From the NCBI RefSeq assembly GCF_964059055.1, contig NZ_OZ060386.1, positions 330,001-362,000 of the forward strand: a stretch of 32,000 bases of DNA, in the 5' to 3' direction. How positions within the stretch are numbered: position 1 is the stretch's first letter; every line of letters starts with the position of its first letter. The DNA comes from Buchnera aphidicola (Neophyllaphis podocarpi). Lineage in GTDB: Bacteria > Pseudomonadota > Gammaproteobacteria > Enterobacterales > Enterobacteriaceae. The notes beneath the pieces were generated by a model. It saw only the letters and a program-made list of their open reading frames with translations, was not told the DNA's origin and ran no database searches. This document shows positions 1 to 32,000 of the stretch, in pieces. Both the position numbers and the translations under genes were made by a program.

Positions 1-1370
1 GTAGACATAACAATAGAAGACAAAAAAACACGAAAAAGAAAAAATATCCATCTAAATTTTATATAAAAAAGTTTTTTTTTATATAAAAAATAAAATAATA
101 AAATCAAATTTATCCAAGACGCTAAACTAGAAGAAAGAGCAAAACTGGCATGGTGAAAAATTTCTAAAAAATATAAATTCATAAATTGAGTTAAAAAAAA
201 AGTAAATAACGAAATTAGAGAAGGAATAACAGTATTTTTTTGGGCATAAAATACCTGAATTAAAATTTTAATAAATACAAATGCTATTAATCCTAATGAA
301 TAAAATTCTAGAGATTCTTTTGTTTTAATAGTATCAAATTTAGTAAAATTTCCATATTGAAACAAAGATTCAATAATTTCCTGTGATAAAAAAAATAACA
401 AAAAAGAACAAGGTAATGCAAATAAGAAAGAAATACGTAAACCTTTATCTATAACCAACTGATAAAATTTTTTATTATTTAATAATTTTTTCTTTGATAA
501 TAAAGGTAGCAAAATAGTACTTAATGAAACTCCTAAAACACTAGCAGGAAATTCTATTAATCTATCAGAATAGTATATCCATGAAATAGATCCAGATTTC
601 AACTTAGATGAAAAGATAGCATTAGTAACAAATGAAATTTGATTTATGAAATTACCTAGTAACAAAGGTAAGAAATTTTTGAAAATTTTAAAATCAGTAA
701 ATTTTTTAAAATTTAATTTAGGTAATACCAACATATTTATTTTTTTTAAATAAGGTAACTGATATATACACTGTAATATACCTCCAAAAATAACTCCCCA
801 AGATAATGAATATATAGAAAGATCAAAATATTTAATTCCTACTAAAGAAAATACAATCATACTAAAATTTAATAATATAGGTGATATTGCGGGAATAATA
901 AAATAATTCCATACATTTAAAATAGATCCAATAAATACAGATAAAGATATTAAAATAATATAAGGAAACATTATTTTTAATAAAATTACAGAAATATCTA
1001 ATTTATCTATAGAATTTATAAAACCAGGAGCTATAAATAAAATAATTGATTTTGAAAAGATATTAAAAAATATAGTTAATAACATTGAAATTAATATTAC
1101 AAAAAATAATACATTAGAAACAAATTTTTGAATTTCTTTTAAATCATAATCTTTTTTATAAGTAGATAAAATAGGAATAAAAGTTTGAGATAGAGCACCT
1201 TCTGCAAGAATACTACGAAAAAAATTGGAAATTTTAAAAGCAATAAAAAAAGAATCTGTATATAAAGAAACACCAAAAAAATAAGCAATAATAAAATCAC
1301 GAGTAAAACCTAATAATCTAGAAAATATAGTAATAAGACTTACTCCAGCGATAGATTTTATAAAATTCAT
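1..1370 (-). CDS. murJ: Lipid II flippase MurJ (MviN), N-terminal ~456 codons; 3' end runs off the left edge of the window
   Basis: Absent from the ORF track because there is no in-window stop. Manual minus-strand translation from ATG (complement of 1368-1370) gives MNFIKSIAGVSLITIFSRLLGFTRDFIIAYFFGVSLYTDSFFIAFKISNFFRSILAEGALSQTFIPIL... The frame stays open to position 3. It is colinear with E. coli MurJ ([35 protein letters not shown]...FAEGAFSQAFVPIL; later SWIYYSDRLIEFPASVLGVSLSTILLP vs [27 protein letters not shown]). Confidence 0.9.
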   Translation of the reverse strand, partial: MNFIKSIAGVSLITIFSRLLGFTRDFIIAYFFGVSLYTDSFFIAFKISNFFRSILAEGALSQTFIPILSTYKKDYDLKEIQKFVSNVLFFVILISMLLTIFFNIFSKSIILFIAPGFINSIDKLDISVILLKIMFPYIILISLSVFIGSILNVWNYFIIPAISPILLNFSMIVFSLVGIKYFDLSIYSLSWGVIFGGILQCIYQLPYLKKINMLVLPKLNFKKFTDFKIFKNFLPLLLGNFINQISFVTNAIFSSKLKSGSISWIYYSDRLIEFPASVLGVSLSTILLPLLSKKKLLNNKKFYQLVIDKGLRISFLFALPCSFLLFFLSQEIIESLFQYGNFTKFDTIKTKESLEFYSLGLIAFVFIKILIQVFYAQKNTVIPSLISLFTFFLTQFMNLYFLEIFHHASFALSSSLASWINLILLFYFLYKKKLFYIKFRWIFFLFRVFLSSIVMS

Positions 1371-1490
1371 ATGTTGAAAATTACCTAAATAAAATTATTT
1401 AATAAAAATATAAGATTTAAAAAATATAAATTTATTAAAATTTAATTTAAAAATTAATAATATATTTTTAGAAAAAAATTTACAAACATA

Positions 1491-1552
1491 TAAAATAAAA
1501 AAATCCTCAGATGATAATTAATATATTAATTATAATATAAATCTAAGGATTT
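1491..1552 (-). terminator. Candidate rho-independent terminator downstream of rne
   Basis: Arms 1501-1512 (aaatcctcagat) and 1541-1552 (atctaaggattt) pair over 12 positions. The single non-Watson-Crick position is C.A on the plus strand but G.U on the minus-strand RNA. An inner AT palindrome lies at 1514-1533. On the minus strand the stem is followed by UUUUAUUUUA (complement of 1491-1500). It lies about 47 nt after the rne stop. Confidence 0.5.
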
Positions 1553-1598
1553 AAATATTTTAAAGAAAAAGTAGAATAAACTAATTGTAAAAAATTTT

Positions 1599-4349
1599 CT
1601 AAATAAACAAATATTTTTTATGTATATGTTTAATAAATGAAAAACTTAAACAATTATTAGATATGTTTACTCTAGAATTACTTTTTATTTTAGATGGAAT
1701 ATTATTTAAGCAATTTATTTTATTATATAGTTTACTGTTTTTATTTAAAACAACAATTTTGGTTATTGGAGCACTTGATTGATTCTTAATATGTTTCAAA
1801 AAATAAATTTTTTTATTAACTTTATTATCAAATTTATTTTTAGATATTTTTTTATAAATATTATATTTAATTTTTTTATTTAAAATTTTATTTTTTTTTA
1901 AAAATAAAATTATAATTAAATAATTAAATATTTGTTTTTTATAAAAACTGTTAATTTTGTGGTTAATAATTTTTATTATTTTAATTTTGTATTTTACATT
2001 TAAATTAACTAAATATTTTTTATATATTTTTTTTAATTTTATTTGTAAAGAGTATATAGAATAAGAAAACAAATTTGAAGATAAAAAAAATAATTTTAAT
2101 TCTACAAATAATATTTGAGCATATAAATTAAAAAATTTATTTTGATAATTTTTACATAAAAAATTCTGTAAATAGTAATTTTGATTTATATTTATAATAT
2201 AGTATAAATTATTTATAGATCTATTTGATTGTATATATGAAATTTTATATTTATTATTTATAATGTTTATTTTATAAAAATCATTTTTTATATTTATATT
2301 TTGTTTAATAAAAAATTTTTTAATATTAATTAAAAAAAATAAAGATTTTTTTTTAAAAATTTTAATAATACTTTTTATATTTTTGCTTAAATAATAAAAT
2401 TTTTTAAAAAGATAAAAATTATCAAAAAATTTATAAAATATTTTTTTTATATTATAAAAATAATTTTTAAAGACAAAAAAACAATCTAATGTAGCAATAT
2501 TATATTTTATTAATTTTTTTCTAAAATAGCTAATAGTAATATCTATTATTTTTTTAATTTTATTAAAAAACTTTTTTTTATATTTTATATATAAATTATT
2601 GATAAAACAAAAAATTGAATAAAAAAATTTTTTATGAAAATAATTTAGAATTAATTTAGTTATATTAGATATTTTATTAAAAAAATAGTTTACTTTTATA
2701 ATATTTTTAATATTTAAAGAATAATCTATTAAAAATTTATTTTTTAACTTTGAGTTACTTTTAAAAATACGCAAATCAATTTTATTTTTTATATATTTTT
2801 TTTCCAAATAATTTGAAATATCAATTTCATTAATTTTAGAAAGATGATAACTATTTTTTCTAACTTCTTCGCCTTTTTTTATTCTAATAATAGAATAATG
2901 GGGAGTATGCATAGATTTATTTGGTATAATTATAGTTTTTCCTCCATTTTGTTTTTTTTGTATTTTATTAATAGTATTACGTTTTTCATTTAATAAATAT
3001 GATGCTATTTCTATGGGCACAACAGCATGAACTTCGCAAGTATTTTCTTTTAATGACTCTTCTTCAATTAATCTTAAAATTGACAAAGATAAAGATTCGT
3101 TATCTCGGATAGCACCAGTACCAGTGCATCTAGGACAAATATGATAATTAGATTCGCTTAAAGAAGAATTTAAACGTTGTCTTGACATTTCTAATAAACC
3201 AAACCTAGAAATATTTCCTATTTGTATTCTAGCTCTGTCATTTTTAATAACTTTTTTTAATGTTTTTTCTATTATTTTTTGATGTTTTAATACAGTCATA
3301 TCAATAAAATCTATTACTATTAAACCACCTAAATCTCTCAATATTAATTGTCTAGATATTTCATTAACTGCTTCTAAATTTGTATTAAAAGCTGTTTCTT
3401 TAATATCAACTCCTTTAGTATATCTTGAAGAATTAATATCAATTGATGTAAGTGCTTCTGTTGTATCTATTATAATAGAGCCTCCAGAAGGCAATCTAAC
3501 TTTTCTTTGAAAAGCTGAATTAATTTGTGACTCAATCTGGTAATGACTAAATAAAGGAGTTTTTCCATTGTACAACTTTACTTTATTAATAAAGTCTAAG
3601 CGACCTAATAAATTTATATGTTTATATGAGAATTCTAAAATTTCTGGATTATCTATAATAATTTCCCCTATATCTGGTCTTAGATAATCTCTAAAAGCAC
3701 GAACTATTACATTACTTTCTTGATGTATTAAAAAAGGAGCCATTTTATTTTTAGCTATTTTTTGTATTTCATACCAATGTCTTAATCTAAATTTTAAATC
3801 TAATTTAAGATCTGTAATAGATTTACCTATACCAGCAGTTCTTATAATCACACTCATATTTTCAGGAATGTCTAATAAAGACAAAATATTTTTTAATTTA
3901 TCTCTATCCAATCCTTCTATACGACGAGATATTCCTCCAGAATTAGGATTATTTGGCATCAAAACTAAATAAATTCCAGCTAAACTAATAAAAGTAGTTA
4001 AAGCTGCTCCTTTACTACTACGCTCTTCTTTATTTATTTGAACTATAACTTCTTGACCTTCCTGTAAAACATTTTTGATATCAATGTGATCATTAAATAT
4101 AAAATTTGATTTCAAATATTCTTGAGAAATTTCCCTAATAGGTAAAAAACCATGTTTTTCTGTTCCATAATCAACGAAAACTGCTTCTAAACTAGGTTCT
4201 ATTCTAGTTATTTTGCCTTTATAAATATTTGATTTTTTTTGTTTATATCCAGAATTTTCTATATTAAGATTATATAAACGTTGCCCATCAACAAGAGCAA
4301 CACGAAGCTCTTCATATTGAGTTGCATTTATTAACATTCTTTTCATCAT
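1599..4349 (-). CDS. rne: Ribonuclease E; conserved catalytic N-terminal half plus highly divergent low-complexity C-terminal half
   Basis: 916-aa ORF. The first ~510 aa are colinear with E. coli RNase E (MKRMLINATQ.EELRVALVDGQRLY.L.IE, KGAALTTFISLAG.YLVLMPNNP..GGISRRIEG, Zn-link CPRCTGTGAIRDNESL). The remaining ~400 aa are K/N/I/F/Y-rich with no recognisable similarity. The start could be either of the tandem ATGs at 4349/4346. Confidence 0.95.
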   Translation of the reverse strand: MMKRMLINATQYEELRVALVDGQRLYNLNIENSGYKQKKSNIYKGKITRIEPSLEAVFVDYGTEKHGFLPIREISQEYLKSNFIFNDHIDIKNVLQEGQEVIVQINKEERSSKGAALTTFISLAGIYLVLMPNNPNSGGISRRIEGLDRDKLKNILSLLDIPENMSVIIRTAGIGKSITDLKLDLKFRLRHWYEIQKIAKNKMAPFLIHQESNVIVRAFRDYLRPDIGEIIIDNPEILEFSYKHINLLGRLDFINKVKLYNGKTPLFSHYQIESQINSAFQRKVRLPSGGSIIIDTTEALTSIDINSSRYTKGVDIKETAFNTNLEAVNEISRQLILRDLGGLIVIDFIDMTVLKHQKIIEKTLKKVIKNDRARIQIGNISRFGLLEMSRQRLNSSLSESNYHICPRCTGTGAIRDNESLSLSILRLIEEESLKENTCEVHAVVPIEIASYLLNEKRNTINKIQKKQNGGKTIIIPNKSMHTPHYSIIRIKKGEEVRKNSYHLSKINEIDISNYLEKKYIKNKIDLRIFKSNSKLKNKFLIDYSLNIKNIIKVNYFFNKISNITKLILNYFHKKFFYSIFCFINNLYIKYKKKFFNKIKKIIDITISYFRKKLIKYNIATLDCFFVFKNYFYNIKKIFYKFFDNFYLFKKFYYLSKNIKSIIKIFKKKSLFFLINIKKFFIKQNINIKNDFYKINIINNKYKISYIQSNRSINNLYYIININQNYYLQNFLCKNYQNKFFNLYAQILFVELKLFFLSSNLFSYSIYSLQIKLKKIYKKYLVNLNVKYKIKIIKIINHKINSFYKKQIFNYLIIILFLKKNKILNKKIKYNIYKKISKNKFDNKVNKKIYFLKHIKNQSSAPITKIVVLNKNSKLYNKINCLNNIPSKIKSNSRVNISNNCLSFSFIKHIHKKYLFI

Positions 4350-4702
4350 AAATCTCTAGTATAATTTTTGTAAACTTTCATATAAAAAAATAAAATATTT
4401 AAATATTAATATATAAAAATATTTTTTATAAAAATAATTATTTATTATTTAGAACAATAAATTCTAAATAATATAAAACTTATTAAAATTTATTATGGTT
4501 TTATAAAACTTTTTGTAATATTAATTAATATATAATATTATAAATAAAATATAATTATAAAAAACATAAAAATAAAATTATTTTATTAAATAAAAAATAT
4601 TTATTTTATAATAAATAAAAATTTTATTGAATATAATCAATTTAAATATAAATTAAATAAACATTTTTGATTAATAAAAAATTAAGAAGAAAAATCTAAA
4701 AA

Positions 4703-5631
4703 ATGACACACATCATTATAAACATCGATGAAAATAATATAAATCAAAGAATTGACAATTTTTTAAAAAAAAAATAAAAAAAATACACAAAAATACAATT
4801 TATAAAATATTACGTAAAGGAAATATACGTGTAAATAAAAAGAGAGTTAAACCAAAATATAAATTAAAAAATAAAGACATAGTAAAAATAACTAATATAA
4901 AATTTCAAAATAAGACTAATAAATATATCGATAAAAATATTATTAAACTAGAAAAAAGTATATTATATGAAGATAATTATTTAATAATAATAAATAAACC
5001 AGTTGGAATATCTGTACATGGAGGAAGTGGTATAAATTATGGTATTATAGAAAGAATAAGATTGCTTAGATCTAAAGTTAAATATTTAGAACTTGTACAT
5101 CGTCTTGATAAAGATACATCTGGAATTTTAATAATAGCAAAAAAAAGATCTACATTAGTATCCTTGCATAAACAAATTAGAGAACTGAAAGTTAAAAAAA
5201 AATATTTAACTTTAGTACATGGATTATGGTCTAAAAAAATTAAAAAAGTTGATTTACCTATATTAAAAAATAAAAAAAATAAAGGAATAAACTTAGTCAA
5301 AATTAGTTCATTAGGTAAAAAATCTCAGACTATTTTTGAAATCAAAAAAAAATATTTTAATATGACATTATTATATGCAATACCTGTTACAGGCAGAACT
5401 CATCAAATAAGAATTCATACATCTCATATAGGAAATCCTATAATTTTTGATAATAAATATGGTAATAAAATATTAGATAATAAAATTAATATTCAAAATT
5501 TAAGAAAAAAAATAATATTACATGCATATTCTATGAAATTCATACACCCTAATACTAAAAGTGAATTTTATATACAAGCACCTTTAAGTATAGAATTGAA
5601 AAAATACCTAAAAAGTCTAAACAACAATTAA
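4703..5631 (+). CDS. rluC: 23S rRNA pseudouridine synthase RluC, reading frame interrupted by a frameshift in an A10 tract (strictly a frameshifted gene; possibly rescued by slippage)
   Basis: ATG 4703 encodes [24 protein letters not shown], then TAA at 4775-4777. The -1 frame from 4774 continues [31 protein letters not shown]...[20 protein letters not shown]...GRTHQIRIH to the stop at 5631. Both halves align to E. coli RluC (..[60 protein letters not shown]). The ORF-track start at 5062 (TTG) would remove the S4 domain. Confidence 0.88.
4765..4774 (+). repeat. A10 homopolymer at the rluC frameshift site (followed by T then A8, 4776-4783)
   Basis: Counted directly: positions 4765-4774 are all A. 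The upstream frame is 4703 mod 3 and the downstream frame is 4774 mod 3, which differ by -1. Confidence 0.95.
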
Positions 5632-5666
5632 AATATAAAATATTTAAATTAATAAAAGGATATAAC

Positions 5667-5834
5667 ATGGCTGTACAAAAAAGCAAACCTACAAGATCGA
5701 AAAGAGGAAAAAGAAGATCTCACAGTGCATTAAAAATACCTGCTATTTCTAATGATAGAATTACAGGAGAAAAACATCTATTTCATCACATAACTACAAA
5801 TAAAAATTACAAAGGAAAAAAATTTTTTAAATAA
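5667..5834 (+). CDS. rpmF: 50S ribosomal protein L32
   Basis: Not in the ORF track (55 aa). Translation is [55 protein letters not shown], versus E. coli L32 [22 protein letters not shown]...SGEKHLRHHIT. SD AAGGA lies at 5656-5660. Confidence 0.95.
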
Positions 5835-5857
5835 AAAATTTTTAAATAAAAAATAGT

Positions 5858-5886
5858 ACTGTCAATTAAAAAAATAAATTGACAGT
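5858..5886 (+). terminator. Perfect 10-bp hairpin downstream of rpmF (possible terminator or attenuator before fabD)
   Basis: actgtcaatt (5858-5867) and aattgacagt (5877-5886) are exact reverse complements with a 9-nt A-rich loop. There is no strong U tract afterwards. Confidence 0.4.
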
Positions 5887-5927
5887 TAAATATAAAAATA
5901 ATTTAAAAAAATTAAAAGGATTTTCTT

Positions 5928-6881
5928 ATGAAATATGCAGTAATATTTCCAGGACAAAATTTTCAATCTATTAAAAATCTAAATAATCTTGCAAAAAAAT
6001 ATTCTTCGATTAAAAAAAAATTTTATGAAGCATCTGATTATTTAAATTGTAATTTATGGAATATAATACAAAATTTAGATGAAAAAAAAATTAATCTTAA
6101 TAATTATATACAACCTATTATACTAACAATATCTGTATCTATATATAATATATGGAAACAAAAAAAACAAAAAAAACCTACTATTATGGTTGGGCACAGT
6201 TTAGGAGAATATTCTGCTTTAGTATGCTCAAACAGTATAAATTTTGGTGATGCTTTAAAATTAATTATGATTAGAAGTAAATTAATGCAAGAAGTTTCAA
6301 TAAAAAATGAAGGATTAATGTATGCTATTGTGGGTATAGATAAAAATATTATAAATAACATATGTAATTTAGTTTCAAATAAAGAAATAGTTTCTATTGC
6401 AGCAATAAATTCTCCTGATCAAGTAATAATTTCCGGAAACAAAAATTCTATAATTAAAACTATTAAAATATGTAAAAATATTGGAGCAAAATATGTAATT
6501 AAATTACCAACAAAAATTCCTTCTCATTGTATATTAATGAAAGATATATCAATTATTTTTAAAAAAAAATTAAAAAAAATAAAATTTAAAAATCCTAAAT
6601 ATTTATTTATAGATAATGCAAATGCAAAATTTATTAATTCTGAATCTGATATTAAAAATTCTCTAGTAAAACAATTATATTGTCCAATATTATGGACAGA
6701 AGTTATGAAACTTATAGAAAAAAAAATTTTTTTATCAATTGAAATAGGGACTAAAAATATATTAAGTAATATTAATAAATATTTAACTAAAATCAACTCA
6801 TTAACAATTAACAATGAAAAAAACTTATATACTGCATTAAAATATATATTAAATAAAAAGGAAAATAATAAAAATGTCTAA
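5928..6881 (+). CDS. fabD: Malonyl-CoA:ACP transacylase
   Basis: 317-aa ORF with SD AAGGA upstream. It carries the active-site GHSLGEYSALV, IRSKLMQE (Arg) and PSHCILM (His), colinear with E. coli FabD. The N-terminal FPGQGSQ motif reads FPGQNFQ here. Confidence 0.9.
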   Translation: MKYAVIFPGQNFQSIKNLNNLAKKYSSIKKKFYEASDYLNCNLWNIIQNLDEKKINLNNYIQPIILTISVSIYNIWKQKKQKKPTIMVGHSLGEYSALVCSNSINFGDALKLIMIRSKLMQEVSIKNEGLMYAIVGIDKNIINNICNLVSNKEIVSIAAINSPDQVIISGNKNSIIKTIKICKNIGAKYVIKLPTKIPSHCILMKDISIIFKKKLKKIKFKNPKYLFIDNANAKFINSESDIKNSLVKQLYCPILWTEVMKLIEKKIFLSIEIGTKNILSNINKYLTKINSLTINNEKNLYTALKYILNKKENNKNV

Positions 6882-7592
6882 AAAAAAATAGCTTTAGTTA
6901 CAGGAGCTACAAGAGGTATAGGAAAATCTATAGCTCAAAATTTAACAAAAAGTAATTTTTTCGTGATTGGTACATCAACAAATAAGGAAGGAGTTAAACA
7001 AATTAGTAATTATTTACAAAATAATGGTTGTGGTTTAATATTACAGTTAGAAAAAATACAATCTATTGATAATATATTTAAAAAATTTAAAAACATAGAT
7101 GTATTAATAAATAATGCAGGTATTATATGTGATAAATTAATTACAAATATGAATATTGAAGATTGGAATAAAGTAATAGACATAAATTTAAAATCAGTTT
7201 TTTATTTATCTAAAAATGTTATAAAACATATGTCAAAAAATAATTATGGGAGAATTATTAATATAAGCTCTATATCTGGATTTACAGGCAATGTTGGACA
7301 ATCTAACTATTCAGCTTCAAAAGCAGGAATTGTAGGATTTACAAAATCTATTGCATTAGAAGTTGCTTTAAAAGGAATTACTGTAAATAATATATCTCCT
7401 GGGTTAATTAATACTAATTTGACTAAAAAATTAACAAATAAACAAAAAATAAAATTTATATCAAAAATACCAATGAAAAGATTTGGTAATGTACAAGAAG
7501 TAGCTGATTTAATATTATTTTTAGTCTCAAAAAAATCTTCATATATTACGGGGCAAACTATACATATAAATGGTGGAATGTATATGACTTAA
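6874..7592 (+). CDS. fabG: 3-oxoacyl-ACP reductase FabG, start codon out of frame with the body across an A9 tract (frameshifted; possibly rescued by slippage)
   Basis: SD AAGGAAA (6858-6864) precedes ATG 6874, which reads ATG TCT AAA AAA AAA TAG. The conserved body starts in the -1 frame at 6888: IALVTGATRGIGKSIAQNL...NNAGI...YSASKAG...GGMYMT, versus E. coli FabG MNFEGKIALVTGASRGIGRAIAETL. That frame has no ATG/GTG/TTG before GTG 6963, which lies after the TGxxxGIG cofactor motif. Confidence 0.85.
6880..6888 (+). repeat. A9 homopolymer at the fabD stop / fabG frameshift site
   Basis: Counted directly: 6880-6888 are all A. The fabD stop TAA occupies 6879-6881. The fabG body is in the same frame as fabD. 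Confidence 0.95.
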
Positions 7593-7658
7593 TTTTTGTA
7601 TTTAAAATAGTTTTAAAATTAAATTAGTTTTTAATAAAATTATAAGAGAAAATAAAAC

Positions 7659-7898
7659 ATGAGCAATATAAAATCTAGAATAAAAAAAATTATATGTGAA
7701 CAATTAGATTTAGAAGAAAATAAAATTAAGAATGATTCTTCTTTTGTAGATGATCTAGGAGCAGATTCATTAGATACAGTAGAACTTATTATGGCATTTG
7801 AAGAAGAATTTAATATAGAAATAAAAGATGAAGATGCAGAAAATATAACAACAGTTCAAGAAGCAGAATTTTATATTACACAACATATTAATAAATAA
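7659..7898 (+). CDS. acpP: Acyl carrier protein
   Basis: 79-aa ORF containing [21 protein letters not shown] (phosphopantetheine Ser in DSLD), colinear with E. coli AcpP. Confidence 0.96.
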
Positions 7899-7904
7899 AT
7901 AATT

Positions 7905-7942
7905 AGAATTTAGTGATGTGATCGCTAAATTCTTTATTTTTC
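7905..7942 (+). terminator. Rho-independent terminator after acpP
   Basis: agaatttagtga (7905-7916) pairs with tcgctaaattct (7922-7933): 12 bp including one U.G wobble in the plus-strand RNA, with a 5-nt loop. It is followed by ttatttttc. Confidence 0.65.
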
Positions 7943-7990
7943 ATATAATTAAAATAACATTAAATTATATAAAATATTTTAGTGAAAAAA

Positions 7991-8632
7991 ATGAAAGGCA
8001 AATTTATTGTAATAGAAGGAATAGAAGGTGCAGGTAAAACTAGCGCTATTAATTATATAGCTCACATTTTACGGAAAGAACATAAAATAAAAAAAATTAA
8101 AATAGTACGTGAACCTGGAAATACACCTATTGCAGAAAAATTAAGAAAGTTAATAAAAAAAGGAAACAAAAATGAAGAACTAACAGACATATCCATGTTA
8201 TTATTGATCTATGCCGCTAGAATACAATTAATCAAAAAAATCATAAAACCTTCTATAAAAAAAGGTTCCTGGGTAATTGGAGATCGTCATACTTTATCTT
8301 CTTTTGCATATCAAGGAGGAGGTTTTAAGATAGAAGATAAAATAATTAACAAAATTCATAAAATATCTATGGATAATTTTAAACCAAATTTGACGTTATT
8401 TTTAGATGTTTTACCTTCTATTGGATTAAAACGTATTCTTTCAAGAAAAAATAGAGATATCATAGAAAATAAATCAATTAATTTTTTTAAAAATACTAGA
8501 AAAAAGTATATTAAATTAATTAAACATGATAAAAAAATTATAAAAATTAATGCAAATCTAAAAATTAATCAAGTTTATAGATTAATTAAAAATAAATTAA
8601 ATAGTTGGATAAAAATAGAAAAGTGTTTATAA
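7991..8632 (+). CDS. tmk: Thymidylate kinase
   Basis: MKGKFIVIEGIEGAGKT (P-loop), REPGNTPIAEKLR, GDRHTLSSFAYQGGG, colinear with E. coli Tmk (MRSKYIVIEGLEGAGKTT). The ORF track starts at in-frame GTG 7982. ATG 7991 matches the E. coli N-terminus better, so the start is uncertain by 9 nt. Confidence 0.9.
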   Translation: MKGKFIVIEGIEGAGKTSAINYIAHILRKEHKIKKIKIVREPGNTPIAEKLRKLIKKGNKNEELTDISMLLLIYAARIQLIKKIIKPSIKKGSWVIGDRHTLSSFAYQGGGFKIEDKIINKIHKISMDNFKPNLTLFLDVLPSIGLKRILSRKNRDIIENKSINFFKNTRKKYIKLIKHDKKIIKINANLKINQVYRLIKNKLNSWIKIEKCL

Positions 8633-9603
8633 GTTTACTGCCATGGTTAATTTCTCCTTATGAAAAATTTATTCTAAAACGTAAAAAAAAATTAGCAAAT
8701 AAAAATATTTTAATAAAATCAGAAGTAGAATTAGGAGCTAAATTTTTATTGTGGCAAATAAGTCGTTTAATATTATGCAAAAATAATAAACATAACAATA
8801 TTTGTGATAAATGTTATGAATGCAATTTAATGAAATTAAAAAACCATCCAGATTTTTATTATATAAATAGTAAAAAAATAGGAATAGAAGAAATAAAAGA
8901 ATTAAAATTGAAAATATTTATAAAACCTCAAATAAACCAAAATAAAATAATCTGGTTGTCTAATATAGAAAATATATCAGAATACGGAATAAATTCTTTA
9001 TTAAAAATATTAGAAGAACCACCTACAAATGTATGGTTTTTAATGTATCATGAAGGATCTACAGAAATCACAAAAACATTAAATAGTAGATGTATTAAAT
9101 ACCTATTAAAAACCCCTGCAGAAAAAACAAGTTTAATGTGGTTAAAAACTAAAAATAATTATACAAAATATACGAATTTAACTGCTTTAAGATTAAATAA
9201 TAATTCACCTATATTAGCCAAAAAATTCTTAGATAGTTTTTTTATGAAAGAAAAAAATAATTTGTTTAAAATTTTAAATTATTCTATCAATGAATTAAAT
9301 CTAATGAACTTATTACCTTTAATGCAAAAAAATAACACAATAATTAAAATTAATTGGATATACATTCTATTATTAGATGCTATTAAATTAAAAAATCAAA
9401 TAAATGAGTATTTAATAAATTTGGATAATCTAAATTTAATTAAAAAACTATCTATGAAATATTCGTATGAAAAATTATTTTTTAGTATAAAATTTTGGAT
9501 TAAATGTAAAAAAAGAATAATTAAAATAAAAGGTATTAATTATCAATTAATATTGACAGAACAATTATTAAAATGGGAAGAAATTTTAGATTTTAAACAA
9601 TAA
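8605..9603 (+). CDS. holB: DNA polymerase III delta-prime subunit
   Basis: LPWLISPYEKF aligns with E. coli YPWLRPDFEKL, and LLKILEEPPTNVWFLM...LNSRCIKY with LLKTLEEPPAETWFFL...LRSRCRLH. The gene overlaps the tmk 3' end. The start is either TTG 8605 or GTG 8623. Confidence 0.82.
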   Translation: MDKNRKVFISLLPWLISPYEKFILKRKKKLANKNILIKSEVELGAKFLLWQISRLILCKNNKHNNICDKCYECNLMKLKNHPDFYYINSKKIGIEEIKELKLKIFIKPQINQNKIIWLSNIENISEYGINSLLKILEEPPTNVWFLMYHEGSTEITKTLNSRCIKYLLKTPAEKTSLMWLKTKNNYTKYTNLTALRLNNNSPILAKKFLDSFFMKEKNNLFKILNYSINELNLMNLLPLMQKNNTIIKINWIYILLLDAIKLKNQINEYLINLDNLNLIKKLSMKYSYEKLFFSIKFWIKCKKRIIKIKGINYQLILTEQLLKWEEILDFKQ

Positions 9604-9622
9604 ATTAAAAGAGATATATCTT

Positions 9623-10417
9623 ATGTTTTTAGTAGATTCTCACTGTCATATTAGTAATTTAAATTCAATTAATGATAATATTTTAATAAATAATATAATA
9701 AATAGAGCTTTTAAAAAAAATATTAAATTTATTTTAGCTGTATCTACATCGATTAAAGATTTTTATAAAATAAAAAAAATAATAAAAAACAAAAAAAATA
9801 TAAAATGTTCTTGTGGAATTCATCCTTCATATATAAATAATAAAGAAGATTTTACAGAGTTAAAAAAAATATCTAAATATAATTTAGTTATAGCAATAGG
9901 TGAAACAGGATTAGATTATTATAAATGTTATACTCCCAAAACAAAACAACAAAATATTTTTCGTAAACATATAAATATTGCGTGCTCAGAAAAAAAACCA
10001 CTAATAGTACATACAAGAAATGCTATTCAAGATACCTTATCAATATTAAAAGAAGAAAAAGCAGAAAAATGTAGTGGAGTAATTCATTGTTTTAATGAAG
10101 ATATAATAGCAGCTAAAAAAATACTAGATATAAATTTTTATATTTCTTTTTCTGGAATTATAACTTTTAAAAATACAAATAAATTCATAGATATCATTAA
10201 ATTTGTTCCTATAAGTAAAATTCTTATAGAAACTGATTCTCCATACTTATCACCTGAACCATATAGAGGTATAAAAAATGAGCCATCTTTTTTAATAGAA
10301 ATTGCTAAAAAAATAGCTATTATTAAAAATAAAAGTGTTAATGAAATAGCAAAACAAACAACAAAAAATTTTTTTAAATTATTTAATAAAGTTACAAACT
10401 TTAACATGAAACATTAA
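9623..10417 (+). CDS. ycfH: TatD-family metal-dependent deoxyribonuclease/hydrolase YcfH
   Basis: 264-aa ORF with TatD motifs: N-terminal VDSHCHI, GETGLDYY, IHCF and ETDSPYL. Its position after holB matches E. coli. Confidence 0.85.
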   Translation: MFLVDSHCHISNLNSINDNILINNIINRAFKKNIKFILAVSTSIKDFYKIKKIIKNKKNIKCSCGIHPSYINNKEDFTELKKISKYNLVIAIGETGLDYYKCYTPKTKQQNIFRKHINIACSEKKPLIVHTRNAIQDTLSILKEEKAEKCSGVIHCFNEDIIAAKKILDINFYISFSGIITFKNTNKFIDIIKFVPISKILIETDSPYLSPEPYRGIKNEPSFLIEIAKKIAIIKNKSVNEIAKQTTKNFFKLFNKVTNFNMKH

Positions 10418-10492
10418 CAATTTTTATTTAAATATTTTACTATTGTATTAATTATTATAAAAAAAAATATTTATTATTTAGGATTTTATAAA

Positions 10493-11938
10493 ATGTTCAA
10501 AAATTCATTTGCAAACTTGCAAAAAGTAGGTAAATCACTAATGTTACCTGTATCAGTATTACCTATAGCAGGTATTTTATTAGGACTAGGATCTGCCAAT
10601 TTTGTATTTATTCCTAATATCATGTCACACATTATGGCTGAAGCAGGAAGCTCTGTATTTAATAACATGCCATTAATATTTGCTATAGGTGTAGCATTAG
10701 GATTTACAAATAACGATGGAGTTGCTGCTTTAGCTGCCGTGATTGCATATGGCATAATGATAAAGACTTTAAATGTTGTAACATCTTTTAATGTAGTAAA
10801 TAAAATTTTACTACATAATAGCATTATACCAATTAAACAATTAAATGATACTGGAATATTAGGAGGTATAATAGCAGGAGCAGTAGCTGCATTCATGTTT
10901 AATAAATTTTATCGTATTAAATTACCAGAGTATCTAGGATTTTTTGCAGGTAAAAGATTTGTTCCTATTATTTCTGGTTTAGCATCTATTATATTAGGAA
11001 TAATACTATCATTTATATGGCCTCACATAGGATTTTTAATTAAAAAATTTTCTGAATGGGCTGCTTACCAAAATCCTATTTTAGCCTTTGGAATATATGG
11101 AATTGTTGAAAGAACACTAGTACCATTTGGCTTACATCACATATGGAATGTTCCATTTCAAATGCAGATAGGTGAATATATTAACTCTTCAGGCCAAATA
11201 TTTCATGGAGATATTTCAAGATATATGGCTGGAGATATGACAGCAGGAAAATTATCCGGAGGTTTTTTATTCAAAATGTATGGTTTACCAGCTGCTGCTA
11301 TAGCAATATGGCATAGTTCTAAAAAAGAAAATAAAGCTAAGATAGGAGGAATAATGCTATCAGCAGCATTAACGGCTTTTCTTACAGGAATAACAGAACC
11401 TATAGAATTTTCTTTTATTTTGGTAGCTCCAATTTTATATGTCATTCACGCAATATTAGCAGGTTTAGCTTTTCCTTTATGCATAGCATTAGATATGAAA
11501 TCTGGAACTAGTTTTTCTCACGGTTTAATTGATTTTTTAGTTTTAAGCGGTCATAGTAATAATATACTATTATTTCCTATAGTAGGAGTGATTTATGGAT
11601 TAATTTACTATCTTATATTTTATTTTGTAATAATTAAATTTAATTTAAAAACTCCTGGAAGAGAAGAATATTCAAAATATATTTTAACAAAAAAAGATGA
11701 TTCTGAAATAGCAAAACTTATAGTAGATGCCTTAGGAGGCAAAAAAAATATAAAAAACCTAGATGCTTGTATTACAAGATTAAGAGTAAGTGTTTTAGAA
11801 ATACAAAAGGTAAATAAAAATAAACTAAATAAATTAGGTGCAGCAGGAGTAATAATTTCAGGATTAGGAGTACAAGCAATTTTTGGTACAAAATCAGACA
11901 ACTTAAAAACAAAAATAGACGAATATTTAAATAAATAA
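10493..11938 (+). CDS. ptsG: PTS glucose-specific EIICB component
   Basis: 481-aa ORF. The N-terminus [33 protein letters not shown] is typical of the EIIC(Glc) family. The C-terminal EIIB domain carries the phospho-cysteine motif [10 protein letters not shown]. Confidence 0.95.
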
Positions 11939-11983
11939 TTCTTATCACAAAATAAATAAAAATTACAAAAAAGAGAATAAATT

Positions 11984-12330
11984 ATGAAAAAAAAAATATT
12001 TTTGAAAAAATTATAAAAAAAGAAATAAAATCAGAAATAGTTTACCAAGATGAAAAAATTACAGCCTTTAAAGATATTAATCCTAAAGCTCCTATACATA
12101 TAATTATTGTACCAAATAAATTTATAAAAAATATGAATGAAATTACTATAAAACATAGCAAAATAATTTTTCATATGTTTTATACAGCAGTTAAAATAGC
12201 AAAAATGAAAAATATAGATTTTAGTGGATATAAATTAATTATAAATTGCAATAAAGATGGAGGACAAATAATTCCTTATTTACATATGCATTTAATAGGA
12301 GGTATAAAATTAAGTAATTTTATAGTTTAA
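11984..12330 (+). CDS. hinT: HIT-family purine nucleoside phosphoramidase HinT (YcfF), start codon out of frame with the body across an A10 tract (frameshifted; possibly rescued by slippage)
   Basis: SD AAGAGA (11971-11976) precedes ATG 11984, which reads ATG AAA AAA AAA ATA TTT TTG AAA AAA TTA TAA. The -1 frame from 11995 reads [42 protein letters not shown]...HMHLIGG. E. coli HinT is [45 protein letters not shown]...HMHLLGG. The first canonical start in the body frame is ATG 12133, which would lose the nucleotide-binding N-terminal half. Confidence 0.85.
11987..11996 (+). repeat. A10 homopolymer at the hinT frameshift site
   Basis: Counted directly: 11987-11996 are all A, immediately after ATG 11984-11986. 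Confidence 0.95.
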
Positions 12331-12446
12331 AACTTCTTAAATTATAATCAGAAATAAAATATAAAATTAACTTTAATATTTTTAAAAAATAAAAATTTAT
12401 AAGTAATACTAAAAATTATTATTTTATAATAAATTTATTTAATAAT

Positions 12447-12482
12447 TAAGTTAATATTAATTAATAAATTAATATTAACTTA
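12447..12482. terminator. Perfect 16-bp AT-rich hairpin between convergent hinT and ycaR (possible bidirectional terminator)
   Basis: 12447-12462 (taagttaatattaatt) is the exact reverse complement of 12467-12482, with a 4-nt loop (aata). Only one G:C pair is present, so it is thermodynamically weak. Confidence 0.35.
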
Positions 12483-12509
12483 TAAAAATAATTTTTATTA
12501 TATTATATA

Positions 12510-12662
12510 CTAATTATTAATTTTTAATAAATTAGGAATTTTATTATCAATAGGCCATATAATTTTATCATTATTACATATTAACTCATTTTTTGTACTA
12601 TTAAAAATTAATTTATTAAAACATATTGGACAAGCTAAAATATTTAATAAATTATTATCCAT
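12510..12662 (-). CDS. ycaR: Small Trm112-like/UPF0434 zinc-ribbon-type protein YcaR (50 aa)
   Basis: Not in the ORF track. Minus-strand translation from ATG (complement of 12660-12662) to TAG (12510-12512) gives MDNNLLNILACPICFNKLIFNSTKNELICNNDKIIWPIDNKIPNLLKINN. E. coli YcaR, recalled from memory, is [50 protein letters not shown]. Confidence 0.75.
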   Translation of the reverse strand: MDNNLLNILACPICFNKLIFNSTKNELICNNDKIIWPIDNKIPNLLKINN

Positions 12663-13366
12663 ATAAACTCAAAATAAAATGATAATATCATAAAATTATA
12701 ATATCATAAACTTATATTAAATTTTTATTAAAAAAGCTATAAAATACATTTTTATTCGAAATTATAATATAAATTTTTAAATAGAAATATTTAATTTATA
12801 ATTAAATAAAAATAAAACAATTTATGATTAACATTTTATTAAAATTAATAGTTAAATTTGATTTTTTGTATTATAAATTTCTATATTCAAAATAAATAAA
12901 TATAAAATATATTATTTGTAAAATTACATAATAAAAAAACTAAATTTTATTTATATAAAAATATTTATTATTAAAAAATATTAAAATATAAATTAGTATA
13001 GTTAATATAAAAAGTATAAATTCGATAAAATTTTTAATTTTTTAAAAAACTGAATTAAATATAAAAATCATAAAAATAAATTTAGTAATCAAAAAATTTA
13101 ATTTATATATATATATTAAAAAAATTTTAGTTATATAAAAATATAATAATTAAATTAAATTTTATTTTATTAAATTAAATTAGATTTAACTTAAAAAGTA
13201 AATTAATATTATTTTTAAAATTTAATTATATTAATTTTTAAAATTAAATATCTTTATAAAAACAAAATTAAAATATTATATTTAATATATAGATTTAAGA
13301 AAATAAAATTAAAATAAAAATATTTTTTACATAATTGTGACTTTAAAAATAAATATAAATAAAATT
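12663..13366. other. 704-bp gene-free hyper-AT spacer (about 5% G+C by line counts); no ORF and no structured-RNA-like G+C island
   Basis: The track shows no ORF on either strand. Individual 60-nt lines contain only 2-4 G/C. The spacer contains a short (TA)6 run at 13104-13116. Confidence 0.6.
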
Positions 13367-14770
13367 TTAAAAATTAGCATTATGTATTGTTCTTGGAAAA
13401 GGAGCTATATCTTTAATATTTTTAATACCTGTAACATAAGATAAAAGTCTTTCAAATCCTAAACCAAAACCAGAATGAGGAACTGTACCATAAACACGGA
13501 GATCACGATACCACCAATAATCTTCTTTTTTTAGTCCTAACTCTTTAATTCTATCATCTAACTCTGTTAATCTCTCTTCTCTTTGAGATCCTCCAATTAG
13601 TTCACCTACTCTAGGTACTAATAAATCCATAGAAGCTACGGTTTTATTGTCATCGTTTAGTCTCATATAAAAAGCTTTCATACTTTTAGGAAAATTTTTA
13701 ATAAAAACAATTTTTTTAAAATGTTGTTCACAAATATATTTTTCTTGTTCTGATGATAAATCATCTCCAAACAATATTTTTTTATTATTAAAGTTTACAT
13801 TAGCATTATTTAATATTTCAATTACTTCACAATAATCAATTTGTATAAAATTATATTCTAAACTTTGTTCTAATTTATCTAATAAATTTATATTCGTATA
13901 TTCTGAAAAAAAAATAAGTTCATCTTTACATTTTTTTAATAAAATATTAAATAAATATTTTAAAAATAACTCAACAAAAATTATTATATGATTTAAATCA
14001 CTAAATGCTATCTCTAATTCTAACATCCAAAATTCTGATAAATGTCTACTTGTATTTGAGTTTTCAGCTCTGAAAGTAGGACCAAAAGAATAAACGTTAG
14101 ATAAAGCACAAGCATATGCTTCTAAATTTAATTGACCAGAAACAGTTAAAAATGTTTTTTTACCAAAAAAATTATCTTTATAAATACCATGATTAAAATT
14201 ATAATCATTTTTTGTTTTTTGAGAAGACGATGAAACAGAAAAAGTATCTCCAGCGCCTTCAGTATTAATACTTGTAATTATAGGAGTAGGAACCCAAAAA
14301 AAACCTTTACGATGCAAAAATTTATGCAAATAATAGTTTAGAGTATTTCTTACTCTGGATATTGATCCTATGATATTAGTTCTAGGCCTTAAATGAGCTA
14401 CTTCTCTTAAATATTCTAAGGTATGTTTTTTAGAAGAAATAGGATATGTATTTGGATTAAATACTGATCCAGCAATTTTTATTTCTTTAGATAAAATTTC
14501 ATATTTTTGTAAATTACCTAAAGAATTTATTATTTTTCCTTTAACAGTTAATGAACATCCTGTTGTTATATTTATAATTTCACTATAATAATTATTTAAA
14601 GTATTTTTAGATATTATTTGTATAGTATTTAAACAAGAACCATCATATAAATTAATAAAAGAAATACCTATTTTAGAATCTCTTTTTGTACGAACCCAGC
14701 CATTAATAATAATATCAGAGTTTAGATTAAAATTACCTTGATATATATCTTTGATAGTAATAACTTTCAT
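13367..14770 (-). CDS. asnS: Asparaginyl-tRNA synthetase
   Basis: 467-aa ORF colinear with E. coli AsnS throughout (GWVRTKRDSKIGISF, REVAHLRPRTN, FGPTFRAENSNTSRHLSEFWMLE, GGSQREER, GTVPHSGFGLGFERL, PFPRT). Confidence 0.97.
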   Translation of the reverse strand: MKVITIKDIYQGNFNLNSDIIINGWVRTKRDSKIGISFINLYDGSCLNTIQIISKNTLNNYYSEIINITTGCSLTVKGKIINSLGNLQKYEILSKEIKIAGSVFNPNTYPISSKKHTLEYLREVAHLRPRTNIIGSISRVRNTLNYYLHKFLHRKGFFWVPTPIITSINTEGAGDTFSVSSSSQKTKNDYNFNHGIYKDNFFGKKTFLTVSGQLNLEAYACALSNVYSFGPTFRAENSNTSRHLSEFWMLELEIAFSDLNHIIIFVELFLKYLFNILLKKCKDELIFFSEYTNINLLDKLEQSLEYNFIQIDYCEVIEILNNANVNFNNKKILFGDDLSSEQEKYICEQHFKKIVFIKNFPKSMKAFYMRLNDDNKTVASMDLLVPRVGELIGGSQREERLTELDDRIKELGLKKEDYWWYRDLRVYGTVPHSGFGLGFERLLSYVTGIKNIKDIAPFPRTIHNANF

Positions 14771-14786
14771 TAAATTACCTTATCTT

Positions 14787-14844
14787 AAATTTCTTTATTT
14801 TTACCAGTATATTATAAAATGTACTGATAAAAATAAAGAAATTT
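14787..14844 (-). terminator. Long inverted repeat (23-nt arms) between the pncB stop and the asnS start; candidate pncB terminator or asnS leader structure
   Basis: Arms 14787-14809 (aaatttctttatttttaccagta) and 14822-14844 (tactgataaaaataaagaaattt) pair at 22 of 23 positions. The odd position (14804/14827) is C.A on the plus strand but G.U on the minus-strand RNA, which is the sense of both flanking genes. The loop is 12 nt. Confidence 0.6.
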
Positions 14845-14845
14845 A

Positions 14846-16084
14846 CTAAAAGTTATTTTTTATATTACATATATTAAAAGCTTTCTTTAAAGAAAGAATA
14901 AAATCTTTATCATAACAAACAGTTTTTCCTGGACTATCTGATAGTTTAGCAACTGGCTTATTGTTACATTTTATTAATTTTATAACTATATTAAGAGGTT
15001 TTATATGAGGAATATCACATGTTAATTTAGTACCCAAACCAAAAATTAAATTTACTCTATTACTAAAATGACGATATAAATATATAATTTTATTAAAATT
15101 TAAATTATCAGAAAATAACAAAGTTTTTTTTATAGGATTTATACCTAATTTATTATAATGATTTAATATTTTTTCTCCCCAAATAAAAGGATTACCAGAA
15201 TCATGTCTTACTCCTTTATAACGATTAGCAAATTCAAAATTAAAATCATTCAAAAATGCATCAGAAGTAATACAATCTGTAAGAGCAATATTCAAGTGAT
15301 TATCATATTGATCTAGCCAAATCTTTAAAGCCAATCTTTGACTATACTTTAATTTTTTACTAATTTGCTGATGAGCTTGAAACCATTCATGTGATTGAGT
15401 ACCAACTGGTTCTATTTTTAATAAACGAGCTATATGATAATTGCTAGAACCTATAAACCAAGGAAATTCTTTAATAAGAGTTTTTATAATATTAAAATGA
15501 ACCGTATAAGAAAATCGTCTTCTAGTACCAAAATCTATTATTTTTAATTTAGATAAATCAAGATCATTAGTATTTTTTTTAAAATGATCAATTTTTTCAT
15601 ATAAATAATTGATAGCATGCTTTGAATTAATTTTAGAATTACGATTTTTATGAACTATTTCACTAATTAAAGCTAATATAGGAACTTCCCATAATATAAC
15701 TTCTCTCCAAGGACCACTAATACTAATTTGTAATTTACCGTAATAATTATTTAATTTAATTTGATTAGTGTCATAACGAAATTTTTTTAACCAATTTATA
15801 TAATCTTTTTTAAAAAATGGTAATGATGAGATGTATTTAAATTCTATATCACTCAATTTTAAATTATCCATCATTTTAATTTGATACATTATCAGATCAG
15901 AATAATACCCTAAATAATCATTATCACGACAAATAAGTTTAGCTACTACATTAATATTATAATAACTGTAAAATACAGCTTGTTGCATATATAATTTATA
16001 TGCATCTGTATCAAGAAAATGTTTCAATATAGGATATTCAAATTTTTTAAAATAATTTTTAATCATTATATTTGTATAGTACAT
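14846..16084 (-). CDS. pncB: Nicotinate phosphoribosyltransferase
   Basis: 412-aa ORF colinear with E. coli PncB ([69 protein letters not shown]). The true start may be the internal ATG at 16066 (MIKNYF...). Confidence 0.92.
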
Positions 16085-16100
16085 TTTTATGGAATAAAAA

Positions 16101-16141
16101 TAATTTACAAAAATGTTTTAAAAATATATTTTCGTAAATTA
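16101..16141 (-). terminator. Imperfect hairpin between the yceA stop and the pncB start
   Basis: 16101-16116 pairs with 16126-16141 over 16 positions, with one mismatch and one wobble on either strand. The sequence is AT-rich and this could be chance. Confidence 0.25.
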
Positions 16142-16191
16142 ATTTTTAATATATATAAAATTTTAAATAAAAATATATAAAAAACCTATTG

Positions 16192-17148
16192 TTATAGAAG
16201 ATTATAAGTCTTATTAAAAAAATTATATTTACAAGCCAAAGAGCAATATTTATCTAAACTATTCCTGCAATATTTACATTGTATAAAAAGCAAATGACAA
16301 GAACTATTTTTACAATTTATATAAGTATCACAAAGATTATTACATTGATGACAAGAAGATATTATGTTATTTGAATAATCTTCAATCATACGCGCATCAA
16401 AAACAAAGAGTTTTCCTTGAAAGTAATTAGGTAAATTAAACTTATGTACATCACGTAAATATTTTAAGATACCACCTTTTATATGATATACATTTTTAAA
16501 ATTATTATTAAGTAACAAAGAGGTAGATTTTTCGCATCTAATACCACCAGTACAATACATTAATATCTTTTTATTTTTAAATTTTATTAATAAACTTAAT
16601 ATATCTTGCATTTGTTGTTTAAAAGTTTTAGCTCTAACATTTATAGAATTTACAAAATGTCCTATTTCATACTCATAATAATTACGCATATCTACTAATA
16701 CGGCAGAAGAATCTTCAATCATATTATTAACTTCTATAGCATTTAAATATATTCCATTATTTTTATTATTAAATTTATTACAAATAATACCATCAGAAAC
16801 AATTTGTTTTTTAATTCTGACATACAATTTATTAAATGGTATTTTACTATAACTTAGGGCTAAATTCATATACAAATTATTTAATTCAGATTTTAAAAGA
16901 TATATGAATAATTTCATTTTATGATAAAAAACCAAAGGTACACTAATTTGAGCATTAATACCTTCAAAAGATATATAAACTCTACCTAAAATATTCATTT
17001 TATTAAAATTTATATGAATAAAATCACGAAATAATTCCGGTTTACTAATATAAAAATATTTATAAAAAGAAACTATCTTAATTTTATGTATTTTATTTTT
17101 TTTTTTGTTCAACAAACTTTTTTTATCTTTACTCAACAAAAATGACAT
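16192..17148 (-). CDS. trhO: Rhodanese-domain protein YceA (tRNA U34 hydroxylase TrhO family)
   Basis: Colinear with E. coli YceA (SFYKYF.I, GRVY...EGINAQISVP, DMRN.YEYE.GHF, MYCTGGIRCEK, C-terminal HCHQC...CKN..CHLLFIQC). The ORF track starts at TTG 17160. ATG at the complement of 17146-17148 (MSFLLSK...) is preferred. Confidence 0.87.
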   Translation of the reverse strand: MSFLLSKDKKSLLNKKKNKIHKIKIVSFYKYFYISKPELFRDFIHINFNKMNILGRVYISFEGINAQISVPLVFYHKMKLFIYLLKSELNNLYMNLALSYSKIPFNKLYVRIKKQIVSDGIICNKFNNKNNGIYLNAIEVNNMIEDSSAVLVDMRNYYEYEIGHFVNSINVRAKTFKQQMQDILSLLIKFKNKKILMYCTGGIRCEKSTSLLLNNNFKNVYHIKGGILKYLRDVHKFNLPNYFQGKLFVFDARMIEDYSNNIISSCHQCNNLCDTYINCKNSSCHLLFIQCKYCRNSLDKYCSLACKYNFFNKTYNLL

Positions 17149-17237
17149 TAAATTCACCAAATATTTATATAATTTTAAATTTATATTTTAAAAGCTAACT
17201 ATTTATCAAAAATATCATTTATAATAAAAATATAATT

Positions 17238-20108
17238 TTATAGTTTATTTATTAAATTAATTCTAGAGATAATTTTTAATTTATTTTTTCTTAAAGATGT
17301 AATTCTTGATTTAGAATCAAAATATAATTTTTTAGGAGCTTTAATTATAAAATTGTTATTTAATAATCTAGATTGTAAAATATCTATTTCTTTATCTATT
17401 AAATTTAACTTTTTATTTAAACTATTTAATTCCCTTTTTTTATCTAATAATCCTTTTAAAGGTATTAATAATTCCATTTCATTTATAAAAGTAGATATAG
17501 AATAATCTATAATTTTGTTACTGCTATCTGATATAAATTTAATTTTATTTAAAAATAATATTTTAATAAGGAAATAACTAATTTTATTTATCTGATAAAC
17601 TTCTTTTTTATTTAAATTATTAAAAACTAATATTAGTGGTTGTGATTTACTAATATTCATATTACAACGAGTATCTCTTACAAAAATTATAATTTTTTTT
17701 AATAAAGATACATATTTAACAGATGAACCTGATAACTTATTTTTATCAAAATTAGGAAAATTTTCTAACATAATAGATTCAGAATTAGGAGATTTTAACA
17801 ATTTAATACGTTGCCATATAGTTTCAGTTATAAAAGGTATAATAGGATGAGATAGTTTCAGAATAGAATCTAAACATTCTAATAATGTATATAAAGTACT
17901 ATTTATTTTTTTTTGAATATTTAATTTAATGTTTATTTTAGCTAATTCTAAATACCAGTCACAAAATTCACTCCAAATAAAATTATATAAAATTCTTGTA
18001 GCTATATCAAATCTATACTCATCTAAAGCATTTCTATATAACTTAATAGTTAAATTCAATTTAATAAATATCCATTTATCTATAAATGATAATTTAATAT
18101 TTTTAATAATATTATTATATTTAAATTTATCTATATTAGTTATAACAAATCTACTAGCATTCCATAACTTATTACAAAAATTTTTATAACCTATCAATCG
18201 ATTCATATCCCAATTAATATCACGACCAGTTGAAGCTAAAGCAGCAAAAGTAAATCTCAAAGCATCAGTACCTGTACCTTCTATACCTTTAGAAAAAAAA
18301 TTTTTAGTATAATTCTTAACTTTTTTAATTGTATTTGAATCATTTAAATGATTAGTTCTTTTAAAAATTAGTTCATCTAAAGTAATTCCATCTATAATAT
18401 CTAACGGATCAATTATATTACCTTTTGATTTAGACATTTTATTACCTTCTTCATCACGAATTAATCCAGTAATGTATATTTCTTTAAAAGGAATTTGAGG
18501 AACGTTATTAGAATCTTTAATAAAATACATAGTTAACATAATCATTCTAAAAATCCAAAAGAAAATAATATCAAAAGCACATACTAAAACATTTGTAGGA
18601 TGAAATGTTTTTAAATCACTATTACAATTAGGCCAACCTAATGAAGCAAAAGTCCATAAACTAGAAGAAAACCAAGTATCTAAAACATCACAATCTTGTT
18701 TTAATTTTATATTAGAAGATAAATTATTTTTAATTCTAACATCTAGTTCATTATTTCCAACATAAATATTTCCATCTCTATCATACCATGCAGGTATTCT
18801 ATGGCCCCACCATAACTGTCTAGAAATACACCAATCTTTGATGTCTTTCATCCAAGAAAAAAACATACCTTCATATTTTTTAGGTATAAATTTAATCTTT
18901 TTATTTTTTACAGCATCAACAGCTGTCTTAGATAATAAATCTACTTTTAAATACCATTGATCTGTTAACATAGGTTGGATAATAGAATTACTACGATCTC
19001 CATAAGGAGTAGATACTTCATAAAAATTAAATTTATCCAATAAATTTAATTTTTCTAGTTCTTTTATAATATATTTTTTAGCATCAGATATAGACAAATT
19101 ATGAAGTTTTAAAGGAACAAAAGTATCATAAATATTTGATTTATACCCTTGATAATCATATATCTCTAATATATTTTTAATATTTCCATCAAAAGTAAAT
19201 ATGTTTATCATAGGTAACTTATGTCTAATAGCTAATTGATAGTCATTAAAATCATGAGCAGGAGTAATTTTAACACAACCAGTTCCTTTATTTATATCAA
19301 CATATTTGTCACTAACTATAGGAATATATCTATTAATTATTGGAACAGATACAGTTCTACCTATTAAATTTTTATATCTATCATCATTAGGATTTACAGC
19401 TATAGCTGTATCCCCTAATAAAGTTTCAGGACGAGTTGTAGCAACTATTATGTAATCATTATTCACAGTACTACTAGTATTAAATTTTAATTTATCTTTT
19501 AATAAAGGATAACGTATATACCAAATGTATCCTTTTTTAGAAATATGATTAACTTCTATATCAGATATTACTGTTCTTAATTTAAAATCCCAATTAACTA
19601 GTCCTTTTCTACGAATAATTAATTTATTATTATATAACTCAATAAATGCAGTTTTAACTGCTTGAGAAATACCTTCATCTAAAGTAAATCTTTCTCTATC
19701 CCAATCAACAGAATTACCCAATCTTCTCATTTGAGAATTAATATTATTTTTAAACTTTTTTGTCCACAACCAAACTTTTCTTAAAAAATCAGATCTATTA
19801 TACTCAGTTCTTAATTTTTTTTCTTCATCATAAATTTTACGTTCTACAAGAATCTGAGTTGCAATACCAGCATGATCTGTTCCAACTTGCCATAAAGTAT
19901 TTTTACCTTTCATCCTATTATATCTGATTAAAATATCTATAATTGTATGCTGAAATGCATGACCCATGTGTAAATTACCAGTAATATTAGGAGGAGGTAT
20001 AACTATACAAAAACTTTCATTTTTATTGTTTGGTTTAAAAAAACCTTTTTTTTCCCAAAACTTATATAATTTTTCTTCAAATTTTGAAGGAATATACACT
20101 TTTTCCAT
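17238..20108 (-). CDS. valS: Valyl-tRNA synthetase
   Basis: 956-aa ORF with a HIGH-type motif (PPPNITGNLHMGHAF), KMSKS (GNKMSKSKGN) and a C-terminal coiled-coil region. This is the class I ValRS architecture. Confidence 0.97.
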   Translation of the reverse strand: MEKVYIPSKFEEKLYKFWEKKGFFKPNNKNESFCIVIPPPNITGNLHMGHAFQHTIIDILIRYNRMKGKNTLWQVGTDHAGIATQILVERKIYDEEKKLRTEYNRSDFLRKVWLWTKKFKNNINSQMRRLGNSVDWDRERFTLDEGISQAVKTAFIELYNNKLIIRRKGLVNWDFKLRTVISDIEVNHISKKGYIWYIRYPLLKDKLKFNTSSTVNNDYIIVATTRPETLLGDTAIAVNPNDDRYKNLIGRTVSVPIINRYIPIVSDKYVDINKGTGCVKITPAHDFNDYQLAIRHKLPMINIFTFDGNIKNILEIYDYQGYKSNIYDTFVPLKLHNLSISDAKKYIIKELEKLNLLDKFNFYEVSTPYGDRSNSIIQPMLTDQWYLKVDLLSKTAVDAVKNKKIKFIPKKYEGMFFSWMKDIKDWCISRQLWWGHRIPAWYDRDGNIYVGNNELDVRIKNNLSSNIKLKQDCDVLDTWFSSSLWTFASLGWPNCNSDLKTFHPTNVLVCAFDIIFFWIFRMIMLTMYFIKDSNNVPQIPFKEIYITGLIRDEEGNKMSKSKGNIIDPLDIIDGITLDELIFKRTNHLNDSNTIKKVKNYTKNFFSKGIEGTGTDALRFTFAALASTGRDINWDMNRLIGYKNFCNKLWNASRFVITNIDKFKYNNIIKNIKLSFIDKWIFIKLNLTIKLYRNALDEYRFDIATRILYNFIWSEFCDWYLELAKINIKLNIQKKINSTLYTLLECLDSILKLSHPIIPFITETIWQRIKLLKSPNSESIMLENFPNFDKNKLSGSSVKYVSLLKKIIIFVRDTRCNMNISKSQPLILVFNNLNKKEVYQINKISYFLIKILFLNKIKFISDSSNKIIDYSISTFINEMELLIPLKGLLDKKRELNSLNKKLNLIDKEIDILQSRLLNNNFIIKAPKKLYFDSKSRITSLRKNKLKIISRINLINKL

Positions 20109-20206
20109 AAAAATATCTTTTTAAAGTAAAATATGAAAATTATTTAATATCATATTTGTAATGTTTATAAAAATAATTAAAATTTATTAATTAATATTAA
20201 AATAAA

Positions 20207-21715
20207 TTAATTTTTGATAATATTAGATAAATTAAGTAAAAATTGAGCAATTAAGAATAAAGGTCTGCCAGTAGATCCTTTATTAACTCCTGAATTATAT
20301 GCAGTTCCAGCAATATCAAAGTGAGCCCATTTATAATTACCTATAAAATGAGACAAAAAACAAGCAGCAGTGATTGCACCTGCAGATTTATTTCCTATAT
20401 TAGATATATCAGCAAAGTTAGATTTTAATTGTTCTGAATATTTTTTAAATAAAGGAAGATTCCATGCTGTATCGCCTGTTTGATTAGAAGCGCGCAAAAG
20501 ATCTGATGATAAGGAGTCATCATTAGAAAATAAACCATGAATATCTTTTCCTAAAGCAACAACACAAGCACCTGTAAGAGTTGCTATATCTATTACTATG
20601 TAAGGATCAAATCTATTTATATAAGTTAATACATCACACAATACTAAACGACCTTCAGCATCAGTATCTAAAACTTCTACAGTTTTTCCAGACATTGTTC
20701 TAACTATATCTCCTGGTCTAAATGAATTATTACCAGGCATATTTTCACAACCAGCTAATACCCCTATAACATGTAAAGGTAATTTTAATTCTGCAAGAAA
20801 AACCATAATTCCATAAACTACAGCAGCTCCACACATATCATATTTCATTTCATCCATATTAAAAGAAGGTTTTAAAGATATTCCCCCAGAATCAAAAGTT
20901 AAACCTTTACCTATTAAAACAATTTTTTTATCATATAAATTATCAACTATTGTATTTTTAAATTCTATTAAAGACATATATGATTTATTATAAGAACCTC
21001 CTCCTACAGCTAAATATGCAGACATACCCAATTCTTTCATTTTATTTTCGTCGATTATTTTAACTTTAATAAAATTATTATATTTATTTAATAAATCTAA
21101 AGAAACTTCAGATAAGTACAAAGGATTACATACATTAGGGGGCATATTACCTAGATCTTTGGCTTTATTTAAACCAATAGAAATAGATAAAGAAATCTTT
21201 AATGCATTTTTTACAATATTAATATCTTTACTATTATTAACATTTAAAATTATTTTATTTAGTAAAATACTATCATTTGACTTTTTAAAAAATAAAAAAT
21301 TATAAATTTTGTCTTCGACAGACTCTATTAAAAATCTGGTTTTCCAATATATATCTAGATTTTTAATATGTAAATCTAAAAATAAATAAATAACTTCTTG
21401 AACATTTATGTCATTTAATATAGAAATAGATTTATATATTAACTTCTTATACTTAACTAAATCAAATTTTTTTTGTATTCCACAGCCCATAATCAAAAAC
21501 TGGTTATTATGAGAATTATTTGAACTATTTATAAAAGTATATTTACCAAAATTAGTGTTAAGTTTACTATTTTTGACTAAATATCTCAAATATTTATTAA
21601 TATAAATATTTGAATATGTAATTGTGTTTGTCTTATTAAAACAATCAAAAACTCCCAAAACAAAGAATTTATTATTTAAATTTTTAATTTTTATTTTACA
21701 AATATCATATTTCAT
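20207..21715 (-). CDS. pepA: Leucyl (cytosol) aminopeptidase A, M17 family
   Basis: 502-aa ORF with M17 catalytic motifs (GKGLTFDSGGISLKP, DMCGAA, VLDTDAEGRLVLCD, ATLTGA). Confidence 0.95.
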   Translation of the reverse strand: MKYDICKIKIKNLNNKFFVLGVFDCFNKTNTITYSNIYINKYLRYLVKNSKLNTNFGKYTFINSSNNSHNNQFLIMGCGIQKKFDLVKYKKLIYKSISILNDINVQEVIYLFLDLHIKNLDIYWKTRFLIESVEDKIYNFLFFKKSNDSILLNKIILNVNNSKDINIVKNALKISLSISIGLNKAKDLGNMPPNVCNPLYLSEVSLDLLNKYNNFIKVKIIDENKMKELGMSAYLAVGGGSYNKSYMSLIEFKNTIVDNLYDKKIVLIGKGLTFDSGGISLKPSFNMDEMKYDMCGAAVVYGIMVFLAELKLPLHVIGVLAGCENMPGNNSFRPGDIVRTMSGKTVEVLDTDAEGRLVLCDVLTYINRFDPYIVIDIATLTGACVVALGKDIHGLFSNDDSLSSDLLRASNQTGDTAWNLPLFKKYSEQLKSNFADISNIGNKSAGAITAACFLSHFIGNYKWAHFDIAGTAYNSGVNKGSTGRPLFLIAQFLLNLSNIIKN

Positions 21716-21964
21716 TTTTTTTGTCTTATTAAATTATTTAATTAAATTTATCAAAATTTTAACATAAAATAAAAATTTTAATCGATTATATAATTAAATA
21801 AAAATATTTTTATATTAAATAGTTAAAATTGAAAATAAATATATTAAACAAAAGATTTAATAAACATCAAAAGTACCAATATGTTTATATAATTAACTAT
21901 TTTATATTAAAAAATATAATTATAATATAACCATATTATTTAATTTATTTAGGAAAATAAGTAT

Positions 21965-22960
21965 ATGAATAATAACTTTTATAAAAAAAATTTTTTAAAC
22001 TTTTCTTTATTTAACAAAGAAGATATAGAATTTCTAATAAAATTTTCATCTCATTTAAAAAAAACAAGAAAAGAAAAAAAAGAAAAAAAATACCTGAAGA
22101 ACAAAAATATAATTCTTATTTTTGAAAAAGAATCTACTAGAACTAGATGTGCTTTTGAAGTAGCCGCATTTGAACAAGGAGCTAATACTACGTATATAGG
22201 ACCAAAAGATAGTCATATTGGGTATAAAGAATCGTTTAAAGATACAGCTAAATTTCTTAGTAAAATATATCACGCTATACAATACAGAGGTCATGAGCAT
22301 GAAAAAATAGAAGAATTAGCTAAATATTCAGATATAACTGTATGGAATGGACTAACTAACAAATTTCATCCAACACAAATTATTGCTGATTTATTAACTA
22401 TGAAAGAAAATTTACCAGAAAAAAAAATAGAAAACATTTCTTGTGCTTATATAGGAGATATAAATAATAATATATGTAATTCTATACTAGAAATATCTAA
22501 AATAACAGGAATGAAAATAAACTTAATTTCTCCTAAAAAATATTGGTTTCAATATAAAAGAAAAAAAAATAATAATGTATTTTTAACCGAAAATATTGCA
22601 AAAGGAGTAAAAGATGTAGATTTTATATATACAGATATATGGTTATCTATGGGAGAAACAGAAACATCCTGGGAAGAAAAAATAAAATTTTTAAAGAACT
22701 ATCAAGTAAATAAAAATGTTTTAAAATTAAGTCAAAATAAAGAAATTAAATTTTTACATTGTTTACCTTCTTTACATGATAAAAATACTATAATAGGGAA
22801 AAAGATTTTAAATGAATATAAATTTCTAAACAATGGAGTAGAAGTAACAAATGAAGTTTTTGAATCAAAAAATAGTTTAGTATTTGAACAAGCAGAAAAT
22901 AGATTACATACTATAAAAGCTATCATGATATTAACATTAATAAAAAATGTACAATTTTAA
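21965..22960 (+). CDS. argI: Ornithine carbamoyltransferase
   Basis: 331-aa ORF with SD AGGAAA upstream. Motifs are FEKESTRTRCAFE (carbamoyl-phosphate site), HPTQ and HCLP. Confidence 0.93.
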   Translation: MNNNFYKKNFLNFSLFNKEDIEFLIKFSSHLKKTRKEKKEKKYLKNKNIILIFEKESTRTRCAFEVAAFEQGANTTYIGPKDSHIGYKESFKDTAKFLSKIYHAIQYRGHEHEKIEELAKYSDITVWNGLTNKFHPTQIIADLLTMKENLPEKKIENISCAYIGDINNNICNSILEISKITGMKINLISPKKYWFQYKRKKNNNVFLTENIAKGVKDVDFIYTDIWLSMGETETSWEEKIKFLKNYQVNKNVLKLSQNKEIKFLHCLPSLHDKNTIIGKKILNEYKFLNNGVEVTNEVFESKNSLVFEQAENRLHTIKAIMILTLIKNVQF

Positions 22961-23017
22961 TAAAATTATTATTTTGAATATAAAAATAAATTAAAAAATA
23001 AAAGGTTTATATAAAAA

Positions 23018-23413
23018 ATGATTAAGAAAAAAATACAGACTAAAAATGCTCCTGAAGCTATAGGGCCATATGTACAAGGAATAAGTTTAGGAAAAAATAT
23101 AGTAATCACTTCAGGACAAATTCCTATAGATCCTATATCAAAAAATATTCCTAAGGGAATTGAAAAACAAACAGAAATAGTATTATTAAATATTAAAGAA
23201 ATAATTCAAAAATCTGGTTTATTAGTAAATAACATAGTAAAAACAACAATTTTTACTACTAATTTAAATAAAATTAATATTATAAATAATATTTATGAAA
23301 ATTTTTTTATAAAAAATAAGGTTATTATTTTTCCAGTTAGATCTTGTGTAGAAGTTTCTAGATTACCTAAAAATGTATTAATAGAAATTGAAGCTATGGC
23401 TTTTAAAGAATAA
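23018..23413 (+). CDS. ridA: RidA/YjgF-family enamine/imine deaminase
   Basis: 131-aa ORF. APEAIGPYVQGISLGKNIVITSGQIPIDP aligns with E. coli RidA APAAIGPYVQGVDLGNMIITSGQIPV. The C-terminal EIEAMA is typical of the family. Confidence 0.9.
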   Translation: MIKKKIQTKNAPEAIGPYVQGISLGKNIVITSGQIPIDPISKNIPKGIEKQTEIVLLNIKEIIQKSGLLVNNIVKTTIFTTNLNKINIINNIYENFFIKNKVIIFPVRSCVEVSRLPKNVLIEIEAMAFKE

Positions 23414-23451
23414 TTAACTAATTTAATATTTAACAAAATTTTGTAAGTTAA

Positions 23452-23473
23452 TATGCCACACTTTTGTGGCATA
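23452..23473. terminator. Hairpin between convergent ridA and deaD (candidate bidirectional terminator)
   Basis: tatgccaca (23452-23460) and tgtggcata (23465-23473) are exact reverse complements with loop cttt. The stem is locally G+C-rich in an AT-rich spacer. Confidence 0.55.
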
Positions 23474-23499
23474 AATTATAAAAGTCCACAAATAAAAAA

Positions 23500-25326
23500 T
23501 TATAAGTCACGAAGACGTAATTGCGCAACATAAGATAATTCATTTTTCTTTTTTACATTTTTGATATTTTGTTTTTTATCATTTGATTTTCGTGAATGAT
23601 AAAAATTATAATAATTGTTATTTTTATTATTTTTAATTTCTCTTTGTTGTTTATTGCAAATTAACTTAATATTAATAAATTTATTTAAAATACGAGTTTT
23701 AGATAATTTTAGTAAAAAATTCTTTGAAATTCCTTTAGATAACTCAATATTTGAATAATTGGAAAATAATTTTATATTTCCAATGTTTCTACTATTTATA
23801 TTACCTTCATTAGAAATAGCTCCAACTATATGACGTACTTCTACTCCATCATTACGACCAACATCAATACGATATAAATCAGTATTTGATGAATCTTTAC
23901 TACGATCTTTTCTAAATCTATAATTTTTATTAGAATTATTTTTATTATGATAACTATTATTGTTTTTAAATTTATTAAAAGAAATTTTATTTGGTTTTAA
24001 AATAGTATCTGGGGGTAAAATTAATGGTCTATCTCGTTGCGCCATTTTTAATAATGCTGCTGCTAAATTTTCAATGCTTAAATCATGTTGTATAGGTTTA
24101 ATTTTAGTTAATAAATTACAATATTTATCTAAATCTTTACTTTCTAATTCTTTTTTAACCATTTCGGAAAACTTAGATAAACGTTTTTCGCTTAATAATT
24201 TAGAGTTTGGTAAATAAATTTCAGTAATCCGCAATTTAATATTACGTTCTATATTTTTAAGTAATCTGTATTCACGTGGCTCTACAAATAATATAGCTCT
24301 TCCTGTTCTTCCTGCTCTACCTGTTCTACCTATACGATGCACATAAGACTCAGCATCCATAGGGATATCATAATTTATAACTAAACTAATACGATCCACA
24401 TCCAAGCCTCTAGCTGCAACATCAGTTGCAATTAATATATCCAATCTGCCATCTTTTAATCTCTCTAAAGTCTGTTCTCTTAAAGATTGATTCATATCAC
24501 CATTTAATGCAGAACTATTATAACCACTTTTTTCTAAAGCTTCAGAAACTTCTAGAGTCGCACTTTTAGTTCGTACGAATATTATAGTTGCAGAAAAGTC
24601 TTCTGATTCTAAAAATCTAACTAAAGCATTAGTTTTTTTTCCATATACCATCCAATAACTTTGTTTAATATTAGGGCGATTAGAAACATTTGAATTTATT
24701 CTAACTTCTTTAGGTTTATTCATAAATCTTCTAGATATATTTCTAATTACATCAGGCATAGTAGCAGAAAATAATGCTGTTTGATGTTTAGATGGAATTT
24801 GTTTCATAATATTTTCAACATCTTCAATAAATCCCATTCTTAACATCTCATCTGCTTCGTCTAAAACTAAACCATGTATTTTGCCAAGTTTTAATGTACC
24901 TCTTTTTAAATGATCTAATAATCTTCCAGGCGTACCTACAACTATTTGAGGTCCTTGACGTAAAATTTTTAATTGTAGTTCATATCTCTGTCCACCATAC
25001 AAAGCTAAAACATTAATTCCATATAAATATTTTGAAAACAAAACAAAAGATTCTGCTACCTGAACGGCTAATTCTCTAGTAGGAGTCAAAACTAATATCT
25101 GAGGAGCTTTTAATGAAATGTTAACATTATTCAATAACGGTAAAGCAAATGCAGCTGTTTTGCCACTACCAGTTTGCGCCATACCTAAAACATCTTTTCC
25201 AGATAATAGATATGGAATACATTCTGATTGAATAGGAGAAGGTTTTAAATAATCTAAATCATCAAGAGACCTAGTAATATTAGGTTTTAAACCAAGATCA
25301 GAAAATTTAATTTGATTATTAATCAT
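23500..25326 (-). CDS. deaD: DEAD-box ATP-dependent RNA helicase DeaD/CsdA
   Basis: 608-aa ORF with motifs [29 protein letters not shown] and [21 protein letters not shown] (complement of 25339-25344) precedes the ATG. Confidence 0.96.
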
Positions 25327-25622
25327 GAAATAATTATACCTCTTAAGTTACGGGCATCCAGTTTTTACATAACTTAATATTATAAAAAATATTTTATATT
25401 TTTAATAAAAATTATTATTAACTGGATTATAAATATATAATGAGAAGTTATGTTAATATTTAGTTTACAATTAGAATATAAGAAATTTAAAAATGAAATA
25501 AATTGTAAAAAATTTATCTCATATTGATTTTATTTTTTAAAATGTTTATTAAAAATAATATTTATTATACATTTTTTTTGAAAAAAAGACAAAAATATCT
25601 ATTATTATTAATAATAATAAAA

Positions 25623-27707
25623 TTATTTTGTAATTTCCTTCATGCTCAAACGAAGTCTTCCTTGACGATCTATTTCTAAAACTTTTACTTTAATTTCTTG
25701 ATCTATATTTAAATAATCTGTCACTTTATTAACATGTTTATCGGCAATCTGTGAAATGTGAACCAAACCTTCTTTAGATATTCCAATAGAAACAAAAGCA
25801 CCAAAATCAACAATCCTAGTAACTTTACCTTCATAAATTTTACCAACTTCTATATCTGTTGTTATTTCTTTAATACGTAAAATGGCATTTTGAGCTTTTT
25901 CTTCAATATTAGATGAAATTTTTATCATTCCATTATCTTCAATCTCAATTATAGTACCAGTTTCCTCTGTTAGCATCCTTATTACGGAACCTCCTTTACC
26001 TATTATGTCTTTAATTTTTTCAGGACTAATCTGAATAGTATAAATTCTAGGAGCAAATTTTGATAAATTAAGACGAGGAATACTTAAGGCTTTATCCATA
26101 ACATCTAGAATATGCAATCTTGCTCCTTTTGCTTGATTTAAAGAAGTTTTAATAATTCTTTCATCTACAAATTCTGTTTTTATATCCATCTGGAGAGCAG
26201 TGATTCCTGATCTATTTCCTGCAACTTTTAAATCCATATCTCCTATGTTATCTTCATAACCTAAAATATCTGATAAAATCACATAATTATCACCTTCTTT
26301 AATTAAACCCATAGCTATACCTGCTACAGAAGATTTTATAGGCACTCCAGCGTCCATTAAAGCTAAAGAGGCACCACATACTGAAGCCATAGAAGATGAT
26401 CCATTAGATTCAGTAATTTCTGAAACTATACGTACTGTGTAAGGAAAGTCTTTAATATTAGGCATAACAGCTAAAATACTCTTTTTGGCTAAACGACCAT
26501 GTCCTATTTCTCTTCTTTTAGGAGATCCTACTAATCCTATTTCTCCTGTAGAGTAAGGAGGAAAATTATAATGAAATAGAAAATTATCTACTCTATCACC
26601 TAATATTTCATCGATATTTTGAGCATCTCTGGATGTACCTAAAGTTACAGATACTAAAGATTGAGTATCACCTCTTGTAAATAAAGAAGAACCATGAGTA
26701 CGTGGTAAAACTCCTGTTCTAATATCTAAAGCTCTTATCATATCTTTATCTCTACCATCTATTCGTAAATTATTATTTAATAATTTCATACGTACAATAT
26801 TTTTTTGAATTAATTTAAATATTTCTTCAATATCTTCATTTATAAAATTTTTATTATTCTGTGTTAAGAACAAAAAAATATTTTTTTTAATTGAATCTAA
26901 AATATTAAATCTATTATTTATATTAATAACATCATAAGCTTTATTGATTTCAATTTCAGATATAGATTTTATAGTATTAAACAAATCAATATCATAAGAA
27001 ATAGGTGACCATAAAAAAGATTTTCTTTCATAATTTTCTACTAAATCATTTATATTATTAATAACTATTTGTTGGTTTTTATGACCAAATAAGATGGCTT
27101 GCATTATTTTTTCTTCAGTTAATATATTAGCTTCAGCCTCTACCATTAATATACTATCTGATTTACTTGAAATAACTAAATCTAAATCACTATTTTTCAT
27201 TTCATCAATAGTAGGATTTAAAATATAGTTATTATTAATATAACCTATTCTAGCAGCACCAATAGGGCCATTAAAAGGAATACCAGATAAAGATAAAGCA
27301 GCAGAAGCACCAATAATAGCAATTATATCTGGATTTATTTGAGGATTAACAGACACTACAGTTGCTATTATTTGAACTTCATGAGTAAATCCAAAAGAAA
27401 ATAGAGGTCTTATAGGACGATCAATTAAACGAGATACTAAAATTTCATTTTCATTAGGTCTCCCTTCTCTTCTAAAAAAACCACCAGGTATGCGACCTGC
27501 TGCATAAGTTCTTTCTTGATAATTTACAGTAAGAGGGAAAAATTTTTTTTCAGTATTAGGTATTTTATCACAAACAACAGTTACAAATACAGAAGTATCA
27601 CCCATGCTAGCCATAACAGCAGATGTAGCTTGACGACCCATAATACCTGTTTCTAAAGTAACAATATGATTTCCATATTTAAATTTATGAAAAATAGGTT
27701 TAAACAA
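25623..27707 (-). CDS. pnp: Polynucleotide phosphorylase
   Basis: 694-aa ORF colinear with E. coli PNPase from the first residue (M..PI..KF.YG.H.VTLETG). KH and S1 domains lie at the C-terminus. The start codon is TTG (complement of 27705-27707), as in E. coli pnp. SD AAGGA is the complement of 27716-27720. Confidence 0.97.
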
Positions 27708-27819
27708 AATAAAAATCCTTAATATAGAGATATATAAATATCATATGAAATAAAAAATAAAAAATTAATTATAAAATTTTTAAATAAAAAACAAAAATTT
27801 ACAATCAAATATTCAATAT

Positions 27820-27863
27820 AAGCTAGTCAAAAAGGGCAATTAATTGCCCTTTTTGACTAGCTT
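27820..27863 (-). promoter_or_regulatory. rpsO-pnp intercistronic hairpin: 44-nt perfect palindrome (attenuating terminator and/or RNase III-type processing stem of the pnp leader)
   Basis: 27820-27841 (aagctagtcaaaaagggcaatt) is the exact reverse complement of 27842-27863. There are 8 G:C pairs in a spacer that is otherwise almost G/C-free. It lies 41 nt downstream of the rpsO stop and about 110 nt upstream of the pnp TTG. Confidence 0.75.
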
Positions 27864-27903
27864 CAAAATATAAAACATCAAAAATTAATTTCTTGAAAAT
27901 ATA

Positions 27904-28173
27904 TTAACGGCGTAATTTTAAGTCTTCAATTAAAATATTATAACGTGATATATTTTTATATTTTAAATAATTTAATAATTTTCTTCTTTTAGACACCATG
28001 TTCAACAAGCCTCTTTTGCTACAAAAATCTTTTGTATGTTTAGAGAAATGATGTTGTAAATAATTAATTTGTTCTGTAATTAATGCAATTTGAACTTCTG
28101 TTATACCACTATTATTTTTATTTTTTCCATACTTAAAAACTATTTTTTTCTTTAAATTTTTATCTAAAGACAT
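27904..28173 (-). CDS. rpsO: 30S ribosomal protein S15
   Basis: From ATG (complement of 28171-28173) the ORF gives an 89-aa protein, MSLDKNLKKKIVFKYGKNKNNSGITEVQIALIT.QIN.LQ.HF..H.KD..S.RGLL.MVS.RRKLL.YLK. This matches the length and sequence of E. coli S15, and SD GAGG lies just upstream. The 16 extra N-terminal codons in the ORF track are rejected. Confidence 0.95.
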   Translation of the reverse strand: MSLDKNLKKKIVFKYGKNKNNSGITEVQIALITEQINYLQHHFSKHTKDFCSKRGLLNMVSKRRKLLNYLKYKNISRYNILIEDLKLRR

Positions 28174-28266
28174 GTAAACCTCATATACATTTATGTAAAA
28201 TGATAATAAATAATTTAACACAAATATAAAAAAATTATATTTTTGATTAATTTTAAAATAAATAAT

Positions 28267-29202
28267 TTAAATAGTAATATCTATTATACATTTTGGTATT
28301 AAAAAACCTTTAATATTATAAATAGCTATACCAAAAAAAATTTTTTTATTTCCTTCAGTTAAACGTACTAATCCTTGATTATGATTAGAAGAATAATTTA
28401 TAATTTGACCATATTTTAACTTTAAAGATTGATTATAGGATAAATTAACTTCAGGCAAAAAAGAAACAATAGAATTAGATGGTAACAATAATTTAATAAG
28501 TTTTTTTCGCATATTATTAATATATATGCCTGTATTGTTTATTGGTTTTTTTAAAAAATCCAAGGATATAAGATTAGAAGATGAATACGAAGATACTTTT
28601 AAACGTCTTAGAGAAACAACATGAGCTCCGCACCCTAAGTATTCTCCTAAATCATGAATAATAGTACGTATGTACGTACCTTTAGAACAATGAATTTTAA
28701 AAAAAATAAAATTTTTATTTTTTTTTAAAAATAAAATTTTACTAATATTAACTTTTCTAAATTTACGAAAAACCGTTAAACCTTTACGAGCATATTTATA
28801 CAATGGAATTCCATTACATTTGATAGCTGAATACATCGGAGGTAATTGACATATTTTTCCATTAAATTTATTTAGAGAATTTAAAAATTGATCATGAGTA
28901 AAATTAACCATTCTTTTACAAACTATTATTCCATCAGCATCATAAGTAGATGTAGAAACACCAAAACAAGCTTCTACTTCATAAACTTTATTAGAATTAA
29001 GTAAAAATTGAGATAATTTAGTAGCTTTACCTATGCAAATAGGTAACATACCAGTAGCTATAGGATCTAAAGAACCCGTATGACCTACTTTATTAAGAAA
29101 AAATATTGATTTAATTTTTTTTACAACATCATTAGATGTTATTCCTTTAGGTTTATCTAGTAGTAATATTCCTTGAATTTTTTTATATTCATAAGGAATC
29201 AT
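28267..29202 (-). CDS. truB: tRNA pseudouridine-55 synthase
   Basis: 311-aa ORF. GILLLDKPKGITSND, the catalytic-Asp motif GHTGSLDPIATGMLPICIGKATK and PPMYSAIK are colinear with E. coli TruB. Confidence 0.94.
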   Translation of the reverse strand: MIPYEYKKIQGILLLDKPKGITSNDVVKKIKSIFFLNKVGHTGSLDPIATGMLPICIGKATKLSQFLLNSNKVYEVEACFGVSTSTYDADGIIVCKRMVNFTHDQFLNSLNKFNGKICQLPPMYSAIKCNGIPLYKYARKGLTVFRKFRKVNISKILFLKKNKNFIFFKIHCSKGTYIRTIIHDLGEYLGCGAHVVSLRRLKVSSYSSSNLISLDFLKKPINNTGIYINNMRKKLIKLLLPSNSIVSFLPEVNLSYNQSLKLKYGQIINYSSNHNQGLVRLTEGNKKIFFGIAIYNIKGFLIPKCIIDITI

Positions 29203-29238
29203 AAAAATAACCTTTTTTATTAATTTATTTAATATGTT

Positions 29239-29604
29239 TTATTTAATATTCATAGTTTTATTAATAATATTAGATATATAAATTCCTTTAACTAAAGAGT
29301 CATCATAAACAAAACTTAATTTAGGAACAACACGTAAATTTAAATTTTTACGTAGTATTATACGAATATAATCAGATGCTTTAATTAAAATATTCATAGT
29401 TTTTCTAATCATATTTTTCTCATCATTATTATATAAAGTCACGAATATTTTAGCGGAAGATAAATCACGAGATAATTTTACATGTGATATGGTTATAAAT
29501 ACGCAATTTATGCGAGGATCTCTAATTTTTCTATATAAGATACTCATTATTTCTTTTTTAATTTCTTCAGAAATACGACTAGATCTAAAAAATAAATTAT
29601 TCAT
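29239..29604 (-). CDS. rbfA: Ribosome-binding factor A
   Basis: 121-aa ORF. R.SRISEEIKKEI..IL.RKIRDPR..., LSRDLS.AKIFVT and LRVVPKLSFVYDDSL are colinear with E. coli RbfA. Confidence 0.9.
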   Translation of the reverse strand: MNNLFFRSSRISEEIKKEIMSILYRKIRDPRINCVFITISHVKLSRDLSSAKIFVTLYNNDEKNMIRKTMNILIKASDYIRIILRKNLNLRVVPKLSFVYDDSLVKGIYISNIINKTMNIK

Positions 29605-29641
29605 GCAAAAAAATCTCTAATTTTATTTTAAATTAAATTTA

Positions 29642-32000
29642 TTAAATAGTACTATTTACTTTTGTTAATTTTAATACTTCAATAATATCATCAGAACATA
29701 CATCATTATAGTTTTTAATTCCAATTCCACATTCAACACCACTACGAATTTCATTTACATCTTCTTTAAAACGACGCAAAGATTCTAATTGTCCTTTATA
29801 AACACAAGTACCATTTCTTAATATACGTATAGAGCTATTACGTTTAACAAATCCTTCTGTTACAATACAACCGGCTATTAAACCAAATTTAGGAGATTTA
29901 AATACATTTCTAACTTTAGCTAAACCAATAATTTCATATTTATATTCTGGTGAAATCATGTTATTCATCATTAAATTAATTTCTTCAATAAGCTTATATA
30001 TTATAGAATGATATATATAATTAATATTTTCTTTTTCTATAATACGTTTCAATGAATTATTTAGTTTAATGTTAAATCCTATAATTAATGAACTGGATGC
30101 AATAGCTAAAGAAACATCTGTTTCTGTAATATTACCAATACCAGAATGTATGATATTAATTTTTATTTTATCGTTTGATAAGCTACATAATGAACTACAG
30201 ATTGATTCTAAAGATCCGTGTACATTCGATTTTAATATTATATTAAAATTTATTAATTTATTTTTATCTATACTTGAAAAAATATTTTCTGTTTTACTTT
30301 TTTCTCTACGTAATAATTTAACTTCTCTATTTTTTGCTTGTCTGTAATATGCAATATCTCGAGCTTGTTTTTCGCTATTTACTACATTAATAATATCCCC
30401 AGGAATAGGAATACCAGATAAACCTAATATAGTTACAGGAATAGATGGTTCTGCTGATTTTATTTCTTCTCCTAATTCATTAAATAAAGCTCTTATTTTT
30501 CCATATTCTAAACCACACAAAACTATATTACCTTTCTTTAATACTCCTTGACGTATTAATACAGTAGCTATAGGACCTCTACCTTTATCAAGAAAGGATT
30601 CAATTACAACACCCTTAGCAAGTCCAGAAAATGTAGTTTTAATATCCAAAATTTCAGATTGCAAAGAAATAGAATTTAATAAATCTTGTATACCAATATC
30701 TTTCTTAGCTGAAATATTTACAAAAATATTATCTCCTCCCCATTCTTCTGGAACAATATTATATTTTACTAATTCATTTTTAATCTTTAATATTTTTGTT
30801 AGCTCAGATTTATCTATTTTATTTATAGCAACAATAATAGGAACTTTAGCAAAATTTGCATGATTTATAGATTCTATAGTCTGAGGCATTACACCATCAT
30901 CCGCAGCTATTACTAAAACAATAATATCTGTGATTTTAGCTCCTCTAGATCTTATAGAGGTAAATGCTTCATGCCCAGGAGTATCAATGAAAGTAATAAT
31001 ACTATTGTTATGTCTTACATAATACGCGCCAATATTTTGAGTAATACCTCCAGGTTCTTTAGAAGCTAGATCAGTAGAACGAATACGATCTAAAAGTGAA
31101 GTTTTTCCATGATCTACATGACCCATTATTGCAACAACAGGTGGTCTTGTTTTTTTTATATGAGTTATATTAGAATTTTCAATATCCTTAATTAACAAAC
31201 TTTCTAATTTATTAGATTCATACAAAGTTACTTTATGACCCATTTCTTCTGCAACTAATTGAGCTGTTTCTTGATCTATTAACTGATTTATTGTAACAAT
31301 GCTACCCATATTCATTAATAACTTAATAACTATAGAACTCTTTACAGCCATTTTATTTGATAAATCTGCAACTGTAATAGTTTCTCCTATAGTAATATTT
31401 CGGTTAATATTTTTTTTAGGTTTTTTAAAACTCTGATGTAAAATATTATTTTTAAAATTTTTAGTTTTATTTTTATTTAACATATTAAAACTATGATCTT
31501 TAAATTTTCTTTTTTTAAATCTAGCACTTTTATTATTAATTTTACGTATTTTATCTAATTTTGTATAACGATCATCTTTATTTAATTTAAAATTATTAGA
31601 TAATTTAGAACTAAATTCCTTTTTATTATTTCTAATAACATTTTTTTTATTTTTAAATGTAGTTTTTGATTCTTTTTTTAACTTAACAGAAAAATTTTTA
31701 TTATTATTTTTATTTGCAGAATAAACCTTAGATTTATATTGTATATCTTTTAAATTATTTTTATTAATTATTTCTTTCTGTTTATTATAAGAATTATTAA
31801 CAGTATCTTTTGATGAAACTAAGTTTTTCAAATCAGTTGCGCTTTTATTATGGTTTTTTTTAATTATTTTATTTTTTATTGATAAATTTTGTGTATTAGA
31901 AGAACTTATAAGATTAATTTTATTTGTAATTTTATTATTTTTTTTATACAATAATTTAGAGTTTTTTAAATAAGTTTTATTTTTTCTAAACTCAATTTTT
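29642..32000 (-). CDS. infB: Translation initiation factor IF-2; 5' end probably lies beyond the right edge of the window
   Basis: G domain [25 protein letters not shown]. The C-terminal domains are colinear with E. coli IF2 to the end (..[19 protein letters not shown]). The frame stays open from the track's TTG start (31951) up to position 32000. E. coli IF2 has about 120 more N-terminal residues before the G domain, so the true start is likely outside the window. Confidence 0.93.

What the first reader, a model, noticed from the sequence alone, without database searches (positions are those of the whole stretch)
4703..4800. rluC is split inside an A10 tract; exactly one extra A restores an E. 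coli-colinear protein
The SD-preceded ATG at 4703 encodes [24 protein letters not shown] and then hits TAA at 4775-4777.

The conserved continuation of the S4 domain ([31 protein letters not shown]) is in the -1 frame starting at 4774. That frame stays open for about 285 codons to 5631. It has no ATG/GTG/TTG before 5062.

The junction is A10 (4765-4774), then T, then A8. With A11 the product reads [15 protein letters not shown]. That is the same 13-residue spacing as E. coli [15 protein letters not shown].

An inactivated gene in this mutational regime should quickly acquire further stops. The long intact downstream frame therefore argues the gene is still expressed.
Basis: partly seen in the sequence, partly recalled or inferred. 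Interest (0 to 1): 0.7.

Follow-up and report, generated by a model that had tools for sequence, protein, structure and literature searches.

The report
Conserved poly(A) frameshift in Buchnera rluC
The rluC gene of this aphid endosymbiont (Buchnera) really is broken by a run of ten A's, but it has stayed under strong selection in related genomes, so it is most likely still expressed by polymerase or ribosome slippage, a rescue route already known in insect endosymbionts and already annotated by the genome's depositors.

Summary
ATG 4703 opens 24 codons that end at TAA 4775-4777. A10 (4765-4774), T and A8 form the junction. The -1 frame is open to 5631. Adding one A gives a 309-aa protein that aligns without gaps to E. 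coli and other Buchnera RluC and has a complete S4 domain plus the catalytic domain.

The window comes from Buchnera aphidicola of Neophyllaphis aphids. Two other Illumina-sequenced genomes (95.7% and 99.5% identical), and Logan re-assemblies that match each of them, all carry the same A10-T-A8.

Between the two lineages rluC has dN/dS 0.11, against 0.10-0.29 for neighbouring genes. It has no indels, while 2.3 kb of spacer has about 17. Substitutions upstream of every possible internal start are almost all synonymous. The gene is therefore functional and neither an assembly error nor a decaying pseudogene.

The most likely mechanism is +1 A transcriptional slippage. A -1 ribosomal slip on A_AAA_AAA before the TAA would give the same protein.

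This class has been known since 2008. The depositors already filed exactly this 309-aa RluC. fabG and hinT in the same window show the same pattern. Expression itself is untested.

The parts
4703..5631 (+). Whole rluC gene (23S rRNA pseudouridine 955/2504/2580 synthase), split into two frames at the A10 tract
   Evidence: The restored 309-aa product scores 363 bits against NCBIfam RluC NF008249 and 258 bits against TIGR00005. Pfam finds S4 and PseudoU_synth_2. The catalytic domain matches PDB 1xpi/1v9k (E. coli RluC) at E 4e-69. The rne / rluC / rpmF-fabD-fabG order matches E. coli.
4684..4689 (+). Weak Shine-Dalgarno-like AAGAAG, 13 nt upstream of the ATG
   Evidence: Read directly from the sequence. 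The spacing is 14 nt in L001 because of an A6/A7 difference at 4697.
4703..4777 (+). Frame-0 segment: codons 1-24 (first part of the S4 domain) plus the premature TAA
   Evidence: It contains the invariant Q15, R16, D18, N19 and F20. Only two substitutions separate it from L001, and both are synonymous.
4765..4774 (+). A10 tract: the frameshift site, the proposed slippage site (A10 to A11 in mRNA) and an A_AAA_AAA slippery heptamer in frame 0
   Evidence: The length is identical in the window and in L001-L004. Other Buchnera have an in-frame A9 or A7 at this position.
4775..4777 (+). Frame-0 stop codon TAA immediately 3' of the tract
4776..4783 (+). A8 tract, which reads (AT)A AAA AAA A(TA), i.e. 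I-K-K-I, in the restored frame
   Evidence: It lies at or after the frame-0 stop, so slippage here cannot rescue the gene.
4774..5631 (+). -1 frame segment: codons 25-309 plus TAA 5629-5631. It holds the rest of S4, the catalytic domain and the conserved HRLD Asp at 5107-5109.
   Evidence: dN/dS is 0.116 in this frame and 1.1-1.8 in the other two.

Best explanation
rluC of this Neophyllaphis-aphid Buchnera carries a genuine 1-bp deletion in a lysine-coding poly(A) tract. The genome has A10 where the reading frame needs A11. The deletion is inherited and predates the split of the sampled lineages.

The gene is still functional. A fraction of its expression products regain the frame at the tract and yield full-length 309-aa RluC with an intact S4 RNA-binding domain and catalytic domain.

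The most likely route is transcriptional slippage: RNA polymerase slips back on the T10 template and adds one extra A, giving A11 mRNA. A -1 slip of tRNA-Lys on A_AAA_AAA when the ribosome meets the adjacent TAA would give the same protein and may contribute. Unslipped messages yield only a 24-aa peptide, so the tract also lowers RluC output.

Shown here: the lesion, its conservation and purifying selection on both halves. Inferred: the slippage step and the existence of the protein.
For: - **Lesion and repair.** One added A gives a gap-free, colinear RluC with a complete S4 domain. The S4 profile is covered at positions 1-48 (32 bits). ORF2 alone covers only positions 18-48, and the RefSeq 274-aa call scores 22 bits, below the cut-off.
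- **Lesion is real.** A10-T-A8 is identical in the window, in CP135039 (95.7% identical), in CP135042 (99.46% identical) and in the Logan assemblies SRR29340286/7. CP135039 and CP135042 were sequenced on an Illumina NovaSeq by a different group. The same data resolve A7/A8 and A9/A7 differences elsewhere, and a T11 is called at 17096-17106.
- **Selection on codons.** dN/dS is 0.107 overall and 0.033 for codons 25-120. Codons 1-34 show 3 synonymous and 0 non-synonymous changes (P=0.019 against the intergenic mutation spectrum). Codons 1-120 show 14 and 2 (P=2e-8). Neighbouring genes range from 0.096 to 0.29.
- **Selection on frame.** rluC has no indels despite 22 A/T runs of 5 or more bases, against about 17 indels in 2.3 kb of spacer. 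In spacers, 6 of 7 runs of 7 or more bases changed length.
- **Precedent.** In Buchnera and Blochmannia, 12-50% of transcripts of poly(A)-frameshifted genes have a corrected frame (Tamas 2008, as cited in PMC5009743 and PMC3017870). Buchnera RNA polymerase mostly makes +1 insertions in A/T runs, and the rate rises exponentially with run length (PMC5574713). Slippage becomes evident at about nine A's (PMC1088944).
- **Same pattern nearby.** fabG (A9) and hinT (A10) in this window also need +1 A.
- **Depositor annotation.** The depositors filed the identical 309-aa product.
Against: - There are no RNA or protein data for this organism.
- The transcriptome-wide Buchnera study found no transcription error that restored a broken frame (PMC5574713).
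- Only two effectively independent lineages were sampled. The tract is hypermutable, so parallel recent deletions cannot be strictly excluded.
- The N-terminal 24 codons alone give a weak test: 2 synonymous and 0 non-synonymous changes, P=0.08.
- Transcriptional and ribosomal slippage cannot be told apart from sequence.
- RluC is dispensable in E. coli under laboratory conditions (my own knowledge).
Confidence: 0.75

Rival explanations
1. Full-length RluC is made mainly by -1 ribosomal frameshifting. Peptidyl-tRNA-Lys, or the tandem Lys tRNAs, slip back one base on A_AAA_AAA while the A site holds the slowly decoded TAA. Translation then continues at ATA 4774.
For: A perfect X_XXY_YYZ heptamer lies in frame 0, directly followed by a stop codon. 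A -1 shift on AAA-AAA rescues 1-bp deletions in E. coli without any change in the mRNA (PMC1851650). The product would be identical to the A11 product.
Against: There is no stimulatory structure downstream: minimum free energy -3.4 kcal/mol, z-score -0.47. No internal SD-like sequence is visible upstream. Single-tRNA slips on A-AAA are reported at only 0.3-1%. In endosymbionts the demonstrated route is transcriptional.
Confidence: 0.15
2. The gene is a recently inactivated pseudogene. No full-length RluC is made, and the intact frame only reflects too little time for decay.
For: Homopolymer indels are the usual first step of gene erosion in Buchnera (PMC3017870, citing Moran 2009). RefSeq does not call a full-length protein.
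Against: The lesion is shared by lineages separated by dS of about 0.2. Over that distance rluC shows dN/dS of 0.11, no indels and no stops, while spacers gained about 17 indels in 2.3 kb. Three genes would each need parallel, very recent hits in both lineages.
Confidence: 0.07
3. Only an N-terminally truncated RluC is made, either from a non-canonical start (RefSeq uses ATA 4807, giving 274 aa) or by reinitiation at ATA 4774 after termination at the overlapping TAA. The 24-codon ORF is a leader.
For: PGAP annotates ATA starts for rluC, fabG and hinT in all three genomes. The A-TAA overlap resembles stop-start coupling.
Against: Codons 1-34 show only synonymous changes and retain all the invariant S4 residues and the ATG. 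The truncated forms lose S4 profile positions 1-17 or 1-22 and fall to or below the Pfam cut-off. ATA is a very poor initiator (my own knowledge).
Confidence: 0.07
4. It is a sequencing or assembly artefact: the true genome has A11.
For: Long homopolymers are error-prone. Both A10 tracts in the window sit at apparent frameshifts.
Against: Three genomes from two laboratories and two independent re-assemblies agree on A10. Tract lengths of 9, 10 and 11 are all called in the same data, and at least 13 A9/T9 tracts are in frame. PGAP and the depositor both had to work around a broken frame.
Confidence: 0.04
5. There is tract-length heterogeneity at the DNA level. Buchnera is highly polyploid (my own knowledge), and a minority of chromosome copies carry A11 and supply the functional mRNA.
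For: Replication slippage on A10 is expected to be frequent. Homopolymer lengths do differ between strains.
Against: The consensus is A10 in every assembly. I recall that Tamas 2008 found homogeneous DNA and heterogeneous cDNA; that paper was not held in the library, so this is not checked here.
Confidence: 0.05

Closest known systems
Poly(A)-tract frameshifted genes of insect endosymbionts rescued by transcriptional slippage (Buchnera cell-wall genes and a Blochmannia histidine-biosynthesis gene, Tamas et al. 2008; the ancient conserved frameshifts of Wernegreen et al. 2010; eight Blochmannia vafer genes including dnaX, dnaG and pth, PMC3017870)
   Same: There is a single 1-bp indel inside an A run of 9 or more bases. 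The gene is otherwise intact. The frameshift is conserved between species and evolutionary rates are not raised. The genome is extremely AT-rich.
   Different: rluC has not been reported as a case in the searchable literature. All three cases in this window lie within the first 24 codons and all need +1 A. There are no cDNA or protein data here.
Thermus thermophilus dnaX and IS-element transposases that use programmed transcriptional slippage on A9 (PMC1088944)
   Same: A run of 9 or more A's in the sense strand yields mRNAs of mixed length, so one locus gives products in two frames.
   Different: In those cases both products are used. Here the unslipped product is a 24-aa peptide with no evident role, so the slippage is corrective rather than product-diversifying.
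E. coli dnaX -1 programmed ribosomal frameshift (A_AAA_AAG) and the pDEST17 AAA-AAA shift (PMC1851650)
   Same: There is a lysine slippery heptamer and a shift into the -1 frame.
   Different: Neither a downstream stem-loop nor an upstream SD stimulator is present. The only candidate stimulator is the adjacent stop codon.
E. coli RluC (b1086; PDB 1xpi and 1v9k)
   Same: The restored protein is colinear with it and about 45% identical. It has the same S4 plus RluA-type catalytic architecture and the conserved HRLD aspartate, and it lies next to rne.
   Different: The gene is broken by the frameshift. The protein is extremely Lys/Ile/Asn-rich. Its score is 15 bits under the NCBIfam equivalog cut-off.

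Membership tests
RluC (23S rRNA pseudouridine 955/2504/2580 synthase) | RluA-type catalytic domain with the conserved HRLD aspartate | tested here: met
   PF00849 scores 99.9 bits. TIGR00005 scores 258.5 bits against a cut-off of 192.7. D136 in HRLDKDTSG is invariant in the alignment. The match to the E. coli RluC crystal-structure chains has E 4e-69.
RluC (23S rRNA pseudouridine 955/2504/2580 synthase) | N-terminal S4 RNA-binding domain | tested here: met
   The domain is complete only in the +1A product: PF01479 32 bits, residues 15-61, profile positions 1-48. It is truncated in ORF2 alone and in the 274-aa call.
RluC (23S rRNA pseudouridine 955/2504/2580 synthase) | Score above the curated equivalog cut-off (NF008249, 378 bits) | tested here: inconclusive
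   The score is 363.2 bits, 15 bits short. It is still the best family by more than 230 bits over RluD. A shortfall is not surprising for a protein encoded in DNA of about 18.5% GC.
RluC (23S rRNA pseudouridine 955/2504/2580 synthase) | Orthologous position next to rne, upstream of rpmF-fabD-fabG | tested here: met
   The window order is rne(-), rluC(+), rpmF, fabD, fabG. In E. coli the order is rne(-), yceQ, rluC ... rpmF, plsX.
RluC (23S rRNA pseudouridine 955/2504/2580 synthase) | Forms pseudouridine at 23S positions 955, 2504 and 2580 | not testable with these tools
   This needs pseudouridine mapping of Buchnera rRNA.
Endosymbiont poly(A) frameshift rescued by transcriptional slippage | The frameshift lies inside an uninterrupted A/T run of 9 or more bases, and a 1-nt change restores a full-length colinear product | tested here: met
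   The tract is A10, and +1 A gives the 309-aa RluC without alignment gaps.
Endosymbiont poly(A) frameshift rescued by transcriptional slippage | The gene is otherwise intact and under purifying selection, and the frameshift is conserved between lineages | tested here: met
   dN/dS is 0.107, with no indels or stops. The same A10 is present in three genomes representing two lineages.
Endosymbiont poly(A) frameshift rescued by transcriptional slippage | Heterogeneous mRNA pool containing frame-corrected transcripts while the DNA is homogeneous | not testable with these tools
   No RNA data are available. This needs a gDNA/cDNA amplicon comparison.
Endosymbiont poly(A) frameshift rescued by transcriptional slippage | Full-length protein is produced | not testable with these tools
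   No proteomic data are available.
Programmed -1 ribosomal frameshift (dnaX type) | X_XXY_YYZ slippery heptamer in the zero frame | tested here: met
   A_AAA_AAA occurs at 4765-4771 and at 4768-4774 in the frame of ATG 4703.
Programmed -1 ribosomal frameshift (dnaX type) | Stimulatory RNA structure 5-9 nt downstream | tested here: not met
   Region 4775-4874 folds at -3.4 kcal/mol, z-score -0.47, and 58 of 200 shuffles fold at least as well.
Programmed -1 ribosomal frameshift (dnaX type) | Internal Shine-Dalgarno stimulator about 10 nt upstream | tested here: not met
   The upstream sequence CAAAGAATTGACAATTTTTT has no GGAGG-like element.
Decaying pseudogene | Relaxed constraint (dN/dS near 1) and accumulation of further indels and stops | tested here: not met
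   dN/dS is 0.107 in the restored frame and 1.1-1.8 in the wrong frames. No indels occur, against about 4-7 expected from spacer rates.

The most novel reading that the evidence does not exclude
The out-of-frame tract lengths may be held by selection as built-in expression attenuators. This would apply to A10 in rluC, A9 in fabG and A10 in hinT. All three lie within the first 24 codons, all need +1 A, and all are unchanged between lineages, whereas 6 of 7 intergenic runs of 7 or more bases changed length. A genome that has lost most transcriptional regulation (my own knowledge) would then use RNA-polymerase slippage frequency at 5'-proximal poly(A) tracts to set low protein doses at minimal cost in wasted translation. 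On this reading the tracts are programmed realignment sites and not merely tolerated lesions.
Probability: 0.12. Interest if true: 0.55.

Novelty: already known. Interest (0 to 1): 0.22.

Why it matters
The result matters mainly for annotation and for metabolic or ribosome-biogenesis inventories of reduced genomes.

- RefSeq's pipeline turns this gene into a 274-aa "RluA family" protein with an ATA start, and Prodigal-type callers give 189-205 aa. The biologically sensible product is the 309-aa RluC, as filed by the depositors. The same applies to fabG and hinT.
- The case adds a well-supported comparative example of a conserved, selected poly(A) frameshift. It has two lineages, dS of about 0.2 and three genes within 8 kb.
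- All three frameshifts need +1 A, which fits the +1 insertion bias of Buchnera RNA polymerase.
- It does not open a new mechanism.

Tried and rejected
- Exact-protein look-ups for the window's rpmF and for P0122 found no contig, so the window's own record could not be fetched. The window's identity was inferred from exact matches of three restored proteins to CAL accessions on the 559,180-bp contig.
- The single genome-contig scan with the restored protein returned only a Donacia symbiont and three SAR11 genomes, with no Buchnera. A broad survey of tract length across Buchnera species was therefore not possible. Two Buchnera loci were fetched by protein look-up instead.
- Tamas 2008 (PMC2567471) and Wernegreen 2010 (PMC2877537) are not held in the library. 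Their findings are cited through PMC3017870 and PMC5009743.
- A downstream frameshift-stimulating structure was looked for and not found.
- Rfam and tRNA scans of the window found nothing.
- T11 at 17096-17106 was considered as an in-frame long tract. The TrhO profile starts only at residue 29 of that ORF, so the tract may lie upstream of the true start. It is used only as evidence that 11-mers are called.
- The N-terminal 24 codons alone do not give a significant selection test (P=0.08).

Full report
**1. The observation**

- ATG 4703 opens 24 codons ([24 protein letters not shown]) that end at TAA 4775-4777.
- The junction is A10 (4765-4774), T 4775 and A8 (4776-4783).
- The -1 frame is open from 4756, after TGA 4753-4755, to TAA 5629-5631. 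Its first canonical start is TTG 5062.
- Inserting one A gives a 309-aa protein. Removing two A's also restores the frame with one lysine fewer, so "exactly one extra A" is the colinear repair, not the only one.
- The "SD" is a weak AAGAAG 13 nt upstream of the ATG.

**2. What the gene is**

- The restored protein scores best against NCBIfam RluC: NF008249 at 363 bits, 15 bits under the 378-bit equivalog cut-off. The next equivalog, RluD, scores 126 bits. It passes the RluA-subfamily model.
- Pfam finds PseudoU_synth_2 (residues 93-242) and an S4 domain (residues 15-61) that straddles the junction.
- The catalytic part matches the E. coli RluC crystal-structure chains at E 4e-69.
- An alignment with E. 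coli RluC (taken from NC_000913.3), six other Buchnera, Histophilus and Erwinia has no gap across the junction. ORF1 carries the residues invariant in that alignment: Q15, R16, D18, N19 and F20.
- Without ORF1 the S4 match is truncated to profile positions 18-48. The 274-aa RefSeq form falls below the Pfam cut-off. The TTG-5062 ORF also loses the first 33 profile positions of the catalytic domain.
- Gene order (rne divergent from rluC, then rpmF-fabD-fabG-acpP-tmk-holB-ycfH-ptsG) matches E. coli.

**3. Where the window comes from, and who has seen this before**

- The closest database protein (94% identical) is from Buchnera aphidicola of Neophyllaphis podocarpi.
- Its 90% cluster holds a 309-aa entry, CAL4322981.1, on a 559,180-bp contig. 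That entry is letter-for-letter my +1A reconstruction.
- The same contig has a RefSeq entry of 274 aa that starts at an ATA codon.
- The depositors therefore already recognised the split and annotated the corrected product. PGAP and Prodigal-type callers give 274, 205 or 189 aa.
- No paper in the searchable library mentions an rluC frameshift in Buchnera.

**4. Is the A10 real?**

- I fetched the homologous loci from CP135039 (N. podocarpi, L001, 95.7% identical to the window over 11.6 kb) and CP135042 (N. varicolor, L002, 99.46% identical).
- I also fetched two Logan assemblies, L003 (SRR29340286) and L004 (SRR29340287). L003 aligns to the window with almost the same coordinates and identity as L002. 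L004 gives the same alignment as L001.
- All five sequences read A10-T-A8.
- The two CP genomes were sequenced on an Illumina NovaSeq 2x150 by a different group (PMC11193766).
- The same data resolve A7/A8, A6/A7 and A9/A7 differences between strains in spacers. They also call tracts of 9, 10 and 11 bases.
- A systematic under-call of one base is therefore not credible.

**5. Is the gene decaying?**

It is not. The comparison below is between the window and L001.
- The restored gene has 32 synonymous and 16 non-synonymous differences: dS 0.20, dN 0.022, dN/dS 0.107.
- Codons 25-120 lie upstream of any canonical internal start. They have 12 synonymous and 2 non-synonymous changes, giving dN/dS of 0.033.
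- Codons 1-24 have 2 and 0.
- Eight neighbouring intact genes give dN/dS of 0.096-0.29. The two wrong frames of rluC give 1.1 and 1.8.
- Against the substitution spectrum measured in the flanking spacers, the excess of synonymous changes has P=0.019 for codons 1-34, 2e-8 for codons 1-120 and 8e-12 overall. Codons 1-24 alone give P=0.08.
- About 17 indels, mostly +/-1 in A/T runs, separate the two lineages in 2.3 kb of spacer. None lies in the 929 bp of rluC, which holds 22 runs of 5 or more bases, including the A10, two A9 and four A8.
- Six of seven intergenic runs of 7 or more bases changed length, while the rluC A10 did not.

Both halves of the gene, and its frame relationship, have therefore been under purifying selection since the lineages split with the lesion in place.

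**6. Origin of the lesion**

- Other Buchnera have shorter, in-frame tracts at this position. Aphis nasturtii Buchnera reads TTG AAA AAA AAA TTT (A9). A Logan-assembled relative reads ATA AAA AAA TTT (A7).
- All other Buchnera RluC hits are 310-314 aa and carry S4.
- In Neophyllaphis the Phe codon has become Ile (ATA). The in-frame state would then be A11, and the genome has A10.
- I infer that the tract lengthened by substitution and then lost one base.

**7. Mechanism (inferred)**

- The body of the gene is in the -1 frame relative to the ATG. Either one extra A in the mRNA or a -1 ribosomal slip gives the same FLKKKIKK product.
- Transcriptional slippage is the documented route in this biological setting. 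Frameshifted Buchnera and Blochmannia genes yield 12-50% corrected transcripts (Tamas 2008, as summarised in PMC5009743, and PMC3017870).
- Slippage becomes evident at about nine A's in bacteria (PMC1088944).
- In Buchnera, 151 of 157 transcription insertions fall in homopolymers. Most are +1, and the rate rises exponentially with run length (PMC5574713).
- That study also notes it saw no frame-restoring event, which is a caveat.
- A ribosomal contribution is possible. A_AAA_AAA is a slippery heptamer, the next codon is TAA, and AAA-AAA supports -1 shifting in E. coli (PMC1851650).
- However, there is no downstream structure (z-score -0.47) and no upstream SD-like stimulator.
- The A8 tract overlaps and follows the stop, so it cannot rescue the gene.

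**8. The same pattern in two neighbouring genes**

- fabG reads ATG 6874, TCT, A9 (6880-6888), then TAG. With +1 A it reads MSKKKIALVTGATRGIG.
- hinT reads ATG 11984, A10 (11987-11996). With +1 A it reads [14 protein letters not shown]....
- Both restored proteins are exactly the depositor's entries, CAL4323043.1 and CAL4323164.1. RefSeq again uses ATA starts.
- The fabG A9 is identical in L001 and L002. The RefSeq HinT proteins of both other genomes read ...EKKN..., which implies the same A10.
- For these two genes a non-canonical in-frame start cannot be excluded.

**9. Verdict**

The case belongs to the known class of conserved, selection-maintained poly(A) frameshifts of insect endosymbionts, and the genome's depositors had already annotated it. 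Its value lies in annotation and as a clean comparative example. It does not reveal a new mechanism. Direct RNA, protein or pseudouridine evidence is still missing.

Noticed in passing
window 6874-7592 (+); tract 6880-6888: fabG shows the same lesion. It reads ATG-TCT-A9-TAG, and the conserved IALVTGATRGIG body lies in the -1 frame. Adding one A gives the 239-aa MSKKKIALVTG... protein, identical to the depositor's CAL4323043.1, while RefSeq uses an ATA start at 6888 (234 aa). The A9 is unchanged in L001 and L002. The ATG overlaps the end of fabD.
   Followed up: partly
window 11984-12330 (+); tract 11987-11996: hinT (a HIT-family purine nucleoside phosphoramidase) reads ATG-A10 with its body in the -1 frame. 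Adding one A gives the 115-aa [11 protein letters not shown]... protein, identical to CAL4323164.1. RefSeq uses ATA 11977 (117 aa). The same A10 is implied in the N. varicolor and N. podocarpi genomes by their ...EKKN... proteins. Both A10 tracts in the window sit at such frameshifts.
   Followed up: partly
window 1-11650 compared with L001 and L002: The window's genome is labelled Buchnera of Neophyllaphis podocarpi (CAL4323164.1). It is 99.46% identical to CP135042 (labelled N. varicolor) and only 95.7% identical to CP135039 (labelled N. podocarpi). This suggests a host misidentification or cryptic species in one of the data sets.
   Followed up: no
window 6866-6881 (3' end of fabD): A 1-bp A5/A4 difference at 6870 between the window and L001 changes the last codons of fabD (317 against 320 aa called). 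It is a tolerated frameshift at the extreme C-terminus, just upstream of the fabG ATG.
   Followed up: no
window 4807, 6888, 11977: RefSeq PGAP resolves all three broken 5' ends by choosing ATA as the start codon. These are probably gene-caller artefacts, and they hide the frameshifts from anyone who uses the RefSeq proteins.
   Followed up: partly
window 17096-17106 (T11 on +, A11 on the - strand): The longest homopolymer in the window lies at codons 19-22 of the TTG-started ORF 16192-17160 (trhO/yceA). The TrhO profile starts only at residue 29, so the true start may be downstream and the tract may lie in the 5' leader.
   Followed up: partly
window 12663-13366: This roughly 700-bp stretch has no ORF of 30 aa or more, and the enclosing 2-kb bin (12001-14000) has about 14% GC. 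It lies between a 50-aa zinc-ribbon-like ORF (12510-12662, - strand) and the 467-aa ORF at 13367-14770 (- strand), which I take to be asnS from its sequence but did not scan. It may be the remnant of an eroded gene. The whole 32-kb window has no tRNA and no Rfam hit.
   Followed up: no
window 5833-5848: A 16-bp segment (AAATAAAAAATTTTTA-like) at the rpmF stop and 3' flank is present in the window and L002 but absent in L001. It was the largest internal indel in the 11.6-kb comparison.
   Followed up: no

What the first reader, a model, noticed from the sequence alone, without database searches (positions are those of the whole stretch)
4703..12330. Pattern: three 5'-proximal poly(A) frameshifts within 7.6 kb, all requiring +1 A, among many in-frame A9-A11 tracts
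rluC (A10), fabG (A9) and hinT (A10) are each broken in the first 2-24 codons. Each is restored by the same change, one additional A. Each retains a fully open, conserved downstream frame.

At least six other coding-strand A9-A11 runs in this window are in frame as KKK:
- 5194-5202
- 5344-5352
- 6012-6020
- 6082-6090
- 8683-8691
- T11 at 17096-17106, which is A11 in yceA

A uniform homopolymer under-call is therefore not an obvious explanation.

Rescue of frameshifted genes by polymerase infidelity (transcriptional slippage) at long poly(A) tracts has been described for Buchnera and Blochmannia. The consistent direction and 5' location here would fit slippage-dependent, possibly dosage-limiting expression. 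They would equally fit early pseudogenisation of three dispensable genes.
Basis: partly seen in the sequence, partly recalled or inferred. Interest (0 to 1): 0.8.

Follow-up and report, generated by a model that had tools for sequence, protein, structure and literature searches.

The report
Conserved poly(A) frameshifts in Buchnera genes
Three genes of an aphid's bacterial symbiont (Buchnera) are each one A short in a long run of A's near their start. The defect is real, old and still under selection, so the cell must correct the frame at the run. This trick is already known from such symbionts, so it is a new example and not a new kind of thing.

Summary
The window is Buchnera aphidicola from the aphid Neophyllaphis (21% GC). 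Three genes are out of frame:

- **rluC:** ATG at 4703, A10 tract at 4765-4774.
- **fabG:** ATG at 6874, A9 tract at 6880-6888.
- **hinT:** ATG at 11984, A10 tract at 11987-11996.

One extra A restores full-length RluC, FabG and HinT. Fourteen other sense poly(A) tracts of 9 or more bases in coding sequence are in frame.

The frameshifts are not sequencing errors. Two other Illumina genomes (99.3% and 95.4% identical), plus assemblies made separately from two public read sets, carry identical tract lengths.

They are not decaying pseudogenes. Window versus the 95% relative gives dN/dS of 0.12, 0.26 and 0.04 (pooled 0.15, against 0.18 for 13 intact neighbours). None of the 28 A/T tracts of 6 or more bases in these genes has an indel, whereas 16 of 27 intergenic tracts changed length.

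Other Buchnera have in-frame A8-A10 tracts, or none, at the same places. Each lesion is therefore a 1-nt contraction.

The most likely rescue is RNA-polymerase slippage adding one A. This is documented in Buchnera and Blochmannia and is biased towards insertions. A -1 ribosomal slip on A AAA AAA may contribute. No transcript or protein was examined here. Verdict: a new member of a known kind, of modest interest.

The parts
4703..4774 (+). rluC 5' segment in the frame of the ATG (24 codons, [24 protein letters not shown]), ending in the A10 tract. It encodes the first part of the S4 domain.
   Evidence: the S4 domain covers residues 15-61 of the restored protein and so spans the tract; both substitutions against L083 in this segment are synonymous in the ATG frame.
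4765..4774 (+). rluC A10 tract, the frameshift site (one A short). A zero-frame TAA follows at 4775-4777.
   Evidence: The length is identical in L081, L082, L083 and L084. In the other Buchnera examined the same spot carries an in-frame A9 (L085) or an interrupted, shorter run (L086, L087).
4774..5631 (+). rluC downstream frame (285 codons): the rest of S4 plus the pseudouridine synthase domain.
   Evidence: dN/dS is 0.116 against L083, with no indel or stop.
6874..6888 (+). fabG ATG, TCT and the A9 tract (6880-6888), the frameshift site. A zero-frame TAG follows at 6889-6891. The fabD stop (6879-6881) overlaps this segment.
   Evidence: Identical in all relatives. Other Buchnera have an in-frame A10 or A7 here (MKNKKKTALITG in L085, with A10).
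6888..7592 (+). fabG downstream frame (234 codons), the complete short-chain dehydrogenase (SDR) domain starting at IALVTGATRGIG.
   Evidence: the adh_short profile starts at residue 5. dN/dS is 0.247.
11984..11996 (+). hinT ATG followed at once by the A10 tract (11987-11996), the frameshift site. The zero-frame stop is TAA at 12014-12016.
   Evidence: Identical in all relatives. L086 has TTG AAT AAA AAA AAT ATT TTT GAA in frame.
11995..12330 (+). hinT downstream frame (111 codons), the complete HIT domain.
   Evidence: dN/dS is 0.041.
17096..17106 (-). In-frame A11 (T11 on the + strand) at codon 19 of yceA/trhO. It serves as a control tract, the longest in the window.
   Evidence: in frame behind a conserved ATG, with invariant length in the three lineages.
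8683..8691 (+). In-frame A9 at codon 21 of holB. It is a control tract near a 5' end.
   Evidence: in L083 it is interrupted by a substitution (AAAAAAGAA) and its length is unchanged.

Best explanation
The window comes from Buchnera aphidicola of the aphid genus Neophyllaphis.

In the common ancestor of the three sampled lineages, three lysine-coding poly(A) tracts each lost one A. The tracts sit at the 5' ends of rluC, fabG and hinT and were originally A11, A10 and A11, all in frame. The loss put the conserved ATG out of frame with the rest of the gene.

The genes are still needed and still make protein. This is inferred from selection, not measured.

The frame is corrected at the tract itself. 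The most likely mechanism is backward slippage of RNA polymerase on the 9-10 nt A:T hybrid. That would add one A to a fraction of transcripts, which ordinary translation from the ATG then reads into full-length RluC, FabG and HinT. A -1 slip of the ribosome on A AAA AAA would give exactly the same proteins and may contribute.

Transcripts that are not corrected yield only 5-, 10- or 24-residue peptides. That would make frameshifts this close to the start cheap to carry.

What is shown: the lesions are real, they are shared across lineages, the genes are under purifying selection, and there is no further decay. What is inferred: the correcting mechanism and the level of expression.
For: **Real lesions, not errors.** Tract lengths are A10/A9/A10 in the window, in CP135042 (L081, 99.3% identical) and in CP135039 (L083, 95.4% identical). 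They are the same in the Logan assemblies of SRR29340286 and SRR29340287. The two GenBank genomes are Illumina NovaSeq data from a different laboratory (PMC11193766).

**Purifying selection.** Window versus L083 gives dN/dS of 0.12 (rluC), 0.26 (fabG) and 0.04 (hinT). Pooled this is 0.15, against 0.18 for 13 intact neighbours. P(neutral) is 6e-17, and the Fisher test of frameshifted versus intact genes gives p = 0.35.

**No secondary lesions.** There are no indels in the 28 A/T tracts of 6 or more bases in the three genes. In contrast, 16 of 27 intergenic tracts of that length changed length, giving P about 1e-11. All of the roughly 46 indel events in the alignment are intergenic or at the extreme 3' ends of coding sequences.

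**Correction must happen at the tract.** The rluC S4 domain (residues 15-61) spans the tract, and the two substitutions upstream of it are synonymous in the ATG frame. The ATGs and the register from ATG to tract are invariant, although indels occur 5-20 nt upstream of each ATG. The first canonical in-frame start codons downstream would delete the FabG Rossmann motif or 50 residues of HinT.

**Ancestral state one A longer.** Adding one A makes each protein's region next to the tract align without gaps with intact Buchnera orthologues. For RluC and HinT the Lys run then has the same length as in the outgroup, whereas removing two A's leaves it one residue short.

**Precedent.** Slippage at such tracts yields mixed transcript pools and full-length protein in Buchnera and Blochmannia. 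Such frameshifts are conserved between species (Tamas 2008 and Wernegreen 2010, as summarised in PMC3017870). Transcription errors in A/T runs of Buchnera are single-base insertions whose rate rises exponentially with run length up to 11 nt. Deletions are rarely in runs (PMC5574713).
Against: No transcript or protein data exist for this organism, so the correcting step is unobserved.

Sequence alone cannot separate RNA-polymerase slippage from -1 ribosomal slippage, because the products are identical.

For fabG and hinT, the protein domain starts after the tract. A non-canonical start codon, as used in the public annotation, is therefore not formally excluded.

Only three lineages and one 20-kb alignment were available. 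The tests of whether the tracts are kept pure, or kept at the frameshifted length, are not significant (P about 0.3 each).
Confidence: 0.65

Rival explanations
1. The ribosome, not RNA polymerase, corrects the frame. After initiating at the ATG, Lys-tRNA slips back one base on A AAA AAA. At rluC and fabG this would be helped by the zero-frame stop codon directly after the tract.
For: The shift needed is -1 at the ribosome. All three tracts contain the classic slippery heptamer A AAA AAA. In rluC and fabG a stop codon follows the tract at once. Ribosomal frameshifting on runs of A is long known (PMC5009743). The product is identical to that of +1 A transcription slippage.
Against: There is no downstream stimulatory structure: the z-scores of the 100 nt after each tract are -0.5, -1.6 and -0.3, no different from those after in-frame tracts. 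No dedicated upstream Shine-Dalgarno-like stimulator is evident. Unstimulated -1 shifting is usually only a few percent (my own knowledge). Transcription slippage has direct experimental precedent in this genus.
Confidence: 0.15
2. The genes are simply translated from non-canonical start codons (ATA or ATT) in the downstream frame, as the public annotation of the relatives has it. No frame correction would then be needed.
For: The annotations of CP135042 and CP135039 call fabG from ATA at the last A of the tract (234 aa), hinT from an ATA 7 nt upstream of the ATG (117 aa) and rluC from an internal ATA (274 aa). The FabG and HinT domains begin after the tract.
Against: For rluC this removes half of the S4 domain. 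The annotated 274-aa product has no S4 hit, whereas other Buchnera RluC proteins and the restored protein do. The rluC codons upstream of the tract also change only synonymously.

The Shine-Dalgarno-like purine runs are spaced for the ATGs: AAGAGA lies 7 nt before the hinT ATG but abuts the ATA, and AAGGA lies 11 nt before the fabG ATG but 25 nt before the ATA.

The out-of-frame ATGs are conserved in all lineages, while the DNA just upstream takes indels. ATA is a very poor initiator in enterobacteria (my own knowledge).
Confidence: 0.08
3. Tract length varies at the DNA level among the many genome copies of each polyploid Buchnera cell. A minority of copies with A11/A10/A11 would supply in-frame genes, while the assembly consensus shows the majority length.
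For: Intergenic homopolymers change length very readily in this lineage: 16 of 27 tracts of 6 or more bases differ between window and L083. Buchnera is highly polyploid (my own knowledge).
Against: The consensus length is identical in five assemblies from three lineages. The 14 in-frame tracts of 9-11 A in coding sequence also show no length change. No read-level data were available to test for minority alleles.
Confidence: 0.06
4. The three genes are recently inactivated pseudogenes in the first stage of decay.
For: Indels in homopolymers are the usual first step of gene loss in endosymbionts (PMC3017870 and PMC3622351). RluC and HinT are dispensable in E. coli (my own knowledge).
Against: The same lesions are shared by lineages with dS of 0.09-0.23. 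dN/dS is 0.04-0.26, the same as in intact neighbours. No second lesion occurs in 28 mutable tracts (P about 1e-11). fabG is the only 3-oxoacyl-ACP reductase gene seen in this locus and sits in a retained fab cluster.
Confidence: 0.03
5. It is a sequencing or assembly artefact, with these three homopolymers systematically under-called.
For: Long homopolymers are error-prone on some platforms.
Against: Three genomes from two laboratories, plus two assemblies made independently from reads, agree. The two GenBank genomes are Illumina data. Fourteen other A9-A11 tracts, including an A11, are in frame in the same assemblies.
Confidence: 0.02

Closest known systems
Poly(A)-tract frameshifts rescued by polymerase infidelity in Buchnera and Blochmannia (Tamas et al. 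2008 PNAS; Wernegreen, Kauppinen & Degnan 2010 MBE; Williams & Wernegreen 2010, PMC3017870)
   Same: In both, a single 1-nt indel sits inside a pure A tract of 9 or more bases in an otherwise intact gene of an AT-rich insect endosymbiont. The frameshift is conserved between diverged lineages, and evolutionary rate does not accelerate. In the published cases, rescue is by transcriptional slippage that gives a mixed mRNA pool.
   Different: The genes (rluC, fabG, hinT) and the host lineage (Neophyllaphis) are different. I found no paper describing these cases. All three sit within the first 24 codons, two of them directly after the start codon. No transcript or protein evidence exists here. The density (3 of 25 genes in the window) is higher than the 4-8 per genome reported for Blochmannia, but one window cannot show whether this holds across the genome.
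Genome-wide transcription indel spectrum of Buchnera (Traverse & Ochman 2017, PMC5574713)
   Same: It supplies the mechanism and the direction. Single-A insertions occur in A/T runs and rise exponentially with run length up to 11 nt. This matches the need for +1 A at A9-A10 tracts.
   Different: That study saw no reading frame restored in Buchnera APS. The tracts here are frameshifted in the DNA, and that study did not examine this lineage.
dnaX-type programmed -1 ribosomal frameshifting on A AAA AAG
   Same: Both involve a slippery run of A decoded by tRNA-Lys, and both need a shift of -1.
   Different: No downstream hairpin stimulator was found. The purpose here is repair of a lesion, not production of a second protein. 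The site lies at codons 2-24 rather than inside the gene.
Phase-variable contingency loci with homopolymer tracts (for example Haemophilus and Neisseria)
   Same: A 5'-proximal homopolymer tract determines whether the gene is in frame.
   Different: Those loci switch through DNA length changes between cells and strains. Here the tract length is invariant across three lineages.

Membership tests
Endosymbiont poly(A) frameshift rescued by transcriptional slippage (Tamas 2008 class) | The frameshift lies inside an uninterrupted A/T homopolymer about as long as the RNA:DNA hybrid (9 nt or more) | tested here: met
   The tracts are A10, A9 and A10, all pure and all on the sense strand.
Endosymbiont poly(A) frameshift rescued by transcriptional slippage (Tamas 2008 class) | A single 1-nt indel is the only lesion, and the gene is otherwise full length and recognisable | tested here: met
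   Adding one A gives 309-, 239- and 115-aa proteins with end-to-end family matches. They are collinear with intact Buchnera orthologues.
Endosymbiont poly(A) frameshift rescued by transcriptional slippage (Tamas 2008 class) | The frameshift is conserved between diverged lineages | tested here: met
   It is identical in the window, L081 (99.3%) and L083 (95.4%; gene dS 0.09-0.23).
Endosymbiont poly(A) frameshift rescued by transcriptional slippage (Tamas 2008 class) | Purifying selection acts on the frameshifted gene | tested here: met
   dN/dS is 0.12, 0.26 and 0.04. P(neutral) is 1e-12, 1e-4 and 9e-4. The genes do not differ from their neighbours.
Endosymbiont poly(A) frameshift rescued by transcriptional slippage (Tamas 2008 class) | The transcript pool is heterogeneous in tract length and includes in-frame mRNAs | not testable with these tools
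   No RNA data were available. This needs error-corrected RNA-seq or amplicon sequencing.
Endosymbiont poly(A) frameshift rescued by transcriptional slippage (Tamas 2008 class) | Full-length protein is produced | not testable with these tools
   This needs proteomics or reporter fusions.
Programmed -1 ribosomal frameshift site (dnaX type) | A slippery heptamer X XXY YYZ lies at the shift site | tested here: met
   A AAA AAA is present in all three tracts, and the required shift is -1.
Programmed -1 ribosomal frameshift site (dnaX type) | A stable stem-loop or pseudoknot lies 5-9 nt downstream | tested here: not met
   Folding 100 nt downstream of each tract gives z-scores of -0.47, -1.60 and -0.29, similar to the controls. 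The only hairpin (fabG) starts at spacer 0.
Programmed -1 ribosomal frameshift site (dnaX type) | A Shine-Dalgarno-like stimulator lies about 10 nt upstream | tested here: inconclusive
   The only purine-rich elements are the initiation Shine-Dalgarno-like sequences, about 13 nt (hinT) and about 19 nt (fabG) before the last heptamer. None is evident for rluC.
Pseudogene in early decay | Selection is relaxed (dN/dS near 1) and further lesions accumulate in relatives | tested here: not met
   
Phase-variable contingency locus | Tract length is polymorphic among strains | tested here: not met
   Tract lengths are invariant in five assemblies of three lineages.

The most novel reading that the evidence does not exclude
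The frameshifted state is itself favoured, not just tolerated. On this reading, 5'-proximal tracts one A short act as built-in attenuators that set low, slippage-limited doses of RluC, FabG and HinT. Only frameshifts within the first few codons are tolerated, because uncorrected transcripts then cost only a 5-24-residue peptide. Position in the gene and the direction of the indel would then be rules governing which endosymbiont genes can live on polymerase error. In that case Neophyllaphis Buchnera might carry far more such genes than the 4-8 per genome known from Blochmannia.
Probability: 0.12. Interest if true: 0.6.

Novelty: new member of a known kind. Interest (0 to 1): 0.35.

Why it matters
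It adds three well-supported cases to the small set of endosymbiont genes that appear to depend on expression-level frame correction: real in several independent assemblies, conserved across lineages, and under purifying selection.

One of them, fabG, is the only 3-oxoacyl-ACP reductase gene seen in a retained fatty-acid synthesis cluster.

It gives a simple reason why all three need +1 A. Only contractions can be repaired by insertion-biased polymerase slippage.

It raises a testable question: are such frameshifts tolerated mainly at the extreme 5' end of genes?

It also exposes an annotation problem. In the public records of the sister genomes the lesions are hidden behind ATA start codons. 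The annotated RluC therefore lacks its S4 domain, and gene-content comparisons would miss the phenomenon.

Tried and rejected
**Searches that gave nothing useful**

PtsG is too conserved, and no Buchnera locus came from it.
- Exact look-ups of the window's PtsG, its HolB (P0048) and its RbfA found nothing on record. The window's own genome is therefore not in that index, and the sampled region could not be extended beyond the window.
- A genome-wide census was not possible. Only about 20 kb of each relative could be fetched.
- Tamas 2008 and Wernegreen 2010 are not held in the library. Their results are cited through PMC3017870 and PMC5574713.

**Tests that came out negative or uninformative**

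- There is no downstream RNA structure that could act as a frameshift stimulator.
- I tested whether selection keeps the tracts pure. None of the 3 is interrupted, against 4 of the 12 in-frame A9 tracts in the aligned region; P is about 0.3.
- I tested whether selection keeps the tracts at the frameshifted length. The absence of reversion gives P of roughly 0.3 under the intergenic indel rate. Both tests are too weak to support a claim.
- The clustering of the three genes within 7.6 kb is not significant.
- A search for a decayed porin gene in the 12663-13366 spacer found no remnant.

Full report
**What the window is.** The window has 21% G+C and the enterobacterial gene order rne / rluC-rpmF-fabD-fabG-acpP-tmk-holB-ycfH-ptsG-hinT / asnS-pncB-yceA-valS.... 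Its HolB is residue-for-residue identical, after the start codon, to P0048 and to CAL4323101.1, which is labelled 'Buchnera aphidicola (Neophyllaphis podocarpi)' and comes from a 559,180-bp genome. Two sister genomes were reachable:

- CP135042, labelled N. varicolor (locus L081), 99.3% identical over 19.6 kb.
- CP135039, labelled N. podocarpi (locus L083), 95.4% identical.

Independent Logan assemblies of read sets SRR29340286 (L082) and SRR29340287 (L084) were also reachable. The two GenBank genomes are Illumina NovaSeq data (PMC11193766).

| Gene | ATG | Tract | Zero-frame stop | Restored length |
|---|---|---|---|---|
| rluC | 4703 | A10, 4765-4774 | TAA directly after the tract | 309 aa |
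| fabG | 6874 (then TCT) | A9, 6880-6888 | TAG directly after the tract | 239 aa |
| hinT | 11984 | A10, 11987-11996 | TAA at 12014 | 115 aa |

One added A gives the open frames listed. These match the NCBIfam models for RluC, FabG and HinT end to end, and Pfam S4 plus PseudoU_synth_2, adh_short and HIT.

A census of the window finds 17 sense-strand poly(A) tracts of 9 or more bases inside genes. Three are the frameshifts, including both A10s. Fourteen are in frame, including the A11 of yceA. The frameshifts lie at 1-7% of gene length. Only 3 of the 14 in-frame tracts lie in the first tenth of a gene, so the 5' bias is unlikely to be chance (about 0.01). The shared direction (P = 0.25) and the clustering within 7.6 kb are not significant on their own.

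**Not an artefact.** All five sequences from three lineages and two laboratories carry exactly A10/A9/A10, with the same out-of-frame ATGs. The same assemblies have A9-A11 tracts in frame elsewhere.

**Not pseudogenes.** Because the lesions are shared, the divergence between the window and L083 measures evolution that took place with the frameshift present.

- Nei-Gojobori dN/dS is 0.12 for rluC, 0.26 for fabG and 0.04 for hinT. Pooled it is 0.15, against 0.18 for 13 intact neighbours (range 0-0.68).
- Neutrality is rejected at 1e-12, 1e-4 and 9e-4. The frameshifted genes do not differ from intact ones (Fisher p = 0.35).
- The three-way alignment has about 46 indel events. All are intergenic or at the last few codons of rpmF, fabD, ycfH and yceA.
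- In intergenic DNA, 16 of 27 A/T tracts of 6 or more bases changed length. None of the 28 such tracts inside the three genes did (P about 1e-11).

Independent recent origin in each lineage would need at least six parallel contractions. Over the same period none of the 14 in-frame long tracts changed length.

**How the lesions arose.** Three other Buchnera genomes (OZ060405, OZ060372, CP187398) have intact rluC (314-320 aa, with S4), fabG (244-250 aa) and hinT (114-115 aa). Most carry in-frame A runs at the homologous spots:

- rluC: ...DNFL KKK F..., written TTG AAA AAA AAA TTT (L085).
- fabG: MKNKKKTALITG, with an A10 (L085).
- hinT: TTG AAT AAA AAA AAT ATT TTT GAA (L086).

With one A added, the Neophyllaphis proteins are collinear with these around the tract. 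For RluC and HinT, removing two A's instead would leave them one residue short. Each lesion is therefore a 1-nt contraction of an ancestral A11, A10 or A11.

**Where the frame must be corrected.** For rluC, the S4 domain (residues 15-61) straddles the tract. The two substitutions in the 21 codons upstream of it are both synonymous in the ATG frame. The product annotated publicly from an internal ATA (274 aa) has lost S4. Both frames are therefore translated and joined at the tract.

For fabG and hinT, the domains begin right after the tract. The public annotation escapes through ATA starts. Three things point instead to initiation at the ATG:

- The purine-rich Shine-Dalgarno-like elements are spaced for the ATGs, not for the ATAs.
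- The out-of-frame ATGs and their register with the tract are invariant, while indels strike 5-20 nt upstream.
- The next canonical in-frame starts would delete the Rossmann motif or 50 residues.

**Mechanism.** The step needed is +1 nucleotide in the mRNA, which is equivalent to a -1 shift at the ribosome.

Transcriptional slippage is documented for frameshifted poly(A) genes of Buchnera and Blochmannia. It yields mixed transcript pools and full-length protein, and such frameshifts are conserved between species (Tamas 2008 and Wernegreen 2010, as summarised in PMC3017870; also PMC5009743).

Genome-wide error spectra show that in Buchnera the errors in A/T runs are single-base insertions. Their rate rises exponentially with run length up to 11 nt, whereas deletions rarely fall in runs (PMC5574713). 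This explains the uniform direction without special pleading. Contractions can be repaired by the polymerase's dominant error. Expansions cannot, and would decay out of sight.

Ribosomal -1 slippage on A AAA AAA would give identical proteins. In rluC and fabG a stop codon sits directly behind the tract. I found no downstream stimulatory structure, so I rank ribosomal slippage second. Heterogeneity among the many genome copies in each cell is a further untested contributor.

Caveat: Traverse and Ochman saw no frame restored in Buchnera APS, and nothing here measures RNA or protein.

**Why the 5' end (inference).** Lysine runs pile up after start codons in this genome. Examples are MKKK in hinT, MSKKK in fabG and MIKKK in ridA. 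N-terminal tails are also loosely constrained, so long pure tracts persist there. Uncorrected transcripts of a 5' frameshift cost only a 5-, 10- or 24-residue peptide. A selected dosage-limiting role is not supported: given the intergenic indel rate, the lack of reversion to the in-frame length is not significant.

**Verdict.** What is new is the genes, the lineage, the clean comparative evidence and a possible 5'-position rule, which a whole-genome census could test. I rate it a new member of a known kind, with interest 0.35.

Noticed in passing
whole window versus L081 and L083: The host labels do not match the sequence similarity. The window's genome is labelled N. podocarpi (CAL4323101.1). 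It is 99.3% identical to CP135042, labelled N. varicolor, but only 95.4% identical to CP135039, labelled N. podocarpi. This suggests a misidentified host or cryptic aphid species.
   Followed up: partly
window 6870 (fabD 3' end); L083:8230-8252: In L083 a 1-nt deletion just upstream of the fabG ATG puts fabD in the frame of that ATG. fabD then reads through ATG TCT A9 and ends ...ENNKMSKKK*. One extra A in the tract would create a 554-aa FabD-FabG fusion ORF.
   Followed up: partly
L081:6184-7008, 8265-8969, 13353-13706; L083 equivalents: The public annotation of the sister genomes hides all three frameshifts behind ATA start codons. rluC is called as 274 aa without its S4 domain, fabG as 234 aa and hinT as 117 aa. 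The Logan gene calls give still shorter fragments: 189-205 aa, 172-209 aa and 65 aa.
   Followed up: yes
window 12663-13366: This 704-bp spacer is very AT-rich and full of indels between strains, including a 26-bp duplication in L081 at 12792. Other Buchnera carry an OmpF-type porin gene between hinT and asnS. No remnant of it is detectable here by tblastn.
   Followed up: partly
window 12510-12662 (-): A 50-aa YcaR/Trm112p-like ORF (MDNNLLNILACPICFNKL...) has dN/dS of 0.68 (2 synonymous and 7 non-synonymous changes against L083). Constraint on it may be weak.
   Followed up: no
window 5833, 6870, 10415, 16215: The only indels inside coding sequences between the three lineages sit in the last few codons of rpmF (16 bp), fabD, ycfH and yceA. 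They alter C-terminal tails. The same 3'-end pattern is described for Blochmannia (PMC3622351).
   Followed up: partly
window 6889-6909: A 7-bp hairpin (UAGCUUU...AGGAGCUA) starts at the first base after the fabG tract. It is not significant against shuffles (z = -1.6), and with no spacer it is too close to act as a classical frameshift stimulator.
   Followed up: yes
window 10459-10467: This intergenic A9 upstream of ptsG is the only long tract whose length varies between strains: A9 in the window, A7 in L081, and interrupted in L083. It shows how mutable unconstrained tracts are.
   Followed up: yes

Follow-up and report, generated by a model that had tools for sequence, protein, structure and literature searches.

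How does Buchnera aphidicola of Neophyllaphis podocarpi make FabG when the start codon that is best served for translation lies out of frame with almost all of the coding sequence that follows it? The window analyzed here, a 32,000-nucleotide stretch of this genome with a GC content of 21%, carries fabD (malonyl-CoA:ACP transacylase) at 5928 to 6881 (317 codons; TIGR00128 fabD, E 5e-75), on the forward strand like the parts of fabG, rluC, and hinT described below. The fabD stop codon, TAA (6879 to 6881), supplies with its two A's the first two A's of an A9 tract (6880 to 6888). A Shine-Dalgarno (SD) sequence, AAGGAAA (6858 to 6864), precedes ATG 6874, from which the sequence reads ATG TCT AAA AAA AAA TAG (6874 to 6891), encoding MSKKK and then a stop at 6889 to 6891. 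The conserved body of fabG lies on the other side of the tract in the −1 frame (6888 to 7592, with its stop codon at 7590 to 7592). This is also the fabD frame; it is open from 6882, directly past the fabD TAA, reads KKIALVTGATRGIGKS, and has an ATA at 6888. The glycine-rich NADPH-binding motif (TGxxxGIG), here TGATRGIG, occupies 6900 to 6923, and the first ATG, GTG, or TTG in the body frame is GTG 6963 (6963 to 6965), downstream of the motif, which would give a truncated 209-aa product. A sequence-only reading of the locus had laid out this arrangement, from the SD sequence through the frame change across A9 to the late GTG, and our analysis bears it out in full. Among the 71 A/T runs of at least 8 nucleotides in the window, the fabG A9 alone joins two long abutting open frames.

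We propose that full-length FabG is probably made through frame restoration within A9, with translation starting at ATG 6874. Adding one A to the tract yields a 239-aa protein, MSKKKIALVTGA..., the product that the sequence-only reading had predicted, and there is no further stop within the 236-codon body frame (6882 to 7589). The restored protein aligns with residues 5 to 243 of E. coli FabG (1I01) and has the features of a classical SDR, with TGATRGIG at residues 10 to 17. In an alignment of 12 endosymbiont FabGs, motif residues T10, G11, A12, G15, I16, and G17 and catalytic residues S133, Y146, and K150 are invariant, and the restored N terminus agrees with the family consensus M-x-x-KKK-IALVTGA. 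The motif threonine, residue 10 in the restored protein, falls at residues 8 to 15 in 115 of 118 homologs. When the 236-aa body translation was scanned, it scored 245 bits against NF009466 (FabG subfamily; cutoff, 222) and 279.9 against the TIGR01830 equivalog model, just below the cutoff of 297.75, as expected in a fast-evolving AT-rich ortholog; the synteny of fabD, fabG, and acpP supports orthology.

Automatic annotation has given three answers for this gene, a 209-aa protein from the GTG, a 234-aa protein from the ATA, and a 239-aa protein across the tract. The last is the depositors' record CAL4323043.1, which is exactly the across-tract product; this protein is known from NCBI annotation alone and is absent from the Logan assemblies, whose runs are apparently genomic DNA. 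The annotation policy that the depositors state takes its lead from Tamas et al. 2008 (Manzano-Marin et al. 2023, bioRxiv 10.1101/2022.08.28.505559). The main value of the case lies in annotation and metabolic reconstruction; only the 239-aa call keeps a family-typical protein.

Could the missing A be an artifact? The gene order rluC-rpmF-fabD-fabG-acpP-tmk-holB is common to all related loci, and we retrieved the Buchnera fabD-fabG junctions through exact-protein look-up, a comparison that the sequence-only reading had suggested. ATG-TCT-A9-TAG is identical in two further Neophyllaphis Buchnera genomes, CP135042 (across 6.7 kb, 99.45% identity with the window) and CP135039 (95.7 to 95.9% identity in two alignments), whereas four other Buchnera have A10 or A11 here, in frame (ATG...AAA AAA AAA ATA GCT). 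Judged from this distribution, the ancestral state is probably an in-frame A10 tract coding for an N-terminal lysine run, and the A9 of the window would be a fixed 1-base deletion. The sequence-only reading had looked to re-sequenced DNA for a possible A10; we found A9 in all three genomes and in two independent Logan re-assemblies (SRR29340286 and SRR29340287). CP135039 and CP135042 were sequenced by Illumina NovaSeq 2x150, and we infer that the window genome probably comes from a HiSeq 2x251 study; the three genomes come from two laboratories.

The fabG tract is not alone. In rluC (4703 to 5631), ATG 4703 opens a frame of 24 codons that runs to TAA 4775 to 4777, immediately past an A10 tract (4765 to 4774), and the body extends in the −1 frame as far as 5631. 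In a HinT/HIT-family gene (hinT; 11984 to 12330), ATG 11984 is followed by an A10 tract (11987 to 11996), with the frame-0 stop at 12014 to 12016 and the body in the −1 frame (11995 to 12330). Both genes are one A short and have a brief ATG-frame stretch before the tract, and both architectures are kept in the two lineages, the hinT tract being identical in CP135039. The proteins obtained by adding one A are those already deposited as CAL4322981.1 (rluC) and CAL4323164.1 (hinT), and only the frame-joined RluC contains the full S4 domain (1 to 48 of 48, 32 bits). Upstream of its tract, rluC has two substitutions, each synonymous when read from the ATG, and hinT has a dN/dS of 0.04. One further candidate, T11 at 17096 to 17106, was rejected as a fourth frameshift: its gene is in frame from ATG 17146 to 17148. 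That three broken genes in the window each lack exactly one A is the signature that systematic homopolymer under-calling would leave in a genome with a real A10 at fabG. Such an error is nonetheless extremely improbable: the tract lengths recur across the three genomes, two laboratories, and two re-assemblies, and fifteen other sense-strand A/T runs of 9 to 11 nucleotides in window open reading frames (ORFs) are in frame.

The lengths of these tracts have also resisted change. Between the window and CP135039, lineages about 4% diverged, the fabG A9 has the same length, and the frameshift tracts of fabG, rluC, and hinT are unchanged in three of three cases versus none of eight intergenic A/T runs of at least 7 nucleotides (Fisher p = 0.006). 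These counts support a constraint against length change in general that would act on the tracts, although at fabG the conservation may partly reflect the coding of fabD, which in the CP135039 lineage reads across the tract as far as the TAG. The frameshift is older than the split of lineages separated by a dS of about 0.12 (three genomes). Since that split, the fabG body has changed as a working gene would, with a dN/dS of 0.25 (0 to 0.30 for its intact neighbors) and an excess of synonymous changes (p = 5e-4). The segment before the tract is only two codons and thus too short for a synonymous/nonsynonymous test of its own.

On this pattern of substitution fabG is evidently a functional gene under purifying selection and not a decaying one, which bears directly on the idea that it is a recent pseudogene, or that only an inactive 209-aa fragment is made from GTG 6963, in which case fatty-acid reduction would be gone or would fall to the host. 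Gene decay in endosymbionts usually begins with homopolymer indels (PMC3017870), fatty-acid elongation genes have been lost in some Buchnera (Manzano-Marin et al. 2023), and automatic gene callers do emit the 209-aa product. Against this, none of the three genomes has a second lesion along the 236-codon body frame, the dN/dS matches that of the neighbors, the frameshift predates the lineage split in a tract of constrained length, and the flanking fabD and acpP are intact. The product from GTG 6963 would itself lack the cofactor motif and an SD sequence, its TIGR01830 coverage starting only at position 32 of 239. We consider loss of the gene very improbable. If these genes were called truncated or pseudogenes, the inferred capabilities of the symbiont would wrongly lack HinT, an rRNA pseudouridine synthase domain, and fatty-acid synthesis.

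A more serious contender is initiation at ATA 6888, as in the RefSeq annotation (234 aa, M-ALVTGA...), which would dispense with slippage altogether. The ATA start is used in WP_367676325.1 and in its counterparts from two sister genomes, its product retains the entire TGxxxGIG motif with nearly the same adh_short score (177.7 versus 179.8 bits), and AUA initiation is measurable in E. coli. Termination followed by reinitiation after the MSKKK mini-ORF is moreover possible because its stop codon TAG overlaps the ATA (A-TAG). Yet AUA initiates at only about 0.02 to 3% of the AUG level, even behind a good ribosome-binding site, and our search for SD sequences at the candidate starts found none for ATA 6888 (within 25 nucleotides) or for GTG 6963. 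The SD sequence of ATG 6874, in contrast, forms an anti-SD duplex of −5.6 kcal/mol and is among the best at the 15 gene starts of the window; its gap of 10 nucleotides lies within the range of 3 to 11 nucleotides seen there. The ATA product would have the shortest N terminus of 118 homologs, with the motif threonine at residue 5, and a homopolymer in an untranslated leader should hardly keep its length when none of the eight intergenic runs did. Furthermore, the matching RefSeq start for rluC halves the S4 domain and drops its score below the Pfam cutoff, which suggests that these noncanonical starts are likely an annotation work-around. We therefore find an ATA start unlikely, in agreement with the low rank that the sequence-only reading had given it, and we infer that ATG 6874 is the true start of fabG. 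A frame-crossing FabG would contain SKKKIALVTGATR, while an ATA start would give fMet-Ala-Leu-Val.

Translation through the fabD stop would provide a third way into the body frame. A single TAA stands between fabD and the fabG body in the window, where the two are in the same frame, and in CP135039 a transcript with one added A would encode a 554-codon FabD-FabG ORF. The two lineages differ, however, in how the fabD frame relates to the fabG body, owing to a 1-nucleotide indel upstream of the ATG, while ATG-TCT-A9-TAG is constant; hence no single fusion route is conserved across the two. TAA is also the least leaky stop codon, and fabD and fabG are separate genes in other Buchnera. That FabG is made as a fusion by read-through in the window lineage is thus most unlikely, and the comparative evidence upholds the subordinate place that the sequence-only reading had assigned to this route. 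In the CP135039 lineage, slippage that restores fabG would at the same time produce a FabD-FabG fusion.

A different kind of question is whether the three tracts are merely tolerated lesions, or instead selectively maintained 5'-proximal attenuators of expression that keep FabG, RluC, and HinT at low doses limited by slippage. Each tract lies within the first 25 codons, and each needs a +1 event; none has reverted to an in-frame length in either lineage, over a period in which every intergenic homopolymer changed. We rejected active maintenance of the out-of-frame state nevertheless, given that three nonreversions have a probability of about 0.24 and are not significant, in a back-of-envelope estimate that assumes neutral +1 reversion with about 3/8 of tracts gaining bases on this timescale. 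An attenuator function is, on balance, doubtful, and the fabG A9 site looks like a tolerated lesion.

By what route would the frame be restored? In the mechanism that we favor, translation would start at ATG 6874, served by the SD sequence at 6858 to 6864, and RNA polymerase would most likely slip back on the A9/T9 hybrid and so lengthen some transcripts by one A. The ribosome may contribute through a −1 slip of tRNA-Lys on A_AAA_AAA while the TAG stands in the A site. Only the frame-restored fraction of decoding events would yield full-length FabG (239 aa, MSKKKIALVTGATRGIGKS...), and uncorrected events would give the pentapeptide MSKKK only. In Buchnera, homopolymer runs account for 151 of 157 transcript insertions, single-nucleotide events make up 80% of all insertions, and the insertion rate climbs exponentially with homopolymer length (PMC5574713). 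The need for +1 shared by fabG, rluC, and hinT is the direction that Buchnera RNA polymerase favors in homopolymers (PMC5574713), which supports polymerase slippage. The critical run length for slippage is nine nucleotides (PMC1088944; PMC5009743). About 30% of the transcripts of frameshifted endosymbiont genes are full length according to Williams and Wernegreen, whose ref. 15 for this figure we take to be Tamas 2008 (PMC3017870). The +1 slippage rate of A9 in Neophyllaphis Buchnera could be low.

Restoration solely by ribosomal −1 frameshifting, with the RNA staying A9, is a subvariant of the same scheme. Positions 6882 to 6888 form a perfect slippery heptamer, A_AAA_AAA, in the correct phase (0-frame codons at 6883 and 6886) and directly followed by a stop that would slow the ribosome; rluC shares the layout of a stop after the tract, although hinT has no adjacent stop. 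In E. coli, a C-AAA-AAA site near the start codon supports a −1 shift whose efficiency its authors describe as high, from transcripts confirmed to be unslipped (PMC1851650). A hairpin directly 3' of the fabG tract is also more stable than shuffled sequence would be (z = −3.1). This hairpin (6889 to 6909) nevertheless abuts the heptamer without the spacer of the dnaX type, in which the stem-loop or pseudoknot follows after about 5 to 9 nucleotides; a GGA-to-GGC change breaks it in CP135039 (−5.2 to −2.1 kcal/mol), and other Buchnera do not show it consistently. We rejected it as a frameshift stimulator because it is not conserved; no comparable structure was found downstream of the rluC and hinT tracts, and an Rfam scan of 6500 to 7300 gave no match. 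There is likewise no internal SD-like stimulator about 10 nucleotides upstream, the sole SD sequence (6858 to 6864) ending 17 nucleotides before the heptamer, and in E. coli A_AAA_AAA is far less shift-prone than A_AAA_AAG (PMC5009743). A9 is, on the other hand, of sufficient length for slippage by RNA polymerase, a process reported as demonstrated in Buchnera (PMC3017870; PMC5009743). A ribosome-only route is accordingly improbable, to about the same degree as an ATA start. The polymerase and ribosome routes would produce the same protein, so N-terminal proteomics, an approach that the sequence-only reading had put forward, cannot separate the two.

Rescue of poly(A) frameshifts is already known in Buchnera, having been described in 2008, and the fabG case is already in public annotation; it leaves existing concepts as they are and raises no new question. 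Together, fabG, rluC, and hinT contribute three conserved cases to the known pattern that very AT-rich endosymbionts carry homopolymer frameshifts in needed genes. Like the slippage-rescued genes of Buchnera and Blochmannia (Tamas 2008; Wernegreen 2010; PMC3017870), these belong to an AT-rich obligate insect endosymbiont. As summarized in PMC3017870, PMC5009743, and Manzano-Marin et al. 2023, the Tamas 2008 class is one of single indels in sense-strand A runs of at least nine with the rest of the gene intact, under purifying selection, with the frameshift conserved among related strains and several genes affected per genome. The fabG of Neophyllaphis Buchnera shares all of these traits and shows no qualitative difference from the class as described there. 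Transcripts of mixed tract length, some with the frame restored, and full-length protein also mark the class and are predicted for fabG. Two details of position do set it apart from that description: its tract overlaps the stop codon of the upstream gene, and it lies at codons 3 to 5, so that the uncorrected product would be merely a pentapeptide.

Beyond the endosymbionts, Thermus thermophilus dnaX and Shigella mxiE also have a sense-strand A9, and there the mRNA is heterogeneous in its number of A's; in mxiE, slippage is required to join two frames into a longer product (PMC1088944). Those sites are programmed, serving two useful products or regulation (PMC1088944), whereas the MSKKK of fabG has no evident use. 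The −1 shift of the E. coli dnaX type resembles fabG in its A_AAA_AAA run of Lys codons in the right phase and in the −1 shift required, but fabG differs from that type in having neither a conserved downstream structure nor an internal SD stimulator and in a heptamer that ends in AAA rather than AAG. In position the fabG site resembles the adventitious C-AAA-AAA shift of pDEST17, also near a start codon (PMC1851650). A further comparison is pheA of Chaitophorinae Buchnera, whose conserved poly(A) disruption has been read as a case of rescue through transcriptional frameshifting (Manzano-Marin et al. 2023). The symbiont genus is the same, and so, probably, is the annotating laboratory, but the gene and the aphid lineage are different; Manzano-Marin et al. 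2023 discusses pheA, while the fabG, rluC, and hinT of Neophyllaphis Buchnera appear only in the deposited annotation.

The fabG junction lies in a window of 21% G+C with the gene order rne, rluC, rpmF, fabD, fabG, acpP, tmk, holB, tatD, ptsG, hinT, and the FabG it encodes matches, at 100% identity, FabG from Buchnera aphidicola of the aphid Neophyllaphis podocarpi. On the forward strand, the SD sequence AAGGAAA (6858-6864) serves ATG 6874, which is followed by TCT, a run of nine A's (A9, 6880-6888), and TAG (6889-6891), such that frame 0 encodes MSKKK and stops. Both A's of the fabD stop codon TAA (6879-6881) also belong to A9. The body, the main conserved open frame downstream of the tract, is open from 6882 to 7589 (236 codons, its translation beginning KKIALVTGATRGIGKS) and includes ATA 6888, the TGxxxGIG cofactor motif (6900-6923), and, downstream of that motif, GTG 6963 as its earliest canonical start. 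The sequence-only reading had described each element of this arrangement, namely, the SD and the truncated MSKKK frame, the tract beginning inside the fabD stop, and the want of a canonical body-frame start before GTG 6963, and all of its coordinates proved right. Its proposed repair by one added A also holds up: the lengthened tract yields MSKKKIALVTGA..., which matches the family consensus in an alignment of endosymbiont FabGs, and four other Buchnera are in frame at this site. The frameshift is confirmed as an observation, and its interpretation as slippage is supported.

The string ATG-TCT-A9-TAG is identical in two other Neophyllaphis Buchnera genomes: CP135042, from the N. varicolor symbiont, which matches the window at 99.45% identity across 6.7 kb, and CP135039, from a second N. 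podocarpi symbiont, which does so at 95.7-95.9%. It recurs in two independent Logan re-assemblies of public sequencing runs (SRR29340286 and SRR29340287). CP135039 and CP135042 were sequenced by Illumina NovaSeq 2x150 (PMC11193766); the window genome was most likely generated by Manzano-Marin et al. in their study with HiSeq 2x251 reads (bioRxiv 10.1101/2022.08.28.505559), given its ENA-type accessions, its Prokka-style names, and that study's coverage of Neophyllaphidinae. Resequencing had been suggested as a test of the tract, and no A10 appears among these three genomes and two re-assemblies; with A9 common to all five, a sequencing error masking some other tract length is extremely unlikely. 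In the comparison of the fabD-fabG junction across Buchnera, which had likewise been suggested, four other Buchnera, including those from Pterocallis alni, Nurudea yanoniella, and Pseudoregma panicola, read ATG ... AAA AAA AAA ATA GCT with an in-frame A10 or A11 (FabG N termini MKNKKKIALVTGA, MKLKKKIALVTGA, and MKKKIAIVTGA), and the Neophyllaphis lineage is therefore one A short of an ancestral in-frame tract.

Decay of fabG to a pseudogene is very improbable, disfavored by both selection and conservation. The body frame is uninterrupted in all three Neophyllaphis Buchnera genomes. Between the window and CP135039, dS is 0.115 and dN is 0.028 (dN/dS, 0.25, against 0 to 0.30 among 12 intact genes of the stretch compared), with a significant excess of synonymous changes (P = 5e-4). 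FabG scores above the NF009466 cutoff and slightly below that of the equivalog model TIGR01830, carries the cofactor motif and Ser-Tyr-Lys residues in the alignment of endosymbiont FabGs, and aligns to residues 5-243 of E. coli FabG 1I01. By these measures, fabG appears to be alive rather than decayed.

The anti-SD match of ATG 6874 (-5.6 kcal/mol) is among the best of 15 gene starts in the window, and its SD spacing falls inside their local range; the same scan found no match for ATA 6888 or GTG 6963. A product begun at GTG 6963 would be entirely without the cofactor motif. Initiation at ATA 6888, possibly by reinitiation after MSKKK since TAG overlaps ATA, is the more serious rival but is still unlikely. 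Besides the missing SD, it would place the motif threonine at residue 5 (residue 10 in the protein made with one added A), outside the range of 8 to 15 found in 115 of 118 full-length homologs, the sole exceptions being the three RefSeq ATA calls themselves. In E. coli, moreover, even an AUA placed behind a strong ribosome-binding site initiates at only ~0.02-3% of the AUG level (bioRxiv 10.1101/063800).

A FabD-FabG fusion made by read-through of TAA, which the sequence-only reading had ranked with ATA initiation among the less likely routes, we consider far more doubtful still, indeed exceedingly improbable, as the fabD frame varies between lineages and the ATG-A9 unit is constant. In the window lineage, fabD ends at TAA irrespective of A-tract length. 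CP135039 (L002 2987-3004 and L089 4894-4911, two of its loci, matching window 6865-6891) is one A shorter just upstream of the fabG ATG, AATAAAATG versus AATAAAAATG in the window, a difference that puts its fabD into the ATG frame. This fabD runs across A9 to TAG as a 320-aa protein ending ...NNKMSKKK, so fabD may add to the constraint on the tract in that lineage, where a transcript with one extra A would encode a 554-codon FabD-FabG fusion open reading frame.

Two further forward-strand genes are each short by exactly one A. The rluC gene (4703-5631) begins at ATG 4703 and runs 24 codons to TAA 4775-4777 through A10 (4765-4774), with T and A8 immediately downstream of that tract; the rluC body continues in the -1 frame. 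In the HinT/HIT-family gene (11984-12330), ATG 11984 precedes A10 (11987-11996), the frame-0 reading ends at the stop codon 12014-12016, and the -1 frame, which has no canonical start, holds the body. Both tracts recur unaltered in the sister genomes, the rluC frameshift is kept in all related loci, and dN/dS against CP135039 is 0.12 (rluC) and 0.04 (hinT). Upstream of the rluC tract, the lineages differ by just two substitutions, CAC to CAT and GAC to GAT, neither of which changes the amino acid encoded in the ATG frame. The clearest evidence for coding sequence spanning such a tract is the Pfam S4 domain of RluC, complete only in the joined protein (profile 1-48/48, residues 15-61, 32 bits, cutoff 22.8); the 274-aa RefSeq RluC retains half of it (22.0 bits, below cutoff). 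Beyond hinT, the ~1-kb gap before aspS (12331-13366) contains no tRNA and no open reading frame of at least 70 aa; its CP135039 counterpart has a 50-aa Trm112p-like gene called on the minus strand (L089 10531-10683), and the rest may be what is left of a decayed gene, or else a long spacer.

We compared A/T runs of at least 7 nt over the 20.3 kb of the window that align to CP135039 at 95.65% identity. None of 8 intergenic runs was unchanged (6 indels, 2 substitutions; for example, 4384-4390, 5868-5874, 5905-5911, 7985-7991, and 21715-21722), versus 72 of 90 coding runs (1 indel, 17 substitutions), a class that includes the three frame-breaking tracts. All three of these were unchanged (3/3 versus 0/8 intergenic; Fisher's test, P = 0.006), so the fabG, rluC, and hinT tracts behave as translated, length-sensitive sequence rather than as a relic evolving neutrally or as a free leader. 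In about 60 of the 71 window A/T runs of at least 8 nt, the A's fall on the sense strand of a gene. The longest, T11 at 17096-17106, reads as A11 in the sense orientation of a minus-strand UPF0176/rhodanese-family gene (16192-17148); it was rejected as a frameshift case, the gene being in frame across it (MSFLLSKDKKSLLNKKKNKIHK...). The likely start of this gene is ATG 17146-17148 rather than TTG 17160, which lies further upstream and is the start in the mechanical open reading frame list. The sole coding-run indel sits beside A7 16216-16222, near the 3' end of this gene.

Functional FabG probably arises through frame restoration within A9. RNA polymerase slippage would add one A to some transcripts and yield a 239-aa FabG. 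Such restoration is reported at A/T runs of ~9 nt or more (PMC1088944, PMC5009743, PMC3017870). In many bacteria, selection against slippage-prone runs becomes evident at a length of nine nucleotides, and the slippage site of T. thermophilus dnaX is likewise A9 (PMC1088944); the review of Atkins et al. lists Buchnera and Blochmannia among its slippage cases (PMC5009743). Williams and Wernegreen described frameshifted endosymbiont genes that give full-length products via a mixed mRNA pool, with full-length transcripts at ~30% of the total, a figure credited to their reference 15, which we take to be Tamas 2008 (PMC3017870). Among Buchnera transcript insertions, 151 of 157 fall in homopolymer runs, the rate climbs exponentially as runs lengthen, and single-nucleotide additions make up 80% of insertions dataset-wide, a bias that matches the +1 need of fabG, rluC, and hinT; that study's own data include no frame-restoring event, a caution for slippage rescue (PMC5574713). 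A -1 ribosomal slip on the 0-frame A_AAA_AAA, with TAG directly after, is a credible second route and would give the identical 239-aa FabG, so the two are inseparable by sequence analysis or N-terminal proteomics. In E. coli, C-AAA-AAA near a start codon is reported to direct highly efficient -1 slippage on transcripts confirmed as unslipped (PMC1851650), but no conserved stimulator was found at the fabG tract, nor were an internal SD at the right distance for frameshifting or an Rfam match in 6500-7300. A 7-bp hairpin, UAGCUUU/GGAGCUA (6889-6909, forward strand; z = -3.1 versus shuffled sequence), adjoins A9; we rejected it as a stimulator, as it has no spacer from the tract and is broken in CP135039 by a synonymous GGA to GGC change, and with that break and its make-up of conserved IALVTGA codons it is probably incidental. 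We estimate that transcription would account for a larger share of the restoration than the ribosome.

The likely source paper annotates A- or T-homopolymer-frameshifted genes as functional following Tamas et al. 2008, with conservation considered (bioRxiv 10.1101/2022.08.28.505559), and joined FabG is already deposited; what was found is therefore a known phenomenon, correctly rediscovered in a gene whose annotation already reflects it, and the feature, to all appearances real and functional, is ordinary for such a genome. What we add is the in-frame A10/A11 of other Buchnera, the lability of intergenic runs relative to the tracts, the SD placement, the split S4 domain, the predicted FabD-FabG fusion in one sister lineage, and the retention of both transcriptional and ribosomal routes as candidates. 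All three hand-built proteins with one added A stand verbatim in the public deposit for the window genome: CAL4323043.1 (FabG), CAL4322981.1 (RluC), and CAL4323164.1 (purine nucleoside phosphoramidase, HinT, joined as 115 aa). RefSeq uses noncanonical starts (FabG, 234 aa; RluC, 274 aa; HinT, 117 aa from an upstream ATA), and automatic callers give 209 aa for FabG, 189-205 aa for RluC, and 65 aa for HinT.

What the first reader, a model, noticed from the sequence alone, without database searches (positions are those of the whole stretch)
11984..12135. hinT start codon is separated from the HIT-domain body by an A10 tract one base short
ATG 11984 (SD AAGAGA 7 nt upstream) is followed by A10, and its frame terminates after 10 codons. 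The -1 frame from 11995 reads [41 protein letters not shown]... through HMHLIGG to 12330.

With A11 the product is [11 protein letters not shown]..., the same length and register as E. coli [11 protein letters not shown].... The first canonical start in the body frame (ATG 12133) would leave only 65 aa and lose the nucleotide-binding half.
Basis: partly seen in the sequence, partly recalled or inferred. Interest (0 to 1): 0.65.

Follow-up and report, generated by a model that had tools for sequence, protein, structure and literature searches.

The report
Poly(A) frameshift in Buchnera hinT
The hinT gene of this aphid endosymbiont (Buchnera) really is knocked out of frame by a run of ten A's just after its start codon, but this is a well-known kind of endosymbiont "slippage-rescued" frameshift, and the genome's own depositors appear to have annotated it that way.

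Summary
ATG 11984 is followed by A10 (11987-11996). Its frame stops after 10 codons. The complete HIT domain lies in the -1 frame and runs to 12330. One extra A gives MKKKNIFEK..., collinear with E. coli HinT.

The window is Buchnera aphidicola of the aphid Neophyllaphis. The same ATG+A10 is present in two other Neophyllaphis Buchnera genomes (99.3% and 95.3% identical), sequenced separately. So it is not a sequencing error.

The gene is not decaying. The body frame shows 5 synonymous and 1 non-synonymous change (omega 0.04, randomisation P about 1e-4) and no indels. The tract length is fixed, whereas all 8 intergenic A/T runs vary.

Two more genes in the window carry the same defect, conserved in all three genomes: rluC (A10, 4765-4774) and fabG (A9, 6880-6888). 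Each needs +1 A. Buchnera of Drepanosiphum has an independent one-A-short hinT at a different tract.

The most likely mechanism is RNA-polymerase slippage adding an A to a fraction of transcripts, as reported for other Buchnera genes by Tamas et al. 2008. Ribosomal -1 slippage may contribute. Neither is testable here.

The deposited protein for this assembly is already MKKKNIFEK.... Verdict: real, supported, already known. Interest is low.

The parts
11971..11976 (+). Weak Shine-Dalgarno-like AAGAGA, 7 nt upstream of ATG 11984
   Evidence: It is not conserved in the 95%-identical genome, which has AAGAAA. It directly abuts ATA 11977, so the spacing to that codon is 0.
11984..11986 (+). Ancestral hinT start codon (ATG)
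   Evidence: Conserved in all three Neophyllaphis Buchnera genomes. It aligns with the start Met of most of the aligned Buchnera HinT proteins and of E. coli HinT.
11987..11996 (+). A10 tract, one A short of in-frame. This is the proposed slippage site.
   Evidence: Its length is 10/10/10 in three genomes that differ by up to 4.7%. All 8 intergenic runs of 7 or more vary in length.
11984..12016 (+). Zero-frame dead-end [13 protein letters not shown], the product of uncorrected mRNA
   Evidence: The T12012C difference in L086 is non-synonymous in this frame and synonymous in the body frame.
11995..12330 (+). hinT body in the -1 frame (NIFEK... to the TAA stop), a complete HIT domain
   Evidence: Pfam PF01230 E 6.7e-22. 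E. coli HinT 3N1S E 3e-32, collinear. Omega 0.04 with no indels against L086.
12283..12303 (+). Histidine-triad motif HMHLIGG
   Evidence: H101, H103, G106 and G107 are invariant in alignment A1.
11977..11979 (+). ATA in the body frame. The start that NCBI annotation chose on the two sister genomes corresponds to this codon (117-aa [11 protein letters not shown]...). It is probably not the real start.
   Evidence: AUA initiates at about 0.02-3% of AUG in E. coli (10.1101/063800).
12133..12135 (+). First canonical start in the body frame. It would give a 65-aa C-terminal fragment.
   Evidence: Gene calls on the Logan assemblies gave this fragment.
4703..5631 (+). Parallel case: rluC. ATG 4703, A10 tract 4765-4774, zero-frame stop TAA 4775-4777, body in the -1 frame.
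   Evidence: The +1A product matches NCBIfam RluC as one stretch, residues 5-308. The tract is 10/10/10. Upstream of the tract, both differences from L086 are synonymous in the ATG frame; the body has omega 0.12.
6874..7592 (+). Parallel case: fabG. ATG 6874, A9 tract 6880-6888, zero frame MSKKK*, body in the -1 frame.
   Evidence: The +1A product MSKKKIALVTGA... matches FabG models from residue 3. The tract is 9/9/9 and the body has omega 0.25.

Best explanation
hinT of the Buchnera aphidicola lineage living in Neophyllaphis aphids carries a fixed genomic frameshift. The lysine-coding poly(A) tract that follows the start codon is A10, where A11 is needed.

The gene is still functional and under purifying selection. 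Full-length HinT (MKKKNIFEK..., 115 aa) is most probably made because RNA polymerase slips backwards on the T10 template. This adds one A to a fraction of transcripts, and ribosomes starting at ATG 11984 on those A11 mRNAs read through into the HIT domain. Uncorrected mRNAs yield only the 10-residue peptide [10 protein letters not shown].

Shown here: the tract and the two frames, its identity in three genomes, selection on the body frame, constancy of the tract length, and two further genes with the same defect in the same window.

Inferred from precedent, not shown: that the correction happens at all, that it happens at transcription rather than translation, and its efficiency.
For: 1. It is a real genomic state. 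A10 is present in the window, in CP135042.1 (99.3% identical) and in CP135039.1 (95.3% identical). It is also present in independent Logan assemblies of SRR29340286 and SRR29340287. The two CP genomes were sequenced on Illumina NovaSeq (PMC11193766). All 15 other A/T runs of 9-11 nt inside genes of the window are in frame. Systematic under-calling of homopolymers is therefore unlikely.

2. It is not a pseudogene. Window versus CP135039.1 in the body frame shows 5 synonymous and 1 non-synonymous difference, omega 0.04. Intact neighbours have omega 0.10-0.30. Same-type mutations placed at random give 5 or more synonymous changes in 2 of 20,000 trials. There are no indels or stops.

3. The tract length is constrained. 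An indel is seen in 0 of 3 frameshift tracts and 1 of 90 coding runs, against 8 of 8 intergenic runs of 7 nt or more (Fisher P 0.006).

4. ATG 11984 is the orthologous start. Buchnera of Tetraneura ulmi has ATG+A10 in frame, giving MKKKT....

5. Bridging is needed elsewhere in this genome. In rluC, 21 codons upstream of its A10 tract encode the conserved N-terminus (QRIDNFL) in the ATG frame. That segment shows only synonymous changes. The +1A product matches the RluC model as one stretch. A downstream alternative start cannot explain that.

6. All four cases need +1 A: hinT, rluC and fabG here, and hinT of Drepanosiphum Buchnera at a different tract. This is the direction RNA polymerase favours. 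In Buchnera, 151 of 157 transcription insertions fell in homopolymer runs, mostly single bases (PMC5574713).

7. Precedent exists. Frameshifted genes in an aphid endosymbiont and an ant endosymbiont give 12-50% corrected transcripts by slippage at long poly(A) runs (review PMC5009743 citing Tamas et al. 2008; PMC3017870).

8. The depositors' stated policy is to annotate such genes as functional (10.1101/2022.08.28.505559). The deposited product on a 559,180-bp contig, the same length as the window's assembly, is MKKKNIFEK....
Against: No RNA or protein data exist for this locus.

The same A-run is also a slippery site for ribosomes, so the level at which correction occurs is undetermined.

A body-frame ATA (11977) exists that would give a complete protein. 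Selection on the body frame alone cannot exclude it.

The selection test for hinT rests on only six substitutions.

The +1 direction bias (4 of 4) could reflect a deletion-biased mutation process rather than a rescue bias.
Confidence: 0.6

Rival explanations
1. Ribosomal -1 frameshifting or sliding. Ribosomes start at ATG 11984 on unedited A10 mRNA. While decoding AAA AAA AAA they slip back one base, and tRNA-Lys re-pairs with AAA. They continue in the body frame and give the same MKKKNIFEK... product.
For: A AAA AAA is a classic X XXY YYZ slippery heptamer (sequence). E. coli ribosomes pause and slide on iterated AAA codons (PMC4363877). An oligo(A) frameshift in chloroplast atpB is corrected mainly at translation, with no detectable transcript slippage (PMC8254509). 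An SD-like AAGAGA lies 10 nt upstream of the tract, a distance at which an internal SD stimulates -1 shifting in dnaX (recalled from memory).
Against: There is no downstream stimulatory structure: 100 nt fold at -4.6 kcal/mol, z -0.17. There is no Rfam hit. The SD-like element is weak and altered in CP135039.1. Published evidence for Buchnera and Blochmannia points to transcript heterogeneity. The two mechanisms are not exclusive.
Confidence: 0.15
2. Non-canonical initiation in the body frame, at ATA 11977 (as NCBI annotation assumed for the sister genomes) or at ATT 11962 or ATT 11998. No frameshift correction would then be needed.
For: The body frame is open from 11959 and contains ATT 11962, ATA 11977 and ATT 11998. 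The 117-aa ATA-start product would contain the whole HIT domain. The same ATA solution is formally available for fabG (6888) and rluC (4807).
Against: AUA and AUU initiate at about 0.02-3% of AUG in E. coli (10.1101/063800). The only SD-like element abuts ATA 11977 with spacing 0 and lies 21 nt from ATT 11998. This model gives no reason for a conserved ATG at the orthologous start position, one frame off, in all three genes. For rluC an ATA start would discard a conserved N-terminal segment that evolves synonymously in the ATG frame.
Confidence: 0.08
3. hinT is a young pseudogene, or a dispensable gene on its way out. The poly(A) indel is the first lesion and no functional product is made.
For: Poly(A) indels are the usual first step of gene erosion in Buchnera (PMC3017870 citing Moran et al. 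2009). hinT has been hit independently in Drepanosiphum Buchnera, which could mean weak selection on the gene. HinT has no known symbiotic role (own knowledge).
Against: The lesion predates a split with dS of about 0.09-0.15. Yet the body shows omega 0.04, no indels and no stops, while flanking spacers accumulated 6-13% substitutions and many gaps. The tract length is frozen, unlike every intergenic run. The essential gene fabG carries the same lesion.
Confidence: 0.07
4. DNA-level heterogeneity. Buchnera is highly polyploid, and a minority of genome copies carry A11 through replication slippage and supply the functional protein. The consensus A10 hides this.
For: Homopolymers of this length are hypermutable. 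All 8 intergenic runs differ among the three genomes.
Against: All five assemblies give A10 as the consensus. A frequently arising in-frame allele would be expected to be fixed in at least one lineage if it were favoured. Read-level data could not be examined here.
Confidence: 0.05
5. Sequencing or assembly error. The true genome has A11.
For: Homopolymer length is a classic error source.
Against: The length is the same in three genomes that differ in sequence, sequenced separately, and in independent Logan re-assemblies of SRR29340286 and SRR29340287, probably the same two samples. All 15 other runs of 9-11 nt inside genes are in frame. The depositors kept A10 in the DNA while bridging it in the protein.
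Confidence: 0.02

Closest known systems
Poly(A)-tract frameshifts rescued by transcriptional slippage in Buchnera aphidicola and Blochmannia (Tamas et al. 2008 PNAS; Wernegreen et al. 2010 MBE; Williams & Wernegreen 2010, PMC3017870)
   Same: The host group is the same. There is a single 1-nt indel inside a homopolymer of 9 or more A's, and the ORF is otherwise intact. The out-of-frame length is conserved between diverged strains or species. The downstream frame is under purifying selection.
   Different: hinT is not one of the genes I found described; the review names cell-wall genes and a histidine gene. Here the tract starts directly after the start codon, so no upstream coding segment is available to test. 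Slippage has not been measured for this locus.
The annotation policy of Manzano-Marin et al. 2023 (10.1101/2022.08.28.505559), which bridges such frameshifts (e.g. the conserved poly(A) in pheA of Periphyllus Buchnera)
   Same: The Drepanosiphum hinT CDS is 344 nt for a 114-aa product, which shows the same bridging.
   Different: This is an annotation convention resting on Tamas et al. 2008, not locus-specific evidence. NCBI's pipeline annotated the sister genomes differently, with ATA starts.
E. coli dnaX-type programmed -1 ribosomal frameshifting (A AAA AAG), and ribosome sliding on poly(A) (PMC4363877)
   Same: A slippery run of A with Lys codons, a -1 direction, and an SD-like element about 10 nt upstream.
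   Different: There is no downstream stem-loop. In dnaX the shift makes a second, shorter product from an intact gene. Here the shift is needed to make the only functional product.
E. coli HinT (purine nucleoside phosphoramidase, PDB 3N1S), the protein encoded
   Same: Collinear over residues 2-111 and the HxHxH motif is present. hinT lies next to ptsG in all the Buchnera loci examined.
   Different: It is about 45% identical and scores below the NCBIfam equivalog cut-off. It has a Lys-rich N-terminus, and its gene is out of frame.

Membership tests
HIT superfamily / HinT (purine nucleoside phosphoramidase) | HIT domain present above Pfam's gathering score | tested here: met
   PF01230, 78.4 bits against a cut-off of 21.5, profile positions 1-95 of 98, for the +1A product.
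HIT superfamily / HinT (purine nucleoside phosphoramidase) | Histidine triad HxHxHxx motif | tested here: met
   HMHLIGG at 12283-12303. H101 and H103 are invariant in alignment A1.
HIT superfamily / HinT (purine nucleoside phosphoramidase) | Score above the NCBIfam equivalog cut-off for HinT (NF007965) | tested here: not met
   126.4 bits against a cut-off of 206, although the match covers positions 2-113 of 119. Such a shortfall is expected for a fast-evolving, AT-rich endosymbiont protein. Orthology is supported instead by conserved ptsG-hinT adjacency in Buchnera and by collinearity with 3N1S.
Endosymbiont poly(A) frameshift rescued by transcriptional slippage (Tamas 2008 type) | A single indel located inside an A/T homopolymer of about 9 nt or more, in an otherwise intact ORF | tested here: met
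   A10 at 11987-11996. The body frame is open for 111 codons with no other lesion.
Endosymbiont poly(A) frameshift rescued by transcriptional slippage (Tamas 2008 type) | The frameshifted tract length is conserved among diverged strains or species | tested here: met
   10/10/10 in three genomes down to 95.3% identity. All 8 intergenic runs vary.
Endosymbiont poly(A) frameshift rescued by transcriptional slippage (Tamas 2008 type) | Purifying selection on the frame downstream of the tract | tested here: met
   Omega 0.04, 5 synonymous to 1 non-synonymous, randomisation P about 1e-4. The sample is only six substitutions.
Endosymbiont poly(A) frameshift rescued by transcriptional slippage (Tamas 2008 type) | The mRNA population is heterogeneous in tract length, with a corrected fraction well above that in genomic DNA | not testable with these tools
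   No RNA data are accessible. Precedent only (12-50% in other genes, PMC5009743). A genome-wide study saw no restoring event (PMC5574713).
Endosymbiont poly(A) frameshift rescued by transcriptional slippage (Tamas 2008 type) | Full-length protein is detected | not testable with these tools
   No proteomic data.
Programmed -1 ribosomal frameshift (dnaX type) | Slippery heptamer X XXY YYZ | tested here: met
   A AAA AAA lies within the tract.
Programmed -1 ribosomal frameshift (dnaX type) | Downstream stimulatory stem-loop or pseudoknot | tested here: not met
   MFE -4.6 kcal/mol, z -0.17 against shuffles. No Rfam family matched.
Programmed -1 ribosomal frameshift (dnaX type) | Upstream SD-like stimulator about 10 nt from the slip site | tested here: inconclusive
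   AAGAGA lies 10 nt upstream, but it is weak, it doubles as the initiation SD, and it reads AAGAAA in CP135039.1.
Non-canonical (ATA/ATT) start | A near-cognate start codon in the body frame with an SD at 5-10 nt | tested here: not met
   The codons exist (ATT 11962, ATA 11977, ATT 11998). SD spacing is 0 nt for ATA 11977 and 21 nt for ATT 11998, and there is no SD before ATT 11962.
Pseudogene | Additional disruptions and relaxed selection in orthologues | tested here: not met
   No stops or indels, and omega 0.04, comparable to or lower than intact neighbours.

The most novel reading that the evidence does not exclude
The out-of-frame tract lengths may be selectively maintained 'throttles' rather than merely tolerated damage. 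In the Neophyllaphis Buchnera lineage a sizeable set of genes would be kept one A short so that slippage sets a low, fixed expression level. In this 32-kb window the set is 3 of roughly 28 genes: hinT, rluC and fabG. All need +1 A, and all lie within the first 25 codons.

What supports it: none of the three tracts has reverted to the in-frame length or changed at all among three genomes, although every intergenic run of 7 nt or more has changed.

Why this is weak: the absence of reversion in 3 tracts has an estimated chance probability of roughly 0.1-0.3. The same argument was already made for Blochmannia by Wernegreen et al. 2010.
Probability: 0.12. Interest if true: 0.5.

Novelty: already known. 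Interest (0 to 1): 0.2.

Why it matters
The main value is practical, for annotation. The same locus is annotated three ways in public data:

- a bridged 115-aa product from the depositors,
- a 117-aa product from an ATA start chosen by NCBI's pipeline,
- a 65-aa fragment from automatic gene calls on the Logan assemblies.

rluC and fabG suffer the same inconsistency. Metabolic reconstructions of endosymbionts depend on which reading is used; fabG, for example, is essential for fatty-acid synthesis.

Biologically, this adds a clean, three-genome conserved example to the known class of slippage-dependent genes in Buchnera. It also adds two neighbours and an independent hit in another lineage. It does not open a new question.

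Tried and rejected
- The single genome-contig scan with a Buchnera HinT alignment returned 80 non-Buchnera loci (Gilliamella, Stammera, Vibrio and others). It gave no orthologous Buchnera DNA. Orthologous loci were obtained instead through exact-protein look-ups, which are now exhausted.
- The window's own assembly is not in the gene-position index. I could not read the depositors' CDS coordinates directly.
- Tamas et al. 2008 (PMC2567471) and Wernegreen et al. 2010 (PMC2877537) are not held in the library. They are cited only through papers that summarise them.
- The promoter and terminator scan was uninformative: 15 promoter-like sites against 13.6 expected, and no terminator between ptsG and hinT.
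- No stimulatory RNA structure was found. There were no Rfam families and no tRNAs in the window.
- I looked for a porin pseudogene in the ORF-free spacer 12663-13366, because a porin gene lies downstream of hinT in Tetraneura and Periphyllus Buchnera. Nothing was detectable.
- I considered termination-reinitiation after the 10-codon ORF, at ATT 12010 or ATA 13. I rejected it because the product would lack the invariant I6, F7 and I10.
- The acpP row used a wrong frame and should be ignored.

Full report
**1. What is in the sequence**

The window has 21% G+C. At 11984-11986 there is an ATG, followed by exactly ten A (11987-11996). That frame reads [10 protein letters not shown] and ends at TAA 12014-12016. 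An AAGAGA lies 7 nt upstream of the ATG, at 11971-11976.

The frame one base back is open from 11959 to TAA 12328-12330. From 11995 it reads [41 protein letters not shown]...[15 protein letters not shown]. It has no ATG, GTG or TTG before 12133.

With one extra A the product is MKKKNIFEK..., 115 aa. This product:
- matches Pfam HIT over profile positions 1-95 of 98 (E 6.7e-22);
- aligns without gaps, residues 2-111 to 2-111, with E. coli HinT (PDB 3N1S, E 3e-32).

The 65-aa product from ATG 12133 covers only the C-terminal half of the domain. It lacks the invariant I6, F7 and I10.

An A10 run is not itself improbable in this composition, since 2-3 are expected per 32 kb. Its position is what matters.

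**2. Where the window comes from**

Exact-sequence look-ups place the window's PtsG, AsnS and TatD proteins on an NCBI contig of 559,180 bp. The cluster of the hinT product holds three kinds of annotated protein, all labelled Buchnera aphidicola of Neophyllaphis:
- 117-aa [11 protein letters not shown]..., on contigs of 559,524 and 559,476 bp;
- 115-aa MKKKNIFEK... (CAL4323164.1), on a contig of 559,180 bp;
- 65-aa fragments from Logan assemblies.

The 117-aa form corresponds to a start at the body-frame ATA 11977.

[quoted passage not shown] 2008 (preprint 10.1101/2022.08.28.505559). A submission named in the same style shows this bridging directly. In Buchnera of Drepanosiphum platanoidis (OZ060412.1) the hinT CDS is 344 nt for a 114-aa product and does not translate to it.

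I infer that the depositors of this genome already recognised the frameshift and bridged it. I could not read their CDS coordinates.

**3. It is not a sequencing error**

Two other complete genomes carry the identical ATG+A10. CP135042.1 is 99.3% identical to the window over 20 kb, and CP135039.1 is 95.3% identical. Independent Logan assemblies of SRR29340286 and SRR29340287 also carry it.

The two CP genomes were sequenced on Illumina NovaSeq (PMC11193766).

Of the 18 A/T runs of 9-11 nt inside genes of the window, the other 15 are in frame. One of them is an 11-nt run in the gene at 16192-17160. Systematic under-calling of homopolymers is therefore unlikely.

**4. It is not a decaying pseudogene**

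Between the window and CP135039.1 the hinT body frame has six substitutions: five synonymous and one non-synonymous. Omega is 0.04, against 0.10-0.30 for intact neighbours. There are no indels. When the same six mutation types are placed at random, five or more are synonymous in 2 of 20,000 trials.

The T12012C change is synonymous in the body frame and non-synonymous in the ATG frame. The frame under selection after the tract is therefore the body frame.

The flanking spacers diverge by 6-13% and have many gaps.

Among the three genomes, all 8 intergenic A/T runs of 7 nt or more have changed length. Only 1 of 90 coding runs has, and none of the three frameshift-bearing tracts (Fisher P 0.006 for 0 of 3 against 8 of 8).

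Since all three genomes share A10, the lesion predates their split (dS about 0.09-0.15). The gene has been kept intact since then.

**5. The same thing happens twice more in this window, and once more elsewhere**

A scan of all A/T runs of 8 nt or more for frame switches found two more cases.

*rluC.* ATG 4703 reads ...[10 protein letters not shown] and stops at TAA 4775-4777, just after an A10 tract (4765-4774). The body continues in the -1 frame to 5631. Adding one A gives a protein that matches the NCBIfam RluC model as a single stretch, residues 5-308.

*fabG.* ATG 6874 reads MSKKK*. The A9 tract is 6880-6888. Adding one A gives MSKKKIALVTGATRGIG..., which matches FabG models from residue 3.

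Both tract lengths are identical in all three genomes. Both bodies are under purifying selection, with omega 0.12 and 0.25.

In rluC, both differences from CP135039.1 in the 21 codons upstream of the tract are synonymous in the ATG frame. Both segments appear to be translated, each in its own frame. Only a frame-bridging mechanism explains that; a downstream alternative start does not.

NCBI's pipeline gave the sister genomes shorter products for these genes too. By my coordinate mapping these start at ATA codons, window 4807 for rluC and 6888 for fabG.

In Buchnera of Drepanosiphum, hinT is one A short at a different tract. It has A11 at nt 37-47, and A12 is needed to give ...IIKKKKSKKIVYQ. 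In Tetraneura ulmi Buchnera the ATG+A10 is in frame, giving MKKKT.... In Periphyllus, hinT has in-frame A11 and A14 tracts.

hinT in Buchnera is thus full of long poly(A) tracts and has been hit at least twice independently.

**6. Mechanism**

All four cases need one added A, which is equivalent to a -1 shift.

Published work shows that RNA polymerase slips on long poly(A) runs in Buchnera and Blochmannia and gives 12-50% corrected transcripts for frameshifted genes (review PMC5009743 citing Tamas et al. 2008; PMC3017870). Transcription insertions in Buchnera are overwhelmingly single-base additions in A/T homopolymers, 151 of 157 (PMC5574713).

My best explanation, at confidence 0.6, is therefore as follows. 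A fraction of hinT transcripts acquire an eleventh A. Ribosomes starting at ATG 11984 on those transcripts make full-length HinT.

This is inference from precedent plus the comparative signature. Nothing here measures RNA or protein. The same CirSeq study noted no observed case of a restored frame.

*Ribosomal -1 slippage or sliding* is the main rival (0.15), and the two can coexist.
- For: sliding on AAA codons is documented in E. coli (PMC4363877). An oligo(A) frameshift in chloroplast atpB appears to be corrected at translation (PMC8254509).
- Against it as a programmed event: there is no downstream structure (z -0.17), no Rfam match, and the SD-like element is weak and not conserved.

*Initiation at ATA 11977, ATT 11962 or ATT 11998* (0.08) is disfavoured for four reasons.
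- Such codons initiate poorly in E. coli, at 0.02-3% of AUG (10.1101/063800).
- The SD spacing is unusable.
- The conserved, orthologously placed ATG would be unexplained.
- The rluC case cannot be explained this way.

The remaining rivals are pseudogene (0.07), minority A11 genome copies (0.05) and sequencing error (0.02).

**7. Comparison with what is known, and novelty**

This is the endosymbiont poly(A) frameshift class described by Tamas et al. 2008 and Wernegreen et al. 2010. The computationally testable criteria are all met:
- the lesion lies within a homopolymer of 9 nt or more;
- the gene is otherwise intact;
- the tract is conserved across diverged strains;
- the downstream frame is under purifying selection.

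The two experimental criteria, transcript heterogeneity and full-length protein, cannot be tested here.

The deposited protein for what appears to be this very assembly already bridges the frameshift. I found no paper that discusses hinT specifically. I classify the finding as already known.

Two points add modest value. First, three conserved cases occur in 32 kb, all needing +1 A and all near the 5' end. Second, the same genes are annotated in three incompatible ways in public records.

The most novel reading not excluded is that the out-of-frame lengths are actively maintained as expression throttles (probability about 0.12). The non-reversion evidence is weak, and the idea itself was already proposed for Blochmannia.

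**8. Verdict**

The mechanism is inferred from strong precedent. Novelty is low. Interest is 0.2.

Noticed in passing
window 4703-5631 (tract 4765-4774): rluC carries the same kind of lesion. ATG 4703 reads ...[10 protein letters not shown], then TAA, right after an A10 tract, and the body continues in the -1 frame. Adding one A restores a protein that matches the RluC model as one stretch (residues 5-308). The tract is A10 in all three Neophyllaphis Buchnera genomes. The NCBI-annotated sister genomes carry a truncated 274-aa product that lacks the N-terminal segment.
   Followed up: yes
window 6874-7592 (tract 6880-6888): fabG, an essential fatty-acid synthesis gene, starts ATG TCT A9 TAG, giving MSKKK*. 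The body KIALVTGATRGIG... is in the -1 frame. A10 would restore it. The tract is A9 in all three genomes. There is an AAGGA Shine-Dalgarno 11 nt upstream of the ATG. The ATG overlaps the last codon and stop of fabD (GTC TAA).
   Followed up: yes
L088 1501-1844 (Buchnera of Drepanosiphum platanoidis, OZ060412.1): This is an independent hinT frameshift in another Buchnera lineage, at a different tract (A11 at nt 37-47 of the gene; A12 is needed). The annotated CDS is 344 nt for a 114-aa product. hinT genes of several Buchnera carry in-frame A10-A14 tracts (L087, L089, L090).
   Followed up: partly
L085 / L086 (CP135042.1, CP135039.1): hinT at 10001-10354, rluC at 2832-3656 / 2842-3666, fabG at 4913-5617 / 4908-5612: The NCBI annotation of the sister genomes resolves all three frameshifted genes by choosing ATA start codons in the body frame. 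Automatic gene calls on the Logan assemblies give a 65-aa hinT fragment. The same locus therefore has three incompatible annotations in public data.
   Followed up: partly
window 1963-22331 compared with L085 and L086: All 8 intergenic A/T runs of 7 nt or more differ in length among the three genomes. Only 1 of 90 runs inside genes does: 16216-16222, near the 3' end of the rhodanese-domain (UPF0176) gene at 16192-17160. This is a clean illustration of how mutable these tracts are and how strongly length is constrained in coding sequence.
   Followed up: yes
window as a whole compared with CP135042.1 and CP135039.1: Host labels do not match sequence similarity. The window's assembly is labelled Neophyllaphis podocarpi. 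It is 99.3% identical to the genome labelled N. varicolor and only 95.3% identical to the other genome labelled N. podocarpi. This could be host misidentification or cryptic host species.
   Followed up: no
window 12663-13366: This is a 704-bp spacer between the small Trm112-like gene (12510-12662, minus strand) and asnS, with no ORF of 50 aa or more. In Tetraneura and Periphyllus Buchnera a porin gene lies downstream of hinT. tblastn found no detectable porin remnant here. The spacer shows many indels among the three genomes. The Trm112-like gene itself has omega about 0.7 (7 non-synonymous, 2 synonymous).
   Followed up: partly
window 17096-17106 (minus-strand gene 16192-17160): This is the longest homopolymer in the window: T11 on the + strand, A11 in the gene. 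It lies near the 5' end of a rhodanese-domain (UPF0176) gene, is in frame, and is 11/11/11 in the three genomes. It would make a useful internal control for any slippage assay.
   Followed up: partly
window 1-32000: The whole 32 kb contains no tRNA genes (ARAGORN) and no Rfam family at gathering threshold.
   Followed up: yes
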